Origin: an uncultured Candidatus Saccharibacteria bacterium
GTDB taxonomy: Bacteria; Patescibacteriota; Minisyncoccia; Phycocordibacterales; UBA2100
NCBI GenBank assembly: GCA_964362175.1
Contig: CAYIDD010000005.1
Span: forward strand, 44 to 64,043
Direction of reading: 5' to 3'
DNA length: 64,000 nucleotides
Shown one piece after another: positions 1 to 64,000 of the stretch. Under the pieces are notes generated by a model that was given only the letters and a program-made list of their open reading frames with translations, was not told the origin of the DNA and did not search any database. How positions within the stretch are numbered: position 1 is the stretch's first letter; the number at the start of each line of letters is the position of its first letter. The position numbers and the translations under genes were made by a program.

Positions 1-596
1 GTTGTGCCGCCCGCGCGGCGGAGGTCCTGCGCGCGGGCGGCGTGGTGCTGTATCCGACCGATACGCTCTACGGACTCGGCGTGGATGCGTTTTCGGATGC
101 TGCTGTTGCAAAGGTCTACGCAATAAAGGGTCGTGAGGAGGGGAAGCCGATACATGCGATCGTTTCTGATCTTGAAATGGCAGGGAAGTATGGAGACGTT
201 ACAAACGACGCGACGCGTTTGGTTGCGCAACTTCCGAAGGGCTTGTTGACGCTGATAGTAAAAAAGAAAGATGTTCAAAGCGGTATAGCAAAAGACATCG
301 AAACGTTCGGATTCCGCATTCCCGGCAATGATCTCTGCAGAGAGCTGGTACGGGCATTCGGGGGCCCCGTCACTGCCACGAGCGCAAATAAAAGTGGGGA
401 AGTGCCGGAGCGGTCTGTCGAAAAAATCCTTGAGCAGCTTGGAGGGGGTGCGAAGTATGTCGACCTCGTGATGGACGCGGGGGAGTTACCCCGGCGGGAA
501 CCCTCTTCGGTCGTTGACCTCTGCAGCCCTGAACCCGCTGTCCTGCGCGAGGCGGCCGTTTCGGCGCAGGAAATAAGGTCTATTTTGGGTCATTGA
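1..596 (+). CDS. tsaC: L-threonylcarbamoyladenylate synthase (TsaC/YrdC/Sua5 family), 5' end cut by window edge
   Basis: Reading frame is open from nt 3. Translation ...AAEVLRAGGVVLYPTDTLYGLGVDAF... and ...VTATSANKSGE... match YrdC-fold motifs. Stop at 594-596. Confidence 0.8.
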   Translation, partial: CAARAAEVLRAGGVVLYPTDTLYGLGVDAFSDAAVAKVYAIKGREEGKPIHAIVSDLEMAGKYGDVTNDATRLVAQLPKGLLTLIVKKKDVQSGIAKDIETFGFRIPGNDLCRELVRAFGGPVTATSANKSGEVPERSVEKILEQLGGGAKYVDLVMDAGELPRREPSSVVDLCSPEPAVLREAAVSAQEIRSILGH

Positions 597-652
597 CTCT
601 GGCGGACTCTGCTCTACACTGGCCTTATATCAATAATGTTTTTCGCGTGCGT

Positions 653-1195
653 ATGAATATGAACGACAGGACCAATCAGGTTATCGGGGGCGTCATAGTT
701 ATTATCCTTATTATCGGAGCATGGTACGTAGGTCAAAAGCAGTTGATTCCCGTTGGGGGAGAGAACACCACCCCCGCGGATTCCGTAGGAGCGGACACGT
801 CGTCAGACTCCGATGTGTCCGATACGGTCATCAGCGATGAAAGTACGGGGACCGATAACACTGCGACAACACCATCGGTGCGGGCGAGCGGCGAATCAAT
901 CACGGTCGCGGACCAACCGGCTGGTATGCAGGTCAAGATCGCATCTGTCACACTTCCGGAGCTTGGATGGGTAGCGGTGCGCGACAACAATGGTCGTGTC
1001 TTGGGCGCCGGACGTTTTGATGCAGGTACAAACAACAATGTCGCCGTCGAACTTCTTCGCGGCACGGTCGCCGGAGAAAAATATCAGGTACTTCTCTACA
1101 TTGATGATGGGGACATGCAGTACGATCTCCACAAGGACTCACTCGTCATGAATGCTGACGCCTCGGTCGCAGGTACCATGTTCAGCGCGCAATAG
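653..1195 (+). CDS. hypothetical membrane-anchored protein, Ser/Thr/Asp-rich extracytoplasmic region
   Basis: ORF 593..1195. Likely start is MNMNDRTNQ at 653. Single N-terminal TM (VIGGVIVIILIIGAWYV) followed by a low-complexity acidic S/T-rich segment. Confidence 0.45.
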   Translation: MNMNDRTNQVIGGVIVIILIIGAWYVGQKQLIPVGGENTTPADSVGADTSSDSDVSDTVISDESTGTDNTATTPSVRASGESITVADQPAGMQVKIASVTLPELGWVAVRDNNGRVLGAGRFDAGTNNNVAVELLRGTVAGEKYQVLLYIDDGDMQYDLHKDSLVMNADASVAGTMFSAQ

Positions 1196-1841
1196 TCCTC
1201 TTCTCCTCATCGGCGACGCGCCAAAGGTACCACGATGCAGTGGAGGCATGAGCCCGCCAATCTTTGGCGAGCTCTTCCATCGTAGCGTGATCGGGAAGGT
1301 CTTTAAGTCCGTAGGTGATCTGAAAGCCCTTCCGGATACCGAGGTCTCCGGTCGGGAGCACATCGGGTCGGTTGAGTGTGAAGATCAGGAACATGTGCAC
1401 GGTCCATACGCCGATCCCTTTGACCTGTACGAGGTGCTCAAGTATTTCGGCACTCGTCATCTTGTGCAGCTGCTTGTGTCGAATGGTCCCGTCCATGAAT
1501 TTTCTGGCGAGGTCCTTTATGTACGAGGCTTTCTGCGCTGAGAGGCCGGCGCTGCGCATTCTCTCGACCGGCGTGTTGCGTACCGCATCGGGATCGGGGA
1601 ATTTTTTAGACGGGAACGATGCGACAAACCGCTTGTAGATCGTCGCTGCGGCAGCACCGGAGACTTGTTGGTGGATGATAGAGCGTACGAGCGCTCGAAA
1701 GGGATCACGTCCCCGCTTTAGATCGGGGGGTCCGTATTTCCGAATGAGCGATGCAAAGCGCTTATCTGTCCTCAGGGCAGCAACAGACGCTGATATCGGT
1801 GGTATTCGCATAGGTGGTTCATCATATAAAGACAGGCCCAT
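1182..1841 (-). CDS. DNA-3-methyladenine glycosylase II-like (HhH-GPD superfamily, AlkA-like)
   Basis: 219 aa. HhH motif [18 protein letters not shown] followed by Asp-containing [10 protein letters not shown], typical of AlkA/HhH-GPD glycosylases. Confidence 0.7.
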
Positions 1842-1859
1842 TTACGCTACAATGACCCC

Positions 1860-2402
1860 ATGCAGGAAGGGATCCGAAAATTGCTGATACAACTCGGCGA
1901 AAACCCCGAACGAAATGGGCTCAGAGAAACCCCCCGCAGAGTCGAGGAGTCGTTGCAGTTCCTGACCCAGGGATACAGGACGAATATAGATGAGGTCATC
2001 GACGGGGCTATCTTTGAGGAGGATCATAACGAGATGGTGCTCGTGAAAGATATTGAAGTGTATAGTTTGTGCGAACATCACCTGCTTCCGTTCGTCGGTA
2101 AGGCGCATGTAGGGTACATCCCGAACGGCCGCGTTATCGGACTTTCAAAGATCGCTCGCGTCGTGGATATGTTCGCGCGGCGATTACAGTTGCAGGAGCG
2201 TCTTACGCGGGAGATCGCCGACGCTTTGGAGGAGAGCTTGAAACCAAGGGGGGTTGCGGTCATCATTGAGGCCGAGCATTTTTGCATGATGATGCGGGGT
2301 GTACAAAAACAAAATAGTAAGACGATAACATCAGCCATGCGCGGATCGTTTCTCAAAGACCAGAGATCGCGTGAAGAATTTTTGCATCTTGCAACTGCCT
2401 GA
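1860..2402 (+). CDS. folE: GTP cyclohydrolase I
   Basis: 180 aa. [10 protein letters not shown] and [19 protein letters not shown] motifs characteristic of FolE. Confidence 0.9.
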
Positions 2403-2428
2403 GGGATCGTTCGGGGATATTTCTTTTT

Positions 2429-2444
2429 GTGACCCTACCGGGAA
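2429..2444. repeat. 16-bp direct repeat (gtgaccctaccgggaa), identical to the 3' end of tRNA-Glu at 7688-7703; putative distal att site of integrated element 1
   Basis: Exact 16-mer match. Lies 27 bp downstream of the folE stop, at the transition into lower-GC DNA. Confidence 0.5.
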
Positions 2445-2987
2445 GCTTCGCGCATCGGTCACGGATAATTTTGCTCCGCAAAATTTCTGCGACCCCGACT
2501 CAGCGACCCTGAGGGTACCCCGCCTCCGTCTTTCGATTCCCGATCGGGACCCTGTAACACCTAAAAACCCGACGACATGCGTCGGGCCTTAAGGTGTTAT
2601 GAGGCCAGTGTACTTGGAATGGAACACCTTGGAAACTATGGTTATTCGATGGAAAGAGGTGTTCGCAACGATGCCCACTGGTTATCTTACCCCCTCCCTT
2701 GAGGCAGCGGTATGAGGACTTTAGGCCCAGGACTCCCGTTTAATATCTACCTTATAGGTAATAGAACGCAGAGATTACCCTCGATCCCGTCGCTAGGTAA
2801 ACTCGCAAAACTCGACTGTCAGAAAATGAAAAAACCCTACTAGGGAAACACTCCAGAAACTCAAGAGGACCCCATGGCGATTTTAGTCATATATAGAGGC
2901 ATAATTTATGCCATATGCAAAAAATAATCCCGAATAAACGGAGTGTTTTCCGAGTAAAAAACCCAGAGTTTTCTTACACAAAAACCC

Positions 2988-3665
2988 CTAGTTTTGCGAG
3001 TCATTTAGGAGCGTCATTTTGGGCACCTCTATGCCATTCCAAGCGATCCTCAGCGGCACCTCGGTAACCTGCCCGCTTTCCTGATAGAGCTTCACCAGGA
3101 GCACCGACTCGCCCAGTGCTCCTCTAGAAAAAGCAGGTACATCATTCCCCGCAGCGACCGCCAGCAAGACGGAGCGATCCCCGACCATTTCTCGGTCAAG
3201 CATGTGGTTGAAAATATCGAGATAAACAGTTTGGTTGGGATAAATGTCTCGAACAGTCAGACCGTCTTTATTCAGTTGTCCGTGCGTCCAGATAAGAGGC
3301 ATCGGAAAGAAATCGGTGCGTATTTCTCCGCTGTCGGTAATTTTCTCGATGTACGCCTCCACAGCTTTTGCCTTGAACTTACCGCTGTTCTTGATGATGA
3401 CTCTCCCAACATCGAGAAGCGCCATCGGCTCAGAGTCGCCAATCGCTTCGGCATCTCCTTGATTAGTCACTATTGCACCTTCGACCACGATCTTGCTTTT
3501 TTGTGGGCGACGCCTCCACCATTCACTTAGCGGCGGAGACAAAATACCAAGCACGAGAGCAAGAACGATTGCCCAAAATTCTGGAGTGAGATAGAAAGGC
3601 GTCGAGAAATGGGCGGCTGTCTTTTGGAGTGCATCTATCGCTGACTCAAGTTGGTTTGGCTGCAT
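2988..3665 (-). CDS. hypothetical protein with N-terminal transmembrane anchor (element 1)
   Basis: 225 aa ORF. TM segment EFWAIVLALVLGILSPPL. No recognisable catalytic motifs. Confidence 0.5.
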   Translation of the reverse strand: MQPNQLESAIDALQKTAAHFSTPFYLTPEFWAIVLALVLGILSPPLSEWWRRRPQKSKIVVEGAIVTNQGDAEAIGDSEPMALLDVGRVIIKNSGKFKAKAVEAYIEKITDSGEIRTDFFPMPLIWTHGQLNKDGLTVRDIYPNQTVYLDIFNHMLDREMVGDRSVLLAVAAGNDVPAFSRGALGESVLLVKLYQESGQVTEVPLRIAWNGIEVPKMTLLNDSQN

Positions 3666-3693
3666 GCAGTAATTCTACCGCAGCTGAGCAGAT

Positions 3694-3861
3694 TAGCTTT
3701 TGTGGTTAGAAGCCAAGTACGAATAAACAATTGGGGCCAAGATGGGAGCCACAAGGCCCGCGAAGAAAGCTACGACTCTGTTAGCTCCTATTTTCTTTGC
3801 AGAGTACAGGCAGATCGGTATGGATATTCCCCACAGTATCAGCAAGACAATCGTTTCCATA
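3694..3861 (-). CDS. small membrane protein (56 aa), hand-translated, not in ORF track (element 1)
   Basis: ATG at complement 3859-3861 gives METIVLLILWGISIPICLYSAKKIGANRVVAFFAGLVAPILAPIVYSYLASNHKS*. Two hydrophobic helices. Start lies 3 nt after the stop of the upstream gene, suggesting an operon. Confidence 0.35.
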
Positions 3862-3863
3862 TT

Positions 3864-4760
3864 TTATTGAGCAGTCACTGTCACACTCTTACTAAATCCG
3901 TTAGCAGAAAAAGTAATCGTGTGTTGGCCACTGGTTTTGAACTCGTACAGAAATGGGTAATATGACACCGTTTCAGGAACACCGTCCTTATAAATCTTTG
4001 TTACAGCGCCTATGCCCGTCTGGTCGGTTCCCGTTCCCTTTATGAACCTTCGGCAGCTGAAGCAGTCAGGATTAGGTGGATCGGTTGCCTCAATCGTTAC
4101 GTCATACTTAATAACGGCATCCCCGTTATCATTACGTGCAATAAGACCAAGAACAATAGAATTACTATCATCGGGAGTGGCACTGCCTTGGGCTAGTGTT
4201 CCGTCGGGATTTATTTGGTAGTTGTTTGCCTTGTATTGCCGCCCCAGACCCTTACCAGGAGTCGGGCTGAATATTTCAATATTCGCTTTCGATATAGGTA
4301 CGGGCGCAGGCGTCGGCTGTGGTGTTGTGGGAACTGTGGGTGTTGGTTGCGGTGCTGGATTAAGCACGGGCGCGGGAGTCGGTGCAGGATTGGCAGGTTG
4401 AGTTACCACTGGCGGAACTGTCGGCGGCGTAAGCTGTTCCTCCTTGACGGACTCCGCGAGATCCACCGAAAGTACGGCATTAGCTCGAGTGCGCGTCAGA
4501 GGTCCAAAGAAACCTGATACTGGAGTAATATTTTCTCGCGCTTGAAATACTTTTACCGCCTTCAGAGTGAGCGTATAAAAATTTCCTGTTATGGGTCCCG
4601 AATACACCCCTTGATCGGTTAGGAACTCTTGGAGCTCACGTACTTCATCGCCTTTGCTCCCGTACTTTAAATTAGTATCGAAAGAAGCAAAGACAAACTG
4701 CGGGACCAAAACCAGCACGATAGCGAGGAGTTTATAGATATTTTTCATAGCAACCAGCAT
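3864..4760 (-). CDS. secreted protein with peptidoglycan-binding-like domain and Pro/Thr-rich linker (element 1)
   Basis: 298 aa. Signal peptide MKNIYKLLAIVLVLVPQFVFA. YGSKGDEVRELQEFLTDQGVYSGPITGNFYTLTLKAVKVFQ resembles the PG_binding_1 fold. PAPTPAP linker, then a beta-rich C-terminal domain. Confidence 0.6.
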   Translation of the reverse strand: MLVAMKNIYKLLAIVLVLVPQFVFASFDTNLKYGSKGDEVRELQEFLTDQGVYSGPITGNFYTLTLKAVKVFQARENITPVSGFFGPLTRTRANAVLSVDLAESVKEEQLTPPTVPPVVTQPANPAPTPAPVLNPAPQPTPTVPTTPQPTPAPVPISKANIEIFSPTPGKGLGRQYKANNYQINPDGTLAQGSATPDDSNSIVLGLIARNDNGDAVIKYDVTIEATDPPNPDCFSCRRFIKGTGTDQTGIGAVTKIYKDGVPETVSYYPFLYEFKTSGQHTITFSANGFSKSVTVTAQ

Positions 4761-4778
4761 GAGCTTGTAATGCTGGCG

Positions 4779-4943
4779 CTAAACACTAAGCCCCGCGCCA
4801 GCTAGGCCTTGCGGCCCCACACCCGTTTCCAGGTATGGCCCATCGCTGAGTTGCTGAACACGGGGTTCAGTATCAGCGATGGGACTTGTCGACCTTGCCA
4901 CAGCGAAGCTGCGGGTTAGGCCCTTTTATTGGGTATGTGTAAC
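4779..4943. repeat. structured repeat element, copy A (homolog at 38208-38397)
   Basis: About 70% identical to copy B. Contains a perfect 11-bp stem (cccatcgctga 4850-4860 / tcagcgatggg 4884-4894). The sequence of this stem differs entirely from the 10-bp stem at the same position in copy B. Inner ctgaac/gttcag stem. Upstream ccccgcg is complementary to the loop. Confidence 0.6.
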
Positions 4944-4994
4944 TCGATGCTAACATAGCGAGCCGCGGGTATAAAGGATAAAATCAGCTCACGT

Positions 4995-5687
4995 ATGATC
5001 GACCAGCTACTAGCACAAAGAGCCGTTTTAGAGGCCCTTGAGGCCAAAATCACGGCCTTGGGCGGCGCTGACAGGCATGTTGGCGATACTACGCTCGAAC
5101 TGTACTTTTGGGACGATTTGGCGGAAAAACATCAAAAACTTTTTAGATCAGCCACACTCGAGGACATCGCCTCGGCAATTACTATCGTTGAGAAAGAGTC
5201 AGCGGGGCGCTTTAAACTTGTATCTATTAAGCCATCTACCGCCACTCGCGACGTATTGAGAGTCGGTATAATGCAAGAAAGTGGCAGACCTATTTTGGAC
5301 GTCTCGAATTTATATTGGGAAGTCCGATACACAGAAAAACTACCCGCGGGAGAAGCTCCCAGTGGTTCGCAAATCTTTTGGCTTACACCTAGGGAGCTAC
5401 ACTCGTTAATTTCAAATGAAAGGCGATCATTCGCGTTTCGGTCAGGCGGTGTTCAATTCCGATTATTGCAGTGGTTTTCCGAACACAAGGATTTAACTAA
5501 AAGCAAAGAGCTAGCGGAGGAGCTCAAGACCACAACACGAACAATTGCCACAGAGATCGGCAAGCTGAAACGTAAAGCTGACGAGGCATTTGGCCTCGAT
5601 GAGGATAATTTCGTCCAAAGCAGTTATGGCGAAGGTTACGGGCCTGGTATCGGAATAAAAATCAAATTGGAAAGAGGTACGTCGTAG
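4995..5687 (+). CDS. hypothetical protein, possible HTH DNA-binding regulator (element 1)
   Basis: 230 aa. C-terminal region SKELAEELKTTTRTIATEIGKLKRK looks helix-turn-helix-like. Upstream of the recombinase, divergent from the secreted-protein operon. Confidence 0.45.
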   Translation: MIDQLLAQRAVLEALEAKITALGGADRHVGDTTLELYFWDDLAEKHQKLFRSATLEDIASAITIVEKESAGRFKLVSIKPSTATRDVLRVGIMQESGRPILDVSNLYWEVRYTEKLPAGEAPSGSQIFWLTPRELHSLISNERRSFAFRSGGVQFRLLQWFSEHKDLTKSKELAEELKTTTRTIATEIGKLKRKADEAFGLDEDNFVQSSYGEGYGPGIGIKIKLERGTS

Positions 5688-5796
5688 CTACCGTTGATAA
5701 GACCATAGAGCGCGACTGAATTATTGGGCTCTTTTGAGGGCTTATCGTACATGCGCTGTATGTACGCTGTAGCACCCCTTTCGGCAGAATTATGAG

Positions 5797-5988
5797 GTGG
5801 AACAGAGCACCGATGACAAGCTGGCCGAGAGCGCAAGCTCAGAACTTTCTTTTGATGCCTTCAAAAAAGCGCTCGGGTCCGCTGCTCTAAAATACTCGGA
5901 TACGGAAATTGAGCGCATGCGGGCCGTCTGCGATAAGTTTGCGGATGCCTTCTTTGACGGTTGGCTTAAGCGACGAAACGAGCAATAA
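5797..5988 (+). CDS. small acidic hypothetical protein (63 aa) immediately upstream of recombinase 1
   Basis: ORF MEQSTDDKLAESASSEL...; helical and acidic. Position is consistent with a recombination accessory or directionality factor, but this is speculative. Confidence 0.3.
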   Translation: MEQSTDDKLAESASSELSFDAFKKALGSAALKYSDTEIERMRAVCDKFADAFFDGWLKRRNEQ

Positions 5989-6022
5989 TGGGCAGGAAGG
6001 GCTCGACGATTATTACAAAAAC

Positions 6023-7726
6023 ATGGAAAAAAGCACCGAGGGAGAGTATTGCATAATTCACTGTCGAGTGAGTTCAACCAAACAATCTCAGGAGGGTGAG
6101 AGCTTGGATGTGCAAGCGGGCATCTGCCGCGCCATTGCCGTTCAGAATAAATGGCCACTCGCTCATGAGCCGTGGGAAGAGAGCTTCTCAGGGCGTAAAA
6201 GTACTCGGCCAATCTTTGAAGAAGTGTTGGCATTTCTGGATGCACATCCAGGTAAAGTACGCCGCTACATTTTTCGCTCGATTGATCGCTTTACACGCGG
6301 CGGCTCATTCTCATACGAAACGATGAAGCGCGAGCTTACAAAGCGCGGGGTAGCGATGGTGGATAGCTATGGAGTAATTCAAGCTTCAAAAAACACTCTT
6401 GAGGATTTGGGGATTGAGTATGACTGGAGCAGGTACTCACCGAGTGAAATGACAGAGTCGCTTCTCGCGACGAATGCTAAACAGGAGGTTACTGGCATCC
6501 TTACCAGGATGATCGGGCAGTCAATCCGATTAACCAGGCAAGGGTATCGAGCGCGTCGAAGTACAGACGGGTTTAAGAATGAGCGGGTGTTCGTCGAGGG
6601 GAAAAAGAAGGTCATACAGGTTCCCGATAAGGAGCGGGCCCGCTTTTTTATTGCGATGTTTGAATTGCGAGCGCTGGGCCAACTTACAGACCCTGAGATA
6701 GTCGAGAGAGTGAATGCGATGGGATACCGTTCTCCGTATCAAAATAAGTACAATCACGAAAAGACCAAGATCGTCGGGCGGAGAGGCGGAGTTCCGCTGA
6801 CTGTAAAGCAACTCCAGCGCATCATGCGGAATACAATCTATGCTGGAGTCGCATGCGAAAAATGGACAAACTACAAACCAATCCATCAACAGTACGACGG
6901 TCTTGTTACGGTCGAGGTTTTCAATCGAGCCAATAGAGGAGAGTTCGCCATTATGACGGATGAGAGCGCAGAGCTCACAGTCGTTCGCGGCAAATCAAAG
7001 ACGGGCACGGAACGAGTAAGAAATAACCCGCTCTACCCCTTCAAGTTCATTCTGTGTCCTTTGTGCGAGAAACCCAAAACCATGCTTGGCAGCGCACCAC
7101 GCGGCAAGCTGGGTAAAACACATCCCACTTACCACTGCGCTCGTACACACAAGTATTTCGGTATTCCTAAAAAGGACTTTGAGGAGAGTGTGGCGAAGTA
7201 CATCAAGAGTTTGAAGTTCCAACCCGATTTGCTTAATGGCTTGGAGGCAACGTTCCTTAACAAGTATCGTAAACGTGAGAAAGAAATTGTCAGAGCATCA
7301 GGCCAAATACACTCGCACATAGGCGAGCTCGAGGCGCGTCAGGCCTCAAAACTTGAGGCGTTTGAAGCAACAAAGAGTCCCGTGCTCCGAGGAAAGCTGG
7401 AAAGAGAAATAGAAGATCTTGAGGTCCAGATCAAGCAGGCGGGTAAACAACGCCTGAAGATACAGATCACGCGAAATGATATTAAGGCCTTTATGCGAGA
7501 TGCGAAAGCGATAATGGAACACCCCGCTGAAATCCTCCTAAACCCAAAGGATATAAAGGTCCAACAGGAATTATTCGGGTTAGTTTTTGAGAAAATGCCG
7601 ACCTACTCGGAAATTGTTAATGGAACACCTAAATTGTCCTACGCCTTCGCGCTTTCTTCGACATTTACACCAGACAAAAACCAATTGGTGACCCTACCGG
7701 GAATCGAACCCGGATTAACGGCTTGA
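6023..7726 (+). CDS. large serine recombinase (resolvase N-terminal domain + recombinase domain + zinc ribbon + coiled coil)
   Basis: Start at MEKSTEGEYCIIHCRVSSTKQ, where the catalytic Ser lies in the RVSS context. Zinc ribbon CPLC...HCA. The last 38 nt read antisense through tRNA-Glu (tail VTLPGIEPGLTA). Confidence 0.85.
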   Translation: MEKSTEGEYCIIHCRVSSTKQSQEGESLDVQAGICRAIAVQNKWPLAHEPWEESFSGRKSTRPIFEEVLAFLDAHPGKVRRYIFRSIDRFTRGGSFSYETMKRELTKRGVAMVDSYGVIQASKNTLEDLGIEYDWSRYSPSEMTESLLATNAKQEVTGILTRMIGQSIRLTRQGYRARRSTDGFKNERVFVEGKKKVIQVPDKERARFFIAMFELRALGQLTDPEIVERVNAMGYRSPYQNKYNHEKTKIVGRRGGVPLTVKQLQRIMRNTIYAGVACEKWTNYKPIHQQYDGLVTVEVFNRANRGEFAIMTDESAELTVVRGKSKTGTERVRNNPLYPFKFILCPLCEKPKTMLGSAPRGKLGKTHPTYHCARTHKYFGIPKKDFEESVAKYIKSLKFQPDLLNGLEATFLNKYRKREKEIVRASGQIHSHIGELEARQASKLEAFEATKSPVLRGKLEREIEDLEVQIKQAGKQRLKIQITRNDIKAFMRDAKAIMEHPAEILLNPKDIKVQQELFGLVFEKMPTYSEIVNGTPKLSYAFALSSTFTPDKNQLVTLPGIEPGLTA

Positions 7727-7762
7727 AAAGCCGGCGTCCTAACCATTAGACGATAGGGCCAC
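7689..7762 (-). tRNA. tRNA-Glu (anticodon TTC)
   Basis: Hand-folded. Acceptor gtggccc/gggtcac. Anticodon loop ttTTCaa. T-arm ccggg-ttcgatt-cccgg. One c-t mismatch in the anticodon stem. Confidence 0.65.
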
Positions 7763-7823
7763 AAACAGCGCCATTTTAGCGCATTTTCTGTCCTATACAA
7801 AATGTGATACTGTTGTCGGGTTT

Positions 7824-7908
7824 GGAGGCGTCGGATAGTGGTTTATTCCAGCGGTTTCGAAAACCGCCATGCCGAAAGGCATCGTGAGTTCGAATCTCAC
7901 CGCCTCCG
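7824..7908 (+). tRNA. tRNA-Ser (anticodon CGA), class II with long variable arm
   Basis: Acceptor ggaggcg/cgcctcc. Anticodon stem gcggt/accgc with loop ttCGAaa. Variable arm catgccgaaaggcatcg. T-arm gtgag-ttcgaat-ctcac. Confidence 0.8.
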
Positions 7909-7911
7909 CAT

Positions 7912-8919
7912 ATGGCGTTGCATAGCACCACAGGTTTTAAACCCGTCGCCGCGGCCTTGATCGGTAACACGCTTGTCACCATCGTTAAGTTTTCTGCGGC
8001 AATGGTCTCCGGTTCCAGCTCGATGTTCTCCGAAGCGGTGCATAGTTTCGCCGACACACTCAACCAGCTTCTGCTCCTGATCGGGTTGCGCCGCTCGCTC
8101 AGGAAGGCGGATGACGATTTTGAGTATGGCTACGGCAATGAACTTTCGTTTTGGGCGCTTATTTCCGCGTGCGGGATATTTTTTGTCGGCGCAGGTGTCA
8201 CGGCATATAACGGCATTACCTCATTCCTCGATCCGCACCACATAGAGATATCGCCGCTGGTATTCGGGGTTCTTCTTTTGGCTCTCGTGATCGAGTCTTA
8301 CACACTCTGGGTCGCCGCCACGCAATTGATAACATCATTCCCCCGCTCGAAGTGGGGGAAACGGCTGGCACAGGCCGATCCCTCGACGCTTGCCGTTTTT
8401 CTCGAGGACGCGGTGGCGGTAATCGGCGTACTCGTCGCGATCGTGAGCATTTCGGTCTCGTATTACACGGGAAATTCTGCGTGGGACGCTGCGGGCTCGG
8501 TCGTTATTGCGTCCCTTCTCGCTGCGGTCGCTGTTGTCCTTATCGTCAAAAACCGCTCGTATCTTCTCGGCCGCTCGATACCCGAAGGGCTGCAGGAAGA
8601 ATTGATCGACCTTCTTCAGAGTGAGCCGGCGATAGAAAAAGTCCTCGATTTCAAATCGGTCGTGCTGGGGTTCGGCATCTACCGCATCAAATGCGACGTG
8701 GAATTTAACGGTGCGGCGCTTTTTGGAGAGGCGTATCAGCAATCGTCACTTCGCGACCAGTATGAAGAAGTGCGCGACGACTATGAATCCTTCAAAAGAT
8801 TTTGTGCGGACTACGCCGACCGCATTCCGCGCTTGATGGGTAAGAAGATAGACGAGATAGAAGCGCGGATAAAAAAGCTGCACCCGGGTATCAAACACAT
8901 AGATATAGAGATCAATTGA
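7912..8919 (+). CDS. cation diffusion facilitator (CDF) family metal efflux transporter
   Basis: 335 aa. HSFADTLNQ motif. Six predicted TM helices plus a C-terminal cytoplasmic domain. Starts 4 nt after tRNA-Ser. Confidence 0.8.
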   Translation: MALHSTTGFKPVAAALIGNTLVTIVKFSAAMVSGSSSMFSEAVHSFADTLNQLLLLIGLRRSLRKADDDFEYGYGNELSFWALISACGIFFVGAGVTAYNGITSFLDPHHIEISPLVFGVLLLALVIESYTLWVAATQLITSFPRSKWGKRLAQADPSTLAVFLEDAVAVIGVLVAIVSISVSYYTGNSAWDAAGSVVIASLLAAVAVVLIVKNRSYLLGRSIPEGLQEELIDLLQSEPAIEKVLDFKSVVLGFGIYRIKCDVEFNGAALFGEAYQQSSLRDQYEEVRDDYESFKRFCADYADRIPRLMGKKIDEIEARIKKLHPGIKHIDIEIN

Positions 8920-9000
8920 TCGATCCCGAAGGCGCCATCTTCGGCATGATGCGAGGCGACCCGAACGCAAAGTAACGAAGGACTGCTGTAGAATACGGGG

Positions 9001-9585
9001 GTGATATTCGACTACCATATCGTGTTGAGTGGTATCGGCATTGCTGTTGCGGCGTTGCGATACATCCTGTATTTCAGAGACATCAACCGCGGTACGGTAA
9101 AACCGCACGTGTTCTCGTGGTTTTTGTGGGGATTGCTCACAGGAATTATCTTTGTCGCGCAATTTGTCTCGGGGGCAGGCCCTGCCGCCTGGGTGGCGGG
9201 ATTTGTTACTGTTGCTTGCTTCGGAATCTCCGTCTTCGCTTTCTACAAAGGATCAACGGATATCGTTGCTTCGGATTGGGTCTGCCTCGTGGGGGCTCTT
9301 GGCGCTATCGGGCTGTGGCAACTAACAAGCAATCCGCTCGCGGCAGTCATCATTGTCATGATCGCGGATGGAATTAGCTACATACCAACGTATCGAAAAT
9401 CATTTCATAAACCATACGAAGAATCTGCGTCTGGTTTTGCGCTCGCGGCCTCGCGTTCGGTATTTGCGCTTGCAGCCCTTGAATCTTTTGCGACAGTCAA
9501 TTGGATCCACACCGCCTTTCTCATCTTCGCTGACGGTGGTTGCGCGGTATTTTTGTGGATCCGCCGTAAACAACTGAAGGCATGA
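9001..9585 (+). CDS. hypothetical polytopic membrane protein, paralog 1 of a tandem pair
   Basis: 194 aa. Shares FRDI, KPHVFSWF(L/I)W and SDWVCL motifs with the next gene. Confidence 0.5.
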   Translation: MIFDYHIVLSGIGIAVAALRYILYFRDINRGTVKPHVFSWFLWGLLTGIIFVAQFVSGAGPAAWVAGFVTVACFGISVFAFYKGSTDIVASDWVCLVGALGAIGLWQLTSNPLAAVIIVMIADGISYIPTYRKSFHKPYEESASGFALAASRSVFALAALESFATVNWIHTAFLIFADGGCAVFLWIRRKQLKA

Positions 9586-10181
9586 TCTACGACTATCATG
9601 TTGTTTTCGCCACGCTCGGCACTGGTATCGGACTCTTGAGCTTCGTGCCGTACTTTCGGGACATTCTGAACAACTCAACAAAGCCGCACGTATTTTCATG
9701 GTTTATCTGGTCGCTCCTTGTCGGGGTCACGTTCCTCATTCAAGTTGCCGAGGGGGGTGGCATTGGCGCGGTCGTAACGGGCATCGAGGCGCTGTGTTGC
9801 GCTGCTGTCACCGTGTTCGCGTATACGCGCGGAGAGAAAAATATCACACGCTCGGATTGGGTGTGTTTGTGTCTGGCGCTTCTGGCTATCGTACTGTGGC
9901 GCCTCGCGCACCAACCACTGCTCGCGGTCTTGCTCGTTATATGTGCGGATATGTTCGCGTATATCCCCACACTCCGGAAATCATACGTTAGACCGCACGA
10001 AGAAACGGTTTCACAGTACGCGCTCTCTGCCGTGCATTGGGTCTTGGCCGTTGCCGCATTGCAAACGTTCCTGTTGACGACCTGGCTGTATCCCGCGTGG
10101 ATGGCAGTGTTTGACGCCGTCCTTGTCGCGACCATCCTCATCCGTCGCCGACAATTACTTGCTCTGCCTCCTCGTGTTTGA
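9582..10181 (+). CDS. hypothetical polytopic membrane protein, paralog 2 of a tandem pair
   Basis: 199 aa. 4-nt ATGA overlap with paralog 1. Clearly homologous over the full length. Confidence 0.5.
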   Translation: MIYDYHVVFATLGTGIGLLSFVPYFRDILNNSTKPHVFSWFIWSLLVGVTFLIQVAEGGGIGAVVTGIEALCCAAVTVFAYTRGEKNITRSDWVCLCLALLAIVLWRLAHQPLLAVLLVICADMFAYIPTLRKSYVRPHEETVSQYALSAVHWVLAVAALQTFLLTTWLYPAWMAVFDAVLVATILIRRRQLLALPPRV

Positions 10182-10204
10182 TATACATGATATTTCTGGC
10201 AGGG

Positions 10205-10450
10205 GAATCGTTCCCCGTTAGCCCAGTGTTCCTAATCCGGGAGGTGAAAGTGGCGAAGAAGCCCTTACGCGGTGTTCGTAAACGCGGAGTACGGATCGTT
10301 CCGCGAGGCGGCAAGTCGAAAGGGCGCACGGAGAATGCCCGTTCACAAGACCAGGCTCAATCTTGGAGACGGTCATCCGGCAAGGGTTGGAAGCCGCATG
10401 ACGTGAGTCCGTGGGGCGGCTGGTGACCCAGTGTCCTGAATTAGCCGGCG
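10205..10450 (+). ncRNA. candidate structured non-coding RNA (possible SRP-RNA-like helix-8 motif); strand and identity uncertain
   Basis: About 245-nt GC-rich, non-coding-looking gap. The only ORF (10178-10426) is Arg-rich low complexity. Segment ggtcatccggcaagggttggaagccgcatgacg (10371-10403) resembles SRP RNA ...GGUCAGGUCCGGAAGGAAGCAGCC...AUGACG. Direct repeats cccagtgtYcctRaat...ccgg at 10222-10240 and 10427-10448. Confidence 0.25.
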
Positions 10451-10507
10451 GAGTCCTTGGGACCCGCCGGCTGTATCTTTTTCGGGCAAATGCTAGTATG
10501 TTCTGCA

Positions 10508-11338
10508 ATGAGTGGGCGTAACTTTCGGGACCTCCTTGAGAAGCAATGGGAGCAAGGTAAATTCCTTTGCGTGGGACTTGATAGCGATTTTGAGAAAATT
10601 CCGGAGGCGGTCCGGAAGACGGGTGTGGGCGAGACCATCGTCGCATTCAACCGTGCCATTATCGATACGACGAAAGATCTTGTAAGCGCATACAAGCCAA
10701 ACAGCGCATTTTATGAAGCACACGGCGACGAGGGATGGAGGGCGCTTCGCGAGACCGTGCAATACATTCGTGATCAGGCGCCCGATGTGCCGGTCATTCT
10801 CGATGCGAAGCGGGCTGATATCGGTAACACGAATGCGGGATATGTCGCATCGGCATTCGATCATTTGCGTGCGGATGCGATCACGGTAAATCCATATCCC
10901 GGCCGCGAGGCACTTGCCCCCTTCCTTGACCGAAAAGACAAGGGCGTCATCGTCTGGTGCCGAACCTCGAACGAAGGTGCGGGGGAATTTCAAGATATGT
11001 CAGTCAACGGCGATCCACTCTACATGGTCGTTGCCCGTCATGTTGCGCACGAGTGGAATACGAACGGAAATTGCGGGCTGGTGGTAGGGGCAACGTATAC
11101 CGAGGAGTTGCGCCGGGTGCGCGGTGCCGCAGGTGATATGCCCATTCTCATTCCGGCGATCGGCACGCAAAATGGGGACATCAAGAAAACGGTGAAAGCA
11201 GGCAAGGATTCGCGGGGGCACGGCATGATCATCAGTGCTTCGCGCGCCATCATATTCGCTTCCAGCGGAACGAATTTTGCCGAGGCTGCCCGAGAGAAGG
11301 TCACAGAGTTCGATGGCACAATCCGTGCGGCGTTATAG
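10508..11338 (+). CDS. pyrF: orotidine 5'-phosphate decarboxylase (type 2, long form)
   Basis: DAKRADIGNT motif. Start placed at MSGRNFRDLL within ORF 10457-11338. Confidence 0.85.
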   Translation: MSGRNFRDLLEKQWEQGKFLCVGLDSDFEKIPEAVRKTGVGETIVAFNRAIIDTTKDLVSAYKPNSAFYEAHGDEGWRALRETVQYIRDQAPDVPVILDAKRADIGNTNAGYVASAFDHLRADAITVNPYPGREALAPFLDRKDKGVIVWCRTSNEGAGEFQDMSVNGDPLYMVVARHVAHEWNTNGNCGLVVGATYTEELRRVRGAAGDMPILIPAIGTQNGDIKKTVKAGKDSRGHGMIISASRAIIFASSGTNFAEAAREKVTEFDGTIRAAL

Positions 11339-11349
11339 AATATCCCGAT

Positions 11350-11979
11350 ATGGACGAAGCACAAGTTCTGGAGTTGCTGCAAAAAGTCGGGGCATTCCGG
11401 AGCGGACATTTTGTGTTTACCTCCGGCAGGCACAGCGATTCATATGTACTCAAAGATGCGATGTATGCGTATACGCGCGAGACTTCTCAAGTGTGTCGTG
11501 AAATGGCCGAGCGATTCAAGGATGCGGGTGTAGAGGCCGTCATAGGTCCCGCGATCGGCGCCGCGATACTTGCGCAGTGGACGGCACATCACTTGAGCGA
11601 AATGACGGGGCGCGAGGTGTTTGGCGTGTATGCGGACAAGGACGGTAAGGGCGGGTTTATCATCAAGCGCGGATATGACCGAGTGATAAAAGGCAAAAAG
11701 ACCCTGATCGTCGAGGACCTCACAACGACCGGCGGTTCCATCGCGAAGGTGGTTGAAGCCGCGCGAGCCGCCGGAGCGGACGTGGTGGGTGCCATTGCAC
11801 TCGTTAACCGCGGTGATGTAACAAAAGAACAGGTGGGGAATCCCCCGGTGTTCGCTCAGCTCTTGAATGTGCAACTCGATTCATGGGAAGAAAAAGACTG
11901 TGAATTATGCGAGAAGGGGATTCCGGTCAATACCGATATCGGGCACGGGAGGGAGTTTTTGGCGCGAAAGGCGGCATAA
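11350..11979 (+). CDS. pyrE: orotate phosphoribosyltransferase-like (type I PRTase)
   Basis: 209 aa. PRPP-binding motif LIVEDLTTTGGS. Directly downstream of pyrF. Confidence 0.75.
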   Translation: MDEAQVLELLQKVGAFRSGHFVFTSGRHSDSYVLKDAMYAYTRETSQVCREMAERFKDAGVEAVIGPAIGAAILAQWTAHHLSEMTGREVFGVYADKDGKGGFIIKRGYDRVIKGKKTLIVEDLTTTGGSIAKVVEAARAAGADVVGAIALVNRGDVTKEQVGNPPVFAQLLNVQLDSWEEKDCELCEKGIPVNTDIGHGREFLARKAA

Positions 11980-12042
11980 TATGCGTGCAAGGATGTCGTG
12001 TGTGATACAATTCGCGCATATCAGTTTTGTTCTTAAATATTT

Positions 12043-12549
12043 ATGAAACAACTCGGGTGGATTATCGCGATCATAGCAATTCTCGGCGGTGCATATTGGT
12101 GGTGGCAGGGTTCAAGCGCTTCTCCCTCGATCGATACCGGAGCGTCTTCAGCGGTGCCAGGAACAGAAAGCGCCGCTGTCCAAGGGACACCGATGCCTGT
12201 TGTAGGCAGTGTCACGGAGGAAATGATCGTCACAGCACCGATGACAGCAACCGTGACGTACACGAGCAACGGCTTCTCACCGAAAGAGGTGACCGTTAAA
12301 AAGGGAGGCACCGTGATGTGGAAGAACACAAGTGGCGGAAAGATGTGGGTCGCCTCAGCCCAGCATCCCTCGCACACCGTCTACGCCGGCACGACACGTG
12401 AGGAGCACTGTCCGGACACGGCAAGAACCGCATTCGATCAGTGTGTGGGCGGGGGCGACTACTCATTTACCTTCGATAAAGTGGGGACGTGGGGTTATCA
12501 CGACCATCTCAAGTCCAGCTTTTTCGGAAAGATAACGGTCATTGAGTAG
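12043..12549 (+). CDS. membrane-anchored cupredoxin-like (plastocyanin/amicyanin-type) domain protein
   Basis: 168 aa. N-terminal TM. VTVKKGGTVMWKN...H...C...GYHDH pattern is compatible with a type-1 copper site. Confidence 0.4.
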   Translation: MKQLGWIIAIIAILGGAYWWWQGSSASPSIDTGASSAVPGTESAAVQGTPMPVVGSVTEEMIVTAPMTATVTYTSNGFSPKEVTVKKGGTVMWKNTSGGKMWVASAQHPSHTVYAGTTREEHCPDTARTAFDQCVGGGDYSFTFDKVGTWGYHDHLKSSFFGKITVIE

Positions 12550-12573
12550 CTCGATGGCCTCGCCACAAGCAGC

Positions 12574-12954
12574 ATGGATCGCGAAAGACTCGCACGCCTG
12601 GCATTGCAAATAGGGGTGGCGTTTGCCTTCCTGTATCCGCCCCTGAACGCACTCGTGGACCCCTCTGCGTGGGTCGGCTACTTCCCGCCTTTTATGAGGG
12701 GGTATGCACCTGACGACGTGCTTCTCCACGCGTTCGGCATCGCGGAGGTCGTGATAGCGCTCTGGATCCTTTCGGGGTGGCGCATATTCTGGCCATCGAC
12801 TGCAGCAACCGCGCTGCTTCTCGGCATCGTCGTGTTTAATCCGGGGAATTTTCAGGTGCTTTTCCGCGACCTGTCGATTGCCGCAATGGCTTTATCGCTT
12901 GCTATGGTAAGCTGGCGGGATGAAACACGATCCGGAATTGCCTCCGAAGCTTGA
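12574..12954 (+). CDS. small membrane protein, DoxX-like
   Basis: 126 aa with 3-4 hydrophobic helices. Confidence 0.4.
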
Positions 12955-13891
12955 ACTGTCGTTTGAGCGTGTCGAGGTTCTGCGTTACGGCGAGAACCCG
13001 CACCAAAATGCCGCGCTCTATCTTGACCCGAGCGACAAGCGGCCGGGCGTAGCGACTGCGCGCAAAGTGCAGGGAAAAGAGCTCAGTTTCAACAACCTGC
13101 AGGATGCCGACGCAGCATTTGAGTGTGTTGCGGAGTTCGATGAACCGGCGGTCGTTATCGTGAAGCACATGAATCCGTGCGGTGTTGCGGTCAGCGAGAA
13201 TGTGCACGACGCATATCTCCGCGCGTTCGCCTGCGACACCGTCTCTGCATTCGGTGGTATCGTCGCTTTGAATTCAACGTTGACGGCGGCGCTTGCGAGC
13301 GAGCTCGTGAAAATATTTCTCGAAGTCATCGTGGCACCTGACGCCGAAGACGATGCGCTCGCGATTCTTTCTGTAAAGCCGAACATCCGCATTCTTCTCA
13401 CGGGCGGAATGCCCGACCCTGCCGAGAAGCGAGAGGTGATCAAATCCATCGCCGGGGGCATCTTAGTGCAATCCACGGATGGCATGGTGTTTGACGGGGA
13501 AGTGAGGACGGTCACAAAACGTTCTCCGACCACGAAGGAGCTCGAAGACATGATGTTCGCGTTCACGGTGTGCAAGCATGTGAAGTCCAACGCGATCGTG
13601 TATGCGAAGAATGGCGCGACGATCGGCATCGGCGCCGGCCAGATGAGCCGCATCTATTCCGCGAGGCTCGCCGCCATCAAGGCGGGGGATGAAAGGCTCT
13701 CGCTCAAAGGAGCCGCAATGGCATCCGACGCGTTCATGCCGTTCCCTGACTGTGTGGAGGCGGCGGCGGCGGCGGGTGCGACGGCGATAATCCAGCCGGG
13801 CGGCTCACTCAGGGATCAAGATTCAATTGATGCGGCAGATGCTGCAGGAATGGCGATGGTCTTCACCGGCATCCGGCATTTCAGGCACTAA
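12920..13891 (+). CDS. purH: AICAR transformylase domain protein (PurH C-terminal AICARFT domain only; no IMP cyclohydrolase/MGS domain)
   Basis: 323 aa. [19 protein letters not shown] and [17 protein letters not shown] motifs of the PurH formyltransferase domain. Overlaps the upstream ORF by 35 nt. Confidence 0.75.
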
Positions 13892-13949
13892 AAAAGCCGC
13901 CATATACCGGGCGGCGCGGTTTCAATCGCTCATCTGCGCGCGATTGGTA

Positions 13950-14282
13950 TCAATTGTTGGAAACGACGTGCCGCGTTTCCTCCACAGGAGCTGCCGGTGG
14001 GTAATCCTCTATATCGGTTACCGAAGACGGAATGAGCCAGATGCTCGGGACGATGTCCTGGGATCCCTGCACGTTGGAGACCCGAACCTGCTCGTGGTTG
14101 CCGATCTCCTCCACCGTGAGGTCATCGCGCCCCAGATTTCTCACGACTGGTTCCATCACGCTGTTGTTGAGTTTCCCGAGCGCGCTTCGTAACCGCACCG
14201 GATCGCCGACGTTGTGCCGGTAGCGGGTCACGGGGCGGGGGATACGATACACCGGATACATGTGCCACTGATCCTTCAGCAT
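13950..14282 (-). CDS. hypothetical protein (110 aa)
   Basis: ORF 13950-14354. Start placed at MLKDQWHM, preceded by aggaaagga. No recognised motif. Confidence 0.3.
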   Translation of the reverse strand: MLKDQWHMYPVYRIPRPVTRYRHNVGDPVRLRSALGKLNNSVMEPVVRNLGRDDLTVEEIGNHEQVRVSNVQGSQDIVPSIWLIPSSVTDIEDYPPAAPVEETRHVVSNN

Positions 14283-14508
14283 GGCGCTTCCTTTCCTAAA
14301 GCAGGAACATACCTGCCTGAACGAAAGTATATAAAGGATAAGGAAATAAGCCAAGTCTTGGGGGGGGGTAAATTTGCAGATTCATCACAATTTGTTATAA
14401 ATACAACAATGCGAAAGGATCAGTTGAGTACTTAGTCGCCAGTTGCTTTCACTCTCTCGTCCGCAAGAAAGTGCCAAAGAGCAGCACTGCGGGAACTCTG
14501 GCCCCTGC

Positions 14509-15456
14509 TCATGCTCTGCGCAAGCTCATGTAAATATCCTCAAGCGCTTTCACGGCGTCGCCGGCAGCGATGTTGTTCTGGTGATAGAGGCCATCGGTGA
14601 CGTCACCCGCTGCCCAGATGCGAGGATGGGAGGTTTGATGGGTGCGTGGGTCGACTTTAATTTGTTTAACCTCCGTCATATCGATTACGTTGCCGATCCA
14701 TCCGGTATTGGGAATCAGTCCGATCTCGACGAAGACGCCCTCCACGGGAAGAAGTTCCTCTTTACCGCTCTTTGTGTCTTTCCAGCGCAAGCCGGTAACA
14801 AATTGGGAGCCTTCGACGGCAAGTATCTCCGAATTTTTTACTATTCGCATATTGGGATGCGCGAGCGCAGCGTCGACACTTATCTTGTCTGCCTTGAATG
14901 TTTCGCCACGGTTAAAAAGCGTCACCGTCTTGCAGTACGCGAGGAGTTGGAGCGCGGTCTCGAATGCGGCGTTGCCGCCGCCGATAACCGCAACATCTTT
15001 GTCGGCAAAGAGCGGACCGTCGCAGCTTGCGCAATATGTAAGGCCCTTTTGATCGAATTGCGCAGCACCGGGCACGTTAAGTTTTCGGCGATTGGCGCCT
15101 GTCGTTATGAGCAGCGCCTCTACGTTGTACGTCGTTTTTTCTTTTCCGCCCGCAGTGGCGACCACAATATCCACCGAGTCATCGTGTGGTGTGAGCGATT
15201 CTGCGAGGGCGGGGGAAACGACGGTGAGCCACCCGCCCGCGTAGGCTTCGACGTGTTTGCGCAGGTTTGCTGCAAGTTCGGCGCCCGAAAGAGACGGAGT
15301 GCCTACCCAGTTCTGCACGTCAGTCGAAACGGTGCTCTGACCGCCCCATTCGGAGGTGATAAAAACGGTTTTGAGGCGTTTGCGCGCGGCGTAAATTGCC
15401 GCGGCGGCCCCTGCGGGGCCGCCGCCTACTATCGCAAGTTCATAGGTGTCCGTCAC
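14509..15456 (-). CDS. trxB: thioredoxin-disulfide reductase
   Basis: AIVGGGPAGAAAAIYAARK FAD motif. Redox-active CASCDG. VIGGGNAAFE NADPH motif. Confidence 0.9.
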   Translation of the reverse strand: MTDTYELAIVGGGPAGAAAAIYAARKRLKTVFITSEWGGQSTVSTDVQNWVGTPSLSGAELAANLRKHVEAYAGGWLTVVSPALAESLTPHDDSVDIVVATAGGKEKTTYNVEALLITTGANRRKLNVPGAAQFDQKGLTYCASCDGPLFADKDVAVIGGGNAAFETALQLLAYCKTVTLFNRGETFKADKISVDAALAHPNMRIVKNSEILAVEGSQFVTGLRWKDTKSGKEELLPVEGVFVEIGLIPNTGWIGNVIDMTEVKQIKVDPRTHQTSHPRIWAAGDVTDGLYHQNNIAAGDAVKALEDIYMSLRRA

Positions 15457-15495
15457 GGCACCATTCTACACTATTGTGGTGAGCGATTGAAGCGC

Positions 15496-16692
15496 TTACC
15501 TTCGTCGCAGGAAAGACGGCAAACCGCCCCAGGTATCGTCCTCATCCTCTTCTTTAGGAGGGGTTACCTTAGTGGGTTCCGGTTTGGGGGCTTCTTTCAC
15601 TAGTTTTTCCTGACGATGAAGGACTTCTTCCCGCCGCATCTCTTCCCGTGCGCGCGGGTTCACGGGGGGGACATCCTGGTCTTTCCTGGCGACGACCCGT
15701 TGCGAGCCGACGAAAAGAGTACCGCGCTGCCCCGGCTCGGGAAAGCCCGTGGCGATGACAGTCACGCGTACCTGACCCTTCTTGAGCGAAGGATCGGTGA
15801 CGGCGCCGAAGATGACCTTCGCGTCCGGATCGATCGCTTCGGTGATTACATTGGCCGCATCCTGTACCTCAAGCATTCCCAGGTCATCACCGCCGGCGAC
15901 CGAGAACAGGACACCCTTGGCACCCTGAATGGAGACCTCGAGCAGCGGCGAATTGATGGCGGCACGTGCGGCCATTTCTGCGCGGTGTTCGCCGATCGCG
16001 GTACCGATACCCATGAGCGCAGAACCGGCATTGTGCATGATGGTGCGTACGTCGGCGAAGTCGACGTTGATGATACCGGTCTGCGTAATGAGGTCGGAAA
16101 TACCCTCAACCGCCTGTTTCAATATGTCGTCGCACATGGCAAAGGCATTTTTGATGCCCGTCTCACGCGATACGATGCTCAGGAGTTTGTCGTTGGGGAT
16201 GATGATGAGCGCGTCCACTGCTTTGCGTAATTCTGCCAATCCCGCTTCCGCCAAACGCATGCGCTGCTGACCCTCGAATCCGAAGGGGCGCGTTACCACC
16301 CCGACCGTGAGAGCGCCGAGTTCGCGCGCGACTTTTGCAACAACGGGCGCCGCACCCGTGCCCGTGCCGCCACCCATTCCGCACGTGATGAACACCATGT
16401 CAGAACCTTTGATCGCTTCCTGAATGTCCTCGCGCGTTTCTTCTGCGGCTTGTTTGCCGAGATCTGCATTCATCCCCGCGCCGAGGCCCCGAGTGAGATT
16501 TTTACCGATATGGATCTTGCGCTTCGCTTTTGATTTGTGGAGATCCTGTCCGTCGGTGTTGATGGCAATGAAATCGACTCCCTGCACATGCGAACTCACC
16601 ATGTGATTGACCGCGTTGCCCCCTGAACCTCCGACTCCGATTACCCGTATCCGCGCGAATGACTCGACATCCGGCTTCACTTGTTTGGTCAT
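15496..16692 (-). CDS. ftsZ: cell division GTPase FtsZ
   Basis: [14 protein letters not shown] and [18 protein letters not shown] tubulin signatures. Start placed at MTKQVKPD. Confidence 0.9.
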
Positions 16693-16832
16693 AGTGGGGA
16701 CATCATAACAGCGACGAACAAAAGGGCAAACTTGACTCATTCAGCTTATAATGTTTCAATTCTCGTCCATCAACATCGTAAGTCGTTATATAAATGAGGT
16801 CAGACCTCACTGCATATCTCCGTGGCAAGCGT

Positions 16833-18005
16833 TTACGGGAGCAAACTTCGCAAACCCTGCTTGAGAGAATCCCACGCATCGAGGAAGACGCCCCCAAGCG
16901 AATGCATGCCGCCACTCCTATCCTCCGCGTAGCCCCAACGGCACAGCCCGTAGGCGACAGCCCACGTCACGTCGATCCCTGATGAGCGGGGAAGCTGGCC
17001 GATCTGTGCGACTTGTGAGGGCAGGCGCAATACTTCGCGCGCTATTTCAGCTGCCGAGGCGAGCCCCGAGCCACCGCCGGTGATAACGATCCCTGCGGGA
17101 AGCAGGCGATGCCGACCGATGGTTCTGAGGTGGGAATTTATGAGCGTATACATTTCTTTGAGCCGCATACCGACGATGGTGAGCATCTTTCTCTCCGGAA
17201 CATCGCTGCCGGTGACACCACCGCGCTTCAGGCTCTCCGCTTCAGGAAGGGGAACGCGGAAAGAAAGGGCGATGGATTCTGTTATTGCTGAGGAGCCCGT
17301 GGGGAATATTTTGAGCGAGATCGGTATGTCGTTCTCGAACACGACGAGAGAAAGCGTCTCAGAACCGATGTTCGCAAGCACAACACCCGCGGTCTTTTGT
17401 GCCTGTGAGAGCGTTACGAGGCTCGCCGCGAGGGGGGAGGCCATCACGCCCTCCACTTCCACACCGGTCGATTCCACCGCCTCAACAAGGTCCTCCTGAT
17501 GTTGGGAGAGCATCGTGATGAGAATGGTATCGACGGAGAGCCGCGTCCCCTGCAGACCCTGTGGTTTGCCGAAGACTTTTGTACCATCAACGCGATATTC
17601 GAGCGGTATGGCATGAATGACCGTACGATTGGTCAATTTGGAAGCGGCCTTTTTCTCGCTATCCCGAAGTGCGCGTTCTATCTCGCGATTGGTAACAATG
17701 CCACCCGATGCGGTGAGCGCGGCTTCGCCCGAACTACGTATCTCATCGAGCCCGATGCCGCCTAAGCCAACACGTGCACTGCGGACCTTCACTTTCGCCG
17801 CTCCCATGGCCCGCCCGAGCGCCTCGCGGATGCTTTTGGCGGCTTCTTTCTTATCAATAATGTAACCATGGCGGAGTCCCCGTGAGGAGGATGTGCCCGT
17901 GCCGAGAATAGTGAGGGGGAGATCGGGAGTGCCGCCAGGCGCGGCGATAACGACCTTCACATGGTACGTACCGATGTCTATTCCCGTGTAGATCCGCTGT
18001 GCCAT
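16833..18005 (-). CDS. ftsA: cell division protein FtsA (actin-like ATPase)
   Basis: GIDIGTYHVKVVIA phosphate-1 motif and VITGGGSGL. Immediately upstream of ftsZ. Confidence 0.85.
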   Translation of the reverse strand: MAQRIYTGIDIGTYHVKVVIAAPGGTPDLPLTILGTGTSSSRGLRHGYIIDKKEAAKSIREALGRAMGAAKVKVRSARVGLGGIGLDEIRSSGEAALTASGGIVTNREIERALRDSEKKAASKLTNRTVIHAIPLEYRVDGTKVFGKPQGLQGTRLSVDTILITMLSQHQEDLVEAVESTGVEVEGVMASPLAASLVTLSQAQKTAGVVLANIGSETLSLVVFENDIPISLKIFPTGSSAITESIALSFRVPLPEAESLKRGGVTGSDVPERKMLTIVGMRLKEMYTLINSHLRTIGRHRLLPAGIVITGGGSGLASAAEIAREVLRLPSQVAQIGQLPRSSGIDVTWAVAYGLCRWGYAEDRSGGMHSLGGVFLDAWDSLKQGLRSLLP

Positions 18006-18394
18006 TGAAAAGAGAAAGCGCGCAGGATGCGGCGCTCCTTAGCCTCCATTGTACGCCCATGCCGCAACCCCTTCAAATGAAAACATCCGTGGACAAATAA
18101 AAGTGCCAAGCGTTCGCGGAGCGGGACACCGCACTGCCGCGCTTCGCGTTCTGCTTTGCGCACATTCAAAAATATCTCTCCCTCCCGCTTGGTAAGCGGA
18201 AAAGAGAGTACGTTGGGTGCATACGCTTTTTTCCGGTACTTCACATTCATGCGGCGGGCTAGCGTATCGCCGCAGACGACAAGCGAGAGTTCGTACGAGG
18301 GCCCGAGAATGGCGAGAGCCACTCTTTCAAAGGGAACCGACGGCACAGGGCCGTGACAAGTCCGTTTTATTGAAGTGATGGAGGTGGAACGCAT
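17978..18394 (-). CDS. ybeY: rRNA maturation endoribonuclease YbeY
   Basis: C-terminal ...FVHGCFHLKGLRHG... matches the HGxLHLxGYDH metal site. Start MRSTS overlaps the rpsU stop (TAATG). The ORF track's 246-aa extension upstream is rejected. Confidence 0.7.
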   Translation of the reverse strand: MRSTSITSIKRTCHGPVPSVPFERVALAILGPSYELSLVVCGDTLARRMNVKYRKKAYAPNVLSFPLTKREGEIFLNVRKAEREARQCGVPLRERLALLFVHGCFHLKGLRHGRTMEAKERRILRAFSFQWHSGSTRE

Positions 18395-18699
18395 TAGCGT
18401 GCCGGTGCGGTCTCTGCGGGTTTCTGTGCTTGCGGCTGCTCGCGATTGAACGGGCGACCGCGACCGACCGGGACCTCGGAGACTTTGCCCTCCTTTACGA
18501 GCCGTTTGAACTCTGCACGGCGCTTCAAAAGCTTGAGCGCGCGCTTTTTCTTGACGATCTTTGATGCTCCGCGCAGGAAATAGCGCTGGCCGCGAACTGT
18601 GCGGACCAACCCCGTGCCCTGGACGCGGCGGCTGAATTTGCGAATGGTGGAGAGCGTGCTCTCGTTGCCGCTCTTGGAAACTTCTGCGTTGATACTCAT
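18394..18699 (-). CDS. rpsU: 30S ribosomal protein S21-like with basic C-terminal extension
   Basis: 101 aa. ...IRKFSRRVQ...R..YF... and a Lys/Arg-rich tail typical of bS21. Confidence 0.55.
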   Translation of the reverse strand: MSINAEVSKSGNESTLSTIRKFSRRVQGTGLVRTVRGQRYFLRGASKIVKKKRALKLLKRRAEFKRLVKEGKVSEVPVGRGRPFNREQPQAQKPAETAPAR

Positions 18700-18844
18700 G
18701 TGGGGGAAAGAATAGCAAAGATAGGCTATAAAGTCAAAAGCTTTTTGTCGGCGCCATTGACAACATACGAAATATGGGGCATTTTGTTTTAACGAACAGG
18801 CAGTCGACCGACTGCTTGGCGAGGTCTTTTAGGAGGAGGCGACA

Positions 18845-19450
18845 GTGACAAAAAGGAACATAATACCGTACCGACGGGCCAATAGGCCGGATGAAGTGTT
18901 GGCCAAAGGATTCGGGAAGTCGCTCGTGAAGCGATACTTCGTGAATCCCGATACCAATCAGGTGGAAGAGCACTTCCACATCGAGCAAAAACCCTGGTCC
19001 GTGGTTCTGGCCGTGACGGACGACAGGGAGGTGCTCGTCGTTCGGCAGTTCAAGCAGGGGGCGGAGAAAATCCTCGACGAACTCCCGGCGGGAACCGCGG
19101 ATTGGGCGGACGAGAGTCCGATCCAAGTCATGTCGCGCGAGCTCAGGCAGGAGACTGGATATGAGGCGGGCATTGTTGAACCGCTCGCGCCGCAATGGAT
19201 GTCGACGCGCAACTCGCGAACGCGTTTTTACCCGTTCCTTGCGTTGGGTTGCAGGAAAGTGGGGGAGGCGGTTTGGGACACGCAGGAGCAGATCGAGCCG
19301 CGGGCGGTCGAGCTCGAAGTGTGGCTGCGTATGGTCTTCCTCGGTCAGGTAGAAGAGCCAAGTGCCATTGTGGCCACCATGCTTTCACTCCCTGCCTTAC
19401 TTAAGGCGGGAGTCCTCGACCCCGAGGATGTGGCGCGGGCTGCGGGCTGA
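18845..19450 (+). CDS. NUDIX hydrolase
   Basis: Nudix box ELPAGTADWADESPIQVMSRELRQETGY (GX5EX7REUXEEXGU). GTG start is likely. Confidence 0.75.
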   Translation: MTKRNIIPYRRANRPDEVLAKGFGKSLVKRYFVNPDTNQVEEHFHIEQKPWSVVLAVTDDREVLVVRQFKQGAEKILDELPAGTADWADESPIQVMSRELRQETGYEAGIVEPLAPQWMSTRNSRTRFYPFLALGCRKVGEAVWDTQEQIEPRAVELEVWLRMVFLGQVEEPSAIVATMLSLPALLKAGVLDPEDVARAAG

Positions 19451-19536
19451 TGCCCCCCGCAAGCAACGATCCCCCTGCAGCCATGCTGCCGGGGGTTTTC
19501 TACAAAACAATTTAAGTTAAGACCCCTGCACTCATT

Positions 19537-20760
19537 TTACGCGTGCGCTTCCGCGCGGCCGCCGATGCGGCGGCGCTTGAGGTAATTGGGAAGTTCGGGA
19601 AGAGGGATCGCATCCTGCGAGTTGGTCGCAACTTCGCGTACGAGGATGGTGCCTTCCATTGCCTCTTTGTGGCCCATGATGAGGATGTAGGGGACCGCGA
19701 GTTCTCGCGCTGCCGTCATTTGCTCGCCGATGCGTTCGTGCCAGAGTCCCTGATGCACGTCGATAGCCGCGCGCCGCAAATTTTCCAGTACCGAAAGCGC
19801 GCGCCTGCGAGCCTCAGACCCCAAATGTGCAAAGTAGATGGCGGGTTGTGCTTCTCCGCGCGGCACTTTCATTTCGCGCCTCATGCTCGTCTTTCCGCGC
19901 ACTTCGCAGGTGATGGAGACCATCGCGGCGGAAGCGGGCGTGCGCGCGAAGCGGCTTGCGAGCGGATCGTAGCGTCCCCCGAACGCGACGGGGACGCGTG
20001 CGCCGCTTTCTGCGTCCGGTGTTGATATTTCGAACAGAGAATGCGACCAGCAATCGCGACTTCCAAGGATGTGCGCGTTCAATTCATACGGCAGACCGAA
20101 CATTTCGAGGTACTCGAGCAGTTCCCAGAATCTGCGGCGTTCTTCCTCGGTGAGATATTCCATGGCCTGTGGCGCGCGCGATGTCGCCGGATGTCCGCGT
20201 TCGATGAGCTGCACCAAGGTGCCCAGGGGGTCGGTGGCCGCGCGCGGTCGGAGCGTGGGCGAGATCGATTCGATGTGCTTGCGCAAATACAGTCCGATGT
20301 CGCGCACGTATCGATTCGACGAATCCGGTGAGCCGAAATTATTGACCGCAAGTATGCGCTCTTTGACACCCGATTCTTCCGTGATCGCGTTTGCAACGAT
20401 GATGAGGAGTGCCTCGGCGATAGCATTGGAAGGACCGACGATGTGCAGTTCGAGTGACATTGAAGGAATGGCCGACGTATTGCCCACGATCCGCCATGCG
20501 AGCAGCGCGCCATCTTTCTGCGCGAGGGTGAGGCACTTGCGCGCGGAAGACATGAGCGCGCGCTCGTCGCGCCGCGCGAACGAGATCTCGGACTCGATCT
20601 CCGAAAGTGATCTGATGGGTTGTCGCGCGACCCCATTCATCATTGCGGCGGCGCGCGGGATATTACCAAGGGAGGAGAATCCGTAATATTCCGCGATCCG
20701 AACTGCCGAATCGAGAAATGCCGCAGTGTTCGGATGTTGGGTATCTTTGAGGCGAAGCAT
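19537..20760 (-). CDS. histidyl-tRNA synthetase-like class II protein (HisS/HisZ family); motif 2 appears degenerate
   Basis: 407 aa. Class II motif 3 AFGGRYDPL. C-terminal anticodon-binding-like domain YILIMGHKEAMEGTILVREV. The canonical motif-2 FRYERPQ was not found. Confidence 0.5.
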   Translation of the reverse strand: MLRLKDTQHPNTAAFLDSAVRIAEYYGFSSLGNIPRAAAMMNGVARQPIRSLSEIESEISFARRDERALMSSARKCLTLAQKDGALLAWRIVGNTSAIPSMSLELHIVGPSNAIAEALLIIVANAITEESGVKERILAVNNFGSPDSSNRYVRDIGLYLRKHIESISPTLRPRAATDPLGTLVQLIERGHPATSRAPQAMEYLTEEERRRFWELLEYLEMFGLPYELNAHILGSRDCWSHSLFEISTPDAESGARVPVAFGGRYDPLASRFARTPASAAMVSITCEVRGKTSMRREMKVPRGEAQPAIYFAHLGSEARRRALSVLENLRRAAIDVHQGLWHERIGEQMTAARELAVPYILIMGHKEAMEGTILVREVATNSQDAIPLPELPNYLKRRRIGGRAEAHA

Positions 20761-20766
20761 ACAGGC

Positions 20767-21420
20767 TCAATTACCTGCGGGAGTCGCAGTATCGGTGTAT
20801 CGAGAGCGGGACGGGAGAACATCAATGTCGTTGAACGGATACAGACGCAGGAGCACTTGTCCCACGATGTCTTCGCGCGGCAGCGTTCCCCAGATGCGGG
20901 AGTCCGAAGAGACACGGCGGTTGTCTCCGAGCACGAAATATCGATCCGGTTCGAGCGTGATCTTCATCTCGGTAATTCCTCCCATGTTTGTTTGCTCGAG
21001 ATATGGTTCCGAGATCACGAATCCTTCCGGATGCTCGGCGTTCTGTACCGTGACGGTGTTATCGGAAAGCACAATAGTTTCCCCCGGAAGTCCGATGACC
21101 CTCTTAATGAGTGCGCGCTTTGTGCCCGGTTGGTTAAAAATGACAACATCACCGCGTTCAGGCCCCCCAAAGTCGTATGAGACCCTGTCGACAATCAAGT
21201 ATTCCCAATCTTTGAAGTTTGGTTCCATAGATTGGCCCGAAACCACATACGGAGCGGCGATAAAGAAGCGAATGAAGAGTGCGAGACCGAGTGCCACCAC
21301 TGTGTAGCCCAAAAGAGATCCTTGCCCCCGTGCGTTGACAGACGGGTAGCCGTTGGGAATGGGTGAGGAATCGTTTTTCATATCCGGTGATGAATCATTT
21401 TGCATCACAGGATCAGGCAT
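20767..21420 (-). CDS. lepB: signal peptidase I
   Basis: SGQSMEPNF (Ser box), KRVIGLPGE (Lys box) and GDNRRVSSDSR motifs. Confidence 0.85.
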   Translation of the reverse strand: MPDPVMQNDSSPDMKNDSSPIPNGYPSVNARGQGSLLGYTVVALGLALFIRFFIAAPYVVSGQSMEPNFKDWEYLIVDRVSYDFGGPERGDVVIFNQPGTKRALIKRVIGLPGETIVLSDNTVTVQNAEHPEGFVISEPYLEQTNMGGITEMKITLEPDRYFVLGDNRRVSSDSRIWGTLPREDIVGQVLLRLYPFNDIDVLPSRSRYTDTATPAGN

Positions 21421-21439
21421 GTGCGATATTCTAACGCTC

Positions 21440-21574
21440 GCGTGGCATTGACACCAAGTGTTTGGGATGTTGCATGTAATTTTTTTGCAGATGAAAAAAT
21501 TTTATGACACATTTTTTATTTTTTTCGCACCAAGTACATATTCATTATAAAATACGCTATACTGTAGCTCTCAT
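21440..21574. promoter_or_regulatory. AT-rich divergent promoter region between lepB and pth
   Basis: ttgaca at 21448-21453. tatact at 21558-21563, 11 nt upstream of the pth ATG. Sharply lower GC than the flanks. Confidence 0.3.
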
Positions 21575-22165
21575 ATGGCGTGGATAATTATCGGCTTGGG
21601 GAATCCGGGGGAGGAATATGACGCAACACGACACAACACGGGACGTATGGCGCTCGAATATTTTGCAAAACAGCTGAAATTCGGTGAATGGAAGGAGGAT
21701 ACAAAGGCAAAAGCGCGTGTAGCAGCGGGAATGATAGGCAAAACAGCGGTTGCACTCGTTGCACCCGACACATTTATGAATAAATCCGGTACGGCGGTGG
21801 TAAAATTCGTTAAAAGCCAGAAAGCCGCAGAGCGCATGATCGTTCTCTACGACGACCTCGATCTTCCGCTCGGCTCCCTGAAACTCTCATTCAACAGGGG
21901 AAGCGGGGGACATCGGGGTGTGGAGTCGATCATGAAAGCAGTGAAAACGAAAAAGTTCACACGCGTACGCATCGGCGTATCTCCCGCCACTTCAGCGGGT
22001 ATCGTAAAGAAGCCTTCGGGGGAAAAAGAGGTCGTCAGTTTCATTCTTACAAAATTTAGATCAGCCGAACTCGCTGAGCTCAAGCCTGTGCTGAAGCGCG
22101 TTGCAGAGGCGCTGCAAATGATCGTCACTGATGGCCCCGAACGCGCGATGAATCAATTCAACTGA
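21575..22165 (+). CDS. pth: peptidyl-tRNA hydrolase
   Basis: IIGLGNPGEEYDATRHNTG N-terminal signature. Confidence 0.9.
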   Translation: MAWIIIGLGNPGEEYDATRHNTGRMALEYFAKQLKFGEWKEDTKAKARVAAGMIGKTAVALVAPDTFMNKSGTAVVKFVKSQKAAERMIVLYDDLDLPLGSLKLSFNRGSGGHRGVESIMKAVKTKKFTRVRIGVSPATSAGIVKKPSGEKEVVSFILTKFRSAELAELKPVLKRVAEALQMIVTDGPERAMNQFN

Positions 22166-22216
22166 CAACAGAGGACCCATTCGCGGTGTCTTTTCCACTC
22201 CGCTCGTATAATGCGA

Positions 22217-22254
22217 TGTTGTTTATTTTAAACTATAGCGTTTTGCAAACAACA
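22217..22254. promoter_or_regulatory. 38-bp imperfect palindrome (TGTTGTTT-N8-CTATAGC-N8-AAACAACA), upstream operator-like site for the PaaX-like regulator
   Basis: Inverted arms tgttgttt / aaacaaca around central ctatagc. Overlaps a tataat-like box at 22207-22212. 18 bp upstream of the regulator start. Second copy at 22864-22901. Confidence 0.4.
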
Positions 22255-22271
22255 CGATACGATAATTAGAT

Positions 22272-22862
22272 ATGGGACGAATGGAAACGGAGTCCAAAAA
22301 AAGAGCAAAACGCGTGAACATCGAAAACATTGTTCTCGGCACACTTTCTATCGTTGGCGTTGCAGCTCTCGCCATGGCTGCGCCGAATGCCCTCCAGCTT
22401 CTCAAGCACGTTGATCCCGACTGGGTAAGTAAACGAGATCCGAGACGTAGGTTGCGCGAGACAATATCCCGTATGAAGCGCAAAGGACTCGTCGAGTTCA
22501 AGATGCATAATGGCAGAAATCTTCCGCGCCTCACAAAGAAAGGGGAGGACGAGGCGCGTCGCGTCGCACTCGGAGAAACTATCATCAAAAAACCACTTCG
22601 CTGGGACCGGAAATGGCGCATCGTGATTTTTGACATCCCCGAGAAACGGAAGGGTTTGCGCGAACGCGTGCGCAAACTCGTTTCAAACATGGGATTCTTC
22701 CGGCTCCAAGATAGCGTGTGGGTTTTTCCCTATGATTGCGAAGAGATCGTGGCACTTTTGAAACTCGATTTGAAAATCGGACGTGAACTCATCTATATCA
22801 TTGCCGACGCGATCGAATTCGATACACCACTGCGTCAACACTTCAAACTACCTCTGGACTAA
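22272..22862 (+). CDS. PaaX-family-like transcriptional regulator (wHTH N-terminus + Cas2-like C-terminal domain)
   Basis: 196 aa. C-terminal WRIVIFDIPEKRKGLRERVRKLVSNMGFFRLQDSVWVF matches the Cas2/PaaX-C fold pattern. No CRISPR array nearby. Confidence 0.5.
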   Translation: MGRMETESKKRAKRVNIENIVLGTLSIVGVAALAMAAPNALQLLKHVDPDWVSKRDPRRRLRETISRMKRKGLVEFKMHNGRNLPRLTKKGEDEARRVALGETIIKKPLRWDRKWRIVIFDIPEKRKGLRERVRKLVSNMGFFRLQDSVWVFPYDCEEIVALLKLDLKIGRELIYIIADAIEFDTPLRQHFKLPLD

Positions 22863-22863
22863 A

Positions 22864-22901
22864 TGTTGTTTGTTTCAAGCTATAGCAATTTATAGACAAC
22901 A
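22864..22901. promoter_or_regulatory. second copy of the 38-bp palindrome, 2 bp downstream of the regulator stop
   Basis: tgttgtttgtttcaagctatagcaatttatagacaaca. Shares the tgttgttt...ctatagc...acaaca pattern with 22217-22254. Confidence 0.4.
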
Positions 22902-23193
22902 CTCTGTAATGGGCACAAAACGAAGGGGCCCTTTCCCAAGGGGCCCTGTTGGAGGAGTTTGGTTGCTCACAGCGAGCAACGGTGGCGTCAGCCAAGCTTA
23001 CGCCCGCCCGACGTGTTCGCGAGGGACTCTCGTCCCTGTGCGCCGCGTGCTCAGACGGCCGTGATGTTGTAGGCAGCCGCGATCGCGAACATCGACGACG
23101 ATGTCGTTCTCAAGGGAATACCCTCCTTCCGCGCCTTCGACCGGAAGCTTTCCGGTGGCGCTACCGCAATTGTACCTCGCTACAAATCGTTTA

Positions 23194-24315
23194 CTAGGCG
23201 ATGGGCTTCAGAGTCATTCGACGATCTTTGGGCTCGAAGAAGGTGATGGTGAACGGATATACTTTGCCGAGTTCGAGTTTGGCACGCAGATCTTCTTCGC
23301 TGGCGAATTCTGAGATGTGCACCAGACCGGCGACGCCCTCTTCAATGGACGCAAGCGCGCCATGCTTGTTGTACTTGATGACAACGGCGTCCACCTTCTG
23401 ATCCTTTTTGTATTTGGCTGCGGCAGCTTTCCATGGATCTTCGAGCAGTGCCTTGATGGAGAGCGAGATCTTGTCGTCCTTGATCTCGATCACTTTCACT
23501 TTGACAGGCTCGCCCACTTTGTAGCGGGTCTTCGGGTTCTCAACGAGCGCCCAATCCATTTCGGAAATGTGCACGAGACCTTCGAGACCTTCTTCAAGCT
23601 TCACGAATATACCGAATTCAGTCGCGCCGGTGACGATACCATTGAGCGCATCGCCCACATGGTACTTCTCGACGAGTGAGGCGCGTTCGGTAACACCTGC
23701 GCCGCGCTCGCTGAAAATGAGTTTCTGTTCTTTCGGACTCGCGGTAATGATCATGACCTCGAATTTCTGACCGACCATTCTCTTGAGTTCGGCGAATATC
23801 TTTTCTTTGTCGCCGTCAGGAACGCGCGGGTAATGCGCGGAGGAAAGCTGCGATGCCGGCAGAAATCCAGCGAGGCCGTTCCAGTTGATAATGAGGCCGC
23901 CCTTGTTGGCATCGGTAACAGGCAACTCAAACACGGTCTTCTTCTGTACCGCTTGCTCGGCTTCGTTCCAAATAACCGCCTGACGCGCTTCGCGCAGAGA
24001 AAGCTCTATGTATCCTTCAGCGTTGTCGGAACCGACGACCTTTGCGGTCACGATGTCCCCGATATTCACGTTTTTGAGCGCTTCGCGTGCCGAGAGATAT
24101 TCGCGGCCGTAAATGATACCGGTCCCGTATGGAGCGAGGTCGATGAACACGCGTGCGCGACCAATCGCGACCACGGGTCCTTCCACAACGTCATCCTGCA
24201 CGGGCGGGTTGCCCGATTTTTCGAGCAGTTCAGCCATTGGTCCGTGCTTTTCGGGTACCACCTCTTCAATTTCTTCACCCACGAGGATCTTTTGCTCCTC
24301 AGTTTCTTTAACCAT
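23194..24315 (-). CDS. rpsA: 30S ribosomal protein S1
   Basis: 373 aa. Four repeated S1 (OB-fold) domains (GDIVTAKVVG..., GDALNGIVTG..., GEPVKVKVIE...). Confidence 0.85.
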   Translation of the reverse strand: MVKETEEQKILVGEEIEEVVPEKHGPMAELLEKSGNPPVQDDVVEGPVVAIGRARVFIDLAPYGTGIIYGREYLSAREALKNVNIGDIVTAKVVGSDNAEGYIELSLREARQAVIWNEAEQAVQKKTVFELPVTDANKGGLIINWNGLAGFLPASQLSSAHYPRVPDGDKEKIFAELKRMVGQKFEVMIITASPKEQKLIFSERGAGVTERASLVEKYHVGDALNGIVTGATEFGIFVKLEEGLEGLVHISEMDWALVENPKTRYKVGEPVKVKVIEIKDDKISLSIKALLEDPWKAAAAKYKKDQKVDAVVIKYNKHGALASIEEGVAGLVHISEFASEEDLRAKLELGKVYPFTITFFEPKDRRMTLKPIA

Positions 24316-24531
24316 TGTGATGTGACGTTCGGACTATCCTGCTTGCGCTACCGTTCCAGTCTGCAGGGAAGTCTTACCGAACGCTTCTATTAATTAATAA
24401 TCGCCCCTTAGGGCGTGCGTCCAATATACACCAACAGGATAAAAAAGAAAGGGGCCTATGCATCTGGACGGAAAAAGAAATCCCCGGCGGACAAGAGCCG
24501 CCGGAGATACGTTGCGAGGCGTCGGTGCCGA

Positions 24532-24915
24532 TTATGCGCGCGCGGCGCAGACGTGAGTGCCGCCTCGATGCCACAGCGATACACCGAGGAAACGGCGCTG
24601 GCTCCATGTGCACGCTACCTTGGTGCCGACCTTGAGGCCTGCCAGATCGCCGCCGCCGACCACCCGGACCATTGAGGTGTGTACGCCCCTGCGGAAGACG
24701 TTCTTGCCGCATTTGACGAGTTGACCGGCGTTGATGGCGCACAGGCCGGTTTTGGCCCGGGCTTTGTAGGTCGAGCCCGCCCAGAGCACTACGGCCGCCG
24801 CGAGCACGATGGTGACGAGAGTACTCGGTTTCAAGGTTCTCTCCCTTGGTTGTGTCAGCGAACAGCTCGCTGACTGATCTAAACTATACCTCCCACATCT
24901 TTTTTTAAAAGACAC
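24532..24915 (-). CDS. hypothetical secreted/membrane-anchored protein
   Basis: 127 aa. Hydrophobic N-terminal segment TLVTIVLAAAVVLWAG. No motif recognised. GC-rich region, so partly uncertain. Confidence 0.3.
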   Translation of the reverse strand: MSFKKRCGRYSLDQSASCSLTQPRERTLKPSTLVTIVLAAAVVLWAGSTYKARAKTGLCAINAGQLVKCGKNVFRRGVHTSMVRVVGGGDLAGLKVGTKVACTWSQRRFLGVSLWHRGGTHVCAARA

Positions 24916-24936
24916 TACGAGGTATAATCAGCCCCC

Positions 24937-25587
24937 ATGATCCTCACATTCCACGAAGGTGCGTGCGTGCGGGCACAAGCAGGAGACACCACGCTCGTCT
25001 TCGGGCCGGTCTCGAAAGATTCAAAGAATTTCAAGCCGACGAACTTCGGCGCTGATGTCGCGCTCATTTCTTTCAACCACTCCGACATGAACGGCAGCGA
25101 TGAGGCGGGGCGGGGAGATAAACAACCGTTCGTGATCTCCGGTCCCGGCGAGTATGAAATAAAAGAGACCACCGTGGCGGGTTTTGCGACCGGTTCCACG
25201 TATGGAAACGACCCGCGTATCAACACCGTCTATTCCGTTTTGTTCGATGGCATGTCCATCCTCTATCTCGGAGCGCTCGGTGATCTCGATCTGCCGGGGG
25301 ACGTACTTGAAATGGACCCGCCGGATGTACTCATCGTTCCAATCGGGGGAAACGGCACGCTGAATCCTGCCGAGGCTCAAAAGCTTGCAGTGAAGCTCGA
25401 AGCAAAAATAGTGATACCGATCCTGTACGACCTGCCTCGCGATTCTGCAGGCAAGGCGGGCGAGAAAACCCTCAAGCAATTTTTGAAGGAAGCGGGAGAG
25501 GAAGACTCAAAGCCCGTCGACAAGCTCACCATCAAGCCGCGCGACCTCGTGGGGAAAGAGAACGATGTCGTCGTGCTGTCAGCGTAG
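24937..25587 (+). CDS. MBL-fold metallo-hydrolase (UPF0173/UlaG-like)
   Basis: 216 aa. Beta-lactamase-fold pattern with HSDMNGSDE, LYLGALGD and PIGGNGTLNPAEA. Confidence 0.65.
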   Translation: MILTFHEGACVRAQAGDTTLVFGPVSKDSKNFKPTNFGADVALISFNHSDMNGSDEAGRGDKQPFVISGPGEYEIKETTVAGFATGSTYGNDPRINTVYSVLFDGMSILYLGALGDLDLPGDVLEMDPPDVLIVPIGGNGTLNPAEAQKLAVKLEAKIVIPILYDLPRDSAGKAGEKTLKQFLKEAGEEDSKPVDKLTIKPRDLVGKENDVVVLSA

Positions 25588-25599
25588 TACAATGGTGTG

Positions 25600-25971
25600 A
25601 TGGCAGTGCAGAAAACTTTAGACAATCTCAAGCAGGGTCCTAAAGAGGACAAGGTCGCGGTCGCAGGCGGGATCGCAATTACGGTGGTAGTAGTACTCCT
25701 CGTCGCATGGGGGATCCTGTTTTTCAGAAGCATTCAAAAGGGTTCCACATCGGTCGATCTTTCTGGCGGGGCGCAGGATGAGTTCAATTTTACGAGCGTA
25801 AAAGAGGCGCAACAAAAATTGCAGGAAACATTCTCAAATACGACCGAAGAACTTCGCCAGATACGCGACGATGCCGCAGCTACCCAAATGCAATTTCAGC
25901 AGCAGGCAGATGTGCAGGAAATGCAGGGGGACGGTACGAGTCAGTTTGATCCGGGCGCGAGTACGAATTAA
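25600..25971 (+). CDS. hypothetical membrane-anchored protein with Gln-rich coiled-coil tail
   Basis: N-terminal TM GGIAITVVVVLLVAWGILFF, then a polar helical region. Confidence 0.4.
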   Translation: MAVQKTLDNLKQGPKEDKVAVAGGIAITVVVVLLVAWGILFFRSIQKGSTSVDLSGGAQDEFNFTSVKEAQQKLQETFSNTTEELRQIRDDAAATQMQFQQQADVQEMQGDGTSQFDPGASTN

Positions 25972-26065
25972 TACAAAGACTAGTCGAGACGATATAATGA
26001 AAGGCAGGATTTGTCAATTTTTTACGGTATTTTTCGCTGGCGTTCCGGTCGATTTTCTGATATAA

Positions 26066-28567
26066 TTGCCGGACATGGCACGCGAAAAAGATGAGCAGGC
26101 GGAGTCGCCCAAAGCACGACCCGAAGGGGTCGTATCGCGTAGTATTTCGACCGAAATGCGCGAGTCGTACCTCGACTACGCGATGTCCGTCATCACCGCG
26201 CGCGCGCTTCCGGATGTGCGCGATGGGCTCAAGCCCGTGCACCGACGCATTCTGTACGCGATGCAGGAGGCGGGCCTCACCGTTTCCGCGAAGACCCGCA
26301 AGTCGGCGACGGTCGTCGGCGATGTGTTGGGAAAATATCATCCGCACGGAGATGTCTCCGTATACGACGCGATGGTAAAGATGGCGCAGGATTTTTCGAT
26401 GCGATACCCCCTGATCATCGGCCAAGGCAACTTCGGTTCGATCGACGGAGACGGTGCCGCAGCGTACCGATATACGGAGGCAAAAATGTCGCGACTCGCG
26501 GGTGAAATAATGCGTGACATCGAGAAAGAGACCGTTGCGTTCACGCCGAACTATGACAACACGAAGACCGAGCCATCGGTCCTGCCTGCCGCAACACCGA
26601 ACCTGCTTTTGAATGGAACCCTCGGTATCGCGGTCGGTATGGCGACCAACATCCCGCCGCACAATCTGCGCGAAGTCTGCGGCGCGGCGATCCACCTCAT
26701 AGAAAATCCTGATGCGACGACCGACGATCTTTTGCAATTCGTACAGGGGCCTGATTTCCCGACCGGCTGCATCGCGTTCAACCAGAAGGACATTGCCCAC
26801 GCGTACGCGACAGGTCGTGGTGGTGTCGTGGTGCGCGGCAACGCTGAGATCGTAGAGGGGAAGAAGGGCGACTACCAGATCGTCATCACTTCGATCCCGT
26901 TCCGCGTCAATAAGGCCGATCTTCTCACCAAAATAGCGGATCTGGTGCACGAGAAAAAACTTGAAGGTATCCGCGACATCCGCGATGAATCCACCAAGGA
27001 CATCCGCGTCGTGATCGAGCTCAAAAATAATGCGAACGCGCAGACCGTGCTCAACTATCTCTACAAGCACACGCAGATCGAGGAGACGTTCCATTATAAT
27101 GTCGTGGCGCTCGTGGACGGCGTGCCGCAGACACTTTCACTCAAGGCGCTCCTCGAATACTACGTGGCGCATCGCAAGGATGTGGTCACCAAGCGCACAC
27201 GTTATGACCTCAAGGTCGCGCAGGCGCGCGAACATATTTTGCTCGGACTCAAAAAGGCTCTCGACCACATCGACGAGATCATCAAGCTCATAAAGAAAAG
27301 CAAGGATGTTGACGAGGCGCGTTCGGGATTGGTGAAGGTTTTCAAGTTTTCGGACATTCAGGCGCAGGCGATCCTCGACATGCGCCTGCAGAAGCTGGCC
27401 GGACTTGAGCGCAAGAAGATCGAAGATGAATTGAAGGCGGTGCAAGCCCTCATCGAGGAGCTTACGGCGCTCTTGGGAAGCGAGAAGAAATTGATGGATC
27501 TCATCAAAAAAGAGATCCGTGAAATTATCGAGAAGTACGGGGATGATAGGCGCACAAAGATAGTGAAGCGGGGAGCCACCATCCTCTCCGCCGAAGACCT
27601 CATCGCCGACGAGGATTCCGTCCTCGTCCTCACGCAAGGCGGCTACATCAAGCGCACGAATCCGGCCGAGTACCGCAGGCAAAAGCGCGGCGGTGTCGGG
27701 GTTGTGGACCTCGATACGAAAGAGGAGGATTTCGTCACGCAATTTTTGACCGCGAGCGCGCACAGCGACCTTCTCTTCTTCTCTGATCGCGGCAAGGTGT
27801 ACCAATTGAAAATGTATGATCTGCCGGAGGGAAAACGTGCGACTAAAGGCAAGTCCATCATGAACTTCATTTCCCTCGAGCAGGGCGAGCAGATCACCTC
27901 CATTCTTGCCATGCCAAAAGAGAAGAAGGCCGTTGAAGGACTCTCCCTCCTCATGGCGACGCGGGGCGGCACCGTGAAGCGCGTCGCAGCCTCGCAATTT
28001 TATGAGGTCCGTCGAAGCGGTCTCATTGCTATCGGCCTCGACAGGGGCGACGCGCTCATTTCGGCGCAGTTCGTGTATACAGGTGATGATGCGGTCCTCG
28101 TAACTTCAAAGGGGCAGGCGATACGATTTGCCGCCAAAGCGGTGCGTGAAATGGGGCGCCAAGCGGCCGGAGTGCGCGGCATGAAGCTTCGCAGCGGGGA
28201 TTCCATCGTGGGTGCCGGTGTCGTTCCCAAGGGAGCAAAAGATGCGGAGCTCCTCGTGCTTTCATCGACGGGCTACGGTAAAAAGACCAAACTTTCCGAA
28301 TACAAGACGCAGGGGCGCGGTGGTTCCGGTATCAAGACGATGTCCATCACGCCGAAAACGAAACAGCTCGTCGGAGGTGCTATCGTTTTTGCAAAGGGAG
28401 GCGAGCTTGTCGCAATGTCAAAAAAGAGCCAGACCATTCGCACCGGACTCGACGAGATCTCGACACTCAGTCGCGCGACTCAGGGCGTGCGGGTCATGAA
28501 AATGCGCGAAGGGGATTCCGTCGCATCATTCGTGGTGTTTGAATCAGTAGATTCGCCCACTGGGTGA
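26066..28567 (+). CDS. gyrA: DNA gyrase subunit A
   Basis: 833 aa. [29 protein letters not shown] active-site region. C-terminal beta-pinwheel repeats. Confidence 0.9.
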
Positions 28568-28643
28568 GGCTGATGCTGCCACCGAATAAGTTTCCCCATT
28601 TCTCCGGCGCGTGGAGCGCTTTGTGCCCCGCGCGCGGTATATA

Positions 28644-29255
28644 ATGTCAACGATGCAAGCACATACTCCGCTCGGGACGGCAGGGTTCGCACATCCGCGG
28701 CGCAATGTGGTGACGCTGGGCGTAGAACCGGGAATGTCGGTGGCTGATTTTGGTTCGGGGAGCGGGATCTATGTGCTCCATATCGCGGAGAACCTCCAAA
28801 ATTCCGGGCACGTGTACGCGATAGACGTGCAGCGCGATCTTTTGCGTCGCCTATTGAGCGAAGCGCAACGACGCGGCTTCAAGAATGTTCAAGTCATCTG
28901 GGCTGATCTTGAGCGGGAGGGTTCATCCAAACTCGCCGATGAGAAGCTCGACCTCGTGCTTATTTCGAATCTATTGTTTCAAGTTGAAAATAAACGGGCG
29001 GTTATATGCGAGGCGCGCCGGATCTTGAGCCCCCGCGGCAGACTCGCGATCGTGGATTGGTCGGAGTCGTTTGGCGGTATGGGACCGCAAAAACAAGATG
29101 TTGTCTCAAAGGAGAAAGTGCTCGCGCTCGCGCGTGAGGCGGGCTTCGGACTGCAACGCGAGTTTTCTGCGGGAGCGCATCATTACGGACTCATCTTTCG
29201 ACCCGTCTCGCCGGGGGCAAGCCGAGGCGGACCAGCCAGTCTCAAGAAGCTATGA
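28644..29255 (+). CDS. class I SAM-dependent methyltransferase
   Basis: Motif I VADFGSGSGIYVLHIAE. Start placed at MSTMQAHT within ORF 28611-29255. Confidence 0.6.
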   Translation: MSTMQAHTPLGTAGFAHPRRNVVTLGVEPGMSVADFGSGSGIYVLHIAENLQNSGHVYAIDVQRDLLRRLLSEAQRRGFKNVQVIWADLEREGSSKLADEKLDLVLISNLLFQVENKRAVICEARRILSPRGRLAIVDWSESFGGMGPQKQDVVSKEKVLALAREAGFGLQREFSAGAHHYGLIFRPVSPGASRGGPASLKKL

Positions 29256-30550
29256 AGAAACTTTCGATGTTCCAGACCATTTTGCTCGTCGTATTTGGCG
29301 GGCTCGCTATCGCGGGCGTCTTGGTGTTCTCACTCGCTATCGGAGGCGGAGAGACCAACACCGTCGGTGCCGTACGGATATGGGGGACGCTCGATCAGGG
29401 GGCATTCGCGACCGTCCTTCGGCAAGCCGCTGAAAATAATGCTCAGCTGGCTCAGGTGACGTACGAGCAAAAAGATCCCGCGACCTACGACAACGAGCTC
29501 ACCAATGCGCTTGCCACCGGCTCAGGACCGGATCTTTTTGTCATGCGGCAGGACTATGCGCTGAAGGACGCCGGAAGGGTTACGGTCATTCCGCTCTCTG
29601 CCCTTTCCCAATCTCAATTCGAAGGTACGTTCATCGAAGCATCAAGTCCGTTTCTGACGCCAAGCGGCGTCGTAGGCGTTCCGCTCTTTGCCGATCCGCT
29701 CGTACTCTATTGGAACAAAGACGTGCTCGCTTCCGGCGGGTTTGCGCAGCCGCCGAAATTCTGGGACGAACTCTTCACCATGTCCCAAAAAATGACGACC
29801 AAAGATGACACGGGCTCCATCGTTCGGGCCACGATCGCCCTCGGTGAATATCGGAACATACGTAATGCAAAGGATATTCTTGCGACACTCATTCTCCAGG
29901 CGGGCGGTTCTATAACCGCGCGCGACACCACGGGGCGTTTGACGCCGGCACTCACACCCCGCACAGGGAATACGACGCAGGCTACCGCCTCCGCGTTGCG
30001 CTTCTATACCGAATTTGCAGATCCTTCCAAAAACGATTATTCATGGAATCGGTCGCTCCCCGAGGCGCAAAAAGCGTTCGCGGCGGGCGATCTCGCCCTC
30101 TACATAGGCTACGCGAGCGAAGACCCGTTCATCGCGCGCACGAATCCGAATCTTAATTTCGCGATAGCGCCCCTGCCGCAGATCCGGAATTCCCAATCTG
30201 CCCGCAACACCGCACGTGTCTACGCACTCGCCGCGTCGCGGACAAGCACAAACCCCAATGCCGCGATCACCGCCGCATTTTTGCTGGTTTCCGCGGACAT
30301 CGGCAAAGCACTCTCAACCGCTCTCGGGATCCCCAGTGCGCGACGCGACATCATAAACCAGCCTGCTACCGGCAACGACGATCTTTTCAACAAACAGGCC
30401 ATCCTCGCGCATTCCTGGCTTGACCCCGACCCGATCAGGACAGCCGAACTCTTTCGCGCTATGATTGAGAACACGACGAGCGGATCGCAGCTCGTCACCG
30501 AAGCGGTCCAGCGCGGTGATCAGGAATTGGGCCAGATCCTCGGCTTATGA
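29252..30550 (+). CDS. ABC transporter substrate-binding protein (family 1, sugar-type), membrane-anchored
   Basis: 432 aa. N-terminal TM/signal, then the two-lobed SBP pattern (GSGPDLFVM..., ALYIGYASE...). Confidence 0.65.
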   Translation: MKKLSMFQTILLVVFGGLAIAGVLVFSLAIGGGETNTVGAVRIWGTLDQGAFATVLRQAAENNAQLAQVTYEQKDPATYDNELTNALATGSGPDLFVMRQDYALKDAGRVTVIPLSALSQSQFEGTFIEASSPFLTPSGVVGVPLFADPLVLYWNKDVLASGGFAQPPKFWDELFTMSQKMTTKDDTGSIVRATIALGEYRNIRNAKDILATLILQAGGSITARDTTGRLTPALTPRTGNTTQATASALRFYTEFADPSKNDYSWNRSLPEAQKAFAAGDLALYIGYASEDPFIARTNPNLNFAIAPLPQIRNSQSARNTARVYALAASRTSTNPNAAITAAFLLVSADIGKALSTALGIPSARRDIINQPATGNDDLFNKQAILAHSWLDPDPIRTAELFRAMIENTTSGSQLVTEAVQRGDQELGQILGL

Positions 30551-30912
30551 AAAATTTCTTACATTCTGTACATCGAATGTGCACGGTCTTTACCGGCGCG
30601 GCGATCGTTTTTGCGGCAGGTATCGTGCAGGCGGAAACCGGTCTGGGAAATCCGCTGAACAAGAGCTTTAGCACCATACCGGCGTTTCTTGCGGGTGCTC
30701 TGAAGGTGCTCGTCATCGTGGCGCTGCCGCTCATCACGCTTTTCGTCGTCGTTGCGGGGTTCATGTTTATCAAGGCACGCGGTAATCCCACAGAACTCAC
30801 AAAGGCAAAGGAGAACTTCGTCTACGTCATCATCGGCGCTCTGCTCATCCTTGGCGCGTGGCTCATCGCGACCCTCATCGGGGGAACGGTCTCTCAGTTG
30901 GTGGGAAATTGA
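30547..30912 (+). CDS. small secreted two-TM protein, paralog 1 of tandem array (VirB2/TrbC-pilin-like topology)
   Basis: 121 aa. Signal peptide, then two hydrophobic helices separated by a short charged loop (KARGNPTELTKAKE). Confidence 0.5.
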   Translation: MKNFLHSVHRMCTVFTGAAIVFAAGIVQAETGLGNPLNKSFSTIPAFLAGALKVLVIVALPLITLFVVVAGFMFIKARGNPTELTKAKENFVYVIIGALLILGAWLIATLIGGTVSQLVGN

Positions 30913-30913
30913 T

Positions 30914-31303
30914 ATGCGTACGACACGCATCATGCCAGCGTTGTTGTTTCTCCTGATACCAGCCGCTGCTTTTGCCGCGCCCCGCAATTTTCAGGAGCTC
31001 TCGAACAGTATTGTGTTCCTGCTCGACAATGCAACGGCGGTTTTGGTGGTAGCCGGTATCGCCGTCTACTTTTACGGGATTTCAAGCAACATCCTGAAAT
31101 TCAGTGACGAGGGGGGTGAAAAAATGAAAGCATATTTCTTCTGGGGGATCATCGTGCTTTTCGTGATGGTTTCTATTTGGGGGATATTGCGCCTGCTTCA
31201 GGATACCTTGTTCGGTGGGAACCAGTTCGGCGCAACTTCTCCGCTACCACAGCAGACATCGGGAGACGTTTTCAGGTCGTCCAACATGCGTTTCCCCGAG
31301 TGA
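30914..31303 (+). CDS. small secreted two-TM protein, paralog 2
   Basis: Start MRTTRIMPALLFLLIPAAAFA (signal). C-terminal motif FVMVSIWGILRLLQDTLF shared with paralog 4. Confidence 0.55.
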   Translation: MRTTRIMPALLFLLIPAAAFAAPRNFQELSNSIVFLLDNATAVLVVAGIAVYFYGISSNILKFSDEGGEKMKAYFFWGIIVLFVMVSIWGILRLLQDTLFGGNQFGATSPLPQQTSGDVFRSSNMRFPE

Positions 31304-31319
31304 CTTCAATAATTCGCGT

Positions 31320-31715
31320 ATGAATTATCTTTCCCGCGCCACCCTCACCATGTCGCTTGTTACGGCGGCAGCGCCCGCGCTCGCAAACGCCCAGACCATC
31401 TCGCAGGCGGTGGGGCTTTTTAATGTGTTCGTGGGGCTCATGCTGACCGCGGCGCTTCTCACCTACGGTGTCGGGATGGTTGTGTGGTGGGTTCGTCTCG
31501 GAACGTGGCCTACATACAGGACCGAGGCGATAAAGATCATGGAGTGGTCGGTCGTCATGCTGTTGGTTCTCGTGGTGCTTTTGGCCATCGTCCAATTTTT
31601 CCAGAATCATCCGCGCGCGGCCGGCTATACCGTTTCTATCGTCGTACTAGTTCTTATCGTGTGGGCAATTCTTGTCATGGCGGCAAAAGGTGGGAAAAAA
31701 GAGAAAGAGCACTAG
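31320..31715 (+). CDS. small secreted two-TM protein, paralog 3
   Basis: Start MNYLSRATLTMSLVTAAAPALANA (signal). Two TM helices. KKEKEH tail. Confidence 0.5.
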   Translation: MNYLSRATLTMSLVTAAAPALANAQTISQAVGLFNVFVGLMLTAALLTYGVGMVVWWVRLGTWPTYRTEAIKIMEWSVVMLLVLVVLLAIVQFFQNHPRAAGYTVSIVVLVLIVWAILVMAAKGGKKEKEH

Positions 31716-31748
31716 ACCCCGCTCGAAGAGAGCGCCCGCAGGGGCCGA

Positions 31749-31803
31749 ATATCGGCTACTGCCGATATGAGGCGAGTCTGACACGCACAAGCTTGTGCGT
31801 GTC
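31749..31803. other. two adjacent perfect hairpins downstream of paralog 3
   Basis: atatcggc-tact-gccgatat (31749-31768) and gacacgcacaag/cttgtgcgtgtc (31780-31803, 12-bp stem). No T-run follows, so the terminator role is uncertain. Confidence 0.3.
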
Positions 31804-31943
31804 ACGGAAGTTGACGTGGGGGGTGCCTCCCGGCGGGGTCGGTTATCCACACGGAGGCGGTACCATCTATTGTATTTTCAGCCCCTGTCTATACCATTGA
31901 GGTACTTAGAAAATAAAGGGGAAATCCCAAAAAACAACAGATT

Positions 31944-32303
31944 ATGCGGAAAATTATCGTTTCTTCGGGGCTGGTCGCGGCAGTGGTGGCGCTTCCTGCT
32001 CTTGCGAGCGCAGCTACTCTTCTCGACACGCTTGCGCTCGCCAACACCTTCCTGAACGCCATGATTGGCCTCTTCATCACGCTCGCCATCGTAGTTTTCT
32101 TCTGGGGCCTCATCAAGTACCTCACCACGGCGGGGGAGGACAAGGCAGCGGGGTTGTCCATTATGTTCATGGGCGTCGTTGCCATCTTCGTCATGGTCTC
32201 AATCTGGGGCATCATCCGCCTCCTCCAAAGTACCTTCAAGGTTACCTCGACAGATCCCGTCATCCCGAAAGGCATCCAGATAAATACGGGCGTCTATCAG
32301 TAA
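31944..32303 (+). CDS. small secreted two-TM protein, paralog 4
   Basis: Signal MRKIIVSSGLVAAVVALPALASA. C-terminal FVMVSIWGIIRLLQSTF. Confidence 0.55.
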   Translation: MRKIIVSSGLVAAVVALPALASAATLLDTLALANTFLNAMIGLFITLAIVVFFWGLIKYLTTAGEDKAAGLSIMFMGVVAIFVMVSIWGIIRLLQSTFKVTSTDPVIPKGIQINTGVYQ

Positions 32304-32351
32304 TAAGATCGACTGGGCTCAAGCACGGGCTCTTCGCATTGCCCACCTATT

Positions 32352-32663
32352 ATGAATGCCCTCGGAAACCTGATGGACAAGTTTTGGTCTGCCATCATTA
32401 GTCCGGCGATCCTAATAGTGCTCGCGCTCGGCTTCCTTCTCTTCGTGTACGGACTCGTCGAATTTCTCTGGAATCTTAATACGGGGGGAGACAATAAAGA
32501 GGGGAAGCAGCATATGATGTGGGGCATCGTGGGCATCCTCGTCATGTTTTCCGTCTACGGCATCCTTGATCTCCTCGACAACACCTTCAATCTCGATTTC
32601 AGGAATCCCGATGTAAGTCGCGCGCAAAATATCAAGGTGCCATCAAATTTCGGTACTCAGTGA
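32352..32663 (+). CDS. small two-TM protein, paralog 5
   Basis: 103 aa. MMWGIVGILVMFSVYGILDLLDNTF is homologous to the VMVSIWGI(L/I)RLLQ motif. Confidence 0.5.
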   Translation: MNALGNLMDKFWSAIISPAILIVLALGFLLFVYGLVEFLWNLNTGGDNKEGKQHMMWGIVGILVMFSVYGILDLLDNTFNLDFRNPDVSRAQNIKVPSNFGTQ

Positions 32664-32671
32664 TTTTTGTG

Positions 32672-32753
32672 TGGGCAGGGCGAGACTCGAACTCGCACCC
32701 CTTGCGGGACTAGGTCCTAAGCCTAGCGCGGCTACCAATTACGCCACCTGCCC
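32672..32753 (-). tRNA. tRNA-Leu (anticodon TAG), class II
   Basis: Acceptor gggcagg/cctgccc. Anticodon stem ctagg/cctag with loop ctTAGga. Long variable arm. T-arm gcgag-ttcgagt-ctcgc. Confidence 0.75.
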
Positions 32754-32894
32754 GTGCCCCTATCCTAGCATTTTGTCCGCCAGTGGGGCGAGATTGGACC
32801 GTCCCCGGTTCTTCGGGTCTGAAAGTGTGACGGGCTGATTTCGAAACACAGCGAGAGAAATAATGGCACCTATGGCGTTATCCACAATGTCCCT

Positions 32895-33734
32895 TTGTGG
32901 GGTGCTATGATGTACCCAATGAATCCGAATAAAGCATTGTGGGAGAAAGGAGATTTTACTGAGATCGCGGCCTTCATGCGTCAGTCCGGAGAAACACTCA
33001 TTAAGTCGCTCGGCATAACGCCGCCGCTGCGGGTCTTAGATCTCGGTTGCGGAGACGGCACTACCGCGATTCCTCTAGCCCTCTTGGGGGCTGAAGTTGT
33101 TGGGATCGACATCGCCAAGAACCTCGTCGACGCCGGAAACAAACGCGCTGTCGAGGCAGGTCTCAGCCAACTGACATTTCAAGAAGGTGATGCGTGCAAC
33201 CTGCAAGGAATCAGCGACCACTCATTTGATCTGACCATTTCTATATTCGGCGCCATGTTTGCTCCCAAGCCGTTCGACGTAGCCAAGGAGATGGTCCGTG
33301 TCACAAAACTGGGGGGCCGCATTGTGATGGGTAACTGGATCCCGAACGACCCAACCTCATTCGTGTCGCAATTGCTGAAGATAAGCGCAGCGTTTACGCC
33401 TCCGCCTCCGGAAGGCTTCGTGAGTCCCATGACGTGGGGTGTAGAAACTCACGTCATCGAACGTTTTGGTCAGGCCGGGGTTCCCAAGGAAAAGATATCG
33501 ATGGTCAAGGATACGTACTCCTTCATATCGAAGGACAAAAGCCCCGCAGAATTCGTTGAATTATTGGAACGATTCTATGGTCCGACAATGAACGCCGTCG
33601 AAGCGGCTCAAAAGAATGGAAAAGCGGATGAGCTCCACAGCCAACTTTTGGAGCTGGCGAAAGAGCAGAACAAGAGCACGGACGGCAGCACTTCAATACC
33701 CGCTACCTTCATGAGGGTGACCATTAACCTCTGA
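32895..33734 (+). CDS. class I SAM-dependent methyltransferase
   Basis: 279 aa. Motif I VLDLGCGDGTTAIPLA. Motif post-I VVGIDIA. Confidence 0.75.
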   Translation: MWGAMMYPMNPNKALWEKGDFTEIAAFMRQSGETLIKSLGITPPLRVLDLGCGDGTTAIPLALLGAEVVGIDIAKNLVDAGNKRAVEAGLSQLTFQEGDACNLQGISDHSFDLTISIFGAMFAPKPFDVAKEMVRVTKLGGRIVMGNWIPNDPTSFVSQLLKISAAFTPPPPEGFVSPMTWGVETHVIERFGQAGVPKEKISMVKDTYSFISKDKSPAEFVELLERFYGPTMNAVEAAQKNGKADELHSQLLELAKEQNKSTDGSTSIPATFMRVTINL

Positions 33735-33750
33735 GGCTGATTGAGGATAA

Positions 33751-33963
33751 TGGTGTCGGGTATCGTATTCACGACGGACCTACTTTCGACACTTTCCGAG
33801 CGTGGGGCTTATCTTCGAGCTCAGTAAACAATTCGAGCTTGGAAACTATGATTTAGTCCGCCTAACTATAGACCATTGGAACGCGCTCATCCAAGAAATG
33901 GAACAATGGCGAGGCATTACTAACGGGACAGATTTTGCCTTATCTTCCGAATCTCGCGTTTAA
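33751..33963 (+). pseudogene. start-less fragment homologous to the 3' end of large serine recombinase 2 (C-terminal tail variant)
   Basis: Frame open from the stop at 33748-50, with no start codon. Translation ...VSYSRRTYFRHFPSVGLIFELSKQFELGNYDLVRLTIDHWNALIQEMEQWRGITNGTDFALSSESRV*. Recombinase 2 has ...IAYSRGMGFGIARMGLIFELSKQFELGNYALVRPVGFEPTTVRLRGDCSTN*. Confidence 0.45.
33804..33862. repeat. 59-bp direct repeat (55/59 identical to 40959-41017), left boundary of integrated element 2
   Basis: ggggcttatCttcgagctcagtaaacaattcgagcttggaaaCtatgAtttAgtccgcc versus attR ggggcttatAttcgagctcagtaaacaattcgagcttggaaaTtatgCtttGgtccgcc. 32-bp identical core. The last ~9 nt correspond to the tRNA-Lys 3' end. 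Confidence 0.6.
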
Positions 33964-36448
33964 ACGACTCAGGCAGTTCTATAACTGATAGGTCTACAGT
34001 TGAGAGCCATTGAGTCGCTTGCTCCTCGTTAAGAGAAGGATTGCCAACCATCTTAGACAGTTCTGTGGCTACATGTCTGCTGAAGCCCATATTGATAAAT
34101 GAGACTTGCGTCATTTCTGATACTCCGAACTCAACCCACGTTCTAATATCTGGTATTTGTGCTAACAGTTCAGTTCTACCTGTTTGCTCGAAGAAATATC
34201 GGAGGGTATCTAAATAACACGTGATGTATTTCGCGAATCCAAAACGAATATCGTCTTCTATATTACGCATGGTATCTCGGATAACTACAGGAAGACGAGG
34301 GCTTCTGCCATGCTCCTGTAAATACTTGAAGTAATCCACGATTATCCTTGGCAAGGGGTAGCCGCGCATCCAAACAACCGCTAGCAACGCCTCTCGATAT
34401 GAGCTTATACTTTTTGTGTTTGGAGGTGCGAGATGTGTATTAACTCGACTGACAATTCGGTTGTAATCGCTCACTGCCGTTTGAGCGGCGACAGAAGGCG
34501 GCGGCAACAATTCTTCTACGTTCTCGTGTCCTTGGAAGTAATCATAAAGTCGTTTTACAGCAAGAGGACTAATGCCTGGATTTCGTTGAAAGATTTCCCG
34601 TGGCAACTGGACGTTTTCCCTGATTTTCCCTAACAGACTGATAAGTTCGTCCGAGAATATGCTGCTGTAATCGCCATCTAAGTATTTAAGAAAAAAGTAG
34701 CTCAACGCGTACTCCATATTCGCATCTCGAATATTGGCATCTTCGGCATGCTCGGCGACAAATTCAAGGAATGATGACCCCTCTCCAGTGATTTCAACAA
34801 GTGATTTCTTTATCTCATAACGACGTTCGCCCCAGAGAGGCTTATGCGTCCATTCTTCAGGTTCTATACAGAAAATATTTCCTTGAAAATCTTTGGAGAG
34901 TCTGCCTGCTCGTCCCGCCAAGTTCCAAAAATCCGCTTCTGACATCGGATTGCCACGACCACGAGATGGATTGGTAATGAAAATCGCTTTTGCCGACAGA
35001 TTCACTCCCTCTAGTAAAGTTGATGTGCAGACTAAATATTTAATAGCTCCCTCTCGGAACAATCTTTCAATTTCACGTCTAACCAAAAGCGGCATATTTC
35101 CGTAATGAAAAGCGACACCATAGGGCAATACTTGCGGTAGTGCATAGTGCGGATGAATAAGTCTTTTTGAGAGGTCTATCAACTCATCGAATGACGACTC
35201 ATCCTTTTCAACACCCATTTGTCTCAATTCATCTGCAATGCTTTGTGCGATTCTCTCAGCACTAGCTGCTCCAGATGCATATACCAAATTTCCACCGTCC
35301 TTACTCAGTAAGATTGGTAGCTTGCTACATTTCTTAGCAATTGTACCAAGAGTTTGTTCAAGTACGATTTTTCCTAAAGGAATAGATTGGGTCTTTAAGC
35401 AAAGCGTAATGTCCCATTCTTTGGGTTTACGAGGTACTTTAGAGAGCCAAATGAGGTTTTGGTTTACCGCCACATAATCCGTTAGAATGCTTACGCCCGT
35501 ATCTGAGTTCGATATTCCTAAAAGTATCTCAGGATTTCGGGAGAATGCGCTACAGAAGAGCACTCGCGAGGACGGATTAATACGCTGAACCTGCTCCACT
35601 TTCTCCTGCAGTAAAATACCACGTTGACCATCTCCTATCTTTTGTGCCTCATCAACAATTAGCAGGTCGACGGAATAGTCTGGATTATCCGTGAGAAACC
35701 AATGCAGTCTCTCCTGCGTGAAGACAAAGAGGTGATTTGAGTTCTTGTATTGGACTGGGGGCAATTTCGGGACTGAGCTTATGTAGACATTCTTTTCTAG
35801 ACCATATTCTGTGAGACTTTCATTGAAGCGGTCTTCCACTTCGTTAATAAGAGCACGAGTTGGGACGATATATACGATATGTGATGTTCTATCTGATTCT
35901 GACAAGGCTTTTGCGACAATGAGACTAAGCACGAACGACTTTCCAGCCGATGTCGGCGCGGAAGCACTTACTGTATTCTGCTCTCGTGCGGCAATATAAA
36001 GTTGTCTCTGAAATTTATTCAAATACCTAGTGTCGTTAACAATCTCAACTGTATGCAGTTGGTCGCGCCACATTTTCTCGACGAGAAGAGGACGCGGAAT
36101 GTCCTCCTCATAATTTTCGGGAATGTATTCTTTTTCTATAGCAAGATTAATCGCGGGCGCATTTGTCAGTTTCCCAAAAATAATCGCTGCTGCAACGTGA
36201 TATGACGGGTCAACCGCAGTCGTGAGACAGTATTGTGCGATGCGTAATGCCGCATCCTGACACTCCGCATCGTTTGCTTGCGCTAAAATGCTTCCGCAGA
36301 GAAGCATGTAGTTCCAGTCAATGTTCGGCTGCTGGTGGTCGTCAGAAAATCTTGTTGGCAAACTACCGAGAACGGAGGCATGGAGTATACTGCTAAATTC
36401 GTTTCTGAATTCTTGCAGTCCAAGTATTTTGCGTGCCAATTTGTCCAT
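33920..36448 (-). CDS. superfamily 2 DExH-box helicase (Ski2-like; HamB-like candidate)
   Basis: 842 aa. Motif I APTSAGKS, Ia IVPTRAL, II LLIVDEAQ, VI NLAGRAGR. Characteristic YGVAFHYGNMP...LVCTSTLLEGVNLSA RecA2 region. Confidence 0.8.
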   Translation of the reverse strand: MDKLARKILGLQEFRNEFSSILHASVLGSLPTRFSDDHQQPNIDWNYMLLCGSILAQANDAECQDAALRIAQYCLTTAVDPSYHVAAAIIFGKLTNAPAINLAIEKEYIPENYEEDIPRPLLVEKMWRDQLHTVEIVNDTRYLNKFQRQLYIAAREQNTVSASAPTSAGKSFVLSLIVAKALSESDRTSHIVYIVPTRALINEVEDRFNESLTEYGLEKNVYISSVPKLPPVQYKNSNHLFVFTQERLHWFLTDNPDYSVDLLIVDEAQKIGDGQRGILLQEKVEQVQRINPSSRVLFCSAFSRNPEILLGISNSDTGVSILTDYVAVNQNLIWLSKVPRKPKEWDITLCLKTQSIPLGKIVLEQTLGTIAKKCSKLPILLSKDGGNLVYASGAASAERIAQSIADELRQMGVEKDESSFDELIDLSKRLIHPHYALPQVLPYGVAFHYGNMPLLVRREIERLFREGAIKYLVCTSTLLEGVNLSAKAIFITNPSRGRGNPMSEADFWNLAGRAGRLSKDFQGNIFCIEPEEWTHKPLWGERRYEIKKSLVEITGEGSSFLEFVAEHAEDANIRDANMEYALSYFFLKYLDGDYSSIFSDELISLLGKIRENVQLPREIFQRNPGISPLAVKRLYDYFQGHENVEELLPPPSVAAQTAVSDYNRIVSRVNTHLAPPNTKSISSYREALLAVVWMRGYPLPRIIVDYFKYLQEHGRSPRLPVVIRDTMRNIEDDIRFGFAKYITCYLDTLRYFFEQTGRTELLAQIPDIRTWVEFGVSEMTQVSFINMGFSRHVATELSKMVGNPSLNEEQATQWLSTVDLSVIELPESFKREIRKIRQNLSR

Positions 36449-36457
36449 AAGGCATAC

Positions 36458-37423
36458 TCAACGCTCTAAGGCGCGAGTTAAGGCTTCGCGAAATTTTGCT
36501 ACCGAAGGCAGAGGAAGGATAAATAAGTGTATAACTATGGTCTCAACTTTTTGACTCTTTATTTCGGCATGGATTTTTTCAATCCATACGCTTAGGCTTT
36601 CGACTATGGCCTTTTTAACAGCTTCTACGTTGCCCGTATTTTGGACGGATGGGTAATGTTCGAAATCAAAACCAACGAGCCCAATTCCACGATAATTCAC
36701 TCGATTCGCTAAAGGTGAATCTTTTTTAAGATAACGTATCAGTGCCGACTCCAAATTCTCATCAGCAATATTTTCTGCGAGGTGGTCATGTGCCAACTGC
36801 AAATCTCTTTCTCGGCGTTCTGCGCCACCATCTACAAGAAGATAGGCGGATAAATCTTTAATGCACTCTTTAATGGCTGTTGCGGGATTTTGCTGGAGTT
36901 TTGACTCACACCAATACAGACATAAAATTGGTTCTTTACCCTCGTCATTCTCAATGGACAAGTGAATACCGTCAGAGCCGTGCACGGGCATTTCTGAGTT
37001 TGTCTTGAGAGGCATTTTGCACAGCAGTTGAGGGTACTTGAGGAATTCCTGAGCCATAAGATACAGGAGCAATTCACCACCCTCGCCAGATATACCCGTG
37101 GACTTAAATAACCCCCGTGCTGTCTTTTGTAATGCTGCAACTTTTCGGGTGGTGTTGTGCTTTGTATCGTAAGCTTTTGCTTCTGCGATTTTTGAGCGAG
37201 GAATTGCAAAATCAGCAGCGTTTGTAGCTAGGAAATCTGCCAAATCGTCAATCGGGGGCATGCCGTTCCCGTCCAATTCCAAAACGTAGCAGTGCGATGT
37301 TGCCCTTGTCGCCCCGACAACAACATTTACTTCTATTTCGGAGAAATATCGAGATAATTCAGCCTCACTGGTACTAAGTAAGCCACCCACTTCTCCTTTG
37401 AGGTCGTTGGATGACTTATTCAT
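36458..37423 (-). CDS. hypothetical protein with PD-(D/E)xK-like motif (HamA/DUF1837-like candidate)
   Basis: 321 aa, 9 bp upstream of the helicase. ...VHGSDGIHLSIENDEGKEPILCLYWCESKL... fits D...ExK nuclease spacing. GELLLYLMAQEFL segment. Size and gene order match Hachiman hamA-hamB. Confidence 0.4.
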   Translation of the reverse strand: MNKSSNDLKGEVGGLLSTSEAELSRYFSEIEVNVVVGATRATSHCYVLELDGNGMPPIDDLADFLATNAADFAIPRSKIAEAKAYDTKHNTTRKVAALQKTARGLFKSTGISGEGGELLLYLMAQEFLKYPQLLCKMPLKTNSEMPVHGSDGIHLSIENDEGKEPILCLYWCESKLQQNPATAIKECIKDLSAYLLVDGGAERRERDLQLAHDHLAENIADENLESALIRYLKKDSPLANRVNYRGIGLVGFDFEHYPSVQNTGNVEAVKKAIVESLSVWIEKIHAEIKSQKVETIVIHLFILPLPSVAKFREALTRALER

Positions 37424-37477
37424 GAATAAAGCCTACTCCAAACCACGAATATAAACAAATGGCAACAAAGTCGGCTC

Positions 37478-37648
37478 TCAATCAAATTTCTTTGAGAAAG
37501 TGGCGACGTTTTGTTTCTTTCTGTGAAAATAAACTTCTAAGGCTAACTCGGCCATGTCGTAAAGTGCCTTCCTGAGCTCATCAATTTCTTGGTCAGAGAG
37601 TTTGTTGCTATCGGGTATTAACTCGCGGCATTTTTCTAGAGAAAGCAT
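37478..37648 (-). CDS. small hypothetical helical protein (56 aa)
   Basis: ORF 37478-37732. Start placed at MLSLEKCRELIP to avoid overlap with the upstream gene. Confidence 0.3.
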   Translation of the reverse strand: MLSLEKCRELIPDSNKLSDQEIDELRKALYDMAELALEVYFHRKKQNVATFSKKFD

Positions 37649-37650
37649 AC

Positions 37651-37944
37651 CTATACTGTGAAGAAGACAGAGGCAGAGCCTAAAACAATCAAGATATTCG
37701 CCACCGCGTATATCGTAATTACATGCCACCAATTGTCGCCTGACTTAAGGGATTGGTACGAGGCAATAATTCCGGTAATAGCTGAAACAAGAGCCGTCAG
37801 AATCATCGCGTAGTACGAAATGCCAGCCACGACGATTTTCAGAGCGTCCTTAAGGTACGGCCATTCGTTTACAGACGAGAGAATGGACACGAATAAAATA
37901 CAGAGAGCCAAAGAGAACAAGCTTATTTTTAGGTATTTGTTCAT
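37651..37944 (-). CDS. small membrane protein (3 TM, 97 aa)
   Basis: MNKYLKISLFSLALCILFVSILS... has three hydrophobic helices. Holin-like size and topology, but this is speculative. Confidence 0.45.
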   Translation of the reverse strand: MNKYLKISLFSLALCILFVSILSSVNEWPYLKDALKIVVAGISYYAMILTALVSAITGIIASYQSLKSGDNWWHVITIYAVANILIVLGSASVFFTV

Positions 37945-37974
37945 AAGTCAACGACTAATTAAGGGGCGAGTAAT

Positions 37975-38190
37975 CTAAATTCCCTGAGCGTCGAGAAAGT
38001 CAGGCTTAGCATTATCTTGCTGCTGCTCGTAAGACTTTTCTTCCAAGTGAGCGCAAAGACTCGGATTGCGCGAACAATCTATCACAGTTGGTTTCGCTCT
38101 ATTGCTAGGGTCTTCCAGCAAACCCCCGAAGGTAAACCACAGAATAAAGAGCCCGAAGAGTACGCCTGCTATGAGTTTCAAATTCTCCAT
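37975..38190 (-). CDS. small secreted protein with signal peptide and two Cys
   Basis: 71 aa. MENLKLIAGVLFGLFILWFTFGG signal. Immediately downstream of structured repeat copy B. Confidence 0.45.
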   Translation of the reverse strand: MENLKLIAGVLFGLFILWFTFGGLLEDPSNRAKPTVIDCSRNPSLCAHLEEKSYEQQQDNAKPDFLDAQGI

Positions 38191-38207
38191 AAAAAAACGC
38201 TAGCTAA

Positions 38208-38397
38208 TAATGCTAGCGGGAGTGCAACACTAAACCCCGCGCCAGCTAAGCCTTGCGGCCCCACACCCCTTTCGGGATATGGCTCATGGAAGAGTCGCTG
38301 AACGCGGGGTTCAGTACCTTCCATGAGTCTTTTCGACCATGCCACCAGACGTTGGTGGGTTAGGTCGCGCCCTTACGGGCTGATATTGGGTGTGTAA
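38208..38397. repeat. structured repeat element, copy B (homolog of 4779-4943)
   Basis: Perfect 10-bp stem ctcatggaag (38283-38292) / cttccatgag (38318-38327) encloses ...gctgaacgcggggttcag.... Upstream aaccccgcg is complementary to cgcggggtt. Shares aacactaa(a/g)ccccgcgccagcta, gccttgcggccccacaccc and tattgggtRtgtgtaa blocks with copy A. Confidence 0.6.
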
Positions 38398-38595
38398 AAG
38401 CACTATATCATCACACGGAAAAACACACAGAAAACAGGTGCGTGCAAGGAGGTTTAGGATTATCCAAATGCTTGGATAGAGCCATATAAGGCGTCTGTAG
38501 GTCAAAAAAGGAGGTAGGAGGGGTACGGGGACCAAAACCCTGATTAAAACTACATACCACCGTCCCTCGACAAATTTTATATATATTTTTGTAGG

Positions 38596-38651
38596 TCTTA
38601 ACTTGAAGCCTTAACAGGATATTTAAACGCCATTAACTCAGGCTCTTAAAC
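38596..38651. promoter_or_regulatory. AT-rich region with iteron-like TTAAC-N9-TTAAC repeats upstream of the HTH/recombinase genes of element 2
   Basis: tcTTAACttgaagccTTAACa and atTTAACtcaggctcTTAAAc, about 14 bp apart. Further gcttgacttagagcc nearby. Confidence 0.3.
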
Positions 38652-38892
38652 AAAGCATTCTTTTTGTGCTATATCCTAAAATAGCTTGACTTAGAGCCAT
38701 ATTTTTGATAGGATTAGAGCATAAGATTATTAGCTAATAGGTTCATTTGAAATGGGATGATTTCTCTCGAAAAAACGCGAGAGCTCCTAAATGAAGCATC
38801 ATCTGTACAACTCCAAGATAAAGAAGTTGCGGCATTCCGCGATTCCTGCGCGGCATTAGCTCGTATTTTTGTGGACACGGTTTTAGAAGAAC

Positions 38893-39291
38893 TTGGGAGC
38901 CAACCCAAGGCTAATTAAACACGCAAATATGAGCAAACCAATTACAGGTCTATTCGTTCCAAAAGCAATACTGTTAGATGGTAATTTAGGTTCATCACAA
39001 AAACTGCTTTTTTCGGAGATTCATCACCTTTCTGGAAGTGAAAGAGGATGTTACGCCGGAAATAATCATCTCGGAGAAATGATTGGATTATCTAGCGCAC
39101 AAGTAAGCAGAATTATTTCTGGGTTACGGCGGTCAGGCTATATCCGATGGGAACTCGCTGAAGAAGAAGTGACGCGACGAAGAATGTACTCCACTCTCGA
39201 AAGAGATGACGAGGACGCAGAAGTTAATGATGTAGCAAGGGAATACGCGGATAGGGAGAGGGACTTCGACTTTTCCGATGAGGGGGTATAA
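38893..39291 (+). CDS. small HTH (winged-helix-like) DNA-binding protein with acidic tail (element 2)
   Basis: 132 aa. ...HLGEMIGLSSAQVSRIISGLRRSGYIRWE... looks like helix-turn-helix. Acidic C-terminus DDEDAEVND. Confidence 0.5.
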   Translation: MGANPRLIKHANMSKPITGLFVPKAILLDGNLGSSQKLLFSEIHHLSGSERGCYAGNNHLGEMIGLSSAQVSRIISGLRRSGYIRWELAEEEVTRRRMYSTLERDDEDAEVNDVAREYADRERDFDFSDEGV

Positions 39292-39498
39292 GCAGGACCG
39301 CTCAACGAAGATAATAGTAGAGACAATAGTTAAATAATACTCTCACTACTCCCAGCTTCGCTGGGAACGAACGATAGTTCGTTAGTGGCACTACTAAATC
39401 TTTAGTCTTAACCAACTCGATATTATCTATCCCTGTACAGCTCTACAAACAATGGCCGCGGCTAGGATTATCCAGAAGTGTTATTCTTAAAGTACGTT

Positions 39499-41073
39499 AT
39501 GAAAGCAATCATCTACACTCGTGTCAGCAGCGATGAACAAATCAAAGGCACTTCTCTTGCAGACCAAGAGCGTCGGTGTACTGCCTACTGCGAGGAAAAC
39601 GGATACGAGGTACAGGCTGTGTTTCGCGAGGAAGGCGCGTCAGCAAAAACAGCAGACCGGAAGGAGCTCTTTAGCGCAATGGAGTTCTGTCGTACACACA
39701 AGGGCGAGATAGATTTCTTTGTGGTCTTCAAGCTCGACCGCTTTGCACGGAATGTTTCCGACCACTTCGGCGTCAGGAAAAGTCTCAAAGAGTACGGAGT
39801 TGAGTTGAGGTCTGTGTCGGAGCAATTAGGCGATGAACCGTCTGAGAAGTTTATGGAAGCTGTTATCGCGGCGGCCTCTGAGTACGATAATGGCGTTCGT
39901 ACACAACGAGCCACTAATGGCATGGTGGCAAAGATACGCGAGGGTATATGGCCATGGAAAGCCCCCTTGGGCTATGTTCCCAATCCGAAGCGGGTATTAG
40001 GAGGAAAGAAAAATATGCCTGATGTTCCGGACCCTGCTACTTTCTCGATACTACAAACAGCTTTCAGAGAGTACGCACAGGGTGAACATACTCCAATAAG
40101 TCTTGGACGCAGACTTGATGCGCTTGGATTAGCTGCGATTAGAGGCAAGCAAGCGTCATCTCAGTTCATTCAGCAGTTATTAGTGGAGCGACGCATAAAG
40201 TTTTATGCGGGGAAGCTGATTACAGACCTTAATGGAGAAAATGAGGTGCAGGGCTTACACCAGCCGATGATAACTGAGACCGAATGTGCGAGCATGATTG
40301 GATATATCCATGGCAAGAAAAAGCCAGTTCAACGCCATGCATTAGTTAACCCTAATTTCCCTCTAAAGGGCGGTACAGTCCTTTGTGGCGCATGTACGAA
40401 GCCTCTGACGGGTAGTACAACGCGAGGTCGAAGTGGTTTGCACCCTTACTACCACTGCTACAACAAGCAGTGTGAGATGTACGGAAAGATTACTCAGAAA
40501 GATGTCCTAGAAAACGATTTCCTGACCTTACTAAATAAAGTTGCTCCTTCTGGAAAGTTTATTGCCTATTTCAAGAAAGCCGTGATTGATGAGTGGGAGA
40601 ATCGAGTCGGACAGATAAAGGATGTACACAAGGAATACGAGGAGAGCCGTCGTAAACTTAACGAAAGTCTAGACCGCATAAAACAGCTTCTTGAAGACGG
40701 CACTTACAGCCGCGCAGAGTATCTAGAGCGTAAGCAGAAGATTGAAAACGGATTGATGACAACGGGAATATCTGAGAACGAGTCGCACATTGAACAAATG
40801 GACATTGAGGCATTGCTTACTAAAGCAACAGAGTTCCTTACCTCGTTGGGCGAGCACTGGAAGAAAATGCCACCGACTGTACGGCCAAGATTCCAAAAGC
40901 TGGTCTATCCAGACGGAATTGCTTACTCTCGCGGTATGGGATTTGGAATCGCACGAATGGGGCTTATATTCGAGCTCAGTAAACAATTCGAGCTTGGAAA
41001 TTATGCTTTGGTCCGCCCAGTAGGATTCGAACCTACGACCGTTCGCTTAAGAGGCGACTGCTCTACCAACTGA
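39499..41073 (+). CDS. large serine recombinase (element 2)
   Basis: Start MKAIIYTRVSSDEQ, with the catalytic Ser in the resolvase domain. Zinc ribbon CGACTKPLTG...HCYNKQC. Coiled coil. The last ~65 nt read antisense through tRNA-Lys (tail VGFEPTTVRLRGDCSTN). Confidence 0.85.
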   Translation: MKAIIYTRVSSDEQIKGTSLADQERRCTAYCEENGYEVQAVFREEGASAKTADRKELFSAMEFCRTHKGEIDFFVVFKLDRFARNVSDHFGVRKSLKEYGVELRSVSEQLGDEPSEKFMEAVIAAASEYDNGVRTQRATNGMVAKIREGIWPWKAPLGYVPNPKRVLGGKKNMPDVPDPATFSILQTAFREYAQGEHTPISLGRRLDALGLAAIRGKQASSQFIQQLLVERRIKFYAGKLITDLNGENEVQGLHQPMITETECASMIGYIHGKKKPVQRHALVNPNFPLKGGTVLCGACTKPLTGSTTRGRSGLHPYYHCYNKQCEMYGKITQKDVLENDFLTLLNKVAPSGKFIAYFKKAVIDEWENRVGQIKDVHKEYEESRRKLNESLDRIKQLLEDGTYSRAEYLERKQKIENGLMTTGISENESHIEQMDIEALLTKATEFLTSLGEHWKKMPPTVRPRFQKLVYPDGIAYSRGMGFGIARMGLIFELSKQFELGNYALVRPVGFEPTTVRLRGDCSTN

Positions 41074-41084
41074 GCTATGGGCGG
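41009..41084 (-). tRNA. tRNA-Lys (anticodon CTT), CCA encoded
   Basis: 76 nt. D-arm gctc-agttggtag-agc. Anticodon loop ctCTTaa. T-arm gtagg-ttcgaat-cctac. 3' ACCA present. Confidence 0.8.
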
Positions 41085-41122
41085 TTACGTGGGATTCTAC
41101 AGGAAATAATGCTTTTTTGAAG

Positions 41123-41140
41123 TGCCGGGGGTGGGACTCG
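41123..41140. repeat. 18-nt duplicate of the 3' end of tRNA-Leu(TAA) (identical to 41289-41306)
   Basis: tgccgggggtgggactcg, exact. Separated from the tRNA by a 148-bp insert with hairpins aattcaatcg...cgattgaatt and gcatcgtgc...gcacgatgc. Confidence 0.5.
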
Positions 41141-41288
41141 GTCACAAATAATTCAATCGCCGCCGCGATTGAATTTCCGCGACCCCGGCTCGCGGTCGCG
41201 CGTACTCGCGCGACATCGCTCCGCCTTTCGAGTCCCACACGCATCGTGCGTAGGCACGATGCTCCCCGTCAATCTCACTTCGCTCGCT

Positions 41289-41371
41289 TGCCGGGGGTGG
41301 GACTCGAACCCACAAACCTGTTAAGGTCAAAGATTTTAAGTCTTCTGCGTAAACCATTCCGCCACCCCGGC
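41289..41371 (-). tRNA. tRNA-Leu (anticodon TAA), class II
   Basis: Acceptor gccgggg/ccccggc. Anticodon stem gaaga/tcttt with loop ctTAAaa. Long variable arm. T-arm gtggg-ttcgagt-cccac. Confidence 0.75.
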
Positions 41372-41415
41372 AGGAAAGCTAATCTTAGCTCAATTTATGT
41401 TAGAGTACACGCGTT

Positions 41416-41487
41416 GGCCACGTGGCGAAGGGGTAACGCGGAAGTCTGCAAAACTTTTATGCGCGGGTTCGAGTCCCGCCGTGGCCT
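41416..41487 (+). tRNA. tRNA-Cys (anticodon GCA)
   Basis: Acceptor ggccacg/cgtggcc. Anticodon stem gaagt/acttt with loop ctGCAaa. T-arm gcggg-ttcgagt-cccgc. Confidence 0.75.
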
Positions 41488-41491
41488 CAAT

Positions 41492-41815
41492 TCACTTTCG
41501 TGTTAACTCGTCGATGCGCTGACGGTTCTTCTCGCCGAGGTCTATCTCGAAATCGACGACGGGAATGGGATGTAAGAGGCTGTGCTTTTTGATGTACGCA
41601 CGGAAGTCGGTGCGGCTGCGTTTGGCAAACTTAAGGGCATCCTTTTCCATCGTTACCGGCAGAACGGAGAAATACACCGTGACGTTCTTGAACGTCGGGA
41701 CCACTTCGGCGTGCGTTACCGTGATAAGCGCCCTCACATTGGATTCGCGTGCGAGAAAATCCATCGCAAGGTGCGCGAGCGTCTCCTCCATCTGTGTTTG
41801 TCTGCGAGAAGTCAT
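41492..41815 (-). CDS. rbfA: ribosome-binding factor A
   Basis: 107 aa. LITVTHAEVVPTFKNVTVYFSVL matches the RbfA KH-like motif. Downstream of infB. Confidence 0.8.
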   Translation of the reverse strand: MTSRRQTQMEETLAHLAMDFLARESNVRALITVTHAEVVPTFKNVTVYFSVLPVTMEKDALKFAKRSRTDFRAYIKKHSLLHPIPVVDFEIDLGEKNRQRIDELTRK

Positions 41816-41817
41816 GG

Positions 41818-43332
41818 TTATTTCATCGATGTTCTGAAGCCCTCCAATGTGTCGCCCTGTGTGATCTCGCAGGGGGCGGTGATCTGCGCGCCGAATTCAC
41901 GGTCAGTCTCAATGCGATCTACGTCCTGTTTGTTGGTTTGAATATTTTTTATTTTTCCGATGCCGACCTCGGCATTACGGCGGAGGATCCGCACTGTACC
42001 GCCCCGCTCCAGAAATCCTTCCGAGACTTTGCCGCCAATGACCTGCTCATCCTTGCGGCTGGAGAATTGTTTGAGGACGCGTGCACGGCCAGTCACTTCT
42101 TCGACCAAGCGCTGGGGAGCGGTCTCGTCGAGCAGTTCTTCAAGACGCTCGGTAAGTTTGTAAATGATAGTGAATGTCTCGATGCGAATGCCGTGTTGGA
42201 GCGCGAGAGCTGTCGCGATCGCGTCGGTGCCGACATTGAATCCGATCACGACAGCCGGTACGTCGCTCGCGATAGCTGCCCTCACATCGTTTTCCGAGAT
42301 CGCGCCGATACCGGATTGGACGACCTGTACTTGCTTGTGCTCGTCGCCTAATTTTGAGATCTCCTGCACGATGGCTTCCAGCGAGCCCGAGGCATCTGCG
42401 CGAATGATGACTGGCATCGCAAAGGTCTCCCCCTCCTCTCCCTGGGCGGGGATCGTTTGGGCCGGTTGTTTGTTGCCTGCCGCGAGGGGGGCGGGACGAG
42501 CTGTCTCAGCCTCTTTTTTGTTTTTGTAGGCATGAAACTCCTCACCGACTTCGGGCAGCATATCAAAGCCGATAAGTTGGACGGGAGTCGAGAAACTGGC
42601 AGTTGAAAGCGTCTTGCCCGCGTGACTTTCCATGATACGCACGGGTGCAAGTGCGTGTCCCGCCAAAACCGCCATGCCGGAGCGTAGGGTGCCATCGGTA
42701 ATGATGAGGGTTGCCGCAAGCCCGCGCTTTTGATCGCGGTGCGCTTCTATCACGTACCCTTTTGCGGGGGCGGAGGGGTTTCCGGTGAACACCTCAATTT
42801 CTGCGACGAGCAAGATGAGGTCGAGAAGTTCTTCCACGCCTTCACCGGTCTTTGCGGAAATCGCCGCCCATGGGACGTCGCCTCCATATTTTTCAAGAAA
42901 CACATTTTGATCGAGAAGTGTTCGTATAGTGCGCTCTTGGTCGGCGCTCTGCTTGTCGATCTTATTGATGGCAACAATAAAGGGGGTCCCCGCATCGCGA
43001 ATACTTTTAAGTGCCTCAAGCGTTTGTGCCTTTACGCCGTCATCGGCGGCAACGACAAGAATGGCAATATCGGCCGCCGTGGCGCCGCGGGCGCGGATGG
43101 CGCTGAATGCGGCGTGTCCGGGCGTATCAATAAAGGTAATGCGTTTCAGGATCCCTTCCTTTTCGCGCTCCACTTCATACGCCGCCACATGCTGCGTTAT
43201 ACCTCCCGCCTCTTTCGCGACGGTATTTGATTTTCGTATGAAATCGAGAAGGGTGGATTTGCCGTGATCAACGTGCCCCAAAACTGCCACAATAGGCGGT
43301 CGCTCCATTTGCTGTGAGGTTGCTTCTTTCAT
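41818..43332 (-). CDS. infB: translation initiation factor IF-2 (short form)
   Basis: 504 aa. [15 protein letters not shown]1 motif. DTPGH G3 motif. NKID G4 motif. Confidence 0.9.
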
Positions 43333-43435
43333 ACGGGTTGGTCATAGGTACCGGTGAGGGAAACGAGTGAATATCGGCGTGAGTATACGATGTAAATACC
43401 GGTTTGTAAAAGGACGCGTTCGCGTACACAATGGG

Positions 43436-44629
43436 CGAATGTTTGGTTTTGGACGCGCGAAGCGGATATATCTTGACCATGCGAGCGCTACATCGGTATT
43501 GCCCGCTGCGAGAGATGCGGTATACCGGGCGATGGATACGTACGCAAATCCGGGCGGCATTCATGCCGACAGTGTTGCCGCAAAGCGCTTGCTCGAAAAC
43601 TCGCGCGAGCGCATCGCAGCACATCTCGGATGCAAGGCGCGGGAAGTTATTTTCACATCCGGACTTACCGAGGCGAACAATGCGGGAATAGTAGGCACCG
43701 CGCGCGCCTTAGAGCGTATGCGGCGCGGACTCTCCGGCACGCATTGGATCGTGAGCTCCATCGAGCATGCATCGGTGTTGGAGTGCTTTTCTGAGATTGA
43801 ACGGATGGGCGGGAGTGTTACCTATGTCGATCCGGAGCCGAGCGGAATTATCACCGCAAAAAGAGTTGCCGATACCCTTCGTCCTGAAACGGTTTGTGTG
43901 TCGGTCGGATGGGGGAACAATGAGATTGGAACCATCCAACCGCTTGCAGAAATCGCGCGCGCTATTCGCGATCATGAGAGGAAGCATACATCGACGATCA
44001 TTTTTCACTCCGACGCAGGCCAGGCTCCGCTCTACCGCTCGCCGCAGGTGCACACGCTCGGTGTCGACATGCTTGCGCTCGGTTCGGGCAAGCTCTATGG
44101 GCCACGCGGCATCGGCGTTCTCCACGTTGGCAATCGCGTGCAGCTCGCACCGGTTATTTTTGGCGGGGGGCAGGAGCGTGGATTGCGTAGCGGAACGGAA
44201 GATCCGGCGCTCGCCAGTGGTTTCGCCGAAGCGCTGGATATTATTACCCGCGAGCGCGAATCGGAGTGCGGGCGTTTGCGGGAATTGCGCGACAATTTCG
44301 CGCGCGAAATTGTCGCGCGCATCCCACGAGCCGTCATCAATGGCGATATGCGCCATACACTTCCGCACATGCTCAATATTTCCATTCCCGGAGAAAAAAG
44401 TGGCGAGTATCTTGTCCTTCAACTCGACCACGCGGGGGTCGCGCTCTCCACCAAGAGCGCCTGCAATGAGGGAGAGAGAGCATCGCATGTGGTGAAGGCA
44501 CTTGGAGAGAGTCCGCCGGCCAGCGGATGGCGCGCAGAAAACACCCTTCGCTTTTCACTCGGCCGCAGGACGACCGCGCGAGAGCTCTCGCGGGTGGTCG
44601 AGGTGCTCACGCAGCTTATTAAGGCTTGA
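43436..44629 (+). CDS. cysteine desulfurase (class V aminotransferase, IscS/NifS family)
   Basis: IYLDHASAT N-terminus. PLP-Lys region SGHKLYGPRG-like (GSGKLYGPRGIGVLH). Confidence 0.85.
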   Translation, partial: RMFGFGRAKRIYLDHASATSVLPAARDAVYRAMDTYANPGGIHADSVAAKRLLENSRERIAAHLGCKAREVIFTSGLTEANNAGIVGTARALERMRRGLSGTHWIVSSIEHASVLECFSEIERMGGSVTYVDPEPSGIITAKRVADTLRPETVCVSVGWGNNEIGTIQPLAEIARAIRDHERKHTSTIIFHSDAGQAPLYRSPQVHTLGVDMLALGSGKLYGPRGIGVLHVGNRVQLAPVIFGGGQERGLRSGTEDPALASGFAEALDIITRERESECGRLRELRDNFAREIVARIPRAVINGDMRHTLPHMLNISIPGEKSGEYLVLQLDHAGVALSTKSACNEGERASHVVKALGESPPASGWRAENTLRFSLGRRTTARELSRVVEVLTQLIKA

Positions 44630-44659
44630 TTTTCCCGCATTTATCGATACGATGCGCTT

Positions 44660-45487
44660 ATGGACATGGAAGAACTGTCAAAATCACAAATCGTTCTCCT
44701 GACACTCCTCACCTCCTTCGTCACATCGATCGCAACGGGCATCGTTACGGTCTCTCTCATGGATCAGGCACCGCCTGCGATCGCCCAAACGGTCAATCGC
44801 ATCATTGAGCGAACGGTGGAAAAAGTCGTGCCCTCCGGTCAGACCGCAGCGACCGTCGTGACTCAGGAGAAGACGATCATCGTAAAAGAATCAGAACTCA
44901 TCTCAAAAGCGCTCGAGCGCGTCAATCCTTCCATCGTGCGTCTCTACAGCAACAACGAAGTGAATCCCATCTTCTTGGGGCTTGGCGTTGTGGTGGATGG
45001 TTCAGGGACAGTCGCTGGCGATAGTGCGGTCATGGGCGGGGCGACAAGCGCCATGGCCGAGCTCGCCGACAAATCACGCGTACGCGCCTTTATTTCTTCG
45101 GCCGATGCTACTACGGGCTTGGTGTATTTTGCGATGGCGACGACAACGGTGGACGGAAAACCCGTCGTATGGACTCCCGTATCGGTCGCCGCCGGACAGC
45201 CCATTTTGGGTGAAACGGTCGTTGCGCTTGCGGGGAAATCGGTTGCGCGCATTGGCGCGGGTCTCGTGACGACGCTCACTGCTTCGGGAGGAGAGGGCAG
45301 CTTTCATGTTATTGAGACCGACATAACCCCCGACTCCATCATTGCGGGTTCTCCTCTCATTAATACCGACGGAAGTTTGCTCGGGATTCACACAAGCGTC
45401 GCACGAGCAGTGTCTGCCGGAGGTTTTATTCCCACGACTGTCCTTATGAAAGGGGAAAAGAAAGCGGAGGGCACGAAACTCCAATGA
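44660..45487 (+). CDS. membrane-anchored trypsin-like (S1/HtrA-type) peptidase domain protein, possibly degenerate
   Basis: N-terminal TM. C-terminal ...IETDITPDSIIAGSPLINTDGSLLGIHTS... resembles the catalytic Ser region (GxSGGPL), here AGSPL. Confidence 0.45.
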   Translation: MDMEELSKSQIVLLTLLTSFVTSIATGIVTVSLMDQAPPAIAQTVNRIIERTVEKVVPSGQTAATVVTQEKTIIVKESELISKALERVNPSIVRLYSNNEVNPIFLGLGVVVDGSGTVAGDSAVMGGATSAMAELADKSRVRAFISSADATTGLVYFAMATTTVDGKPVVWTPVSVAAGQPILGETVVALAGKSVARIGAGLVTTLTASGGEGSFHVIETDITPDSIIAGSPLINTDGSLLGIHTSVARAVSAGGFIPTTVLMKGEKKAEGTKLQ

Positions 45488-45553
45488 TAACAAAATTGTT
45501 CGCGTTTTTTCCGCATTTGTGCTACAATGCTCCAAGTATTCGTCATACATCGT

Positions 45554-48265
45554 ATGGCCCCATTCAATAATTACACAACCAAGGCAAAAGAGGCGATTCA
45601 CCGCTCCCATCAGCTTGCTGTTGAGCGCGGGCACAATCAGGTATCCACGCTGCATTTGTTCGCGGCACTCCTCATGCAAGAAGAGACAATGGTCGTGCCG
45701 ATGCTCGAACAAGTGGAGATCGACATCACTCATCTCAGCGACTCCGTGCTGGAGCTGATAGAAGGCACGAGTGGCAACACCGCAGTCTCCCCTTCATTCC
45801 AGCTCTACCTCACGCCGGAGTTGGTACGGGTCTTTGAGGCGGCTCCGCGTATCGCGGCGTCATTTAATGATCAGTTCGTTTCACCCGAACACCTTCTCCT
45901 CGGCATCGCAGAGCATCCGGGGCCGGCGGCCGATCTGCTCACGCGTTTTCGTATCGACAGAACGGCGCTCGCGCGCGTACTTACCGACATCAAGGAGGGA
46001 AAGATACGCGACACCGAGACGTCCGCAAAGCCGCGTGCCCTGACCCGCTTTGCTCGCTCACTCACCGACCGCGCGCGCGAGAACAAACTCGATCCCGTCA
46101 TCGGTCGTGACACCGAAATTATACGCGTCATCCAGATCCTTTCCCGCCGCACAAAAAACAATCCCATTCTCATTGGTGAGGCGGGAGTGGGGAAGACCGC
46201 TGTTGCGGAAGGCCTGGCGCAACGCATCGCCTCCGGAGATGTGCCGGAATCGCTGCGGGATAAGGAGTTGATACAGCTCGACTTGGGGCTTTTGATCGCC
46301 GGCACCAAATACCGCGGTGAATTTGAAGAACGTCTCAAGGCTGTGATGAAGGAAGTGGAGCGCTCGGAAGGCAAGATCATTCTTTTCATCGATGAAATTC
46401 ATACACTTGTGGGAGCCGGTGCCGCCGAGGGCTCGATGGATGCCTCAAACATGCTAAAGCCCGCGCTCGCGCGCGGGGAGATCCGTGTCGTCGGCGCGAC
46501 GACCCTCAAAGAGTACCAAAAGCACATTGAGCACGATGCAGCACTCACGCGTCGCTTCCAGCCGGTCTACGTGAACGAGCCGACCATCGATGATGCGATA
46601 GCGATCCTCCGCGGCCTCAAAGAGCGCTATGAGCTCTATCACGGCGTACACATCACCGACGACGCCATGGTGTCTGCGGTCCAGCTTTCAGCGCGGTACA
46701 TCACGGAGCGATTTTTGCCGGACAAGGCGATCGACCTCATTGATGAGGCGTCATCAGCCCTGCGCCTCTCACTTGAAAATAAACCGCCGATCCTCGAAGA
46801 AGCGCATCGCAAGGTGACGCGACTCGAAATAGAGCGCGAGGCGCTGAAAAAAGAGGCTGAAGAGGGCGAAGGCAAAGCACGAACGCGCGTGAAATCTATT
46901 GAAAAAGAGATCGCCGATCTTCGCGATTCGACCCGTGAGCTCGAAATGAAGTGGAAAAATGAGAAAGAAACGCTCGCTGAGATCAAACGTGCGAAAGGCG
47001 AGCTCGAACAGGCACGTCTCAATGCGGACGCCGCTGAGTCCGCGGGTGATTTCACCAAGACCGCAGAAATACGGTATGGCAGAATCCCGCTTTTGGAAAA
47101 AGAGATCGAGACCGCGACCAAGCGCCTGAAGAAACTGCAGCAGACGCGTCGTGTTTTGAAAGAAGAGATCACAGAAGAGGATATTGCGGCCGTTGTCTCG
47201 CGGTGGACGGGCGTACCCGTTTCCCGCATGCTTGAGGAGGAGGCCGAAAAACTCTCGCGCATGGAGGGCGATCTTAAAAAGCGTATCGTGGGTCAGGACG
47301 AAGCTGTGCAAAAGGTTTCCGATGCCATTAAGAGGAGCCGCGCAGGGATCGCAGATCCAAACCGCCCTGTCGGCTCATTCCTCTTCTTGGGCCCGACGGG
47401 CGTAGGCAAGACGGAGCTCACTCGATCCCTCGCAGAATTTCTCTTCAACAGCGAAAAGTCTTTGATCCGCGTAGACATGTCGGAATACATGGAGAAGCAC
47501 TCAGTCTCCAAGATGATCGGCTCTCCTCCCGGGTATGTCGGCTATGACGAGGGCGGGGGACTCACCGAGCTGGTGCGCCATCGGCCGTATTCCGTCATCC
47601 TTTTCGATGAGATCGAAAAAGCCCATCCGGAGGTATTCAACATTTTGCTGCAGGTCCTCGACAACGGACGTCTGACCGATGCCAAGGGCCGCACGGTCAA
47701 TTTCAAGAACTGCGTCATCATCATGACCTCCAACATCGGTTCCGAGCACATCGACAAGATGTCGGGCTTGGGCTTCGGCAGCGGCCTTTCCAAGACCGAG
47801 GGGGAGCGCTATGAGCATGTGAAGGAGAAAGTGACGAGCTCTCTCAAAGAGTTTTTCCGCCCCGAATTCTTGAACCGTCTCGATGAGATCATCCTCTTCA
47901 ACATTCTCTCGACAGAAGCGATCAAGGAGATCGTTCGCATGCAGGTGGATATCGTGGCAAAGCGTCTGGAGGAAAAACATATTTCACTCACGCTCTCGGA
48001 TGCGGCTTTGGCCCACTTGGCAAAGGAGGGGTACAGTCCGCACTACGGTGCCCGCCCGCTCAAAAGATTGATACAGACAAAGATACTGACACCCGTCGCC
48101 AACATGATGGTCGCACGAGGAGTGCTTGAGGGTGGCTCCGTGGCGGTGGACTTTAAGACAGACGGTGGCGCTGATGGTAAGGGTGATTTCTCGTTCGACG
48201 TGCGCAGGGGTCCCGAACGTCATCGCTCCGTCCGCTCTCGCGCAAAGAGCTCAGTTGGTGCATAA
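45554..48265 (+). CDS. clpB: ATP-dependent chaperone ClpB
   Basis: Two AAA+ modules ([15 protein letters not shown]; [15 protein letters not shown]) and a long coiled-coil M-domain between them. Clp N-domain repeats. Confidence 0.9.
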
Positions 48266-48275
48266 TATCCCCACT

Positions 48276-48358
48276 GCGTCGGTGGCAGAGTGGTCAAATG
48301 CACGTGGCTGTAAACCACGCGACTTCGGTCTCCGCAGGTTCGAATCCTGCCCGGCGCA
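48276..48358 (+). tRNA. tRNA-Tyr (anticodon GTA), class II
   Basis: Acceptor gcgtcgg/ccggcgc (one G-U). Anticodon stem cgtgg/ccacg with loop ctGTAaa. Long variable arm. T-arm gcagg-ttcgaat-cctgc. Confidence 0.75.
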
Positions 48359-48388
48359 CCCATGTTTTCCCATGATAAACTGAGCGGC

Positions 48389-48793
48389 ATGACCCAAAGA
48401 CGAGTGATGGTAGGTTTCATACTATTCCTCACTATCGCTACATCCGCCCCCTCGCTTGCACTCGCCGCCAATGCGCTTCCGAGCCAGATCGTTCCGGAAG
48501 AGTGCAACCAGAAGGGCGGCTGTCAGTCGATCTGCGATCTAGCACAAGTCGCCCACAACATCCTCAATACCGGCATTTATATCGCTGTGTTTCTCTCCGC
48601 CATCCTTTTTGCGTGGGCGGGGTGGCTGTATCTGACGGATGTTGCCAACGCAGGGCAGCATTCAAAGGCAGTAGAGGTATTTCAGTATGTCGCTACAGGC
48701 CTTGTCATCATCCTTATAGGATGGCTAGTTGTGGACGTACTCATACGAACGTTGGCAGGGGACAACTTTAGTTCATGGAATAAGATTTGTTAA
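48389..48793 (+). CDS. small secreted two-TM protein, distant sixth member of the 30.5-32.7 kb paralog family
   Basis: Start MTQRRVMVGFILFLTIATSAPSLALA (signal). Two TM helices. GLVIILIGWLVVDVLIRTLAG is comparable to the family C-terminal helix. Confidence 0.45.
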   Translation: MTQRRVMVGFILFLTIATSAPSLALAANALPSQIVPEECNQKGGCQSICDLAQVAHNILNTGIYIAVFLSAILFAWAGWLYLTDVANAGQHSKAVEVFQYVATGLVIILIGWLVVDVLIRTLAGDNFSSWNKIC

Positions 48794-48907
48794 TCCTCTC
48801 CTAGAGTCCACACCCCGCAGCTTGCTGCGTGGAGGATGTCATTTTTTCTTTTATGGTGGTATTGTTCCCCAGCCTGTACTCACAGGCTGCTCTTACAGGA
48901 GAAGTTC

Positions 48908-49145
48908 AATGTCCCTCACTTTTAGGGTAAAGATCGTTGACGGAGATGGAAACCCTGTATCTGGCGAAACGGTTCTCGTCGTTGAGTCGGCGATAACGGG
49001 GCCGTCTCAGAGTCAATGTACGGATAGCGACGGGTGGGCTGAATTTGAGTTTGAACGGAACAGGCTCTATGCCTACGTCCATGTCGCTGGCGAAGAACAT
49101 CACGTTATCGTTGATGACGGTGATGAACTTTCCTTCACAATCTAG
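48908..49145 (+). CDS. small hypothetical protein (79 aa), beta-rich
   Basis: MSLTFRVKIVDGDGNPVSGETVLVVES... resembles the carboxypeptidase-regulatory/Ig-like pattern. Confidence 0.3.
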
Positions 49146-49329
49146 TGAGCAGTATCGGCGGAATCTCCCGCCAAGCCGCGCCTGGAAGGCGCGGCTTCTT
49201 TTTCGACACCCAGTCATTTGGATATGAGATGCCATGGGAGTATTATTTCAAGACCGCTAGAGTGTCACCGAGAGAGTCGTTCAGTGCAAATAGTTGCAAA
49301 ATGGGGCCATTTCCCGTATAGTGCCGCGC

Positions 49330-49488
49330 ATGTCTCAGGATCAGCTATTCAAACTCGCGTGCTCGAAGTGCGCCCGTATCAACTATTGGTCACGCAAAAA
49401 TCGCAAGCTCGTAACGCGTAAGATCGAGCTCAAGAAGTATTGCAAATGGTGTAAAGCGCACACCAAGCACAAGGAAGCGAAGAAGTAG
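49330..49488 (+). CDS. rpmG: 50S ribosomal protein L33
   Basis: MSQDQLFKLACSKCARINYWSRKNRKLVTRKIELKKYCKWCKAHTKHKEAKK. CxxC...CxxC zinc ribbon typical of bL33. Confidence 0.7.
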   Translation: MSQDQLFKLACSKCARINYWSRKNRKLVTRKIELKKYCKWCKAHTKHKEAKK

Positions 49489-49621
49489 GAGTTTGGAGCC
49501 GGACAAATCCGGCTCTATACTTAGCGAGCGGGGGTACTCCTCGTTCAGGGTTCATTATATTCATATAGACCCTGCGTTCGGAGAAAGTGAGAATCAGCTA
49601 CTCTCACGTTGCTCCTCTCTT

Positions 49622-49692
49622 GGGTCCATAGTTCAATGGTAGAACAGCGGTCTCCAAAACCGCTGACCTAGGTTCGATTCCTAGTGGGCCCG
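49622..49692 (+). tRNA. tRNA-Trp (anticodon CCA)
   Basis: Acceptor gggtcca/tgggccc. Anticodon stem gcggt/accgc with loop ctCCAaa. T-arm ctagg-ttcgatt-cctag. Confidence 0.8.
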
Positions 49693-49816
49693 CAATGCAA
49701 AAACCTGTACGCCGTTAGGCGTCATGTTTTGGCATATGCGGATTTTAGGAATCGAACTGCGGGCCGCAGCCCCCGAAGAGGGGGCGAAGGTCTCGAGTCG
49801 CAGCAGCGACGAGAGG

Positions 49817-49836
49817 CGATTCCTAGTGGGCCCGCA
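49817..49836. repeat. 20-nt duplicate of the tRNA-Trp 3' end (identical to 49675-49694)
   Basis: cgattcctagtgggcccgca, exact. The ~122-bp insert between copies contains ccccgaagaggggg. Confidence 0.5.
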
Positions 49837-49838
49837 CC

Positions 49839-50752
49839 TCAGTTTTTTAGCCAGTTCTGAATGACTCCTTCAATATTCCGATCTGTTGGTTTCTCGAACC
49901 AGACGATGTCCATATTTCGTTTCCAATAAACCATCTGCCGCTTGGCATATTTGCGGATGGCACGATTGAGTTCTTCGATCATTTGTGCGCGCGTAATTTT
50001 TCCCCGTAGCAGGCGAGCGAGCGCGCGATACTCAAGCCCAAGCTCCTCCATGCGCTTGTATGAAAGCCCGCTTGTGTGCAATCGTTTCGCTTCTCCTATC
50101 AATCCGCGGCTAATTCGCGCGGACAGGCGAATAGTTATTTTCTTTTCAAGCTCTTTCAAGGGGGGTGCGATCCCTATCCACAGTGCATCGTGGGGGTTTC
50201 GCAAACCCCCGCTTTTTGGAACACGCCCGATGACGTAGGTAATTTCCAAAGCACGGATGAGGCGTACCTTGTTGTTACGTTCGCTCGGCGAATTCATCGT
50301 TTTTGCTCGCTGCGGATCGCGTTTTTCGAGGATCGCGAACAGTTCAGCGGCGGATTTTTTCTCCAACCCCGCCCGCAAAGCGGGGTTGGGGGGCACGTCG
50401 GGAAATGCGATCCGGCCCGTCAGGGCGTCAATGTAGAGCCCGGTCCCGCCCGCGATAATGGGTAATTTCCCCCTACACACAATGTTGCCTATAGCCCGAG
50501 TTGCGTGTGTGACGTAGTCATGCGCTGAGAATGGTTTTTTGGGAGAAGCGACATCGAGGAGGTAATGCGGTACCCCTTTCATCTCACGCTTTGTTATCTT
50601 TCCCGTCCCGATATTTAGCCCGCGATATACTTGCCGCGAATCCGCCGATATCACTTCGCCGCTGAACTTTCGTGCCAATTCGACCGCGAGCGCGCTTTTG
50701 CCGGATGACGTCGGCCCGACGATTATCAGTACCTTTTGTTTCTTGCCCATAG
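49839..50752 (-). CDS. miaA: tRNA dimethylallyltransferase
   Basis: P-loop GPTSSGKSALA. ISADSRQVYRGLNIGTGK. Start placed at MGKKQKVL. Confidence 0.85.
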
Positions 50753-50804
50753 CTAGCGTATTATAGCCATTAAGCCCACCTTCGCATAAAGCTACGGAGG
50801 GCGA

Positions 50805-50820
50805 TGCCGGAGTGGCGAAA
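50805..50820. repeat. 16-nt duplicate of the 5' end of tRNA-Leu(CAA) (identical to 50883-50898)
   Basis: tgccggagtggcgaaa. The upstream copy continues as a non-tRNA sequence. Confidence 0.35.
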
Positions 50821-50883
50821 GTGGTAGGCTGGGCCATCGGTGCCATGATAGCGAAGGTCATTGCAGTTCTTTATTCGGAAAAT

Positions 50884-50964
50884 GCCGGAGTGGCGAAATG
50901 GTATACGCGCACGACTCAAAATCGTGTGGGGCAACCCATGAGAGTTCGAGTCTCTCCTCCGGCA
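50884..50964 (+). tRNA. tRNA-Leu (anticodon CAA), class II
   Basis: Acceptor gccggag/ctccggc. Anticodon stem cacga/tcgtg with loop ctCAAaa. Long variable arm. T-arm gagag-ttcgagt-ctctc. Confidence 0.75.
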
Positions 50965-51019
50965 CAAAAAACAGCGAAGCAGGCACGCATCTCTCGCGTG
51001 CGAATCTTCAGGATCGAAG

Positions 51020-51415
51020 TTATTTTCTGTACCTTCTATACAGGGGATCCCAGTTCGTTTTTGTTTTTACTATCTGATAGAGGCAGAAAAGGACTCCCGA
51101 GTTAACGATAAGAGAGCCGAAAATGAGTGACCAGTCATGAAAAAAGACCCCCTTCACGAACAGAATACATTGCACAATAAAAACGATCGAGGGCAAGACA
51201 AAAGAAACATTCACCGTCGTGTGTCCCTTATGGATCATCCAGCCTTGGTAATAGTATCCCGCCGCAACCATCGTCCAGCAGACGATAAGTGCCATGCTCC
51301 AAACAAACTGCGCATCCCAAAAAGCGGTGTTATTTGCCAGCTGACCATACAGTAAAAACGTTCCTCCGAGGACAAAGATCATGCTAGCCACTATTTCCCA
51401 ATGTACTTTTTTCAT
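51020..51415 (-). CDS. hypothetical 4-TM membrane protein
   Basis: Start placed at MKKVHWEIVASMIFVLGG. Four hydrophobic helices. Confidence 0.4.
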   Translation of the reverse strand: MKKVHWEIVASMIFVLGGTFLLYGQLANNTAFWDAQFVWSMALIVCWTMVAAGYYYQGWMIHKGHTTVNVSFVLPSIVFIVQCILFVKGVFFHDWSLIFGSLIVNSGVLFCLYQIVKTKTNWDPLYRRYRK

Positions 51416-51435
51416 ACACACATTATACTGTCTCT

Positions 51436-52020
51436 GTGGACGCACCCAGGAAGATATTCATACTGCTCGGTTACTCCTATCTCAAGGGATTTACAGCGGA
51501 ACTCACCGACGCATATGAGAGCGCTGCGCGCGCGGCTGGTCACGACGTCAAACGGCTTAATCTGAGCGAGCTGAAGTTCGATCCGATCCTCCACAAGGGG
51601 TACAGCGAGATCCAGCCGCTTGAGCCGGACCTTGTGAAGATACAGGAACTTATACGATGGGCAGATCACGTGCTTATTCTGTACCCGAACTGGTGGACGA
51701 GTATGCCCGCGATCCTCAAGGGGATGTTCGACCGGATGTGGCTTCCCGGATTCGCTTTTTCATTCGATAAAGAGACGCATGAGGTTCACGAATTACTGAA
51801 GGGGAAGACGGCACGCGTTATCGTCGTCGATGGCGCACACAGTCCTTTCATGACGCGGCTCAACTACGGCGACTACACCAACGAAATATCGCGCGGCATT
51901 CTCGGTTTCTCCGGAATGAAAGTGCACGTGACGACCATGGGTCCGTGCGAACACGCAGATGTCGCCAAACATGATGCGTGGGTGGCGGAGGTACGCGAAC
52001 TCGGGTCAAAGGGCGAGTGA
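51436..52020 (+). CDS. flavodoxin-like fold NAD(P)H-dependent oxidoreductase (quinone reductase/MdaB-like)
   Basis: 194 aa. Flavodoxin_2-like pattern ILLGYSY...LILYPNWWTSMPAILKG. Confidence 0.6.
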   Translation: MDAPRKIFILLGYSYLKGFTAELTDAYESAARAAGHDVKRLNLSELKFDPILHKGYSEIQPLEPDLVKIQELIRWADHVLILYPNWWTSMPAILKGMFDRMWLPGFAFSFDKETHEVHELLKGKTARVIVVDGAHSPFMTRLNYGDYTNEISRGILGFSGMKVHVTTMGPCEHADVAKHDAWVAEVRELGSKGE

Positions 52021-52052
52021 CTACGACGATATCCCCACTCGTACTCAGCGCG

Positions 52053-52940
52053 TCATACGAACAACACCCCATCCCAATCCGGGCTCACGCGCGTCGTCCC
52101 GTCAGTGCGGAAGACCAAATAACGGGATCTGAGGAATTTCGCGACCTCATCACACCGGTTCTCATCAGAGAAAAAGAGGGCAGAGGTCGCGCAATCGGCG
52201 TCCCATGCGTTCCGGGCAGTCGCCGTGACCCCAATTACAGTCTCGATCGGGACCCGTAAAAGCGGATGTACGATATGGTGCCATTCTTTCCACCGGCACC
52301 GAAAGCTGTCCGACACGGCAATTCCCCGATTCTCGAGTTCAACGGTGCCTACGGCGACATCCGGTTTTCCCGGATATTCGATGGCAACTCTCCACGGCCC
52401 TCCATCCCGTTTTGTCGTTGCATACATGTCTCCCCCGCCGTCGACAAGATAATGCCGATGGTTGTGATTTTCGAGAATTTCCGCAACCCGATCGATACAA
52501 AATCCTTTCCCCATTCCCCCGAGATCAAAGACGACCGGTCCATCGATGGTGAGCATCTGGCCAGTGATCTCCCATTTCGGCAAAACAAACTGCACGACAT
52601 CGGGGCGAGGCACCATGCTATACGCCGCATCGTAACCGGCTTGCTCCAATAAACCACCCACCGCGGGGTCGTACAGACCTCCCGTGAGGCGGCGTAATTC
52701 GTCCGCGCGGGAAAGAAGTGTCGCGAACTCCTCTGATATGGGGTATTCGCCCGCTTCGGCGTTACGAAAAGCACTGGCTTCCGAGTCATTTAGGAAGCGC
52801 GAAAACCGCGCATTGAAGACGCGCATATAGCAAAGAACACACTCTACGGTCTCCTCACGCAGCGACCCGTCGTCGGTGAGTATGCACCAGCTCGTACCTA
52901 TTCCGTCAAAGGTAAACTCTGCGCCTCGTTTGTCCATCAT
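52053..52940 (-). CDS. apbE: FAD:protein FMN transferase (ApbE family)
   Basis: 295 aa. FDLGGMGKGFCIDRV and ...EWHHIVHP... match ApbE conserved sites. No obvious signal peptide. Confidence 0.75.
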   Translation of the reverse strand: MMDKRGAEFTFDGIGTSWCILTDDGSLREETVECVLCYMRVFNARFSRFLNDSEASAFRNAEAGEYPISEEFATLLSRADELRRLTGGLYDPAVGGLLEQAGYDAAYSMVPRPDVVQFVLPKWEITGQMLTIDGPVVFDLGGMGKGFCIDRVAEILENHNHRHYLVDGGGDMYATTKRDGGPWRVAIEYPGKPDVAVGTVELENRGIAVSDSFRCRWKEWHHIVHPLLRVPIETVIGVTATARNAWDADCATSALFFSDENRCDEVAKFLRSRYLVFRTDGTTRVSPDWDGVLFV

Positions 52941-52949
52941 CTCGCCTCC

Positions 52950-53390
52950 TTAGAGCCGTTTCTGCAGGTCAGGTAGAATGGTGTTAAATGCGGCTGTGGT
53001 AAGTGAAGATTTGCCAACGCGATCGATGGAGGTGAGTTCGCTCAATTTTTTGCCGCGTATGACGAGAAGTAAACCCTCGGAAAATTTCGCCAGATTCTCA
53101 TTCGTGGCATCTCCCTTGAGCGCGTCGGTGGACTTGACCGCCACCACTGCATCTCCGGAATCAAGGCCCAGCGTGAAGCGGACCTTATCGGTGCCGTTCG
53201 GAGCATCATAGGTGGCCACGGCGCTCACTTCGCGTGCGACGATGAGATCGGATCCACTTGCCATCTGAGGCGACGCATTACCCCCGATCGACCGAACTAT
53301 GGTAGGGACAAATCGGTATGAGAGGAGCGCCCCGACGCCGACGACGAGCGCGCCGATGATAGCGTTCCGTCTCGTCCTCGGGAAAGTCAT
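52950..53390 (-). CDS. membrane-anchored FMN-binding-domain-like protein
   Basis: 146 aa. N-terminal TM. C-terminal ...VGKSSLTTAAFNTIL resembles the end of the FMN_bind domain. Adjacent to apbE. Confidence 0.4.
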   Translation of the reverse strand: MTFPRTRRNAIIGALVVGVGALLSYRFVPTIVRSIGGNASPQMASGSDLIVAREVSAVATYDAPNGTDKVRFTLGLDSGDAVVAVKSTDALKGDATNENLAKFSEGLLLVIRGKKLSELTSIDRVGKSSLTTAAFNTILPDLQKRL

Positions 53391-53499
53391 ATATTGCTAT
53401 GGTATCGCTCTCTTAGAAGAACGAAACATGAGTTATCCCCAGCCTTTCGGGTGTCTACAGTAATTACTGCTAAATTTAGCGTACGTAGCGTGCGTTTGT

Positions 53500-54006
53500 A
53501 TGACCCTGTACGGATTTCTGATAATCATGCACATAGTGGGAACCGTTCTTGGTGTCGGTGCTGCCACATTTGCCGAGATCCACTATGCGCGTTTTAACAG
53601 CGATGACATCATCACAGACGACGAAAAAAAGACCCTCGCGACGACCTACACCGTGATGCGGACGGGCCTCTTCCTTCTCGTCATTTCGGGATTCGGAATG
53701 TTGCTGTACTTCCGCCTTACGGAATACGTGGACATTCTTTCCAGCCCGTCATTTTGGGCGAAAATGACCATCGTTGCGATCCTTGTCGGGAATGCGCTTC
53801 TCTTGCAGGCACGAATAATGCCGTTCGCCGTGGGCGCTGCGGTGTCGCTCACGTCGTGGTATGCCGCGCTGGTCCTTGGGGTCATCGGCAAGACGATAAG
53901 CGCGTCGTATGTTGAAATACTCATATATTATGTGATCGCTATCGCGCTCGTAGGAGTCTCTCTGCGATGGATCCACGAGTGGATGCACGCCCCGCGAAAC
54001 ATATGA
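53500..54006 (+). CDS. hypothetical polytopic membrane protein (paralog 1 of 3 tandem genes)
   Basis: 168 aa. Four to five TM helices. Confidence 0.45.
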   Translation: MTLYGFLIIMHIVGTVLGVGAATFAEIHYARFNSDDIITDDEKKTLATTYTVMRTGLFLLVISGFGMLLYFRLTEYVDILSSPSFWAKMTIVAILVGNALLLQARIMPFAVGAAVSLTSWYAALVLGVIGKTISASYVEILIYYVIAIALVGVSLRWIHEWMHAPRNI

Positions 54007-54449
54007 CGCCGATCCTCGCCACCTTGCTCATCGTCCACGTCATTGGCGGCGTTATTGCCATCGGCATGCACAATGTCATCCTTATGCATCTCCTCAAAAA
54101 GGCACCGAACTACATATTCGTGTCGCGCCTTGCGTGGTCGGCGGCGACGCTCTTCTTCCTTTCATGGGCAACTTCGGCCTACTACTACGTGACGTACTAC
54201 GGTTCTGCCGTCAAACCGCGCATTCTGGCGGGAGCCACGCCTGCCGCGCATACCTTTTTTATGGAGACGAAAGAACATATTTTTCTCGTACTGCCGTTCG
54301 TTGCGATCTCGATCGCGCTCTGCACTACATATCTGCGCGCGGTTCCCGATGATGCGTTGCGAAAAAGCACGGCGCTCCTCACCCTCATTGCGCTTATTAT
54401 CGGAGCGGCAACAGCCGCGTCGGGCATTTTTGTCTCCGGATCCATATGA
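54003..54449 (+). CDS. hypothetical polytopic membrane protein (paralog 2)
   Basis: Start MTPILATLLIVHVIGG. Homologous N-terminal helix to paralog 1 (MHIVGTVLGVGA / VHVIGGVIAIGM). Confidence 0.45.
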   Translation: MTPILATLLIVHVIGGVIAIGMHNVILMHLLKKAPNYIFVSRLAWSAATLFFLSWATSAYYYVTYYGSAVKPRILAGATPAAHTFFMETKEHIFLVLPFVAISIALCTTYLRAVPDDALRKSTALLTLIALIIGAATAASGIFVSGSI

Positions 54450-54763
54450 TCTCATCACCACTTGCGTCATGGATCCGTTCAGTCGCGCTCGCAACGATCG
54501 TGACGTCTCTCCTGCTTGCGGCACTCATCGTCAGCGCAGAGGAAATTCCCGCCCTTAAAGATTGGCTCAAGGCGACGTTTTATCACCACTGGCTCGGCAA
54601 AGGCGCTCTCGCACTCGGATCATTCGCTATCGTCAGTCTCGTTTTCCGGTTGAAGCGTGCACCGCGGCTCTCCACCGTTATTCTGGCTGAGACGATCTTT
54701 GTCGCTCTTTCAGCGTGTGTGATCGCAGGATTCTTCCTGCTCCACCTGTTGAAGGTGGTATAG
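54446..54763 (+). CDS. hypothetical membrane protein (third in row)
   Basis: 105 aa. Three hydrophobic helices. Confidence 0.4.
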   Translation: MISSPLASWIRSVALATIVTSLLLAALIVSAEEIPALKDWLKATFYHHWLGKGALALGSFAIVSLVFRLKRAPRLSTVILAETIFVALSACVIAGFFLLHLLKVV

Positions 54764-54807
54764 GACGTGCGCGCGCGGCGATGAAATGCGCCTTTCGAAC
54801 ATCCCGT

Positions 54808-56460
54808 TCAGTGGGGGATCGGTCGGGACATGAATTTCCTGATGTCGGCGATCGTGCCACCGACTTTTTTGCCGGGGTTGAAGATGTTTTGAGGATCAAA
54901 GATCCGCTTGGTCTCGGCAAATAATTCCAGTATCTTCGGACCGAACATCATATTGAGGTATGGCGTACGGATAATCCCGTCCCCATGTTCCCCCGTTATC
55001 GAGCCTTTGTATTTGGCGACCAACGCATAGACCTTCGGTGTCAACTCCATGATCGCTTTCCGGTGTTCCGGCCGTCCGAGGTCGACAAGGGGGATGATGT
55101 GGAAATTCGCGTCGCCGATGTGCCCTGCGACCGTGTGCATGATGTCATACTGCCCGAGAAGCACATTCAATTCCGGGAGAAACCTCGGATAATCGTCTGG
55201 ATGGACGACGATGTCGTCGATGAAGGGCGCTGCATGGAGGCCGTGAACGTGTTTCCGCAGGAGCGCGAAACTTTCCCGCCTGATCTTCCAGTATTTCTTT
55301 TCCATTGTCCCGAGAGCGATCTTTGTTGAAATGGACAGATCATGCAGGGCGGCGCGCGCATCGCGCGCCCCTTCCTGCGCCTCCGCATCGGTATCTTCCG
55401 CAAATTCAGCAAGCAAGACGAGCTTGGGAATACCGCCGGTCATAGCCATCCACACTTCGGGAAGAAAAGCGAAGGCGAGCGTAATGGATTGCCATAACCC
55501 CATGTGTTTGAGGAAGTCGTATGCGTAGCGGGCCGCGAGCTTGAACGTATGGTCGTCGTATGACTCGAATGACTCCGGATCGAATGTCCGTACGCGCCGC
55601 ACGATTTCCGGCAGTTTCCCGAGATCGGAAAGGAAGATAACGAGCATCGCGTGGCGGGGCTTGGGCTTGAGGAGCGAGACTTGCGCTTTGGTGATGAGTC
55701 CGAGCGTGCCCTGCGAACCAACGATCAGTTTCGTGAGATCGAACGTGCCGCGTTTCGGATCTATGACATCCCAGAGCGCATATCCCGCCGAATTTTTCGT
55801 CACATTCGGACGAGCCGCCTCAATGATATCTCGATTGTTCGTGAGAAGTTCGTCCATGCGACGATAGATCTCTCCTTCGAAGGACTGCTCGGTTTTCTTT
55901 TGGGCAAGTTCTGCAGCAGAGAGCGGACGGAATGTTGCCCGCGAACCATCAGAGAGCACCATATCGAGCTCCTGCACATAGCGGTCCATCTTGCCGTATC
56001 GTAGGGTCAGCTCACCGCCGGCGTTGTCCGCGACCATGCCGCCCAGAGCACATAGCTCACGTGAAGCGGGGTATGGGGGGAGGATCGACCCGTTCTTTGC
56101 GAGCGTTTGTTTTTCAAGATCACGATAGTACATGCCTGGCTCGGCGATAGCGTAATCAGCGCCGATCCCGCGCAGAGCATTCATATATTTCGTGAAAGAA
56201 ACGACGACCGAGTCGGTGAGGGGACCTCCCGACATATCGGTCCCCGCCGCGCGCGCCGTAAGAGATACCTGCTCGCCCCGTTTTTTAGCGTCTGAGGCGA
56301 ATCGGACGATGGCCGACACGTCGTCTGCATCCTTGGGCGACACGACGAGAGCGGGACGGCGTTCAAAAATACTCGTGTCGCGGCTGAATTTGCGAAGCGT
56401 TTCCGCGTCGTCGAGCGCATCGCCTTTGATAAGCGGGGCTATCGCGGCGCGTAAATCCAT
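54808..56460 (-). CDS. FAD-linked oxidase (PCMH-type FAD-binding, GlcD/D-lactate dehydrogenase-like)
   Basis: 550 aa. FAD-binding region ...AEPGMYYRDLEKQTLAKNGSILPPYPASRELCALGGMVADNAGG.... Confidence 0.8.
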   Translation of the reverse strand: MDLRAAIAPLIKGDALDDAETLRKFSRDTSIFERRPALVVSPKDADDVSAIVRFASDAKKRGEQVSLTARAAGTDMSGGPLTDSVVVSFTKYMNALRGIGADYAIAEPGMYYRDLEKQTLAKNGSILPPYPASRELCALGGMVADNAGGELTLRYGKMDRYVQELDMVLSDGSRATFRPLSAAELAQKKTEQSFEGEIYRRMDELLTNNRDIIEAARPNVTKNSAGYALWDVIDPKRGTFDLTKLIVGSQGTLGLITKAQVSLLKPKPRHAMLVIFLSDLGKLPEIVRRVRTFDPESFESYDDHTFKLAARYAYDFLKHMGLWQSITLAFAFLPEVWMAMTGGIPKLVLLAEFAEDTDAEAQEGARDARAALHDLSISTKIALGTMEKKYWKIRRESFALLRKHVHGLHAAPFIDDIVVHPDDYPRFLPELNVLLGQYDIMHTVAGHIGDANFHIIPLVDLGRPEHRKAIMELTPKVYALVAKYKGSITGEHGDGIIRTPYLNMMFGPKILELFAETKRIFDPQNIFNPGKKVGGTIADIRKFMSRPIPH

Positions 56461-56627
56461 CGCACAAGTATATCATCGGGGAGCAAGCTCCCGAATTGGT
56501 ACGGAAACCGTGTGGACGATCAGGGCTGATGGTATAGCACACGGTGCGTGCGCATCATATAGTATTCCTGCCAACATGTACCCGATCAGCGTCGTAGATA
56601 CCCATAGGTGATATAATCTCCCTATCT

Positions 56628-57614
56628 ATGGAAGGTGCGTATCAGGGAAATTCGATATTTTGGGTCGAGGTGGACCGTATTAAGCCCAATCCGTTCCAGC
56701 CGCGCAAAACGTTCGACGAGGCGGCGCTTTTGTCTTTGGCAGAATCTATCCGGCAGTACGGGGTTTTGCAGCCCCTCACCGTTAGCCGAAAAGAGATCGA
56801 GCGGCCGGGAGAGGGTATTTATGTGGAATATGAGCTGATCGCCGGCGAGCGCCGATTGCGCGCCTCAAAGATCGCGGGCATCGCGCAGGTCCCTGTCGTC
56901 ATCCGTACGGGGGAAGACAGCGACCGGATGAAGCTTGAGCTTGCCATCATTGAAAATTTACAGCGTGAAGACCTCAACGTCGTCGATCGCGCGCTCGCAT
57001 TTGACCGACTTGTCAAAGAATTCGGCCTCAAACACATCGAAATAGGGAAGCGGGTGGGTAAGAGCCGCGAGTATGTTTCCAACACACTTCGCATTCTTCT
57101 TTTGCCGCAGGACATGCGTGATGCACTTGGGGCGGGGGAAATAAGCGAGGGCCACACACGTCCGCTCCTTATGCTCATGGATCGATCTGCCGAGCAGCAG
57201 ACGCTCTTTAAGGAGATCATCTCAAAGCGGCTCACAGTGCGTGATTCTGAGCAAGTCGCACGGCGCGTTGCCACCGAGCGCGCGCGCAAGGGCGACCTTA
57301 CTCCGGAACTTCTGCTCCTTGAGCGCGAATTGACCGAAAAATTGGGCACGCGCGTGCGCATTGAAAAGAAAGATCAGGGGGGGAAGGTTCTCATCGATTT
57401 CTTTTCGGTAGACGACCTCGCGCATATTCGTGCCATGATCTCAAGTGGCACATTTCCCAATGCCGCCGTACGAAATACGCCTGCTCCCGCGCCAGTTGCT
57501 GTTGAGGAGACGCCAGTCGTTCCTCCCCCGGCAACATCTGGATCGGGATCCCAAAATCCCCCAAAAGCGGAGGAGGAGAACGATCTCTACTCCATCAGCA
57601 ATTTCAGCGTTTAG
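56628..57614 (+). CDS. parB: chromosome partitioning protein ParB
   Basis: LIAGERRLRAS motif. HTH. Pro/Ala-rich C-terminal linker. Confidence 0.85.
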   Translation: MEGAYQGNSIFWVEVDRIKPNPFQPRKTFDEAALLSLAESIRQYGVLQPLTVSRKEIERPGEGIYVEYELIAGERRLRASKIAGIAQVPVVIRTGEDSDRMKLELAIIENLQREDLNVVDRALAFDRLVKEFGLKHIEIGKRVGKSREYVSNTLRILLLPQDMRDALGAGEISEGHTRPLLMLMDRSAEQQTLFKEIISKRLTVRDSEQVARRVATERARKGDLTPELLLLERELTEKLGTRVRIEKKDQGGKVLIDFFSVDDLAHIRAMISSGTFPNAAVRNTPAPAPVAVEETPVVPPPATSGSGSQNPPKAEEENDLYSISNFSV

Positions 57615-59158
57615 GTCCTCCCCGTTTTTTTTGCCTCCATCGCGGCAAGTTCGGCGCGGATGTGTTTTTTCGCCATACTGGTCTTTGCGATATCGTGCCA
57701 CTTGCGTGAAGGCTTTGCCGAAGGCTTGGTGATGATCTCGACCGTGTCGCCATTTCGGAGCGCTGTTTCGAGGGAGACCATTTTTCCGTTCACGCGCGCG
57801 CCCGACATTCTGTTGCCGAGGTCTGAGTGGACCGCGTATGCGAAATCGATGGGTGTCGCGGAGATCGGCAGGTCAATGACATCGCCCTTGGGGGTGAAGG
57901 TGAAAACGCGATGACTGAAGAAATCGGACCTAAGCGTATCGAGGTACTCCTCTGACTGTTGATCCCCATGGTGCGCATGGGCCAGTTCCTGCAGCCATTC
58001 GGGCACACTTTCTTTCACTGTCGTATCGGTCTGTGTGGTGCTTCCCCGCAGACGGGGAAAGAATTGGCGGATCCACTCGAGTCCGCGCTTGCTTTCGGCA
58101 CTCCCGCCTTGCATCTCCTTGTAACTCAGGTGCGAGGCAATGCCGTAGAGCGCCTCCCGATGCATGGCCTCCGTACGCAACTGCATCTCGAGGGCGCTCC
58201 CGTCACCCGTATAGACGGTCGTATGGATACTTTGATAGCCATTCGGCTTCGGGAATGCGATGTAGTCTTTGATCTTTCCCGGCACCGGTCGCCAGTGGGC
58301 ATGAATGACGCCGAGCGCCGAATAGCAATCGGCAACGGTGGAAAAAATAACGCGGAGCGCGAGGATGTCGTATATCTTGTCGATGTCCCAATCCTTCCGC
58401 CCCAACTTGAGGTAGAGGCTGTACATGCCCTTGATGCGCGCTTCGGTACGGAACGTGCGGATGCCCGCATCGCCCAATTCACGCTTCATATCTTTTTCCA
58501 CTTTTTCAAGTCGCCTCTCATTCTCCTTTTTACGCTCTTTCAAAAGTTCGCGCGTCTTTTCGTATTCTTTGGGAAGCGCATAGGGGAACGCCGCATCTTC
58601 CAACTCCTGCTTCGCGACGCTCATACCGAGCCGGTCGGCGATGGGCGCATAGATTTCCAGCGTTTCCTCTGCAATGCGCGTGCGCTTCTCCATGCGCGGC
58701 ACGTGCTCAAGGGTGCGCGCATTGTGGAGGCGGTCCATCAGTTTGATGATGAGGACGCGGATGTCTTTCGCGGTCGCCGCGAAAAGTTTGCGTAGAGATT
58801 CGGTGTGACGCTCAAGACCCCGATAGCGCAGCGTTCCCAATTTCGTCACGCCCTCTACCAGCGAAAGTACCTCGGTTCCGAATTGCTCTTCTATCATGCT
58901 CGGCTTGATGCCGGCGTCTTCTATCGTGTCATGCAAAAGCCCCGCCGCGATCGCGCGGCTATCCATCCCCGCTTCGGCGAGCAGGTATCCCACCTCCGCC
59001 GGGTGAGTGAAGTACGGATCTCCCGAATACCGTTTTTGCTCCTTGTGGGCGTCTTTCGAAAGCTCGTACGCTTTTGTGACCAATGCCACATCAGCGTCGA
59101 GCTTGCCCGACATCGCGGCGAGTATCTCGGAAAGGGGGCGGGGATTGGCGGGACCCAT
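57611..59158 (-). CDS. Rel/SpoT-family (p)ppGpp synthetase/hydrolase (HD + synthetase + TGS; ACT domain apparently absent)
   Basis: HD motif LLHDTIEDAG. Synthetase region ...GYQSIHTTV.... TGS VFTFTPKGDVIDLP. Start placed at MGPANPRPL. Confidence 0.85.
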   Translation of the reverse strand: MGPANPRPLSEILAAMSGKLDADVALVTKAYELSKDAHKEQKRYSGDPYFTHPAEVGYLLAEAGMDSRAIAAGLLHDTIEDAGIKPSMIEEQFGTEVLSLVEGVTKLGTLRYRGLERHTESLRKLFAATAKDIRVLIIKLMDRLHNARTLEHVPRMEKRTRIAEETLEIYAPIADRLGMSVAKQELEDAAFPYALPKEYEKTRELLKERKKENERRLEKVEKDMKRELGDAGIRTFRTEARIKGMYSLYLKLGRKDWDIDKIYDILALRVIFSTVADCYSALGVIHAHWRPVPGKIKDYIAFPKPNGYQSIHTTVYTGDGSALEMQLRTEAMHREALYGIASHLSYKEMQGGSAESKRGLEWIRQFFPRLRGSTTQTDTTVKESVPEWLQELAHAHHGDQQSEEYLDTLRSDFFSHRVFTFTPKGDVIDLPISATPIDFAYAVHSDLGNRMSGARVNGKMVSLETALRNGDTVEIITKPSAKPSRKWHDIAKTSMAKKHIRAELAAMEAKKTGRT

Positions 59159-59216
59159 ATAGGGGGATAATACTGCGTGCCGGCGTGTTGGCAACCGCAC
59201 ACAGAAAAAGGCCGCG

Positions 59217-61388
59217 CTACTTTGACGCTTTCAACTTGTGCGGGTTGTGATTCGGACAGGTCTTGTTGGAACAACGTTCGGGGATCGTTTTCGTGCCCTC
59301 CATCATGAGCGAGCCGCACATGTCGCACATCTTTCCGGTAGGCCGCGCCTTGATGGCGTTTTTGCATTCGGGATAATTCGAGCAGGAAAAGAAGATGCCA
59401 AATCGTCCGCGACGCTCTATCATCTCCCCCTTTTTGCATGTGGGGCAGGTAACGCCGGTCTTTCCTTTTGCCTCTTCGATCGGATCCTTCCGCACGTATT
59501 TGCACTTCGGGTAATTCGAGCAGGCGATGAATCTGCCAAAACGCCCCTCCCGTTCCATCAGTTTTCCGTCTTTGCACTCCGGACACGCTTCGCCAATATC
59601 TTTAGGTGGCGCGATCTCGCTGCCATCCTCTTTTCGAGCGCCGAGGCATGTGGGGAAATTTGCACAACTCATAAAGCGTCCCGTCTTTGAAAGCTTGTAT
59701 ACCATCGGACCGCCACAGAGCGGGCAGAGGAATTCTTTCGGTACATCGCCCATATTGGTAATTTTTTCTATTTTGTTCTTGCTTTTAATCGCTTTGTTGA
59801 AGGGGCCGTAAAAATCCTTGAGCGTTTTTTCGTATTTGCGTTTTCCCTCGGCGATCTCGTCGAGCTCATTCTCCATTTCCGCGGTGAAGGTGTCGCTGAT
59901 GTATTCGGCGAAATTTCCCTCGATAAATGTAGAAACGACGTCGCCGGTCGCTGTGGGAAGAAGCGTGCGCCCCTGTTTTTCCACATACCCGCGGGTTTCA
60001 AGCGTGCGGATAATGGCGGCGTAGGTGGAAGGGCGGCCGATGCCGCGCTTTTCAAGCTCCTTCACAAGCCCTGCCTCCGAGTAGCGAGCGGGTGGTTGTG
60101 TTTGTTTTTCTTCGGATCGGGCCTCAACCAGCGCAAGCGCCTCGTCCCTCTCAACCTTTGGAAGCTGTACATCCTCTCCCCGTGCATCGGGGTCGGCCGC
60201 AAGCCACCCATCGAAGATCACACGCGAACCATTCGCAGCAAAATCGGGAATGGATGATCCGGAGACGTTCGCAAATACCTTTGTGCGCAGCATGCGTGCA
60301 TCGGCCATCTGGCTTGCGAGCGCGCGAGCGCATATCAATTGATAGAGTTTTTTCTGCTCTTCATTGTGACCAGCGCTGTGTTTCGTGGGGTCAGTGGGGC
60401 GTACCGCCTCGTGCGCCTCCTGTGCGCTCTTGCTTTTGGTCTTATATACGCGCGGAACAGCGTACTTCTCACCAAATTCGCTGCTCACCGCCGCAATGAG
60501 TGCCTCTTGCGCCTCTTTCGCGAGATTGGTGCTGTCGGTGCGCATGTACGTGATATAACCGGATTCGTAGAGTTTTTGCGCGATGCCCATCGTGCGCGAA
60601 GGTGAAAAGCCAAGGCGCGTTGAAGCGGCCTGTTGCAGGGTCGAGGTCGTGAAAGGTGCGCGCGGGGAACGGGCCTGCTCAGACTCTTCAACATCCTTGA
60701 CCTCCCACGATCCGCTTTGTGCCGCTTTCAAAATGCGCTCCGCCTCGCTCTCAGTTTTCGGCTCTTCCGTGCAAGTGACCGTAAACCGTTCGTTCTTTTT
60801 TGTCTTTACGTCCGCGCTTACCACCCAGAAATTTTCCGGAACGAACGCGCGTATCTCCCGTTCGCGTTCCATGAGGATCCGAAGCGCGGGAGATTGTACG
60901 CGGCCAGCCGAGAGTCCATAGCGCACTTTTTTCCAGATGAGACCCGAGAGGTCGTAGCCGAAAAGTCGGTCCAGGACGCGCCGTGCTTCCTGTGCCCGTA
61001 CGAGCTCCACATCTATCTTTCGGGGATGGGCGAGCGCTTCCTGAACGGCCTTCTCGGTGATCTCATGAAATACGATACGTTTTGGTTTTTTGAGCCCGAT
61101 CGTTTCCGCCAAATGCCATGCAATAGCCTCGCCTTCGCGATCGGGGTCGGTCGCGAGAATGACCTCGTCGGCACGTTTCGCGACCGTGTGGAGCTCATCG
61201 ATGATCTTCTGCTTCTCCTTTACGATGAGGTAGCGGGGTACAAATCCCGCCGCCACGTCGACGGCGTCTTTGTTGCTTTTGGGGAGATCGCGAACGTGGC
61301 CCACCGATGCGCGCACGGTAAAACCCTTACCGAGATATTTCTCGATGGTCTTCGCTTTCGCTGGCGATTCAACAATTACAAGCTTCAT
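59217..61388 (-). CDS. topA: DNA topoisomerase I
   Basis: MKLVIVESPAKAKTIEKYLG Toprim start. Active-site Tyr region. Three C-terminal C4 zinc ribbons. Confidence 0.9.
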   Translation of the reverse strand: MKLVIVESPAKAKTIEKYLGKGFTVRASVGHVRDLPKSNKDAVDVAAGFVPRYLIVKEKQKIIDELHTVAKRADEVILATDPDREGEAIAWHLAETIGLKKPKRIVFHEITEKAVQEALAHPRKIDVELVRAQEARRVLDRLFGYDLSGLIWKKVRYGLSAGRVQSPALRILMEREREIRAFVPENFWVVSADVKTKKNERFTVTCTEEPKTESEAERILKAAQSGSWEVKDVEESEQARSPRAPFTTSTLQQAASTRLGFSPSRTMGIAQKLYESGYITYMRTDSTNLAKEAQEALIAAVSSEFGEKYAVPRVYKTKSKSAQEAHEAVRPTDPTKHSAGHNEEQKKLYQLICARALASQMADARMLRTKVFANVSGSSIPDFAANGSRVIFDGWLAADPDARGEDVQLPKVERDEALALVEARSEEKQTQPPARYSEAGLVKELEKRGIGRPSTYAAIIRTLETRGYVEKQGRTLLPTATGDVVSTFIEGNFAEYISDTFTAEMENELDEIAEGKRKYEKTLKDFYGPFNKAIKSKNKIEKITNMGDVPKEFLCPLCGGPMVYKLSKTGRFMSCANFPTCLGARKEDGSEIAPPKDIGEACPECKDGKLMEREGRFGRFIACSNYPKCKYVRKDPIEEAKGKTGVTCPTCKKGEMIERRGRFGIFFSCSNYPECKNAIKARPTGKMCDMCGSLMMEGTKTIPERCSNKTCPNHNPHKLKASK

Positions 61389-61453
61389 ACAAGTCCGCAT
61401 TGATATCCCAACAGCCTAGCACGTGTCAAGCGCTGTTGTCCGAGGAGGCAAGT

Positions 61454-62320
61454 TTATCGAACTCTCACCACTCCCAATTCTTCTACGATCAACCCTTTAA
61501 TTTCCATCGTCGAAAGCAGCACATTTGCCTCGGTGATGGGGAGGTCAAGTGATGAAATGAGCTCGTCGCGCGGTACCGGAGAGTGAATGATCTCGAAGAC
61601 CCGAAGTTCATCTTCAGACAGATCGTCGCGTAATTCTGAAAGCGACATCGGGCCCTCCCGCTTGGTGATCCCAAGCGCAATTAAAATATCTTCAGGCGAT
61701 GTAACGGCGGTCGCACCGAGCCGGAGGAATTGGTGCGTGCCCTTGCTCTCGGCACTGAAGATGGAGCCGGGGACGACGAGGAGGTCGCGATTGTATTCGG
61801 TCACGAGCTTCGCAGTAATGAGGGAGCCGGATTTTTCTTTTGCTTCAATAATAAGCGTCGCGTGTGATAGCCCCGCCATAATGCGATTGCGTTGGGGGAA
61901 CGTATAGTCAGCCGCTCTTTGGTCAGGCTTGAACTCCGAAAGGAGCGCGCCATCGGCCTTCAGTATTTCGCGTGCGAGTCCCACATTCGCTTTTGGATAA
62001 AGCACATTCCAATCCAAGCCGGAACCGGGTACTGCGATTGTCGTAAGGCCCGCATCAAGCGCGCAACGATGGGCCTCTGCGTCCACCCCATAGGCGAGTC
62101 CGGAGACGACAACGACGGGGTAGCCCCGCAGACCCCCTATCAAATGATGGCAGGCCTGTTTGCCGTAGGTCGTCATCGCGCGGCTCCCAACGACGGCGAG
62201 CCATTTGTGCTCGAAGCGTGGCATTGTTCCGCGAAGGTACAGCTGCTTTGGCGCATCAGGAATTTCCCGCAGGAGCGGGGGAAAGTCAGCGGGAGCAAGG
62301 AGTTTGAGGTCGTCTTCCAT
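61454..62320 (-). CDS. dprA: DNA-processing protein DprA (SMF family)
   Basis: ...VVGSRAMTTYGKQ...VVVSGLAYGVDAEAHRCALDAGLTTIAVPGSGLD... Rossmann-like DprA core. Confidence 0.8.
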   Translation of the reverse strand: MEDDLKLLAPADFPPLLREIPDAPKQLYLRGTMPRFEHKWLAVVGSRAMTTYGKQACHHLIGGLRGYPVVVVSGLAYGVDAEAHRCALDAGLTTIAVPGSGLDWNVLYPKANVGLAREILKADGALLSEFKPDQRAADYTFPQRNRIMAGLSHATLIIEAKEKSGSLITAKLVTEYNRDLLVVPGSIFSAESKGTHQFLRLGATAVTSPEDILIALGITKREGPMSLSELRDDLSEDELRVFEIIHSPVPRDELISSLDLPITEANVLLSTMEIKGLIVEELGVVRVR

Positions 62321-62340
62321 AGTGGTATGATTTTACCATC

Positions 62341-63615
62341 ATGTTAGACATCAAATTCATCCGAGAGAATAAGGATATTGTCATCGCGGGTGCGAAGAAG
62401 AAACACATCGAAGTTGATATCGAGAGGCTCATCGCGGTAGACGACAAGCGGCGGGAGCTCCAACTCTCCGTAGATCAAAAGCGCGCCGAACAGAACACGG
62501 CGTCGAATGCCATTGCCTCCGCTAAGACCGACGATGAGCGAAGGGAGGTCATCACCCGCATGCAGGGCGTGAAAGAGACGCTGCGTCTCGAGGAGGAGTC
62601 GATGCAGGACGTTATGAAAGAGTGGCGGGCGCTGATGGTGCAGGTGCCCAATGTGCCCGATATGTCTGTGCCGGATGGCGCATCGGATGCCGACAATCAA
62701 GAAGTGCGGACATGGGGGGAGGCGACGAGATTTGATTTCGAGCCAAAAACCCACTCGGAGCTACTCCTCATGCATGACATGGCCGATTATGAACGAGGGG
62801 CGAAGGTCGCGGGATTTCGCGGCTATTTTTTGAAAGACGACGGGGCACGATTGGTGTGGGCGCTTGAGCGTTTTGTGCAAGACAGATTCATGTCACGCGC
62901 GGGATTCACGCCGATGATCGTCCCGTCGCTCGTGCGTCGCGAGTCATTCGTCGGTACCGGATACCTGCCGCAAAGTGAGGACGACCTCTACAAAACGCAG
63001 GATGGGGAATACCTCGCGGGCACCGCGGAGGTTGCCTCGATGGGTCTCTATATGGAGGAAATTCTCGACAAAAAAGACCTGCCTATCAAATTTTTCGCAT
63101 TTTCACCATGCTTCCGGCGCGAAGCGGGGAGTCACGGGAAAGACACGAAGGGAATTTTCCGCATTCATGAGTTCGTAAAATACGAGCAAGTGGTGCTCTG
63201 CGAGGCGAGCCACGAAGAGTCGGTGAAATATCATGAAGAGCTCACGGCAAATTCCGAAGCGCTGCTACAGGAGCTGAAATTGCCGTATCGGGTCGTCGTG
63301 AATTGCGGGGGAGACCTCGGGTTGGGGCAGGTGAAAAAGTACGACATTGAGGCGTGGATGCCGAGCGAAAAACGATATCGGGAGACGCACTCGTCGTCAT
63401 ATTTTCACGACTTCCAAACACGTCGTTTGAACATTCGCTACCGTGGAGACGACGGAACGATCCGGTACGTTCACTCTCTTAACAACACAGCGCTCGCGAT
63501 GCCCCGCATACTCTGTCAGATCGTGGAAAACAATCAGCGCGCCGACGGTTCGATCACTATCCCTGCGGTACTCCAGGGCTACATGGGTAAAGATGTCATT
63601 GGGAAGACTCGTTGA
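62341..63615 (+). CDS. serS: seryl-tRNA synthetase
   Basis: N-terminal coiled coil. Class II motifs ...FSPCFRREAGSHGKDTKGIFRIHEF... and GDLGLGQ.... Confidence 0.9.
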   Translation: MLDIKFIRENKDIVIAGAKKKHIEVDIERLIAVDDKRRELQLSVDQKRAEQNTASNAIASAKTDDERREVITRMQGVKETLRLEEESMQDVMKEWRALMVQVPNVPDMSVPDGASDADNQEVRTWGEATRFDFEPKTHSELLLMHDMADYERGAKVAGFRGYFLKDDGARLVWALERFVQDRFMSRAGFTPMIVPSLVRRESFVGTGYLPQSEDDLYKTQDGEYLAGTAEVASMGLYMEEILDKKDLPIKFFAFSPCFRREAGSHGKDTKGIFRIHEFVKYEQVVLCEASHEESVKYHEELTANSEALLQELKLPYRVVVNCGGDLGLGQVKKYDIEAWMPSEKRYRETHSSSYFHDFQTRRLNIRYRGDDGTIRYVHSLNNTALAMPRILCQIVENNQRADGSITIPAVLQGYMGKDVIGKTR

Positions 63616-63655
63616 TCTGCGTCCGGGTAAGAGGGACAAACATGCTTCGCGGACA

Positions 63656-64000
63656 TTGCGGACACTTCCGGTACGTTCGTCTCGCGCACCGGGGGGTTCA
63701 CAGCGACCCCCCTCTCTTCGCGCGAGACGACGGAAAGCCCGCATACTCGTGGCGCTCGGCGCACTGCTTCTTTTTTCGGGTCTTGTGTATGCGGTCAGTT
63801 GGGCGTCGTACCTCCCGTACGTATCCGTACATTCAATTGTGGTCGTTGGCGCCAAGGAAGTTCCCGCGAATATGATCCAACGCCAAGCAGAAACCGTTCT
63901 CAACGACGGCTCTCGCCACTTTTTCTCGCGCACCAACATCTTCATCTATCCGCGCGCGGTGATCGAAAAATCGATCGAGAGTTTTTTCCCCCGCATTGAG
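63656..64000 (+). CDS. FtsQ/DivIB-like cell division protein (N-terminal part; continues beyond window; start codon uncertain)
   Basis: Frame 2 reads ...RRRKARILVALGALLLFSGLVYAVSWASYLPYVSVHSIVVVGAKEVPANMIQRQAETVLNDGSRHFFSRTNIFIYPRAVIEKSIESFFPRIE. That is a basic tail, a TM helix and a POTRA-like region. It is open to nt 64000. No in-frame ATG; TTG at 63656 is possible. Confidence 0.35.
   Translation, partial: MRTLPVRSSRAPGGSQRPPSLRARRRKARILVALGALLLFSGLVYAVSWASYLPYVSVHSIVVVGAKEVPANMIQRQAETVLNDGSRHFFSRTNIFIYPRAVIEKSIESFFPRIE

What the first reader, a model, noticed from the sequence alone, without database searches (positions are those of the whole stretch)
2429..7703. Integrated element 1 (~5.3 kb) at tRNA-Glu, related to element 2
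A 16-bp exact repeat of the tRNA-Glu 3' end (gtgaccctaccgggaa) at 2429 and 7688 brackets a lower-GC segment inserted right after the folE stop. The segment encodes a homologous large serine recombinase reading into tRNA-Glu. It also carries a small acidic ORF and a 230-aa putative DNA-binding protein upstream, a secreted peptidoglycan-binding-domain protein, a 56-aa membrane protein and a hypothetical protein in one minus-strand operon, and structured repeat copy A. A second start-less reading frame spans the left repeat (...FVTLPGSFAHRSRIILLRKISATPTQRP*), analogous to element 2. A 16-mer alone could recur by chance in 64 kb (expected about 0.5 chance pairs overall). However, its position exactly at the tRNA 3' end next to a recombinase makes coincidence unlikely.
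Basis: partly seen in the sequence, partly recalled or inferred. Interest (0 to 1): 0.6.

Follow-up and report, generated by a model that had tools for sequence, protein, structure and literature searches.

The report
Serine-recombinase element inserted at tRNA-Glu
A 5.1-kb mobile element sits at the end of a tRNA-Glu gene in a groundwater Parcubacteria genome; its crossover site lies inside its own serine recombinase gene, so inserting swaps the enzyme's conserved tail for a few tRNA-derived residues, and it carries the orphan LOOT RNA.

Summary
The 16-bp repeat, the GC dip (0.485 against 0.553±0.013), the large serine recombinase reading into tRNA-Glu and the cargo ORFs are all there. A syntenic relative (L048) has folE followed after 203 bp by tRNA-Glu, with no element.

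The interpretation needs correcting. The 16-mer is not this recombinase's crossover site. About 27 integrated relatives, an un-split attP form (L013) and a 4,975-bp circular relative (L062) place the core at TGA. That gives attL at 2600-2602, attR at 7689-7691 and an element of 5,089 bp (2603-7691).

attP lies inside the recombinase ORF. Integration replaces a conserved C-terminal tail (RPVYLEWNTLETMVIRWKEVF…, now stranded at 2602-2715) with 11 tRNA-antisense residues. Excision would restore it in frame.

The 16-mer begins a separate, host-GC unit of about 170 bp (2429-2599). It carries a direct and an inverted tRNA-Glu 3' fragment and recurs in L016 and L042. Its origin is unexplained.

The "structured repeat" is LOOT RNA (RF03000). 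It lies 40-66 nt upstream of a cargo ORF in most of the copies checked.

I rate it a new variant of a known kind. Whether the tail swap does anything is untested.

The parts
1860..2402 (+). folE (GTP cyclohydrolase I), the left host flank
   Evidence: PF01227 at 6.7e-79. Syntenic with L048.
2429..2444 (.). Left copy of the 16-bp repeat. It is a tRNA-Glu 3' fragment (positions 59-74) with a native-type trailer that lacks CCA. It is the first part of 'unit Z'.
2429..2599 (.). Unit Z, about 170 bp with host-like GC (0.553 for 2403-2599). In order it holds the direct tRNA-Glu 3' fragment, about 90 nt, a diverged inverted copy (2532-2552), and a long hairpin (2554-2599) that reads as an intrinsic terminator on the minus strand. 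Its origin is unexplained.
   Evidence: Folding z-scores are -4.2 and -4.5. Homologous units occur in L016 and twice in L042 (nhmmer E from 1e-26 to 1e-35 on its own training set). The layout is shown.
2600..2602 (.). attL core TGA, the inferred crossover region
   Evidence: Collinear with the L013 attP: 21 nt from xTG to the TGG of the tail. It is the only shared core that restores the reading frame.
2602..2715 (+). Displaced 3' end of the recombinase gene (P' arm plus tail): RPVYLEWNTLETMVIRWKEVFATMPTGYLTPSLEAAV*
   Evidence: The motif W-N-T-[IL]-E-x2-[VI]-x2-W occurs in 51 displaced and 31 un-split copies, with synonymous codon variation.
2988..3665 (-). 225-aa cargo ORF with no family match
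   Evidence: Not shared with related elements.
3693..3860 (-). 55-aa hydrophobic ORF (cargo)
   Evidence: It is called as a gene on contigs L002 and L008.
3864..4760 (-). 298-aa protein with a signal-peptide-like N-terminus and a PG_binding_1 domain (cargo)
   Evidence: PF01471 at 1.6e-10. Only the endolysin binding domain matches in PHROGs.
4804..4922 (-). LOOT RNA (RF03000), 43 nt upstream of the PG_binding ORF and 72 nt from the divergent HTH gene
   Evidence: 77.4 bits against a gathering score of 46.4. Paired changes relative to the element-2 copy are visible in the alignment. Position rule.
4995..5687 (+). 230-aa protein with a C-terminal helix-turn-helix, a candidate regulator
   Evidence: HTH_11 at 2e-5, 24.8 bits, just below the 25-bit threshold. 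Conserved at the same position in 7 close relatives.
5797..5988 (+). 63-aa acidic protein, a conserved partner of the recombinase and a candidate directionality or regulatory factor
   Evidence: tblastn hits in 71 related loci, just upstream of the recombinase in those inspected. Also present on the circular L062. No family match.
5945..7726 (+). Large serine recombinase in its integrated, tail-swapped form. The longest ORF starts at 5909, the called gene at 5945, and the likely true start is the ATG at 6023. It ends ...NQLV|TLPGIEPGLTA*, with the stop inside tRNA-Glu.
   Evidence: An AlphaFold2 model of homolog P0003 matches Bxb1 9iu2_A at E=9.7e-12.
7689..7691 (.). attR core TGA, which is tRNA positions 71-73. 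The element supplies the encoded CCA at 7686-7688.
   Evidence: Only the two element-occupied tRNAs of the nine in the window have a CCA encoded right after the discriminator.
7686..7760 (-). tRNA-Glu(ttc), the intact target gene
   Evidence: ARAGORN. Rfam tRNA at 65.3 bits.

Best explanation
What it is. Window 2603-7691 is a 5,089-bp integrative element of a Parcubacteria (Kaiserbacteria-like) groundwater bacterium. It was inserted by its own large serine recombinase at the extreme 3' end of tRNA-Glu(ttc), at tRNA positions 71-73, with core TGA.

What is shown by sequence comparison:
- The recombination site of the free element (attP) lies inside the recombinase ORF, just after the conserved codons ...NQLV.
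- In the circular or un-split form the gene encodes a conserved C-terminal tail of about 37 aa, predicted helical, with the motif WNT(I/L)E..(V/I)..W.
- Integration splits the gene. The chromosomal copy ends after 11 residues read from the antisense strand of the tRNA (TLPGIEPGLTA*). The tail coding sequence is stranded 5 kb away at attL (2602-2715).
- The element also supplies the tRNA's encoded CCA.
- Joining attL and attR at TGA restores the full ORF in frame.

What is inferred:
- The two isoforms differ in activity or stability, so the element's integration state feeds back on its recombinase. One possibility is that the full-length form integrates while the truncated form is quiescent or competent only for excision. 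The conserved 63-aa acidic protein encoded just upstream could act as the partner.
- LOOT RNA and the HTH gene are transcribed divergently from a 72-nt region. LOOT acts as a 5' leader of the leftward cargo operon.

The 16-bp repeat. It belongs to a separate unit of about 170 bp (2429-2599) that lay between folE and the tRNA before this element arrived. The most likely origin is a scar or a miniature element from an earlier integration that crossed over in the T-loop.
For: Recombinase identity:
- Resolvase and Recombinase domains and phrog_95 integrase.
- The N-terminal domain matches TP901-1 integrase.
- An AlphaFold2 model of the un-split homolog P0003 (pLDDT 81.8) has the catalytic domain, long helix, recombinase domain, zinc ribbon and two long coiled-coil helices. 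It matches full-length Bxb1 (9iu2_A) at E=9.7e-12.

Two classes of C-terminus diverge right after NQLV:
- 72 tRNA-antisense tails against 41 WN tails among the top 120 homologs.
- 45 against 24 among metagenome loci. The targets are tRNA-Glu, Lys, Trp and Arg.

Displaced tail:
- It lies 3.4-10.5 kb upstream on the same strand in integrated relatives.
- Joining at the longest shared core gave an in-frame ORF in 24 of 28 pairs. A few of those automatic cores look spurious. The window needs TGA.

att sequences are.

Free and empty forms:
- L062 is a 4,975-bp circle (43-bp terminal overlap) with an un-split recombinase and the acidic ORF.
- The empty site in syntenic L048 is shown.

Other support:
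- GC is 5 sd below the host.
- Only tRNA-Glu and tRNA-Lys have a CCA encoded right after the discriminator.
- Tail amino acids are conserved with synonymous variation in 51 displaced copies.
- The acidic ORF is conserved in 71 loci.
- LOOT lies inside elements and 40-66 nt upstream of an ORF in 12 of 18 copies checked.
Against: - No excised circle or empty site was found for this particular element. All four contigs with the identical folE carry it, so it may be fixed in this population.
- The core is only 3 nt and rests on homology, not on a same-species empty allele. L048 is a different species, about 72% nt identity in the flanks, with a diverged tRNA-Glu.
- No experiment shows that the tail matters. 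TGGAAC (W-N) is invariant at the DNA level: N is always AAC. Part of the conservation could therefore reflect a DNA-binding half-site rather than the protein.
- Un-split copies also occur on large chromosomal contigs of non-CPR bacteria, and in L003 and L014. An un-split gene therefore does not always mean a free circle.
- The origin of unit Z is unresolved.
- The Pfam Recombinase hit in the window protein is below threshold (19.0 against 21.1 bits).
Confidence: 0.8

Rival explanations
1. One reading: the element is 2429/2445-7703 (about 5.27 kb) and the 16-bp repeat is the att core produced by this recombinase.
For: The direct repeat is exact and non-random, and it lies at the tRNA 3' end. 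Blocks of identity running from the crossover to the tRNA end are typical of tRNA islands (own knowledge). Even the larger interval has low GC, 0.489.
Against: Relatives cross over at GTGA/TGA, directly abutting the tail. The window has that same junction at 2600, preceded by a terminator-like hairpin as in L016, L018, L022, L027 and L044. With the 16-mer as core the excised gene would end ...VTLPGSFAHRS...*, with no conserved motif. The interval 2403-2599 has host GC. L042 and L016 have homologous units outside their attL.
Confidence: 0.08
2. It is a fixed, decaying island. The split recombinase is simply inactivated, as in a 'suicidal' integration, and the element no longer moves. The tail swap has no regulatory role.
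For: Every contig of this population carries the element. No attP form of this exact element was found. The closest homolog is only 70-72% identical.
Against: All ORFs are intact. The displaced tail is intact, in frame, and under protein-level constraint across 51 displaced copies. A circular relative exists. Both forms are abundant in metagenomes.
Confidence: 0.2
3. It is a prophage or phage satellite.
For: The recombinase matches a phage integrase family (phrog_95). The PG_binding domain resembles the binding domains of endolysins.
Against: It is 5.1 kb with no capsid, terminase, portal or replication genes. Only one relative was found among 2.9 million IMG/VR contigs. Cargo varies between elements.
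Confidence: 0.05
4. Unit Z (2429-2599) is not a scar. It is a functional part of the system, for example a non-autonomous mini-element or a tRNA-minihelix-like RNA that the recombinase recognises or moves.
For: The layout is shared in the window and the inner L042 unit: direct fragment about 190 nt from the tail's W codon, inverted fragment 79-88 nt from it, hairpin, then core. The L016 unit aligns with them, and L042 has two units in tandem. Host flanks are unrelated. Folding z-scores are about -4.3. L048 has a similar duplication of about 170 bp after tRNA-Ser.
Against: Only 3-4 of 42 elements have it. It is absent from the circular and un-split forms. It lies on the host side of attL and has host GC.
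Confidence: 0.15

Closest known systems
Large serine recombinases / serine integrases (Bxb1, phiC31, TP901-1, A118)
   Same: N-terminal resolvase-type catalytic domain with the RVSS serine. Recombinase domain, Cys/His zinc ribbon and long coiled-coil helices. A whole-length fold match to Bxb1. A very short shared core between otherwise different attP and attB.
   Different: There are about 90 extra C-terminal residues after the coiled coil, ending in the conserved WN tail. attP lies inside the recombinase ORF. The target is the last bases of a tRNA gene. From my own knowledge, serine integrases usually target protein-coding or intergenic sites, and I did not find this arrangement described in the papers searched.
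Archaeal 'suicidal' (SSV-type) tyrosine integrases; also Myxococcus phage Mx8 intP/intX (from memory)
   Same: The att site lies within the integrase gene, the target is a tRNA gene, and integration partitions or alters the integrase. The review PMC8371274 describes this as a built-in control of directionality.
   Different: Those are tyrosine recombinases, and PMC8371274 calls the suicidal type exclusive to archaea. Here the enzyme is a bacterial serine recombinase. Only the last 37 or so residues are exchanged, so the catalytic and DNA-binding domains stay intact.
Integration-dependent immunity of mycobacteriophages (BPs, Cluster P, MabB/MabN)
   Same: The attP core lies inside a coding sequence. 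Integration removes a C-terminal segment and changes the protein's properties, and the 3' remnant is left at the other end of the prophage (PMC9934374, PMC4557955).
   Different: There the split gene is the repressor and the lost piece is an ssrA-like degradation tag. Here it is the recombinase itself. Only some homologs end in -AA, and the window's tail ends ...EAAV.
tRNA-integrated genomic islands (Islander/TIGER type)
   Same: Insertion at a tRNA 3' end that restores the gene, an integrase next to the tRNA, variable cargo that includes defence genes (Hachiman in element 2), and empty sites in relatives.
   Different: Most such islands use tyrosine integrases, which cross over in the anticodon or T loop and leave long identity blocks (own knowledge). 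Here the shared core is 3-4 bp at tRNA positions 71-74.
LOOT RNA (Rfam RF03000)
   Same: Both window copies match the full model at 77-78 bits.
   Different: Rfam types it as an sRNA gene, and the Rfam 14 paper describes it as metagenome-based (PMC7779021). Here every copy found lies in a locus carrying one of these recombinases. It lies 40-66 nt upstream of an ORF in 12 of 18 copies checked, often one with a signal-peptide-like start. That looks more like a 5' leader.

Membership tests
Large serine recombinase (serine integrase) | N-terminal resolvase-type catalytic domain with the nucleophilic serine | tested here: met
   PF00239 at 5.5e-12, residues 49-152, motif RVSS. The family profile hits the TP901-1 integrase catalytic domain at 1.5e-8.
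Large serine recombinase (serine integrase) | Recombinase domain (PF07508) after the long alpha-E helix | tested here: inconclusive
   19.0 bits against a threshold of 21.1 in the window protein. PF07508 is on record for many homologs. The model of P0003 aligns with Bxb1 over 509 columns.
Large serine recombinase (serine integrase) | Zinc-ribbon domain with an embedded coiled coil | tested here: met
   C344, C347, Y367-H368-C369 and H373 are invariant across 68 sequences. The model shows strands followed by two long helices, 398-446 and 450-472. This is predicted, not solved.
Large serine recombinase (serine integrase) | attP and attB are different sequences that share only a short central core | tested here: met
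   The shared core is TGA/GTGA for Glu targets and GTCCGCC for Lys targets. The arms are unrelated. The crossover dinucleotide itself is inferred.
Large serine recombinase (serine integrase) | Catalyses unidirectional attP x attB integration, with excision needing a directionality factor | not testable with these tools
   Needs biochemistry. The candidate factor is the 63-aa acidic protein.
tRNA-targeting integrative element / genomic island | Inserted at a tRNA gene that stays intact, with the integrase adjacent | tested here: met
tRNA-targeting integrative element / genomic island | Empty site in relatives | tested here: met
   L048 has folE, 203 bp, then tRNA-Glu and tRNA-Ser, with syntenic flanks. 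It is a related species, not the same one.
tRNA-targeting integrative element / genomic island | A free circular form exists | tested here: inconclusive
   A 4,975-bp circular contig of a homologous element exists (L062). None was found for this exact element.
'Suicidal' split integrases (SSV type) | The att site lies inside the integrase ORF, so integration splits the gene | tested here: met
'Suicidal' split integrases (SSV type) | Tyrosine recombinase of archaeal elements | tested here: not met
   The enzyme is a serine recombinase in bacteria. It works in a similar way but is not a member.
Integration-dependent immunity | attP lies inside the repressor gene, and integration removes an ssrA-like tag | tested here: not met
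   The split gene is the recombinase. The HTH gene at 4995-5687 is intact. Endings in -AA occur only in some homologs.
LOOT RNA (RF03000) | Scores above the Rfam gathering threshold across the full model | tested here: met
   77.4 and 78.2 bits against 46.4, model positions 1-121.
Prophage | Virion structural and packaging genes | tested here: not met
   No such hits in Pfam or PHROGs. The element is only 5.1 kb.

The most novel reading that the evidence does not exclude
The tail swap is a built-in state sensor for a serine integrase. The full-length enzyme, made only from the free circle, integrates. The tRNA-tailed enzyme, made only from the chromosome, has a different directionality or stability, perhaps acting with the conserved 63-aa protein. 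The element would then control direction without a classical separately regulated directionality factor. LOOT RNA would be the cis-acting leader that couples cargo expression to this switch. This would be the first bacterial, serine-recombinase counterpart of the archaeal 'suicidal' integrases. It would also provide a set of compact recombinases that target tRNA genes.
Probability: 0.25. Interest if true: 0.8.

Novelty: new variant of a known kind. Interest (0 to 1): 0.6.

Why it matters
Serine integrases are widely used tools for genome engineering, and how they choose direction is a central question. This family has 376 clusters at 50% identity with E≤1e-30 and is found mostly in Patescibacteria. 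It combines three features I did not find described together: the crossover lies inside the recombinase ORF, a conserved tail is reversibly exchanged, and the target is the last bases of a tRNA gene with a shared core of only 3-4 bp.

It also gives a genomic home and a testable role to LOOT RNA, which was known only from metagenomes. And it shows that these small elements carry defence systems (Hachiman in element 2) and genes for apparently secreted or membrane proteins in ultrasmall bacteria, where gene transfer is poorly understood.

If the tail swap turns out to be neutral, the finding reduces to a well-delimited member of a new integrative-element family.

Tried and rejected
- Same-population empty site. 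Look-ups by the exact folE and cation-efflux proteins returned only contigs that carry the element.
- Homology of the intergenic regions. Window 2403-2600 against the L048 spacer scored 91, against 82±8.6 for shuffles, so they are not related and this cannot decide whether unit Z is host DNA.
- GGTG at 2593 as the core. It is the longest shared word, but it gives ...NQLVL*, so I rejected it in favour of TGA at 2600 (collinearity).
- My first reading of a 5-nt insertion or frameshift at attL was wrong. It disappears with the TGA core.
- Circularity of L013. No terminal overlap was found.
- Prophage reading. Rejected.
- Homology between the HTH proteins of the two elements. None found.
- Promoter and terminator scan. 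Uninformative, with fewer promoter-like sites than in shuffles.
- Replication gene on the circular L062. None recognised in Pfam.
- Weinberg 2017 supplement for LOOT's original description. Not held.
- Literature searches for a serine integrase with attP inside its own gene, or for tRNA-targeting serine integrases in Patescibacteria. Nothing specific turned up.
- nhmmer search for more Z units. Only the training loci scored strongly. There were weak hits at window 41093-41236, L028 670-756 and L044.
- Low-GC stretch at 21-23 kb. It holds ordinary host genes.

Full report
**1. Checking the observation**

The 16-mer GTGACCCTACCGGGAA occurs exactly twice in the window, at 2429-2444 and 7688-7703. 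With up to two mismatches allowed, 0.03 matches are expected by chance. The right copy is the 3' part of tRNA-Glu(ttc), which lies at 7686-7760 on the minus strand.

- folE at 1860-2402.
- A large serine recombinase at 5909-7726 (+), whose stop codon lies inside the tRNA. It matches Resolvase at 5.5e-12, Recombinase weakly, and phrog_95 integrase at 8.9e-32.
- A 230-aa protein with a helix-turn-helix match just below Pfam's threshold.
- A 63-aa acidic ORF.
- A minus-strand operon encoding a 298-aa PG_binding_1 protein, a 55-aa hydrophobic protein and a 225-aa protein.

GC is 0.485 for the element. All 154 windows of 5,089 bp elsewhere in the window average 0.553±0.013, with a minimum of 0.523. 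The "structured repeat" is LOOT RNA (RF03000) at 4804-4922 (-). A second copy lies in element 2 at 38248-38366. The alignment of the two copies shows paired changes in the stems.

**2. Host, and the empty site**

The recombinase and its flanking genes occur on contigs from Hainich groundwater well H43, 0.1-µm fraction. The closest named FolE is from Candidatus Kaiserbacteria. Every contig with the identical folE carries the element.

A related genome, L048 (GCA_039732165.1, FolE 84% identical), is syntenic on both sides (blastn). It has folE, then 203 bp, then tRNA-Glu(ttc) and tRNA-Ser(cga), with no element.

**3. The recombinase family and its two kinds of C-terminus**

Homologs are abundant, mostly in Parcubacteria and other Patescibacteria. 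There are 376 clusters at 50% identity with E≤1e-30.

In alignments the proteins are collinear up to a conserved ...NQLV and then fall into two classes.
- Class A ends within 10-25 residues in sequences such as LPGIEPGLTA or RGIEPRFTP. These are the antisense reading of a tRNA T-arm.
- Class B continues with a conserved tail, xPxYLxWNT(I/L)ExxVxxWKxVF...

Among the top 120 homologs, 72 are class A and 41 class B. Among metagenome loci the split is 45 to 24. Class A genes end inside tRNA-Glu (ttc or ctc), tRNA-Lys, tRNA-Trp or tRNA-Arg genes on the opposite strand.

**4. The missing tail sits at the other end of each integrated element**

A six-frame search finds the tail motif 3.4-10.5 kb upstream of integrated recombinase genes, on the same strand. 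It is in the window's element 1 (W codon at 2620) and in element 2 (33877).

The junction sequences are consistent:
- attR is ...TTGGTGA|CCC...(tRNA).
- attL is (terminator-like hairpin)...TTTGTGA|GCCCAGTGTACC...TGGAAC.
- The un-split gene in L013 reads TTGGTGA|GCCCAGTGTACCTTGATTGGAAC.
- Elements that target tRNA-Lys, including element 2, share GTCCGCC instead.

Joining the attR and attL halves at the longest shared word gave an in-frame ORF in 24 of 28 pairs. A few of those automatically chosen words look spurious.

L062 is a 5,018-bp contig with a 43-bp terminal overlap, which makes it a 4,975-bp circle. It carries an un-split recombinase and the small acidic ORF. This is direct evidence for a free circular form with attP inside the gene.

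**5. Boundaries of element 1**

In the window the family-type junction reads ccttaaggtgtta-TGA-GGCCAGTGTACTTGGAATGGAAC, with TGA at 2600-2602. From xTG to the TGG codon is 21 nt, exactly as in L013. A long hairpin that reads as a minus-strand terminator (2554-2599) precedes it, as in L016, L018, L022, L027 and L044.

With attR TGA at 7689-7691, the element is 2603-7691, or 5,089 bp. This is close in size to the L062 circle.

The restored ORF reads ...NQLV-RPVYLEWNTLETMVIRWKEVFATMPTGYLTPSLEAAV*. The integrated gene reads ...NQLV-TLPGIEPGLTA*.

TGA corresponds to tRNA positions 71-73, so the element supplies only the CCA and what follows it. In agreement, only tRNA-Glu and tRNA-Lys, the two tRNAs with elements, have a CCA encoded directly after the discriminator; the other seven tRNA genes in the window do not.

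**6. What the 16-mer is**

The 16-mer lies 155 bp outside this attL. It starts a unit of about 170 bp (2429-2599). The interval from the folE stop to the core (2403-2599) has host-like GC, 0.553.

The unit consists of, in order:
- the direct tRNA-Glu 3' fragment, with a native-type trailer that lacks CCA;
- about 90 nt;
- a diverged inverted copy of the fragment (2532-2552);
- the hairpin.

It folds better than shuffled sequence on both strands, with z about -4.3.

Homologous units lie at the same place, just outside attL, in L016 and twice in tandem in L042. L042's host flanks are unrelated to the window's. L048 has a comparable duplication of about 170 bp of the tRNA-Ser 3' end.

The simplest reading is that an earlier integration crossed over in the T-loop and left this as a scar or a miniature element. 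The recombinase element then inserted at the new tRNA 3' end. I could not establish this, and the inverted copy remains unexplained.

**7. Is the tail functional?**

An AlphaFold2 model of the un-split homolog P0003 (pLDDT 81.8) shows the architecture of a serine integrase. Full-length Bxb1 is the only strong PDB match (9iu2_A, E=9.7e-12). The tail forms a helix at residues 562-577, after about 90 extra C-terminal residues.

Across 51 displaced and 31 un-split tails the two tryptophans are fixed (the search pattern itself requires them). Several other positions, including T, E, F and aliphatic residues, favour one amino acid or class while using several synonymous codons. This indicates selection on the protein even when the piece is separated from its gene.

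TGGAAC is also invariant as DNA, so a contribution from a recognition site in the P' arm is possible.

That the two isoforms differ in function is an inference. I put it at roughly 40%.

**8. Other parts of the element**

The 63-aa acidic ORF has tblastn hits in 71 related loci, just upstream of the recombinase in those inspected. It appears to be a core partner. The 230-aa HTH protein is shared only with seven close relatives. The cargo is not shared, apart from one weak partial hit for the PG_binding protein in L003.

LOOT was found in 18 copies by Rfam and in 22 further loci by my own model. Every copy lies in a locus that carries one of these recombinases, and inside the mapped element wherever attL could be located. 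In 12 of the 18 copies examined an ORF on the same strand starts 40-66 nt downstream, often one with a signal-peptide-like start. A conserved box, GGCGGGYTTTNTGT, directly follows most copies. This fits a 5' leader better than a free sRNA.

Element 2 carries a complete Hachiman system, HamA and HamB.

**9. Comparison with known systems**

The enzyme meets the tested criteria for a large serine recombinase.

An att site inside the integrase gene is known for archaeal "suicidal" tyrosine integrases, which a review describes as exclusive to archaea (PMC8371274). From memory, it is also known for Myxococcus phage Mx8. A split coding sequence used as a state sensor is known from integration-dependent immunity in mycobacteriophages, where the split gene is the repressor (PMC9934374).

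I found no description of a serine integrase with this arrangement or of this family. LOOT is described only as a metagenome-based RNA (PMC7779021).

**10. Verdict**

It is wrong about the boundary and about which start-less frame matters.

I rate it a new variant of a known kind, with interest 0.6. The structural facts are well supported by comparison. The regulatory meaning of the tail swap, the role of LOOT and the nature of unit Z remain open.

Noticed in passing
window 4804-4922 (-) and 38248-38366 (-); 16 further copies in L003-L043 and 22 further loci in L056-L134: LOOT RNA (RF03000) is known only from metagenomes. Here every copy found lies in a locus carrying one of these tRNA-targeting serine recombinases. 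In 12 of 18 copies checked it lies 40-66 nt upstream of an ORF on the same strand, often one with a signal-peptide-like start. A conserved box, GGCGGGYTTTNTGT, directly follows most copies. This looks like a 5' leader rather than a trans-acting sRNA.
   Followed up: partly
window 2429-2599; L016 4727-4923; L042 5488-5696 and 5698-5871; compare L048 7040-7231: A recurring unit of about 170 bp lies next to tRNA 3' ends. It holds a direct and an inverted copy of the tRNA's last 16-20 nt plus a hairpin. It occurs in tandem in L042, and a similar duplication follows tRNA-Ser in L048. It could be a scar, a miniature integrative element or a tRNA-minihelix-like RNA.
   Followed up: partly
window 33803-33862 and 40958-41017: The left flank of element 2 repeats 60 bp at 93% identity. 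The repeat covers the last 51 bp of the recombinase coding region plus 9 nt of tRNA-Lys, which is far more than the 7-bp core GTCCGCC seen in its relatives L026 and L027. This suggests a remnant of an earlier related element, or an exchange by homologous recombination.
   Followed up: no
window 33920-37423 (-): Element 2 carries a complete Hachiman defence system: HamA (DUF1837, 3.2e-102) and the HamB helicase (3.4e-262).
   Followed up: yes
window, all nine tRNA genes: Only tRNA-Glu and tRNA-Lys, the two with elements at their 3' ends, have a CCA encoded directly after the discriminator. The recombinase's conserved L-V codons (TTG GTG) are the antisense of that CCA plus the base that follows it.
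   Followed up: yes
window 4780-4960 against 38224-38404: The LOOT regions of elements 1 and 2 are about 82% identical in DNA, while their recombinases are only 23% identical in protein. This suggests that the two co-resident elements have exchanged the LOOT module.
   Followed up: no
L003 11687 and 1726; L014 11738 and 13724; L029, L030, L037, L045, L112, L123: Un-split recombinase genes also occur on large chromosomal contigs, including those of Alphaproteobacteria, Verrucomicrobia and a Sphingobium isolate, with no tRNA next to them. Some loci have a second, orphan tail fragment. How these copies are integrated was not worked out.
   Followed up: no
window 7619-7630, 7513-7524 and 2618-2629: AATGGAACACCT occurs in the recombinase gene, where it encodes NGTPK about 70 nt before the core, and again in the displaced tail, where it encodes EWNTL 21 nt after the core. 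TGGAAC is invariant at the DNA level in all 82 tails. It may be a recognition motif.
   Followed up: partly
L014 12381-17808: The locus of one relative carries CBASS-like genes (CD-NTase C-terminal domain and patatin), a DpnII/MboI-like gene and DACNG/DACNH domain genes next to the recombinase. This is further defence cargo.
   Followed up: no
window 21000-23000: A second GC dip (0.487-0.489) holds ordinary host genes, judged from the translations alone without a family search: signal peptidase-like and peptidyl-tRNA hydrolase-like ORFs. It is not an element.
   Followed up: yes

Follow-up and report, generated by a model that had tools for sequence, protein, structure and literature searches.

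The C4 RNA of phages P1 and P7 and the CI RNA of the satellite P4 are cut from the leader of the operon that they repress. The LOOT motif reportedly stems from the screen of Weinberg et al. 2017. The main text of that paper does not discuss it (PMC5737381), and LOOT is described elsewhere as a metagenome-based family (PMC7779021). Rfam lists it as RF03000 with the type 'Gene; sRNA', and no paper tying it to Patescibacteria was found in the literature. Until now, LOOT was a family of metagenome fragments only, with no host or gene association and a provisional sRNA label.

The window analysed here, a stretch of 64,000 nt from an uncultured Candidatus Saccharibacteria bacterium, carries two LOOT RNAs. 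The analysis derived the affiliation of the window from a Pacebacteria homologue with 63% identity and from the sample, a 0.1 um fraction of Hainich groundwater. Together with 19 further copies from related loci, the two RNAs assign the family to a host clade (Patescibacteria/Paceibacterota) and place it in a defined mobile element, the tRNA- or tmRNA-integrated islands that encode a large serine recombinase together with a winged-helix regulator. Within these islands, LOOT is consistently located where the cargo operon begins, and its structure includes a strongly covarying long-range helix. These results turn an unexplained motif into a testable regulatory hypothesis.

Two LOOT RNAs and the islands that carry them

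The preliminary description of the window reported a two-copy structured element that it did not recognise as any standard RNA family. The element is real, all the conserved blocks then quoted being present in both copies, but it does belong to a described family. Indeed, copy A matches RF03000 with 77.4 bits (E = 7.8e-13) and copy B with 78.2 bits (E = 4.9e-13), for a curated gathering score of 46.4 bits. Both matches lie on the minus strand, are not truncated and cover model positions 1-121 of 121. These full-length matches therefore identify a known orphan family rather than an unrecognised RNA. According to the covariance model and the fold, the LOOT cores occupy positions 4804-4922 (copy A) and 38248-38366 (copy B) of the minus strand. 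Of the curated Rfam models, those of LOOT and of tRNAs alone attain the gathering score in the window. Copies A and B are 82% identical in a gapped alignment over about 250 columns, and the repeat that they form (4782-4901 versus 38226-38345, 83% identity) is the sole long repeat within the window.

The core of copy A comprises the helices P1/P2, a long stem P3 with an inner hairpin, and the hairpins P4 and P5. In both copies, P4 bears a GAAA loop, invariant across 18 sequences, and P5 a GCAA loop. The minimum-free-energy fold of copy A is the Rfam fold (-66 kcal/mol). The folding z-scores of the minus strand are -6.85 (copy A) and -6.29 (copy B), whereas those of the plus strand are only -4.2 and -3.7. 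Over the core helices, 86% of the cells are paired and 30 of the 41 pairs change on both sides, a result reached by none of 500 shuffles; the covariation score is 0.639, versus at most 0.135 in slid controls. The structured RNA suggested earlier is thus supported both by covarying helices and by folding z-scores.

The long stem P3 of copy A (4839-4883, minus strand) pairs cccatcgctga (4839-4849) with tcagcgatggg (4873-4883) and encloses the central hairpin. That of copy B pairs ctcatggaag (38283-38292) with cttccatgag (38318-38327), to which the minus-strand reading adds an eleventh pair, G.U. The conservation of pairing in spite of a complete change of sequence, already pointed out for these two copies, extends to further copies: 10 of the 11 pairs of the P3 outer helix change on both sides and the helix is 100% paired in 14 sequences.

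The core also has a possible tertiary motif. The 11-nt GAAA tetraloop receptor has the sequence CCUAAG...UAUGG. In LOOT, the internal loop between P1 and P2 has CCUAAC or CCUAAA on its 5' side and, on its 3' side, UAUGG in four sequences and CAUGG or CAAGG in most others, with an invariant motif CCUAAC...(U/C)A(U/A)GG. This loop resembles the receptor, and P4 provides an invariant GAAA, but the G.U pair that closes the canonical receptor is replaced in LOOT. That the GAAA loop may dock into this receptor-like loop is a structural lead only.

Both copies belong to small islands of low G+C content. Island A (2426-7703) has direct repeats of 19 nt at its ends (2426-2444 and 7685-7703), which duplicate the 3' terminus of a tRNA-Glu gene (7686-7760, minus strand). 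Its large serine recombinase (5909-7726, plus strand) is encoded by an ORF that runs into this tRNA gene. A winged-helix (HTH_11) protein (4995-5687, plus strand) is encoded divergently from LOOT; structural comparison of its AlphaFold model (pLDDT 79) yielded winged-helix domains that bind DNA (OmpR and BirA type) and nothing else, the N-terminal part giving no informative match. On the LOOT strand, the first cargo ORF (3864-4760, minus strand, start at 4760 or 4748) encodes a secreted protein with a PG_binding_1 domain.

Island B (33803-41017) likewise ends in direct repeats, here of 60 nt (33803-33862 and 40958-41017, 93% identical). Its large serine recombinase ORF (39478-41073, plus strand) runs into a tRNA-Lys gene (41009-41084, minus strand), and the divergent HTH protein (38893-39291, plus strand) has a weak HTH_36 match, below Pfam's cut-off. 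The first ORF on the LOOT strand encodes a 71-aa membrane protein (37975-38190, minus strand) and is followed by genes for a second membrane protein (37651-37944), the Hachiman protein HamA (36458-37423) and the HamB helicase (33920-36448). The location of LOOT between HTH/recombinase genes and a minus-strand operon is therefore as first described, this operon beginning with the gene of a signal-peptide or membrane protein. The similarity of the two copies, for which a simple duplication of flanking genes had been envisaged, is not explained in this way, since the recombinases of the two islands share 23% identity and their HTH proteins are not related.

The same organisation is found elsewhere. 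LOOT-carrying islands are integrated at tRNA or tmRNA genes, and in them LOOT is oriented divergently to the genes for the winged-helix regulator and the large serine recombinase. In all seven loci homologous to the HTH gene of island A (7/7), LOOT has the same divergent position and the cargo differs. The recombinases and these homologous HTH loci support the association with serine-recombinase elements that had been put forward. The hosts include named metagenome-assembled genomes of Patescibacteria (Adlerbacteria, Paceibacterota, Minisyncoccia). In viral contigs, a loose 15-base LOOT pattern gave at least 120 stretches, all noise, and a close-relative pattern no match. A tighter pattern gave 11 matches, none of which is LOOT; LOOT islands were therefore not found in IMG/VR.

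The cargo of the islands includes Hachiman, restriction-modification and secreted proteins. The genes downstream of LOOT include those for PG_binding_1 proteins, small membrane proteins with Hachiman, a DNA methylase with a helicase, and T5orf172 and Trypsin_2 proteins. The divergent proteins of different loci mostly lack detectable homology; those of loci L150 and L151 are related, and there are only weak hints for L151 with window A and with window B. The downstream genes do not show the association with one pathway or transporter class that would be riboswitch-like and, as they share no common function, they point to no ligand or trigger.

Alternative partners of the 3' tail

About 20 nt located 3' of the Rfam model, after P5, form the complement of the central hairpin's loop and 5' strand. 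In copy A, this segment X of the hairpin (GAUACUGAACCCCGUGU, 4858-4874, minus strand) faces a tail segment X' (GCGCGGGGCUUAGUGUU, 4782-4798, minus strand) that lies outside the model. In copy B, X (GGUACUGAACCCCGCGU, 38302-38318, minus strand) was located by alignment and duplex energy, and X' (GCGCGGGGUUUAGUGUU, 38226-38242, minus strand) by alignment and whole-leader fold. The pseudoknot that had been suspected between the hairpin loop and a conserved ccccgcg motif is thus real and longer than proposed, with 17 bp that covary across 18 sequences. The pairing had been correctly seen and the position had not: as the minus strand is the transcribed one, the 'upstream' ccccgcg is the 3' tail.

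The alignment (columns 54-71 for X and 137-153 for X') was not fitted to this helix. Among the 21 LOOT copies examined, which are few and related and whose X sequences fall into about five types, X:X' is 92.9% paired (18 sequences) and 10 of its 17 pairs change on both sides (54 cells). The covariation score is 0.464, versus 0.192 in shuffles (0/500) and at most 0.084 in slid controls. The duplex energy is -30.5 kcal/mol (z = -5.9) in copy A and -34.0 kcal/mol in copy B; cognate duplexes average -31.9 kcal/mol, versus -20.0 kcal/mol with permuted tails (0/50000). U.G is the commonest pair at three positions of the helix, and in each of the 13 sequences compared, the LOOT strand gives the stabler duplex. 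Unless P3 opens, the topology of a 17-bp helix that joins a closed hairpin loop to the tail is awkward.

X is not the only partner of the tail. In copy A, hairpin P6 (4772-4802, minus strand) pairs the 5' part of the tail, GCUGGCGC, with a downstream segment D1, GCGCCAGC, and offers the tail an alternative to X. Tail:D1 duplexes reach a strength of at least -14 kcal/mol in 15 of 17 loci (mean -17.2 versus -13.1 kcal/mol, 0/50000). Furthermore, D1 of copy A can be read as the first strand of a hairpin D1:D2 (4754-4775, minus strand, CCAGCAU with AUGCUGG) that contains the first in-frame AUG (4760) and would compete with P6 for D1. In copy B, an intrinsic-terminator-like hairpin (38191-38218, minus strand, CGCUAGC-auuauua-GCUAGCG followed by U7) directly precedes AUG 38190; its 5' strand has an alternative pairing with GCUGGCG of the tail, read from the sequence and from a duplex energy of -20.5 kcal/mol. 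A clear D1:D2 step is limited to window copies A and B, L147a, L133 and L154.

When the whole leader of copy B is folded without constraint, the minimum-free-energy structure contains X:X'. Of 12 full leaders, 6 have a best nested fold with X:X' in place of P3, and 4 more have one with other pairs between the core and downstream sequences. These best nested folds are 1.3-7.2 kcal/mol stabler than the enforced LOOT fold. Closer to the ORF, the P3 5' strand recurs exactly over 9-12 nt in L160, L161, L174 and L175, and each of these copies stops 2 nt short of the AUG (z = -6 to -11). In these four sequences, which represent three independent loci, the P3 3' strand is the complement of the start-codon region. 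This complementarity is not general since, once the loci with exact repeats are removed, it is not significant (p about 0.03-0.05).

The two window copies have the same X/X' type, whereas their P2 and P3 helices differ, and locus L147 harbours two LOOT copies of different X types. LOOT might be cut from the leader as a stable small RNA, X acting as an antisense seed on the X' of nascent leaders, either of its own island or of a different one whose X type is identical; in that case, X/X' types would serve as immunity specificities. The discrete covarying types of X:X' complementarity, the type common to the window copies and the two types of L147 would all suit such an RNA, and so would the location of X' in the 5' strand and loop of P6 and of X in the loop/internal loop of P3, a typical loop-loop geometry. 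The position at an operon start in a mobile element would likewise recall C4 and CI. However, this explanation is rather unlikely: X' sits 30-60 nt upstream of the AUG and apparently not on the ribosome-binding site (in L160, L161, L174 and L175, it is another LOOT strand, the P3 3' strand, that is complementary to the start region), the window has no further convincing X'-like sites and C4-type Rfam families stay below their gathering scores in it. Pairing within one molecule explains the same data.

A location beside a recombinase gene in a mobile island, together with a structure more conserved than its sequence, could also evoke a structured DNA site (single-strand origin, oriT or attC-like) or an RNA that guides the recombinase to the attachment site. 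Such roles are very improbable. An attC-like or single-stranded transfer site was rejected since LOOT lies off the island boundaries, which are kilobases away at the direct repeats (2426/7703 and 33803/41017), since the island ORFs scanned or listed (Pfam, ten selected ORFs) showed no gene for a relaxase or for replication, and since pairing is strand-specific, the U.G pairs of one strand being A.C mismatches on the other. The loops are moreover GNRA and UUCG tetraloops. A bridge-RNA-like recombinase guide was rejected since LOOT shows no complementarity to either end of the island in which it lies (absolute z at most 1.5) and since P3 sequences recur elsewhere no more than by chance. X and X' are also common to both window copies, although their islands sit at different tRNA genes. 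Among the functions first listed for the element, a leader is favoured, whereas a single-stranded DNA site (single-strand origin, oriT or pac) is left unsupported by the U.G-rich helices.

A putative bistable leader of island cargo

Immediately 5' of LOOT, copy A has an A/T-rich conserved box (GTTACACATACCCAATAAAAG, 4923-4943, minus strand) that is a candidate promoter -10 region. The corresponding box of copy B (TTTTACACACCCAATATCA, 38381-38399, minus strand) is also a candidate promoter region, and a related box, ACAAyTGAATAAAA, occupies the same place in most loci. A sigma-70 promoter scan found no consensus match at copy A or copy B. Between the box and P1, copy B has an extra 5' hairpin, P0 (38367-38380, minus strand, GCCC-GUAA-GGGC), and similar GNRA hairpins are found at this place in L147b, L170, L171 and L176.

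The favoured reading, to which a probability of roughly 55% is given, is that LOOT and its tail form a two-state, attenuator-like cis-acting leader that gates cargo expression. Transcription of the minus strand would start just downstream of the conserved box, with LOOT as 5' leader of the cargo genes in a small tRNA-integrated island. X' would pair either with X, to form the 17-bp pseudoknot or an alternative helix, or with D1, to form P6. D1 itself may, in several loci, pair with a final segment that contains the start codon or forms a terminator. The downstream hairpin that forms would therefore depend on the state of X, held in the compact LOOT fold or paired with X', and so would the transcription and translation of the first cargo gene. 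We infer the co-transcription of LOOT with the ORF, the switch itself and the identity of the 'on' state from this arrangement.

The type assigned by Rfam would be better accounted for by an independent trans-acting sRNA that ends at P6 or at a terminator and has unlinked mRNA targets, its adjacency to an ORF being incidental. The very stable multi-hairpin fold and the canonical terminators that follow copy B and L147b are in line with this proposal. It is unlikely all the same, and more so than an antisense RNA cut from the leader. Indeed, a U-tract terminator separates LOOT from the ORF in only 2 of about 17 loci (copy B and L147b), and the same-strand first ORF begins 149-204 nt from the LOOT start in every readable locus, a narrow range. 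The copying of a LOOT strand at the start region, the alternative pairings, which favour action in cis, and the lack of any other candidate X target in the window also argue against it.

LOOT could, on the other hand, be a static compact pseudoknotted cis RNA, either a put-like processive antiterminator or a 5' stabiliser of the cargo mRNA. It is promoter-proximal and heads long variable cargo operons, copy B is directly followed by a terminator, and the invariant GAAA with its receptor-like internal loop would suggest, by analogy, a fixed tertiary fold. Such an RNA fits less well with a tail that has two mutually exclusive, covarying partners and with the near-equal energies of the two predicted folds, and copies of a P3 strand at start codons are unexpected for a pure antiterminator or stabiliser. 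A static RNA is therefore considered improbable, slightly more so than a trans-acting sRNA.

If the proposed switch is true, it would be among the first cis-regulatory RNA mechanisms for bacteria of the candidate phyla radiation and would provide a handle on the expression of their defence islands. More tentatively, since this is judged possible but rather doubtful, LOOT may serve as sensor and effector domain in a class of bistable leader RNAs yet to be described, which would gate the cargo of serine-recombinase islands in Patescibacteria, perhaps by a type-specific targeting of their own leader in the manner of C4 and CI. Such a class would mean an RNA-based on/off or immunity control of island cargo (defence systems, surface proteins) in ultra-small bacteria.

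Comparison with known systems

C4 and CI may be the nearest analogues: they are likewise leader RNAs of mobile-element operons, with loops complementary to sites located downstream in the same transcript and with covarying types, and X:X' shows this covariation of a loop with a downstream site. However, C4 and LOOT have no sequence or model similarity, the putative LOOT target X' appears to lie off the ribosome-binding site, and LOOT is larger, with five to seven helices.

Attenuators and riboswitch platforms likewise rely on successive and mutually exclusive pairings, here X:X', X':D1 and D1:D2 or a terminator. Riboswitch platforms also share with LOOT the succession of a conserved structured domain and a variable platform near the start codon. 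In contrast to attenuators, LOOT has no leader peptide, and its downstream genes have no common function that would indicate a ligand.

Finally, the window copies have the core of the Rfam LOOT family, with the same hairpin order, the invariant GAAA and GNRA or UUCG loops. The covarying 17-bp helix and the tail hairpin P6 are additions that the Rfam model does not contain, and the results suggest extending it by about 50 nt at its 3' end. The Rfam entry is further extended here by named Patescibacteria hosts and by a fixed position of LOOT as cargo leader in serine-recombinase islands.

Family, islands and hosts of the LOOT RNAs

The two-copy element is the sole long repeat of the window, with 83% ungapped identity between 4782-4901 and 38226-38345 and 82% over about 250 columns once gaps are allowed. 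It corresponds to LOOT RNA (RF03000), whose two matches are the only ones found with Rfam 15 at gathering thresholds besides eight tRNAs. Copy A (4922..4804, minus strand) scores 77.4 bits and copy B (38366..38248, minus strand) 78.2 bits, both over model positions 1-121, for a gathering cut-off of 46.4 bits. The preliminary description had located the conserved sequence blocks and both stems correctly, and erred in regarding the family as unrecognised. Its reading as an RNA with structure and a regulatory role is supported. The minus-strand thermodynamic folds match the Rfam structure (-66 kcal/mol, z = -6.9 for A; -61 kcal/mol, z = -6.3 for B); plus-strand folding is poorer (z = -3.7 and -4.2, respectively). 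LOOT is listed as a metagenome-based family from the Weinberg collection (PMC7779021), gained two covarying pairs in Rfam release 15 (PMC11701678) and displays cross-covariations considered unusual by Rivas et al. (PMC7657543); the main text of the discovery paper does not discuss it.

Each copy lies in an integrated island of low G+C content. A 19-nt repeat of the tRNA-Glu 3' end flanks island A (2426-7703), and a 60-nt direct repeat adjoining tRNA-Lys flanks island B (33803-41017, 7.2 kb). Such a long repeat is unusual for an element of the serine-recombinase type; one of its copies falls within the recombinase ORF, at the 3' end. Both islands carry an HTH gene followed by a large serine recombinase ORF running into the tRNA, with the cargo on the opposite strand: a secreted PG_binding_1 protein in island A and, in island B, two small membrane proteins and, behind them, a Hachiman system, i.e. 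HamA (36458-37423; PF08878, E = 4.7e-55) and a HamB-type helicase (33920-36448). LOOT occupies the divergent gap and is oriented into the cargo. The recombinase ORFs (5909-7726 and 39478-41073) end with GIEPGLTA and GFEPTTVRL, respectively, which are translated tRNA sequence; judging from these termini, integration may have changed the C-terminal residues of the recombinase; alternatively, the 3' end of the gene may contain the attachment site. The 64 kb contain nine tRNA genes (at 7686-7909, 32671-32753, 41009-41488 and 48275-50965, three being clustered at 41.0-41.5 kb), two of which are island integration sites. Elsewhere, an 82-nt direct repeat (59357-59438 and 59495-59576; 71% identity, spacing 138 nt), located inside or beside a large minus-strand ORF (59217-61400), is probably a protein-level repeat.

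A recent duplication of flanking genes, which would explain the similarity of the two copies, is ruled out: the recombinases of the two islands share 23% identity and their HTH proteins have no detectable similarity. Conservation of the element thus far exceeds that of its surroundings, whose genes are no duplicates of one another. A function of LOOT as a guide RNA for the recombinase is also unlikely, since complementarity to the island ends was not found.

The LOOT motif was reportedly described from environmental sequences only, as a probable sRNA. Relatives, designated below by L numbers, were retrieved with a DNA pattern from the 5' part of the RNA only (helices P1 and P2 of the Rfam model). 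The only species-representative genomes in which this pattern search found LOOT are Patescibacteria MAGs, belonging to Candidatus Adlerbacteria (L133, L136, L154 and L147, the latter with two copies), Candidatus Paceibacterota (L142, L150) and Minisyncoccia (L151). A metagenome scan provided further loci (L155, L160, L161 and L166), and none of the viral-contig matches to the pattern was LOOT. For the island A HTH protein, the nearest named homologue belongs to Candidatus Pacebacteria, and a contig from the 0.1-um fraction of Hainich groundwater likewise encodes the ClpB protein found in the window; the window is thus most probably part of a Paceibacterota genome. The layout of tRNA or tmRNA, recombinase and small regulator, with LOOT and cargo on the other strand, is also found in L133, L142, L151, L154 and L155. 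In L133 (5223-5601) and L155 (1982-2411), the LOOT island adjoins not a tRNA but a tmRNA, at which the recombinase gene ends. The metagenome contig L159, which carries the same island as L136, includes a group I intron (4004-4299; RF00028, 79 bits) about 4 kb from its LOOT copy.

An independent test relied on the island A HTH protein, for which 14 homologues were found and seven loci fetched. All seven carry LOOT at the same divergent position (82-106 bits with R1, a covariance model covering the LOOT core and a further 36 nt on the 3' side that were left unpaired), and in six of them the HTH gene is followed by one of the resolvase family. The cargo varies among the seven (Trypsin_2, AAA_15, PG_binding_1 and cadherin-like proteins) and LOOT is nevertheless always present; it is therefore part of the conserved core of the islands and not of their cargo. 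In L177 (about 1278-1310), the PG_binding_1 gene looks frameshifted at an A8 run right after the ATG, perhaps through misassembly or a slippery homopolymer. LOOT precedes a DNA methylase and a helicase in L161 and a T5orf172 protein in L147a, and adjoins KAP-NTPase or TIR-like genes in other loci; these are defence-island settings. A metabolite riboswitch is unlikely, as the genes downstream have no function in common.

A covarying helix outside the Rfam model

Among 14 sequences, 86% of the cells of the core helices are paired and 30 of 41 pairs show changes on both sides. The covariation proposed for the long stem (P3) holds in this set, with both-sided changes in 10 of its 11 outer pairs and all cells paired. 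The GAAA loop is invariant, and the internal loop CCUAAC...(U/C)A(U/A)GG resembles the 11-nt tetraloop receptor; by analogy, the two hint at a defined tertiary fold.

The alignment of 18 copies with R1 (A5) reveals a further helix, outside the Rfam model, between columns 54-71 (X, which runs from the final two bases of the P3 5' strand through the 5' strand of the central hairpin and its loop) and columns 137-153 (X': the tail directly after P5). In copy A, X (4858-4874) pairs with X' (4782-4798); in copy B, the two segments are 38302-38318 and 38226-38242, respectively. This helix is 92.9% paired, with both-sided changes in 10 of 17 pairs (54 cells). Its covariation score is 0.464, versus 0.192 in shuffles (0/500) and no more than 0.084 after shifting the partner by 1-3 columns. 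Column pair 67/141 exchanges C-G (7 copies), G-C (7) and A-U (4), and column pair 70/138 exchanges A-U (9) and G-C (8). Independently of any alignment, cognate duplexes average -31.9 kcal/mol versus -20.0 with permuted tails (0/50000), and reach z = -5 to -10 against shuffled tails. This result is not circular, because the loci were retrieved by the 5' part of the RNA or by a neighbouring protein. The pseudoknot suggested in the preliminary description is thus confirmed and extended to a covarying 17-pair helix. In L147, the two LOOT copies (230-351 and 1227-1344) share one orientation, lie at a distance of about 1 kb with a T5orf172 gene between them, and are of different X/X' types.

The X:X' duplex is stronger on the LOOT strand in every case, and three of its positions are mostly U.G, i.e. 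mismatches on the opposite strand. This strand-specific pairing, together with island ORFs among which no relaxase or replication gene was seen, makes a structured ssDNA site such as an oriT unlikely.

Upstream box and predicted start-codon pairings

In all readable loci, LOOT starts 149-204 nt from the first same-strand ORF, whose product usually has an N-terminal hydrophobic segment; a U-tract terminator lies in between in copy B and L147b only. An A/T-rich box (ACAAyTGAATAAAA; CCCAATAAAA or CCCAATAT in the window) immediately precedes P1 and is conserved. Five loci have an extra GNRA-capped hairpin between box and P1, an arrangement to be expected for a box of promoter DNA with a transcription start right behind it. 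Scanning both window copies for the sigma-70 consensus gave no match. Upstream of the box, 20-35 nt from the LOOT start, HTH_11-type islands share a CGCTATG-TA-CG(T) element (window 4944-4965, L170, L171, L173, L176), which includes an inverted repeat (GCTA-aca-TAGC) in copy A; this element may serve the divergent winged-helix protein as an operator, or may represent a -35 region.

Hairpin P6 arises from a second pairing of the tail, in which its 5' part binds D1, a segment about 10-15 nt farther on. This duplex reaches -14 kcal/mol or stronger in 15 of 17 loci, with a mean of -17.2 kcal/mol versus -13.1 for permuted partners (0/50000). In copy A, D1 (GCGCCAGCAU) has an alternative partner, AUGCUGG, which contains the first AUG (4760). 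In copy B, a canonical terminator (38198-38218 plus U7) reaches to the AUG, and its 5' strand overlaps D1; L147a, L133 and L154 are analogous, the last hairpin adjoining the start codon. A CAUUAC motif lies just 3' of P6 in copy A (4765-4771), L160, L170 and L173 (CAUUAU in copy B).

The X:X' helix replaces P3 in the best nested fold of 6 of 12 full leaders, and other core-to-downstream pairs appear in that of four more. These folds beat the enforced LOOT fold by 1.3-7.2 kcal/mol, and copy A and L136 have the LOOT fold plus P6 as their minimum; the two states are therefore near in energy. In addition, an exact 9-12 nt copy of the P3 5' strand ends 2 nt before the AUG in L160, L161, L174 and L175, so that base-pairing between the P3 3' strand and the start region is possible (z = -6 to -11). 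Other loci, both window copies among them, have partial copies that are weaker, and this signal becomes marginal once the four exact-repeat loci are removed.

A putative two-state leader and its analogues

In the simplest model fitting these data, LOOT would act in cis as a leader that adopts either of two mutually exclusive folds. In the first, X would be kept in the compact core while the tail and D1 form P6. In the second, X:X' pairing would free D1, as well as the P3 3' strand if P3 opens, and either freed strand could then build a terminator or a hairpin occluding the start codon. Candidate triggers would be the neighbouring winged-helix protein, a small molecule, temperature or a LOOT RNA from another copy.

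What is newly added for LOOT is its host, its mobile-element context and a strongly covarying long-range helix absent from the model, which together lead to a testable function. LOOT falls into none of the following classes by any sequence or model test, and its nearest functional analogues are the C4 RNA of phages P1/P7 and the CI RNA of satellite P4, which are leader-encoded antisense RNAs, together with classical attenuators.

What the first reader, a model, noticed from the sequence alone, without database searches (positions are those of the whole stretch)
30547..32663. Tandem array of five paralogous small secreted two-TM proteins (VirB2/TrbC-pilin-like topology), plus a sixth copy at 48389
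Five consecutive same-strand genes (103-132 aa) each encode a signal peptide followed by two hydrophobic helices separated by a short charged loop. Three share a near-identical C-terminal helix (F/I)VMVSIWGI(L/I)RLLQ(D/S)T(L/F), and the others are divergent versions. A sixth member lies after tRNA-Tyr (48389-48793). The topology resembles conjugative or type-IV-secretion pilins (VirB2/TrbC), but no secretion ATPase or other T4SS gene is present in the window. Two strong hairpins follow the third gene. Diversified tandem paralogs of surface-exposed small proteins suggest antigenic variation, a surface filament or appendage subunit, or an interaction function.
Basis: seen in the sequence. Interest (0 to 1): 0.65.

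Follow-up and report, generated by a model that had tools for sequence, protein, structure and literature searches.

The report
VirB2-like pilin gene array, Kaiserbacteria
This is the set of six small secretion-system "pilin-like" membrane proteins that ultra-small Patescibacteria are already known to carry, here in a Kaiserbacteria genome as a strongly conserved operon joined to a sugar-binding-protein gene and far from the secretion machinery, so it is a known kind of feature rather than a variable surface antigen.

Summary
The six genes are real and homologous. They belong to Pfam PF18895 (T4SS_pilin), the VirB2/TrbC-like pilins of Patescibacteria. Tandem arrays of 2-11 such divergent pilins are already published (PMC12102498; PMC10633639).

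The window is a Candidatus Kaiserbacteria groundwater contig.
- Gene 5 has no signal peptide.
- Gene 3 has a third membrane helix.
- Only two genes, not three, share the near-identical C-terminal helix.

The "antigenic variation" reading is not supported. In about 80 species-level relatives the order gyrA-methyltransferase-SBP-g1-g2-g3-g4-g5 is fixed. Orthologues are one-to-one at 44-67 % median identity, against 23-30 % between paralogues, and dN is far below dS.

No T4SS gene lies in the 64 kb. According to a published table, most Kaiserbacteria genomes carry virB4 elsewhere.

Points the papers I read do not mention:
- A solute-binding-protein gene overlaps g1 by 4 nt in 51 of 76 loci.
- Other lineages fuse 2-3 pilin modules into one protein.
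- An exact DnaA box lies about 90 nt upstream of g4, the most conserved member, in 39 of 79 loci.

Most likely the six proteins are co-assembling subunits of the T4SS-associated filament or channel. Interest is modest.

The parts
29252..30550 (+). Membrane-anchored solute-binding protein (SBP_bac_1, distant carbohydrate-binding type). It is the first gene of the conserved operon, and its stop codon overlaps the g1 start by 4 nt (ATGA).
   Evidence: Pfam PF01547 E 3e-21. The nearest solved relatives are maltose/trehalose-binding proteins, E 2e-8. It lies directly upstream of g1 in 76-78 of 80 loci, with a 4-nt overlap in 51 of 76. It also precedes the array in the distant lineage L091.
30547..30912 (+). 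g1: the canonical VirB2/TrbC-like pilin. It has a signal peptide (...VQA|E), a conserved NPL motif and a two-helix hairpin, and the protein ends just after helix 2.
   Evidence: PF18895 35 bits (above cut-off) and PF04956 25.1 bits. Orthologues: 54/54 PF18895, 47/54 PF04956. 48/54 match NF045849, the Mycoplasma ICE pilin-like protein, below its cut-off. Alignment A1.
30914..31303 (+). g2: a pilin paralogue of the g4 subfamily with a signal peptide (AFA|A) and a hairpin. It starts 1 nt after the g1 stop.
   Evidence: No Pfam hit of its own. hhalign to g4 99.8 %, E 1e-28. The g4 HMM scores it 61.6 bits.
31320..31715 (+). g3: a pilin paralogue with a signal peptide (ANA|Q), a hairpin and an extra C-terminal membrane helix followed by a Lys/Glu-rich tail.
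   Evidence: PF18895 16.2 bits, E 0.012. hhalign to g4 99.1 %. Hydrophobic segments at about 30-56, 69-97 and 98-126. 32 of 63 orthologues show four hydrophobic segments.
31715..31845 (+). Structured intergenic element between g3 and g4: an outer stem enclosing two hairpins. It is probably the terminator or processing site that ends the SBP-g1-g2-g3 unit.
   Evidence: MFE -98 kcal/mol for 31700-31950, z = -4.8, with 0 of 200 shuffles folding as well. Inverted repeats. No Rfam match. Parts of it occur at the same site in relatives, in either orientation.
31843..31851 (+). Exact DnaA-box 9-mer TTATCCACA, 101 nt upstream of the g4 start codon. It is a candidate regulatory site.
   Evidence: The exact box, in the same orientation, lies within 200 nt upstream of g4 in 39 of 79 loci, and with one mismatch in 30 more. 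Of 42 exact boxes in 655 kb of loci, 36 are at this position; about 5 are expected in all. It is also present in the distant lineage L091.
31869..31897 (+). Inferred promoter of g4-g5: -35-like TTGTAT (31870-31875) and -10-like TACCAT (31892-31897), 16 nt apart.
   Evidence: Inferred from conservation. ATTGTGTTTT and TA(C/G)(C/A)AT blocks recur downstream of the box in the 39 aligned loci, and L091 has TTGTAA ... TATAAT. The consensus promoter scan did not report it.
31944..32303 (+). g4: the most conserved pilin paralogue. It has a signal peptide (ASA|A), a hairpin and a conserved 20-residue C-terminal tail (TSTDPVIPKGIQIN). It is the candidate major subunit.
   Evidence: PF18895 25.3 bits. 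764 homologues, the best 120 at 73-100 % identity. Median orthologue identity 67 %, the highest of the five. Nearly invariant tail residues. AF2 hairpin H3-63/H67-98, pLDDT 74.
32352..32663 (+). g5: a pilin paralogue without a signal peptide, consisting of the hairpin alone.
   Evidence: PF18895 25.1 bits. hhalign to g4 99.4 %. 72 of 75 orthologues have two hydrophobic segments. An 80-aa version without a signal peptide occurs in L091.
48389..48793 (+). g6: a g1-type pilin paralogue with a signal peptide (ALA|A), a Cys-rich N-terminal segment, a hairpin and a C-terminal Cys. In this genome it is detached from the array.
   Evidence: hhalign to g1 98.7 %, E 3e-16. Many homologues carry PF18895 and one is named 'pilin'. 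Conserved C39, C49 and C134. In L091 the g6-type gene sits directly after the SBP gene. AF2 model.
48909..49145 (+). Small Ig-like ORF (78 aa, no signal peptide) just downstream of g6. It may be an associated gene, but its role is unknown.
   Evidence: Weak Big_1/MG4 matches below cut-off or marginal. A homologue lies between g1 and g2 in L007, L016 and L035, and near the array in L044.

Best explanation
The six genes encode the VirB2-like ('T4SS_pilin', PF18895) subunit set of a Patescibacteria type IV secretion system whose ATPase and channel genes lie elsewhere in the genome.

Shown here:
- The six are homologous small proteins of this family.
- They are predicted alpha-helical hairpins.
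- They form a fixed, ordered, purifying-selected set in all sampled Kaiserbacteria.
- The set is organised as SBP-g1-g2-g3, then a structured spacer, a DnaA box and a promoter, then g4-g5, with g6 elsewhere.

Inferred:
- g1-g4 and g6 are exported by Sec and cut by signal peptidase I after their AxA-type sites. A LepB gene is at 20767-21420.
- g5 inserts without cleavage. All of them sit in the membrane as hairpins with both ends outside.
- A VirB4/VirB6-type machine then draws them into one heteromeric extracellular filament or channel that contacts the host cell.
- g4 is the major subunit. The others are minor, initiating or anchoring subunits: g3 has an extra membrane helix and g5 has no leader.
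- The co-translated SBP acts at or with this structure.
For: Family:
- Pfam PF18895 on g1 above cut-off, g4 and g5 just below, g3 weak.
- Orthologue sets: 54/54 and 60/62 match PF18895, and 47/54 match PF04956.
- Many g6 homologues carry PF18895.
- Profile-profile links connect all six, and the group HMMs hit nothing else in the window.
- 48 of 54 g1 orthologues hit the Mycoplasma ICE pilin-like NF045849 below its cut-off. This fits the monoderm (MPF-FATA) origin reported for the Patescibacteria T4SS (PMC12102498).

Fold: AF2 gives two long helices joined by a 3-4 residue loop.

One assembly rather than alternatives:
- Gene order is fixed, with one-to-one orthologues, in about 80 species.
- Gaps or overlaps of 1-4 nt join SBP, g1, g2 and g3.
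- 59 of the top 150 family representatives are natural fusions of 2-3 pilin modules. One such fusion sits at the same locus in a distant lineage.

T4SS elsewhere in the genome: 19 of 24 listed Kaiserbacteria MAGs, and 6 of 9 named MAGs that carry this array, are VirB4-positive in Table S1 of PMC12102498.

Precedent: 441 arrays of 2-11 pilins with a mean identity of 25 % (PMC12102498), and six essential VirB2-like pilins in Southlakia epibionticum (PMC10633639 and PMC12857230).
Against: - No T4SS gene lies within 64 kb, nor within +/-10 kb in relatives L007 and L009. The link to a T4SS is therefore by family membership only.
- VirB4 could not be checked in this genome, and 3 of 9 named array-bearing MAGs are listed VirB4-negative.
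- A profile of g1 orthologues finds no solved T4SS pilin by sequence.
- Foldseek against the PDB gives no significant match.
- None of the papers I read reports a T4SS pilus actually observed on a Patescibacterium.
- A polypeptide with three fused hairpins, a leaderless member and a three-helix member fit a membrane-resident complex at least as well as an extruded filament.
- The role of g4 as major subunit rests only on its conservation and its own promoter.
Confidence: 0.6

Rival explanations
1. The proteins form a membrane-resident heteromeric complex rather than a pilus. The six hairpins (about 13 helices) would stay in the cytoplasmic membrane as a channel or platform that works with the co-translated solute-binding protein. 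This could be an uptake route replacing an ABC permease, or the inner-membrane part of the T4SS.
For: - The SBP gene overlaps g1 by 4 nt in 51 of 76 loci, and the SBP-array link persists in a distant lineage.
- No ABC permease or ATPase gene, and no VirB4, was found in the window.
- Natural fusions of 2-3 modules give 4-6 membrane helices in one chain.
- g5 has no leader and g3 has a third helix.
Against: - The family's only annotated relatives are T4SS pilins: PF04956 and NF045849.
- In other Patescibacteria these genes lie inside T4SS clusters, and they are near virB4 in 1135 of 1948 assemblies (PMC12102498).
- A fusion is compatible with a filament, because on the inferred topology both ends of each hairpin lie on the same side of the membrane (not tested here).
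- The SBP is only distantly related to characterised binding proteins, so its ligand and its partner are unknown.
Confidence: 0.22
2. Antigenic or host-range variation. On this view the paralogues are alternative surface subunits diversified to evade recognition or to bind different hosts.
For: - Paralogues are only 23-30 % identical.
- Bartonella and Anaplasma VirB2 arrays are interpreted this way (cited in PMC12102498).
Against: - Each paralogue has a one-to-one orthologue in the same order in about 80 species.
- g4 is 75-92 % identical across many species, and its exposed C-terminal tail is nearly invariant.
- dN is far below dS for all five. For example, against L011, g4 has dN 0.095 and dS 1.5.
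- No copy-number turnover was seen beyond rare extra g4-like hits.
- No repeats or recombination substrates flank the genes.
Confidence: 0.05
3. The proteins are unrelated small hydrophobic proteins, such as holin-like or immunity proteins, whose resemblance to pilins is compositional.
For: - Fold search and the PDB sequence search gave nothing specific.
- g2 and g6 have no Pfam hit of their own.
Against: - The group HMMs hit only the six ORFs among 702, so hydrophobicity alone does not produce matches.
- Pfam matches cover the whole 71-residue model and recur in 54/54 and 60/62 orthologues.
- There is no phage or toxin context. The flanking genes are gyrA, a methyltransferase and the SBP gene upstream, and a tRNA gene and a second methyltransferase downstream. 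In relatives rbfA and infB follow the array.
Confidence: 0.05

Closest known systems
VirB2-like pilin arrays of Patescibacteria T4SS (PF18895). Examples: the six essential pilins in the Southlakia epibionticum T4SS cluster (PMC10633639, PMC12857230) and the 441 arrays reported in PMC12102498.
   Same: Same Pfam family and same size and topology. Both are tandem arrays of highly divergent paralogues: about 25 % identity there, 23-30 % here. Both have six members in all, and both occur in a monoderm host with a conjugation-derived T4SS that usually lacks a relaxase.
   Different: - Here the array is not in a T4SS cluster; there is no T4SS gene within 64 kb.
- It is part of a conserved gyrA-methyltransferase-SBP-pilin operon.
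- One member lacks a signal peptide and one has a third helix.
- One member (g6) is detached by 16 kb.
- The order and identity of members are fixed across a whole lineage.
- None of these points is mentioned in the papers I read.
TrbC/VirB2 conjugative pilins of diderm bacteria (PF04956): Agrobacterium VirB2, RP4 TrbC, F-type TraA.
   Same: Both have a long signal peptide, two hydrophobic helices joined by a short loop, and a total length of about 100-130 residues. g1 aligns to nearly the whole PF04956 model (positions 9-97 of 98), and 47 of 54 orthologues match it.
   Different: - The window's g1 scores below the family cut-off (25.1 against 27.9 bits).
- There is no sequence match to any solved pilin.
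- The host has no outer membrane.
- There are several co-conserved paralogues instead of one major pilin.
- No cyclisation or maturation enzyme gene (TraF-like) was identified in the window.
Mbov_0395 family pilin-like conjugal transfer protein of Mycoplasma ICEs (NCBIfam NF045849).
   Same: It is a small two-helix protein of a monoderm (MPF-FATA-type) conjugation system. g1 aligns to positions 7-79 of the 80-position model, and 48 of 54 g1 orthologues match at E <= 1e-3.
   Different: All scores are below the curated cut-off (22.5 against 40 bits for g1), so these proteins are relatives at best and not members. The Mycoplasma protein is encoded inside a mobile element next to VirB4 and VirD4.
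VirB2 paralogue arrays of Bartonella and Anaplasma (as cited in PMC12102498).
   Same: Several tandem VirB2-family genes.
   Different: Those arrays are interpreted as antigenic or host-adaptive variants. Here the copies are ancient, ordered and each is under purifying selection.

Membership tests
PF18895 T4SS_pilin (Patescibacteria VirB2-like pilins) | Match to the Pfam model at or above the gathering score (26.6 bits) | tested here: met
   g1 scores 35.0 bits. g4 (25.3) and g5 (25.1) fall just below, g3 scores 16.2, and g2 and g6 have no direct hit. All 54 g1 orthologues and 60 of 62 members of alignment A2 (g4, 58 relatives, plus the window's g2, g3 and g5) match at E <= 1e-3, and many g6 homologues carry the domain. 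g2 and g6 are tied in by hhalign (99.8 % to g4; 98.7 % to g1).
PF18895 T4SS_pilin (Patescibacteria VirB2-like pilins) | Small protein with a cleavable signal peptide followed by two membrane helices joined by a short loop | tested here: met
   Met for g1, g2, g4 and g6, from hydropathy and AxA-type sites and AF2 hairpins. Not met in full by g5 (no signal peptide) or g3 (a third helix). Cleavage itself is predicted only.
PF18895 T4SS_pilin (Patescibacteria VirB2-like pilins) | Occurs as a tandem array of divergent paralogues (2-11 genes, about 25 % identity; PMC12102498) | tested here: met
   Five adjacent genes plus one distant gene, with pairwise identity of 23-30 %.
PF18895 T4SS_pilin (Patescibacteria VirB2-like pilins) | Encoded next to virB4 or other T4SS genes (true in 1135 of 1948 assemblies; not universal) | tested here: not met
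   No VirB4, VirB6, VirD4, VirB3 or VirB8 domain in about 55 ORFs of the 64-kb window, nor within +/-10 kb in L007 and L009.
PF18895 T4SS_pilin (Patescibacteria VirB2-like pilins) | A T4SS (VirB4) is present in the same genome | not testable with these tools
   The rest of this genome is not available. Indirect evidence: 19 of 24 Kaiserbacteria MAGs, and 6 of 9 named array-bearing MAGs, are VirB4-positive in Table S1 of PMC12102498.
PF04956 TrbC/VirB2 conjugative pilin | Match to the Pfam model at or above the gathering score (27.9 bits) | tested here: inconclusive
   g1 scores 25.1 bits, E 2e-5, over model positions 9-97 of 98. 47 of 54 orthologues match at E <= 1e-3, the best at 6e-11. The other five genes do not match.
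PF04956 TrbC/VirB2 conjugative pilin | Sequence or fold similarity to solved T4SS pilins | tested here: not met
PF04956 TrbC/VirB2 conjugative pilin | Polymerises into an extracellular pilus in a VirB4-dependent manner; terminal processing or cyclisation | not testable with these tools
   This needs experiment.
Type IV pilins (T4P, PilA-like) | Class III leader with G|F(T/S)LxE and a single N-terminal hydrophobic helix followed by a globular domain | tested here: not met
   The sequences have Sec-type leaders with AxA-type sites, no G|FxxxE motif, and two hydrophobic helices with no globular domain. There is no T4P Pfam hit.
NF045849 Mbov_0395 pilin-like conjugal transfer protein (Mycoplasma ICE) | Score at or above the curated cut-off (40 bits) | tested here: not met
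   g1 22.5, g6 15.4 and g5 13.9 bits. 48 of 54 g1 orthologues match at E <= 1e-3, but the window's g1 (22.5 bits) is well below the 40-bit cut-off. These proteins are distant relatives, not members.
ABC importer (for the SBP gene 29252-30550) | A solute-binding protein encoded with its permease and ATPase genes | tested here: not met
   The SBP_bac_1 domain is present, but no permease or ABC ATPase domain was found in any scanned ORF of the window. In 76-78 of 80 loci the SBP gene is followed by the pilin genes instead.

The most novel reading that the evidence does not exclude
The conserved gyrA-proximal module (a membrane-anchored sugar-type binding protein plus six VirB2-like hairpins) may be a self-contained envelope organelle. 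On this reading the pilin-like proteins act as the conduit or platform for capturing material from the host, in place of an ABC permease. Its major subunit would be switched by the replication initiator DnaA through the conserved box at the g4 promoter. That would tie building of the host-contact structure to the cell cycle, and to the T4SS core, which in Paceibacteria lies next to dnaA.
Probability: 0.1. Interest if true: 0.75.

Novelty: new member of a known kind. Interest (0 to 1): 0.35.

Why it matters
The T4SS and its pilins are among the few systems shown to be essential for the host-dependent life of Patescibacteria. What the pilins build, and why there are about six of them, is still unknown.

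This locus adds comparative constraints:
- In Kaiserbacteria the six types are fixed, ordered and individually conserved.
- In other lineages they are fused into single chains.
- They are co-translated with a binding protein.

Together these point to one heteromeric assembly rather than to interchangeable variants.

The DnaA box at the promoter of the most conserved subunit gives a concrete, testable regulatory hypothesis. The basic finding, an array of VirB2-like pilins in a Patescibacterium, is already published.

Tried and rejected
- Profile of g1 orthologues against all PDB sequences: no relevant hit.
- Foldseek of the g6 model against the PDB: no match with E <= 0.001, and the top hits were unrelated membrane or coiled helices.
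- Rfam on the whole window and on 31600-32000: nothing at the g3-g4 spacer.
- The consensus promoter/terminator scan did not report the g4 promoter or a canonical terminator after g3. The promoter is inferred from conservation only.
- dN/dS: synonymous sites are saturated between species-level relatives (dS about 1-2.5 or undefined). Only dN far below dS can be stated, not a precise ratio.
- My crude regular-expression test for signal peptides was unreliable and I discarded it. I used counts of hydrophobic segments instead.
- Context look-ups for two more distant family members returned contigs of 1-1.5 kb and were uninformative.
- A type IV pilus (PilA-type) identity was considered and rejected from the sequences.
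- A seventh copy in the window was searched for and not found.
- An oriC explanation for the DnaA box was considered and rejected. There is a single box per locus, no GC-skew switch in the window, and the array lies about 0.2 Mb from coordinate 1 of the complete chromosome CP066682.1.

Full report
**What is in the sequence**

The region holds five consecutive + strand ORFs:
- g1 30547-30912 (121 aa)
- g2 30914-31303 (129 aa)
- g3 31320-31715 (131 aa)
- g4 31944-32303 (119 aa)
- g5 32352-32663 (103 aa)

A sixth ORF, g6, lies at 48389-48793 (134 aa), just after tRNA-Tyr 48275-48362.

Three details differ from the description:
- g5 starts directly with the first helix and has no leader.
- g3 has a leader and three hydrophobic helices.
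- The near-identical helix FVMVSIWGI(L/I)RLLQ is shared by g2 and g4 only. g5 carries a diverged form.

The two hairpins after g3 are real: arms 31744-31756/31761-31773, and a perfect 26-nt palindrome at 31779-31804. They are part of a larger fold spanning 31715-31845, with MFE z = -4.8.

**Is it more than chance?**

Yes.
- HMMs built from the orthologues of each gene hit only these six of 702 stop-to-stop ORFs in the window.
- Profile-profile comparison defines two subfamilies. {g1, g6} score 98.7 %. {g2, g3, g4, g5} score 90-99.8 %.
- The subfamilies are bridged by g4-g6 (95.3 %) and g2-g6 (90.6 %).

**What family it is**

- g1 matches Pfam PF18895 (T4SS_pilin) above the gathering score, and PF04956 (TrbC/VirB2) just below it. 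g4 and g5 fall 1.3-1.5 bits short of the PF18895 cut-off.
- On orthologues the signal is consistent. All 54 g1 orthologues match PF18895 and 47 match PF04956.
- 60 of 62 members of the g4-centred alignment A2 match PF18895.
- Many g6 homologues carry PF18895, and NCBI names one of them 'pilin'.
- 48 of 54 g1 orthologues also match, below cut-off, the Mycoplasma ICE 'pilin-like conjugal transfer protein' NF045849.
- AF2 models are helical hairpins with mean pLDDT about 74.
- Neither a profile search of PDB sequences nor Foldseek against the PDB retrieves a solved pilin. Fold membership therefore rests on the Pfam profiles.
- The family is very large: 8,547 representatives of 50 % clusters at E <= 1e-3.

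**Source and context**

- g4 is encoded identically on groundwater contigs from Hainich well H43, and its relatives are Candidatus Kaiserbacteria/Paceibacteria.
- The window is ordinary chromosome. It carries gyrA, ftsZ/ftsA, infB, clpB, topA, relA/spoT, parB, dprA, serS and lepB.
- No VirB4, VirB6, VirD4, VirB3 or VirB8 domain was found in about 55 scanned ORFs.
- Immediately upstream of g1 is a membrane-anchored solute-binding protein gene (SBP_bac_1). Its stop codon overlaps the g1 start (ATGA). g2 follows g1 after 1 nt and g3 follows g2 after 16 nt.
- Then come the 228-nt structured spacer, g4, a 48-nt gap, g5, and a convergent tRNA-Leu.

**Comparative evidence**

A scan of one genome per species returned 80 loci.
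- Nearly all show the same order: gyrA-methyltransferase-SBP-g1-g2-g3-g4-g5.
- Orthologues are one-to-one. Median identities are 58, 50, 44, 67 and 52 % for g1-g5, against 23-30 % between paralogues.
- The SBP-g1 overlap of 4 nt occurs in 51 of 76 loci. The g3-g4 gap has a median of 110 nt.
- Against the nearest relatives, dN is 0.1-0.35 while dS is saturated at 0.9 or more.
- g4 is the most conserved, and its C-terminal tail (TSTDPVIPKGIQIN) is nearly invariant.
- g5 orthologues consistently lack a leader (72 of 75), and many g3 orthologues have the extra helix.

This is the signature of six old, distinct, individually constrained subunits. It is not the signature of rapidly diversifying surface variants.

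**Fusions and a distant lineage**

- Among the 150 best family representatives, 59 contain two or three pilin modules in one polypeptide. These have a single N-terminal leader and short linkers between modules.
- One three-module protein, P0364, lies in the same gyrA-methyltransferase-SBP ... rbfA-infB locus of a distant lineage (gyrA 67 % and SBP 35 % identical to the window).
- There the SBP gene is followed by a g6-type gene, a g1-type gene, the triple fusion, a g4-type gene, an unrelated 645-aa gene, a leaderless 80-aa g5-type gene and another g4-type gene.
- The SBP-pilin module and its member types therefore predate Kaiserbacteria, and g6 was once part of the array. The fusions argue that the paralogues sit next to each other in one assembly.

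**What is already known**

- PMC12102498 reports VirB2-like pilins in 1,948 VirB4-positive Patescibacteria assemblies. They are near virB4 in 1,135 of them.
- The same paper reports 441 arrays of 2-11 pilin genes with a mean identity of 25 %.
- PMC10633639 shows that the pilin series in the Southlakia epibionticum T4SS cluster is essential.
- PMC12857230 describes it as six structurally conserved, sequence-divergent VirB2-like pilins.
- Table S1 of PMC12102498 lists 19 of 24 RIFCSP Kaiserbacteria MAGs as VirB4-positive. Of nine named MAGs that carry this array, six are VirB4-positive.

The finding is thus a further member of a known kind. The papers I read do not mention the SBP coupling, the fixed order, the leaderless member, the fusions or the DnaA box.

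**Most likely mechanism (confidence about 0.6)**

The six proteins are the pilin-like subunits of the Patescibacteria T4SS, which is encoded elsewhere in the genome.
- Five are exported by Sec and cut by signal peptidase I. g5 inserts uncut.
- All reside as hairpins with both ends outside the membrane.
- They are then assembled by the VirB4/VirB6-type machine into one heteromeric filament or channel at the host contact.
- g4 would be the major subunit.
- The SBP would work at this structure.

Family membership, topology prediction, operon structure and conservation are shown. Processing, assembly, the role of g4 and the T4SS dependence are inferred.

**Rival explanations**

- The main rival (about 0.2) is a membrane-resident complex working with the SBP. 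The fusions, the leaderless member, the three-helix member and the lack of any nearby T4SS or ABC gene fit it as well.
- Antigenic variation is largely refuted (about 0.05).
- A purely compositional resemblance is largely refuted (about 0.05).

**A regulatory detail found in passing**

- An exact DnaA box (TTATCCACA) lies at 31843-31851, 101 nt upstream of g4.
- The same 9-mer, in the same orientation, lies within 200 nt upstream of g4 in 39 of 79 loci, and with one mismatch in 30 more.
- Of 42 exact boxes in 655 kb of loci, 36 are at this one position. About 5 are expected in total.
- The box is followed by conserved -35-like (TTGTGT/TTGTAT) and -10-like (TACCAT/TAGCAT/TATAAT) blocks.
- The distant L091 lineage has the same arrangement upstream of its g4-type gene.
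- g4-g5 therefore appear to form their own transcription unit with a conserved upstream site of DnaA-box sequence. Binding by DnaA is untested.

**Verdict**

The VirB2-like reading is supported and the antigenic-variation reading is not. This is a new member of a known kind, with a few additional and testable features. Interest 0.35.

Noticed in passing
window 31843-31851 (+); also L013-L088 and L091:7345-7353: An exact DnaA-box 9-mer, TTATCCACA, lies about 50-135 nt upstream of the g4-type pilin gene. It is exact in 39 of 79 loci and has one mismatch in 30 more, always in the same orientation. Conserved -35-like and -10-like blocks follow it. 36 of the 42 exact boxes in 655 kb of loci sit at this one position. 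It may mean DnaA-linked control of the most conserved pilin.
   Followed up: partly
window 32878-32886 (+): The only other exact TTATCCACA in the 64 kb lies about 1 kb downstream of the first, just upstream of the methyltransferase ORF 32895-33734. Its conservation was not checked.
   Followed up: no
window 31715-31845; L029, L063, L015, L016, L007: The structured g3-g4 spacer (MFE z = -4.8) has no Rfam match. Its first 60-78 nt or so recur at the same intergenic site in relatives. They are in the same orientation in L015, L016 and L007 but inverted in L029 (91 %) and L063. It could be a small invertible or mobile palindromic element, or a bidirectional terminator.
   Followed up: partly
P0363-P0367, P0369, P0372-P0374, P0376, P0382 and others; L091:6239-7240: Natural fusions of two or three PF18895 pilin modules in one polypeptide, with a single leader and short linkers. 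They make up 59 of the top 150 family representatives.
   Followed up: partly
window 29252-30550; L011-L090; L091:3846-5132: A membrane-anchored SBP_bac_1 protein gene with no ABC permease or ATPase nearby is coupled to the first pilin gene. The 4-nt overlap occurs in 51 of 76 loci, and the gene precedes the array even in a distant lineage.
   Followed up: partly
window 4804-4922 (-) and 38248-38366 (-): Two copies of LOOT RNA (Rfam RF03000, 77-78 bits against a gathering score of 46). Each lies about 1 kb upstream of a large serine recombinase gene (5909-7726 and 39478-41073, which are 23 % identical to each other) and close to tRNA genes. The two RNAs are 83 % identical. LOOT may mark integrative elements.
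   Followed up: partly
window 33920-41100: A low-GC stretch (about 44 %, against 55 % elsewhere) carries a Hachiman defence pair: HamB-like helicase 33920-36448 (-) and HamA 36458-37423 (-). It also carries a LOOT RNA and a serine recombinase, and ends at tRNA-Lys. In relatives L007 and L009 the pilin array is followed by rbfA-infB after only one to three other genes, with no Hachiman pair or recombinase, so this looks like an inserted island.
   Followed up: partly
window 48909-49145 (+); L007:8607-8870; L016, L035, L044: A small (78-87 aa) Ig-like ORF with no signal peptide (weak Big_1/MG4 matches) lies next to pilin genes in different places. It follows g6 here and lies between g1 and g2 in some relatives.
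   Followed up: no
window 48389-48793 (g6); alignment A3: g6 orthologues conserve Cys39 and Cys49 in the segment before helix 1, and a C-terminal Cys134 in a WNxIC motif. Some g1-type proteins have a CxxxxC before the NPL motif and, in L091, a C-terminal Cys. This suggests disulfides tying the two extracellular ends together, loosely comparable to pilin cyclisation. It was not tested on the model.
   Followed up: no
L009:10773-11270 and L010:3113-3514: In one relative the array is followed by a secreted protein that is extremely rich in Tyr, Asn and Gln and of low complexity (133-165 aa).
   Followed up: no
L091:8112-10049: A 645-aa cytoplasmic-looking protein with only a faint glycosyltransferase-2 match (E 0.008) is embedded in the pilin array of the distant lineage.
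   Followed up: no
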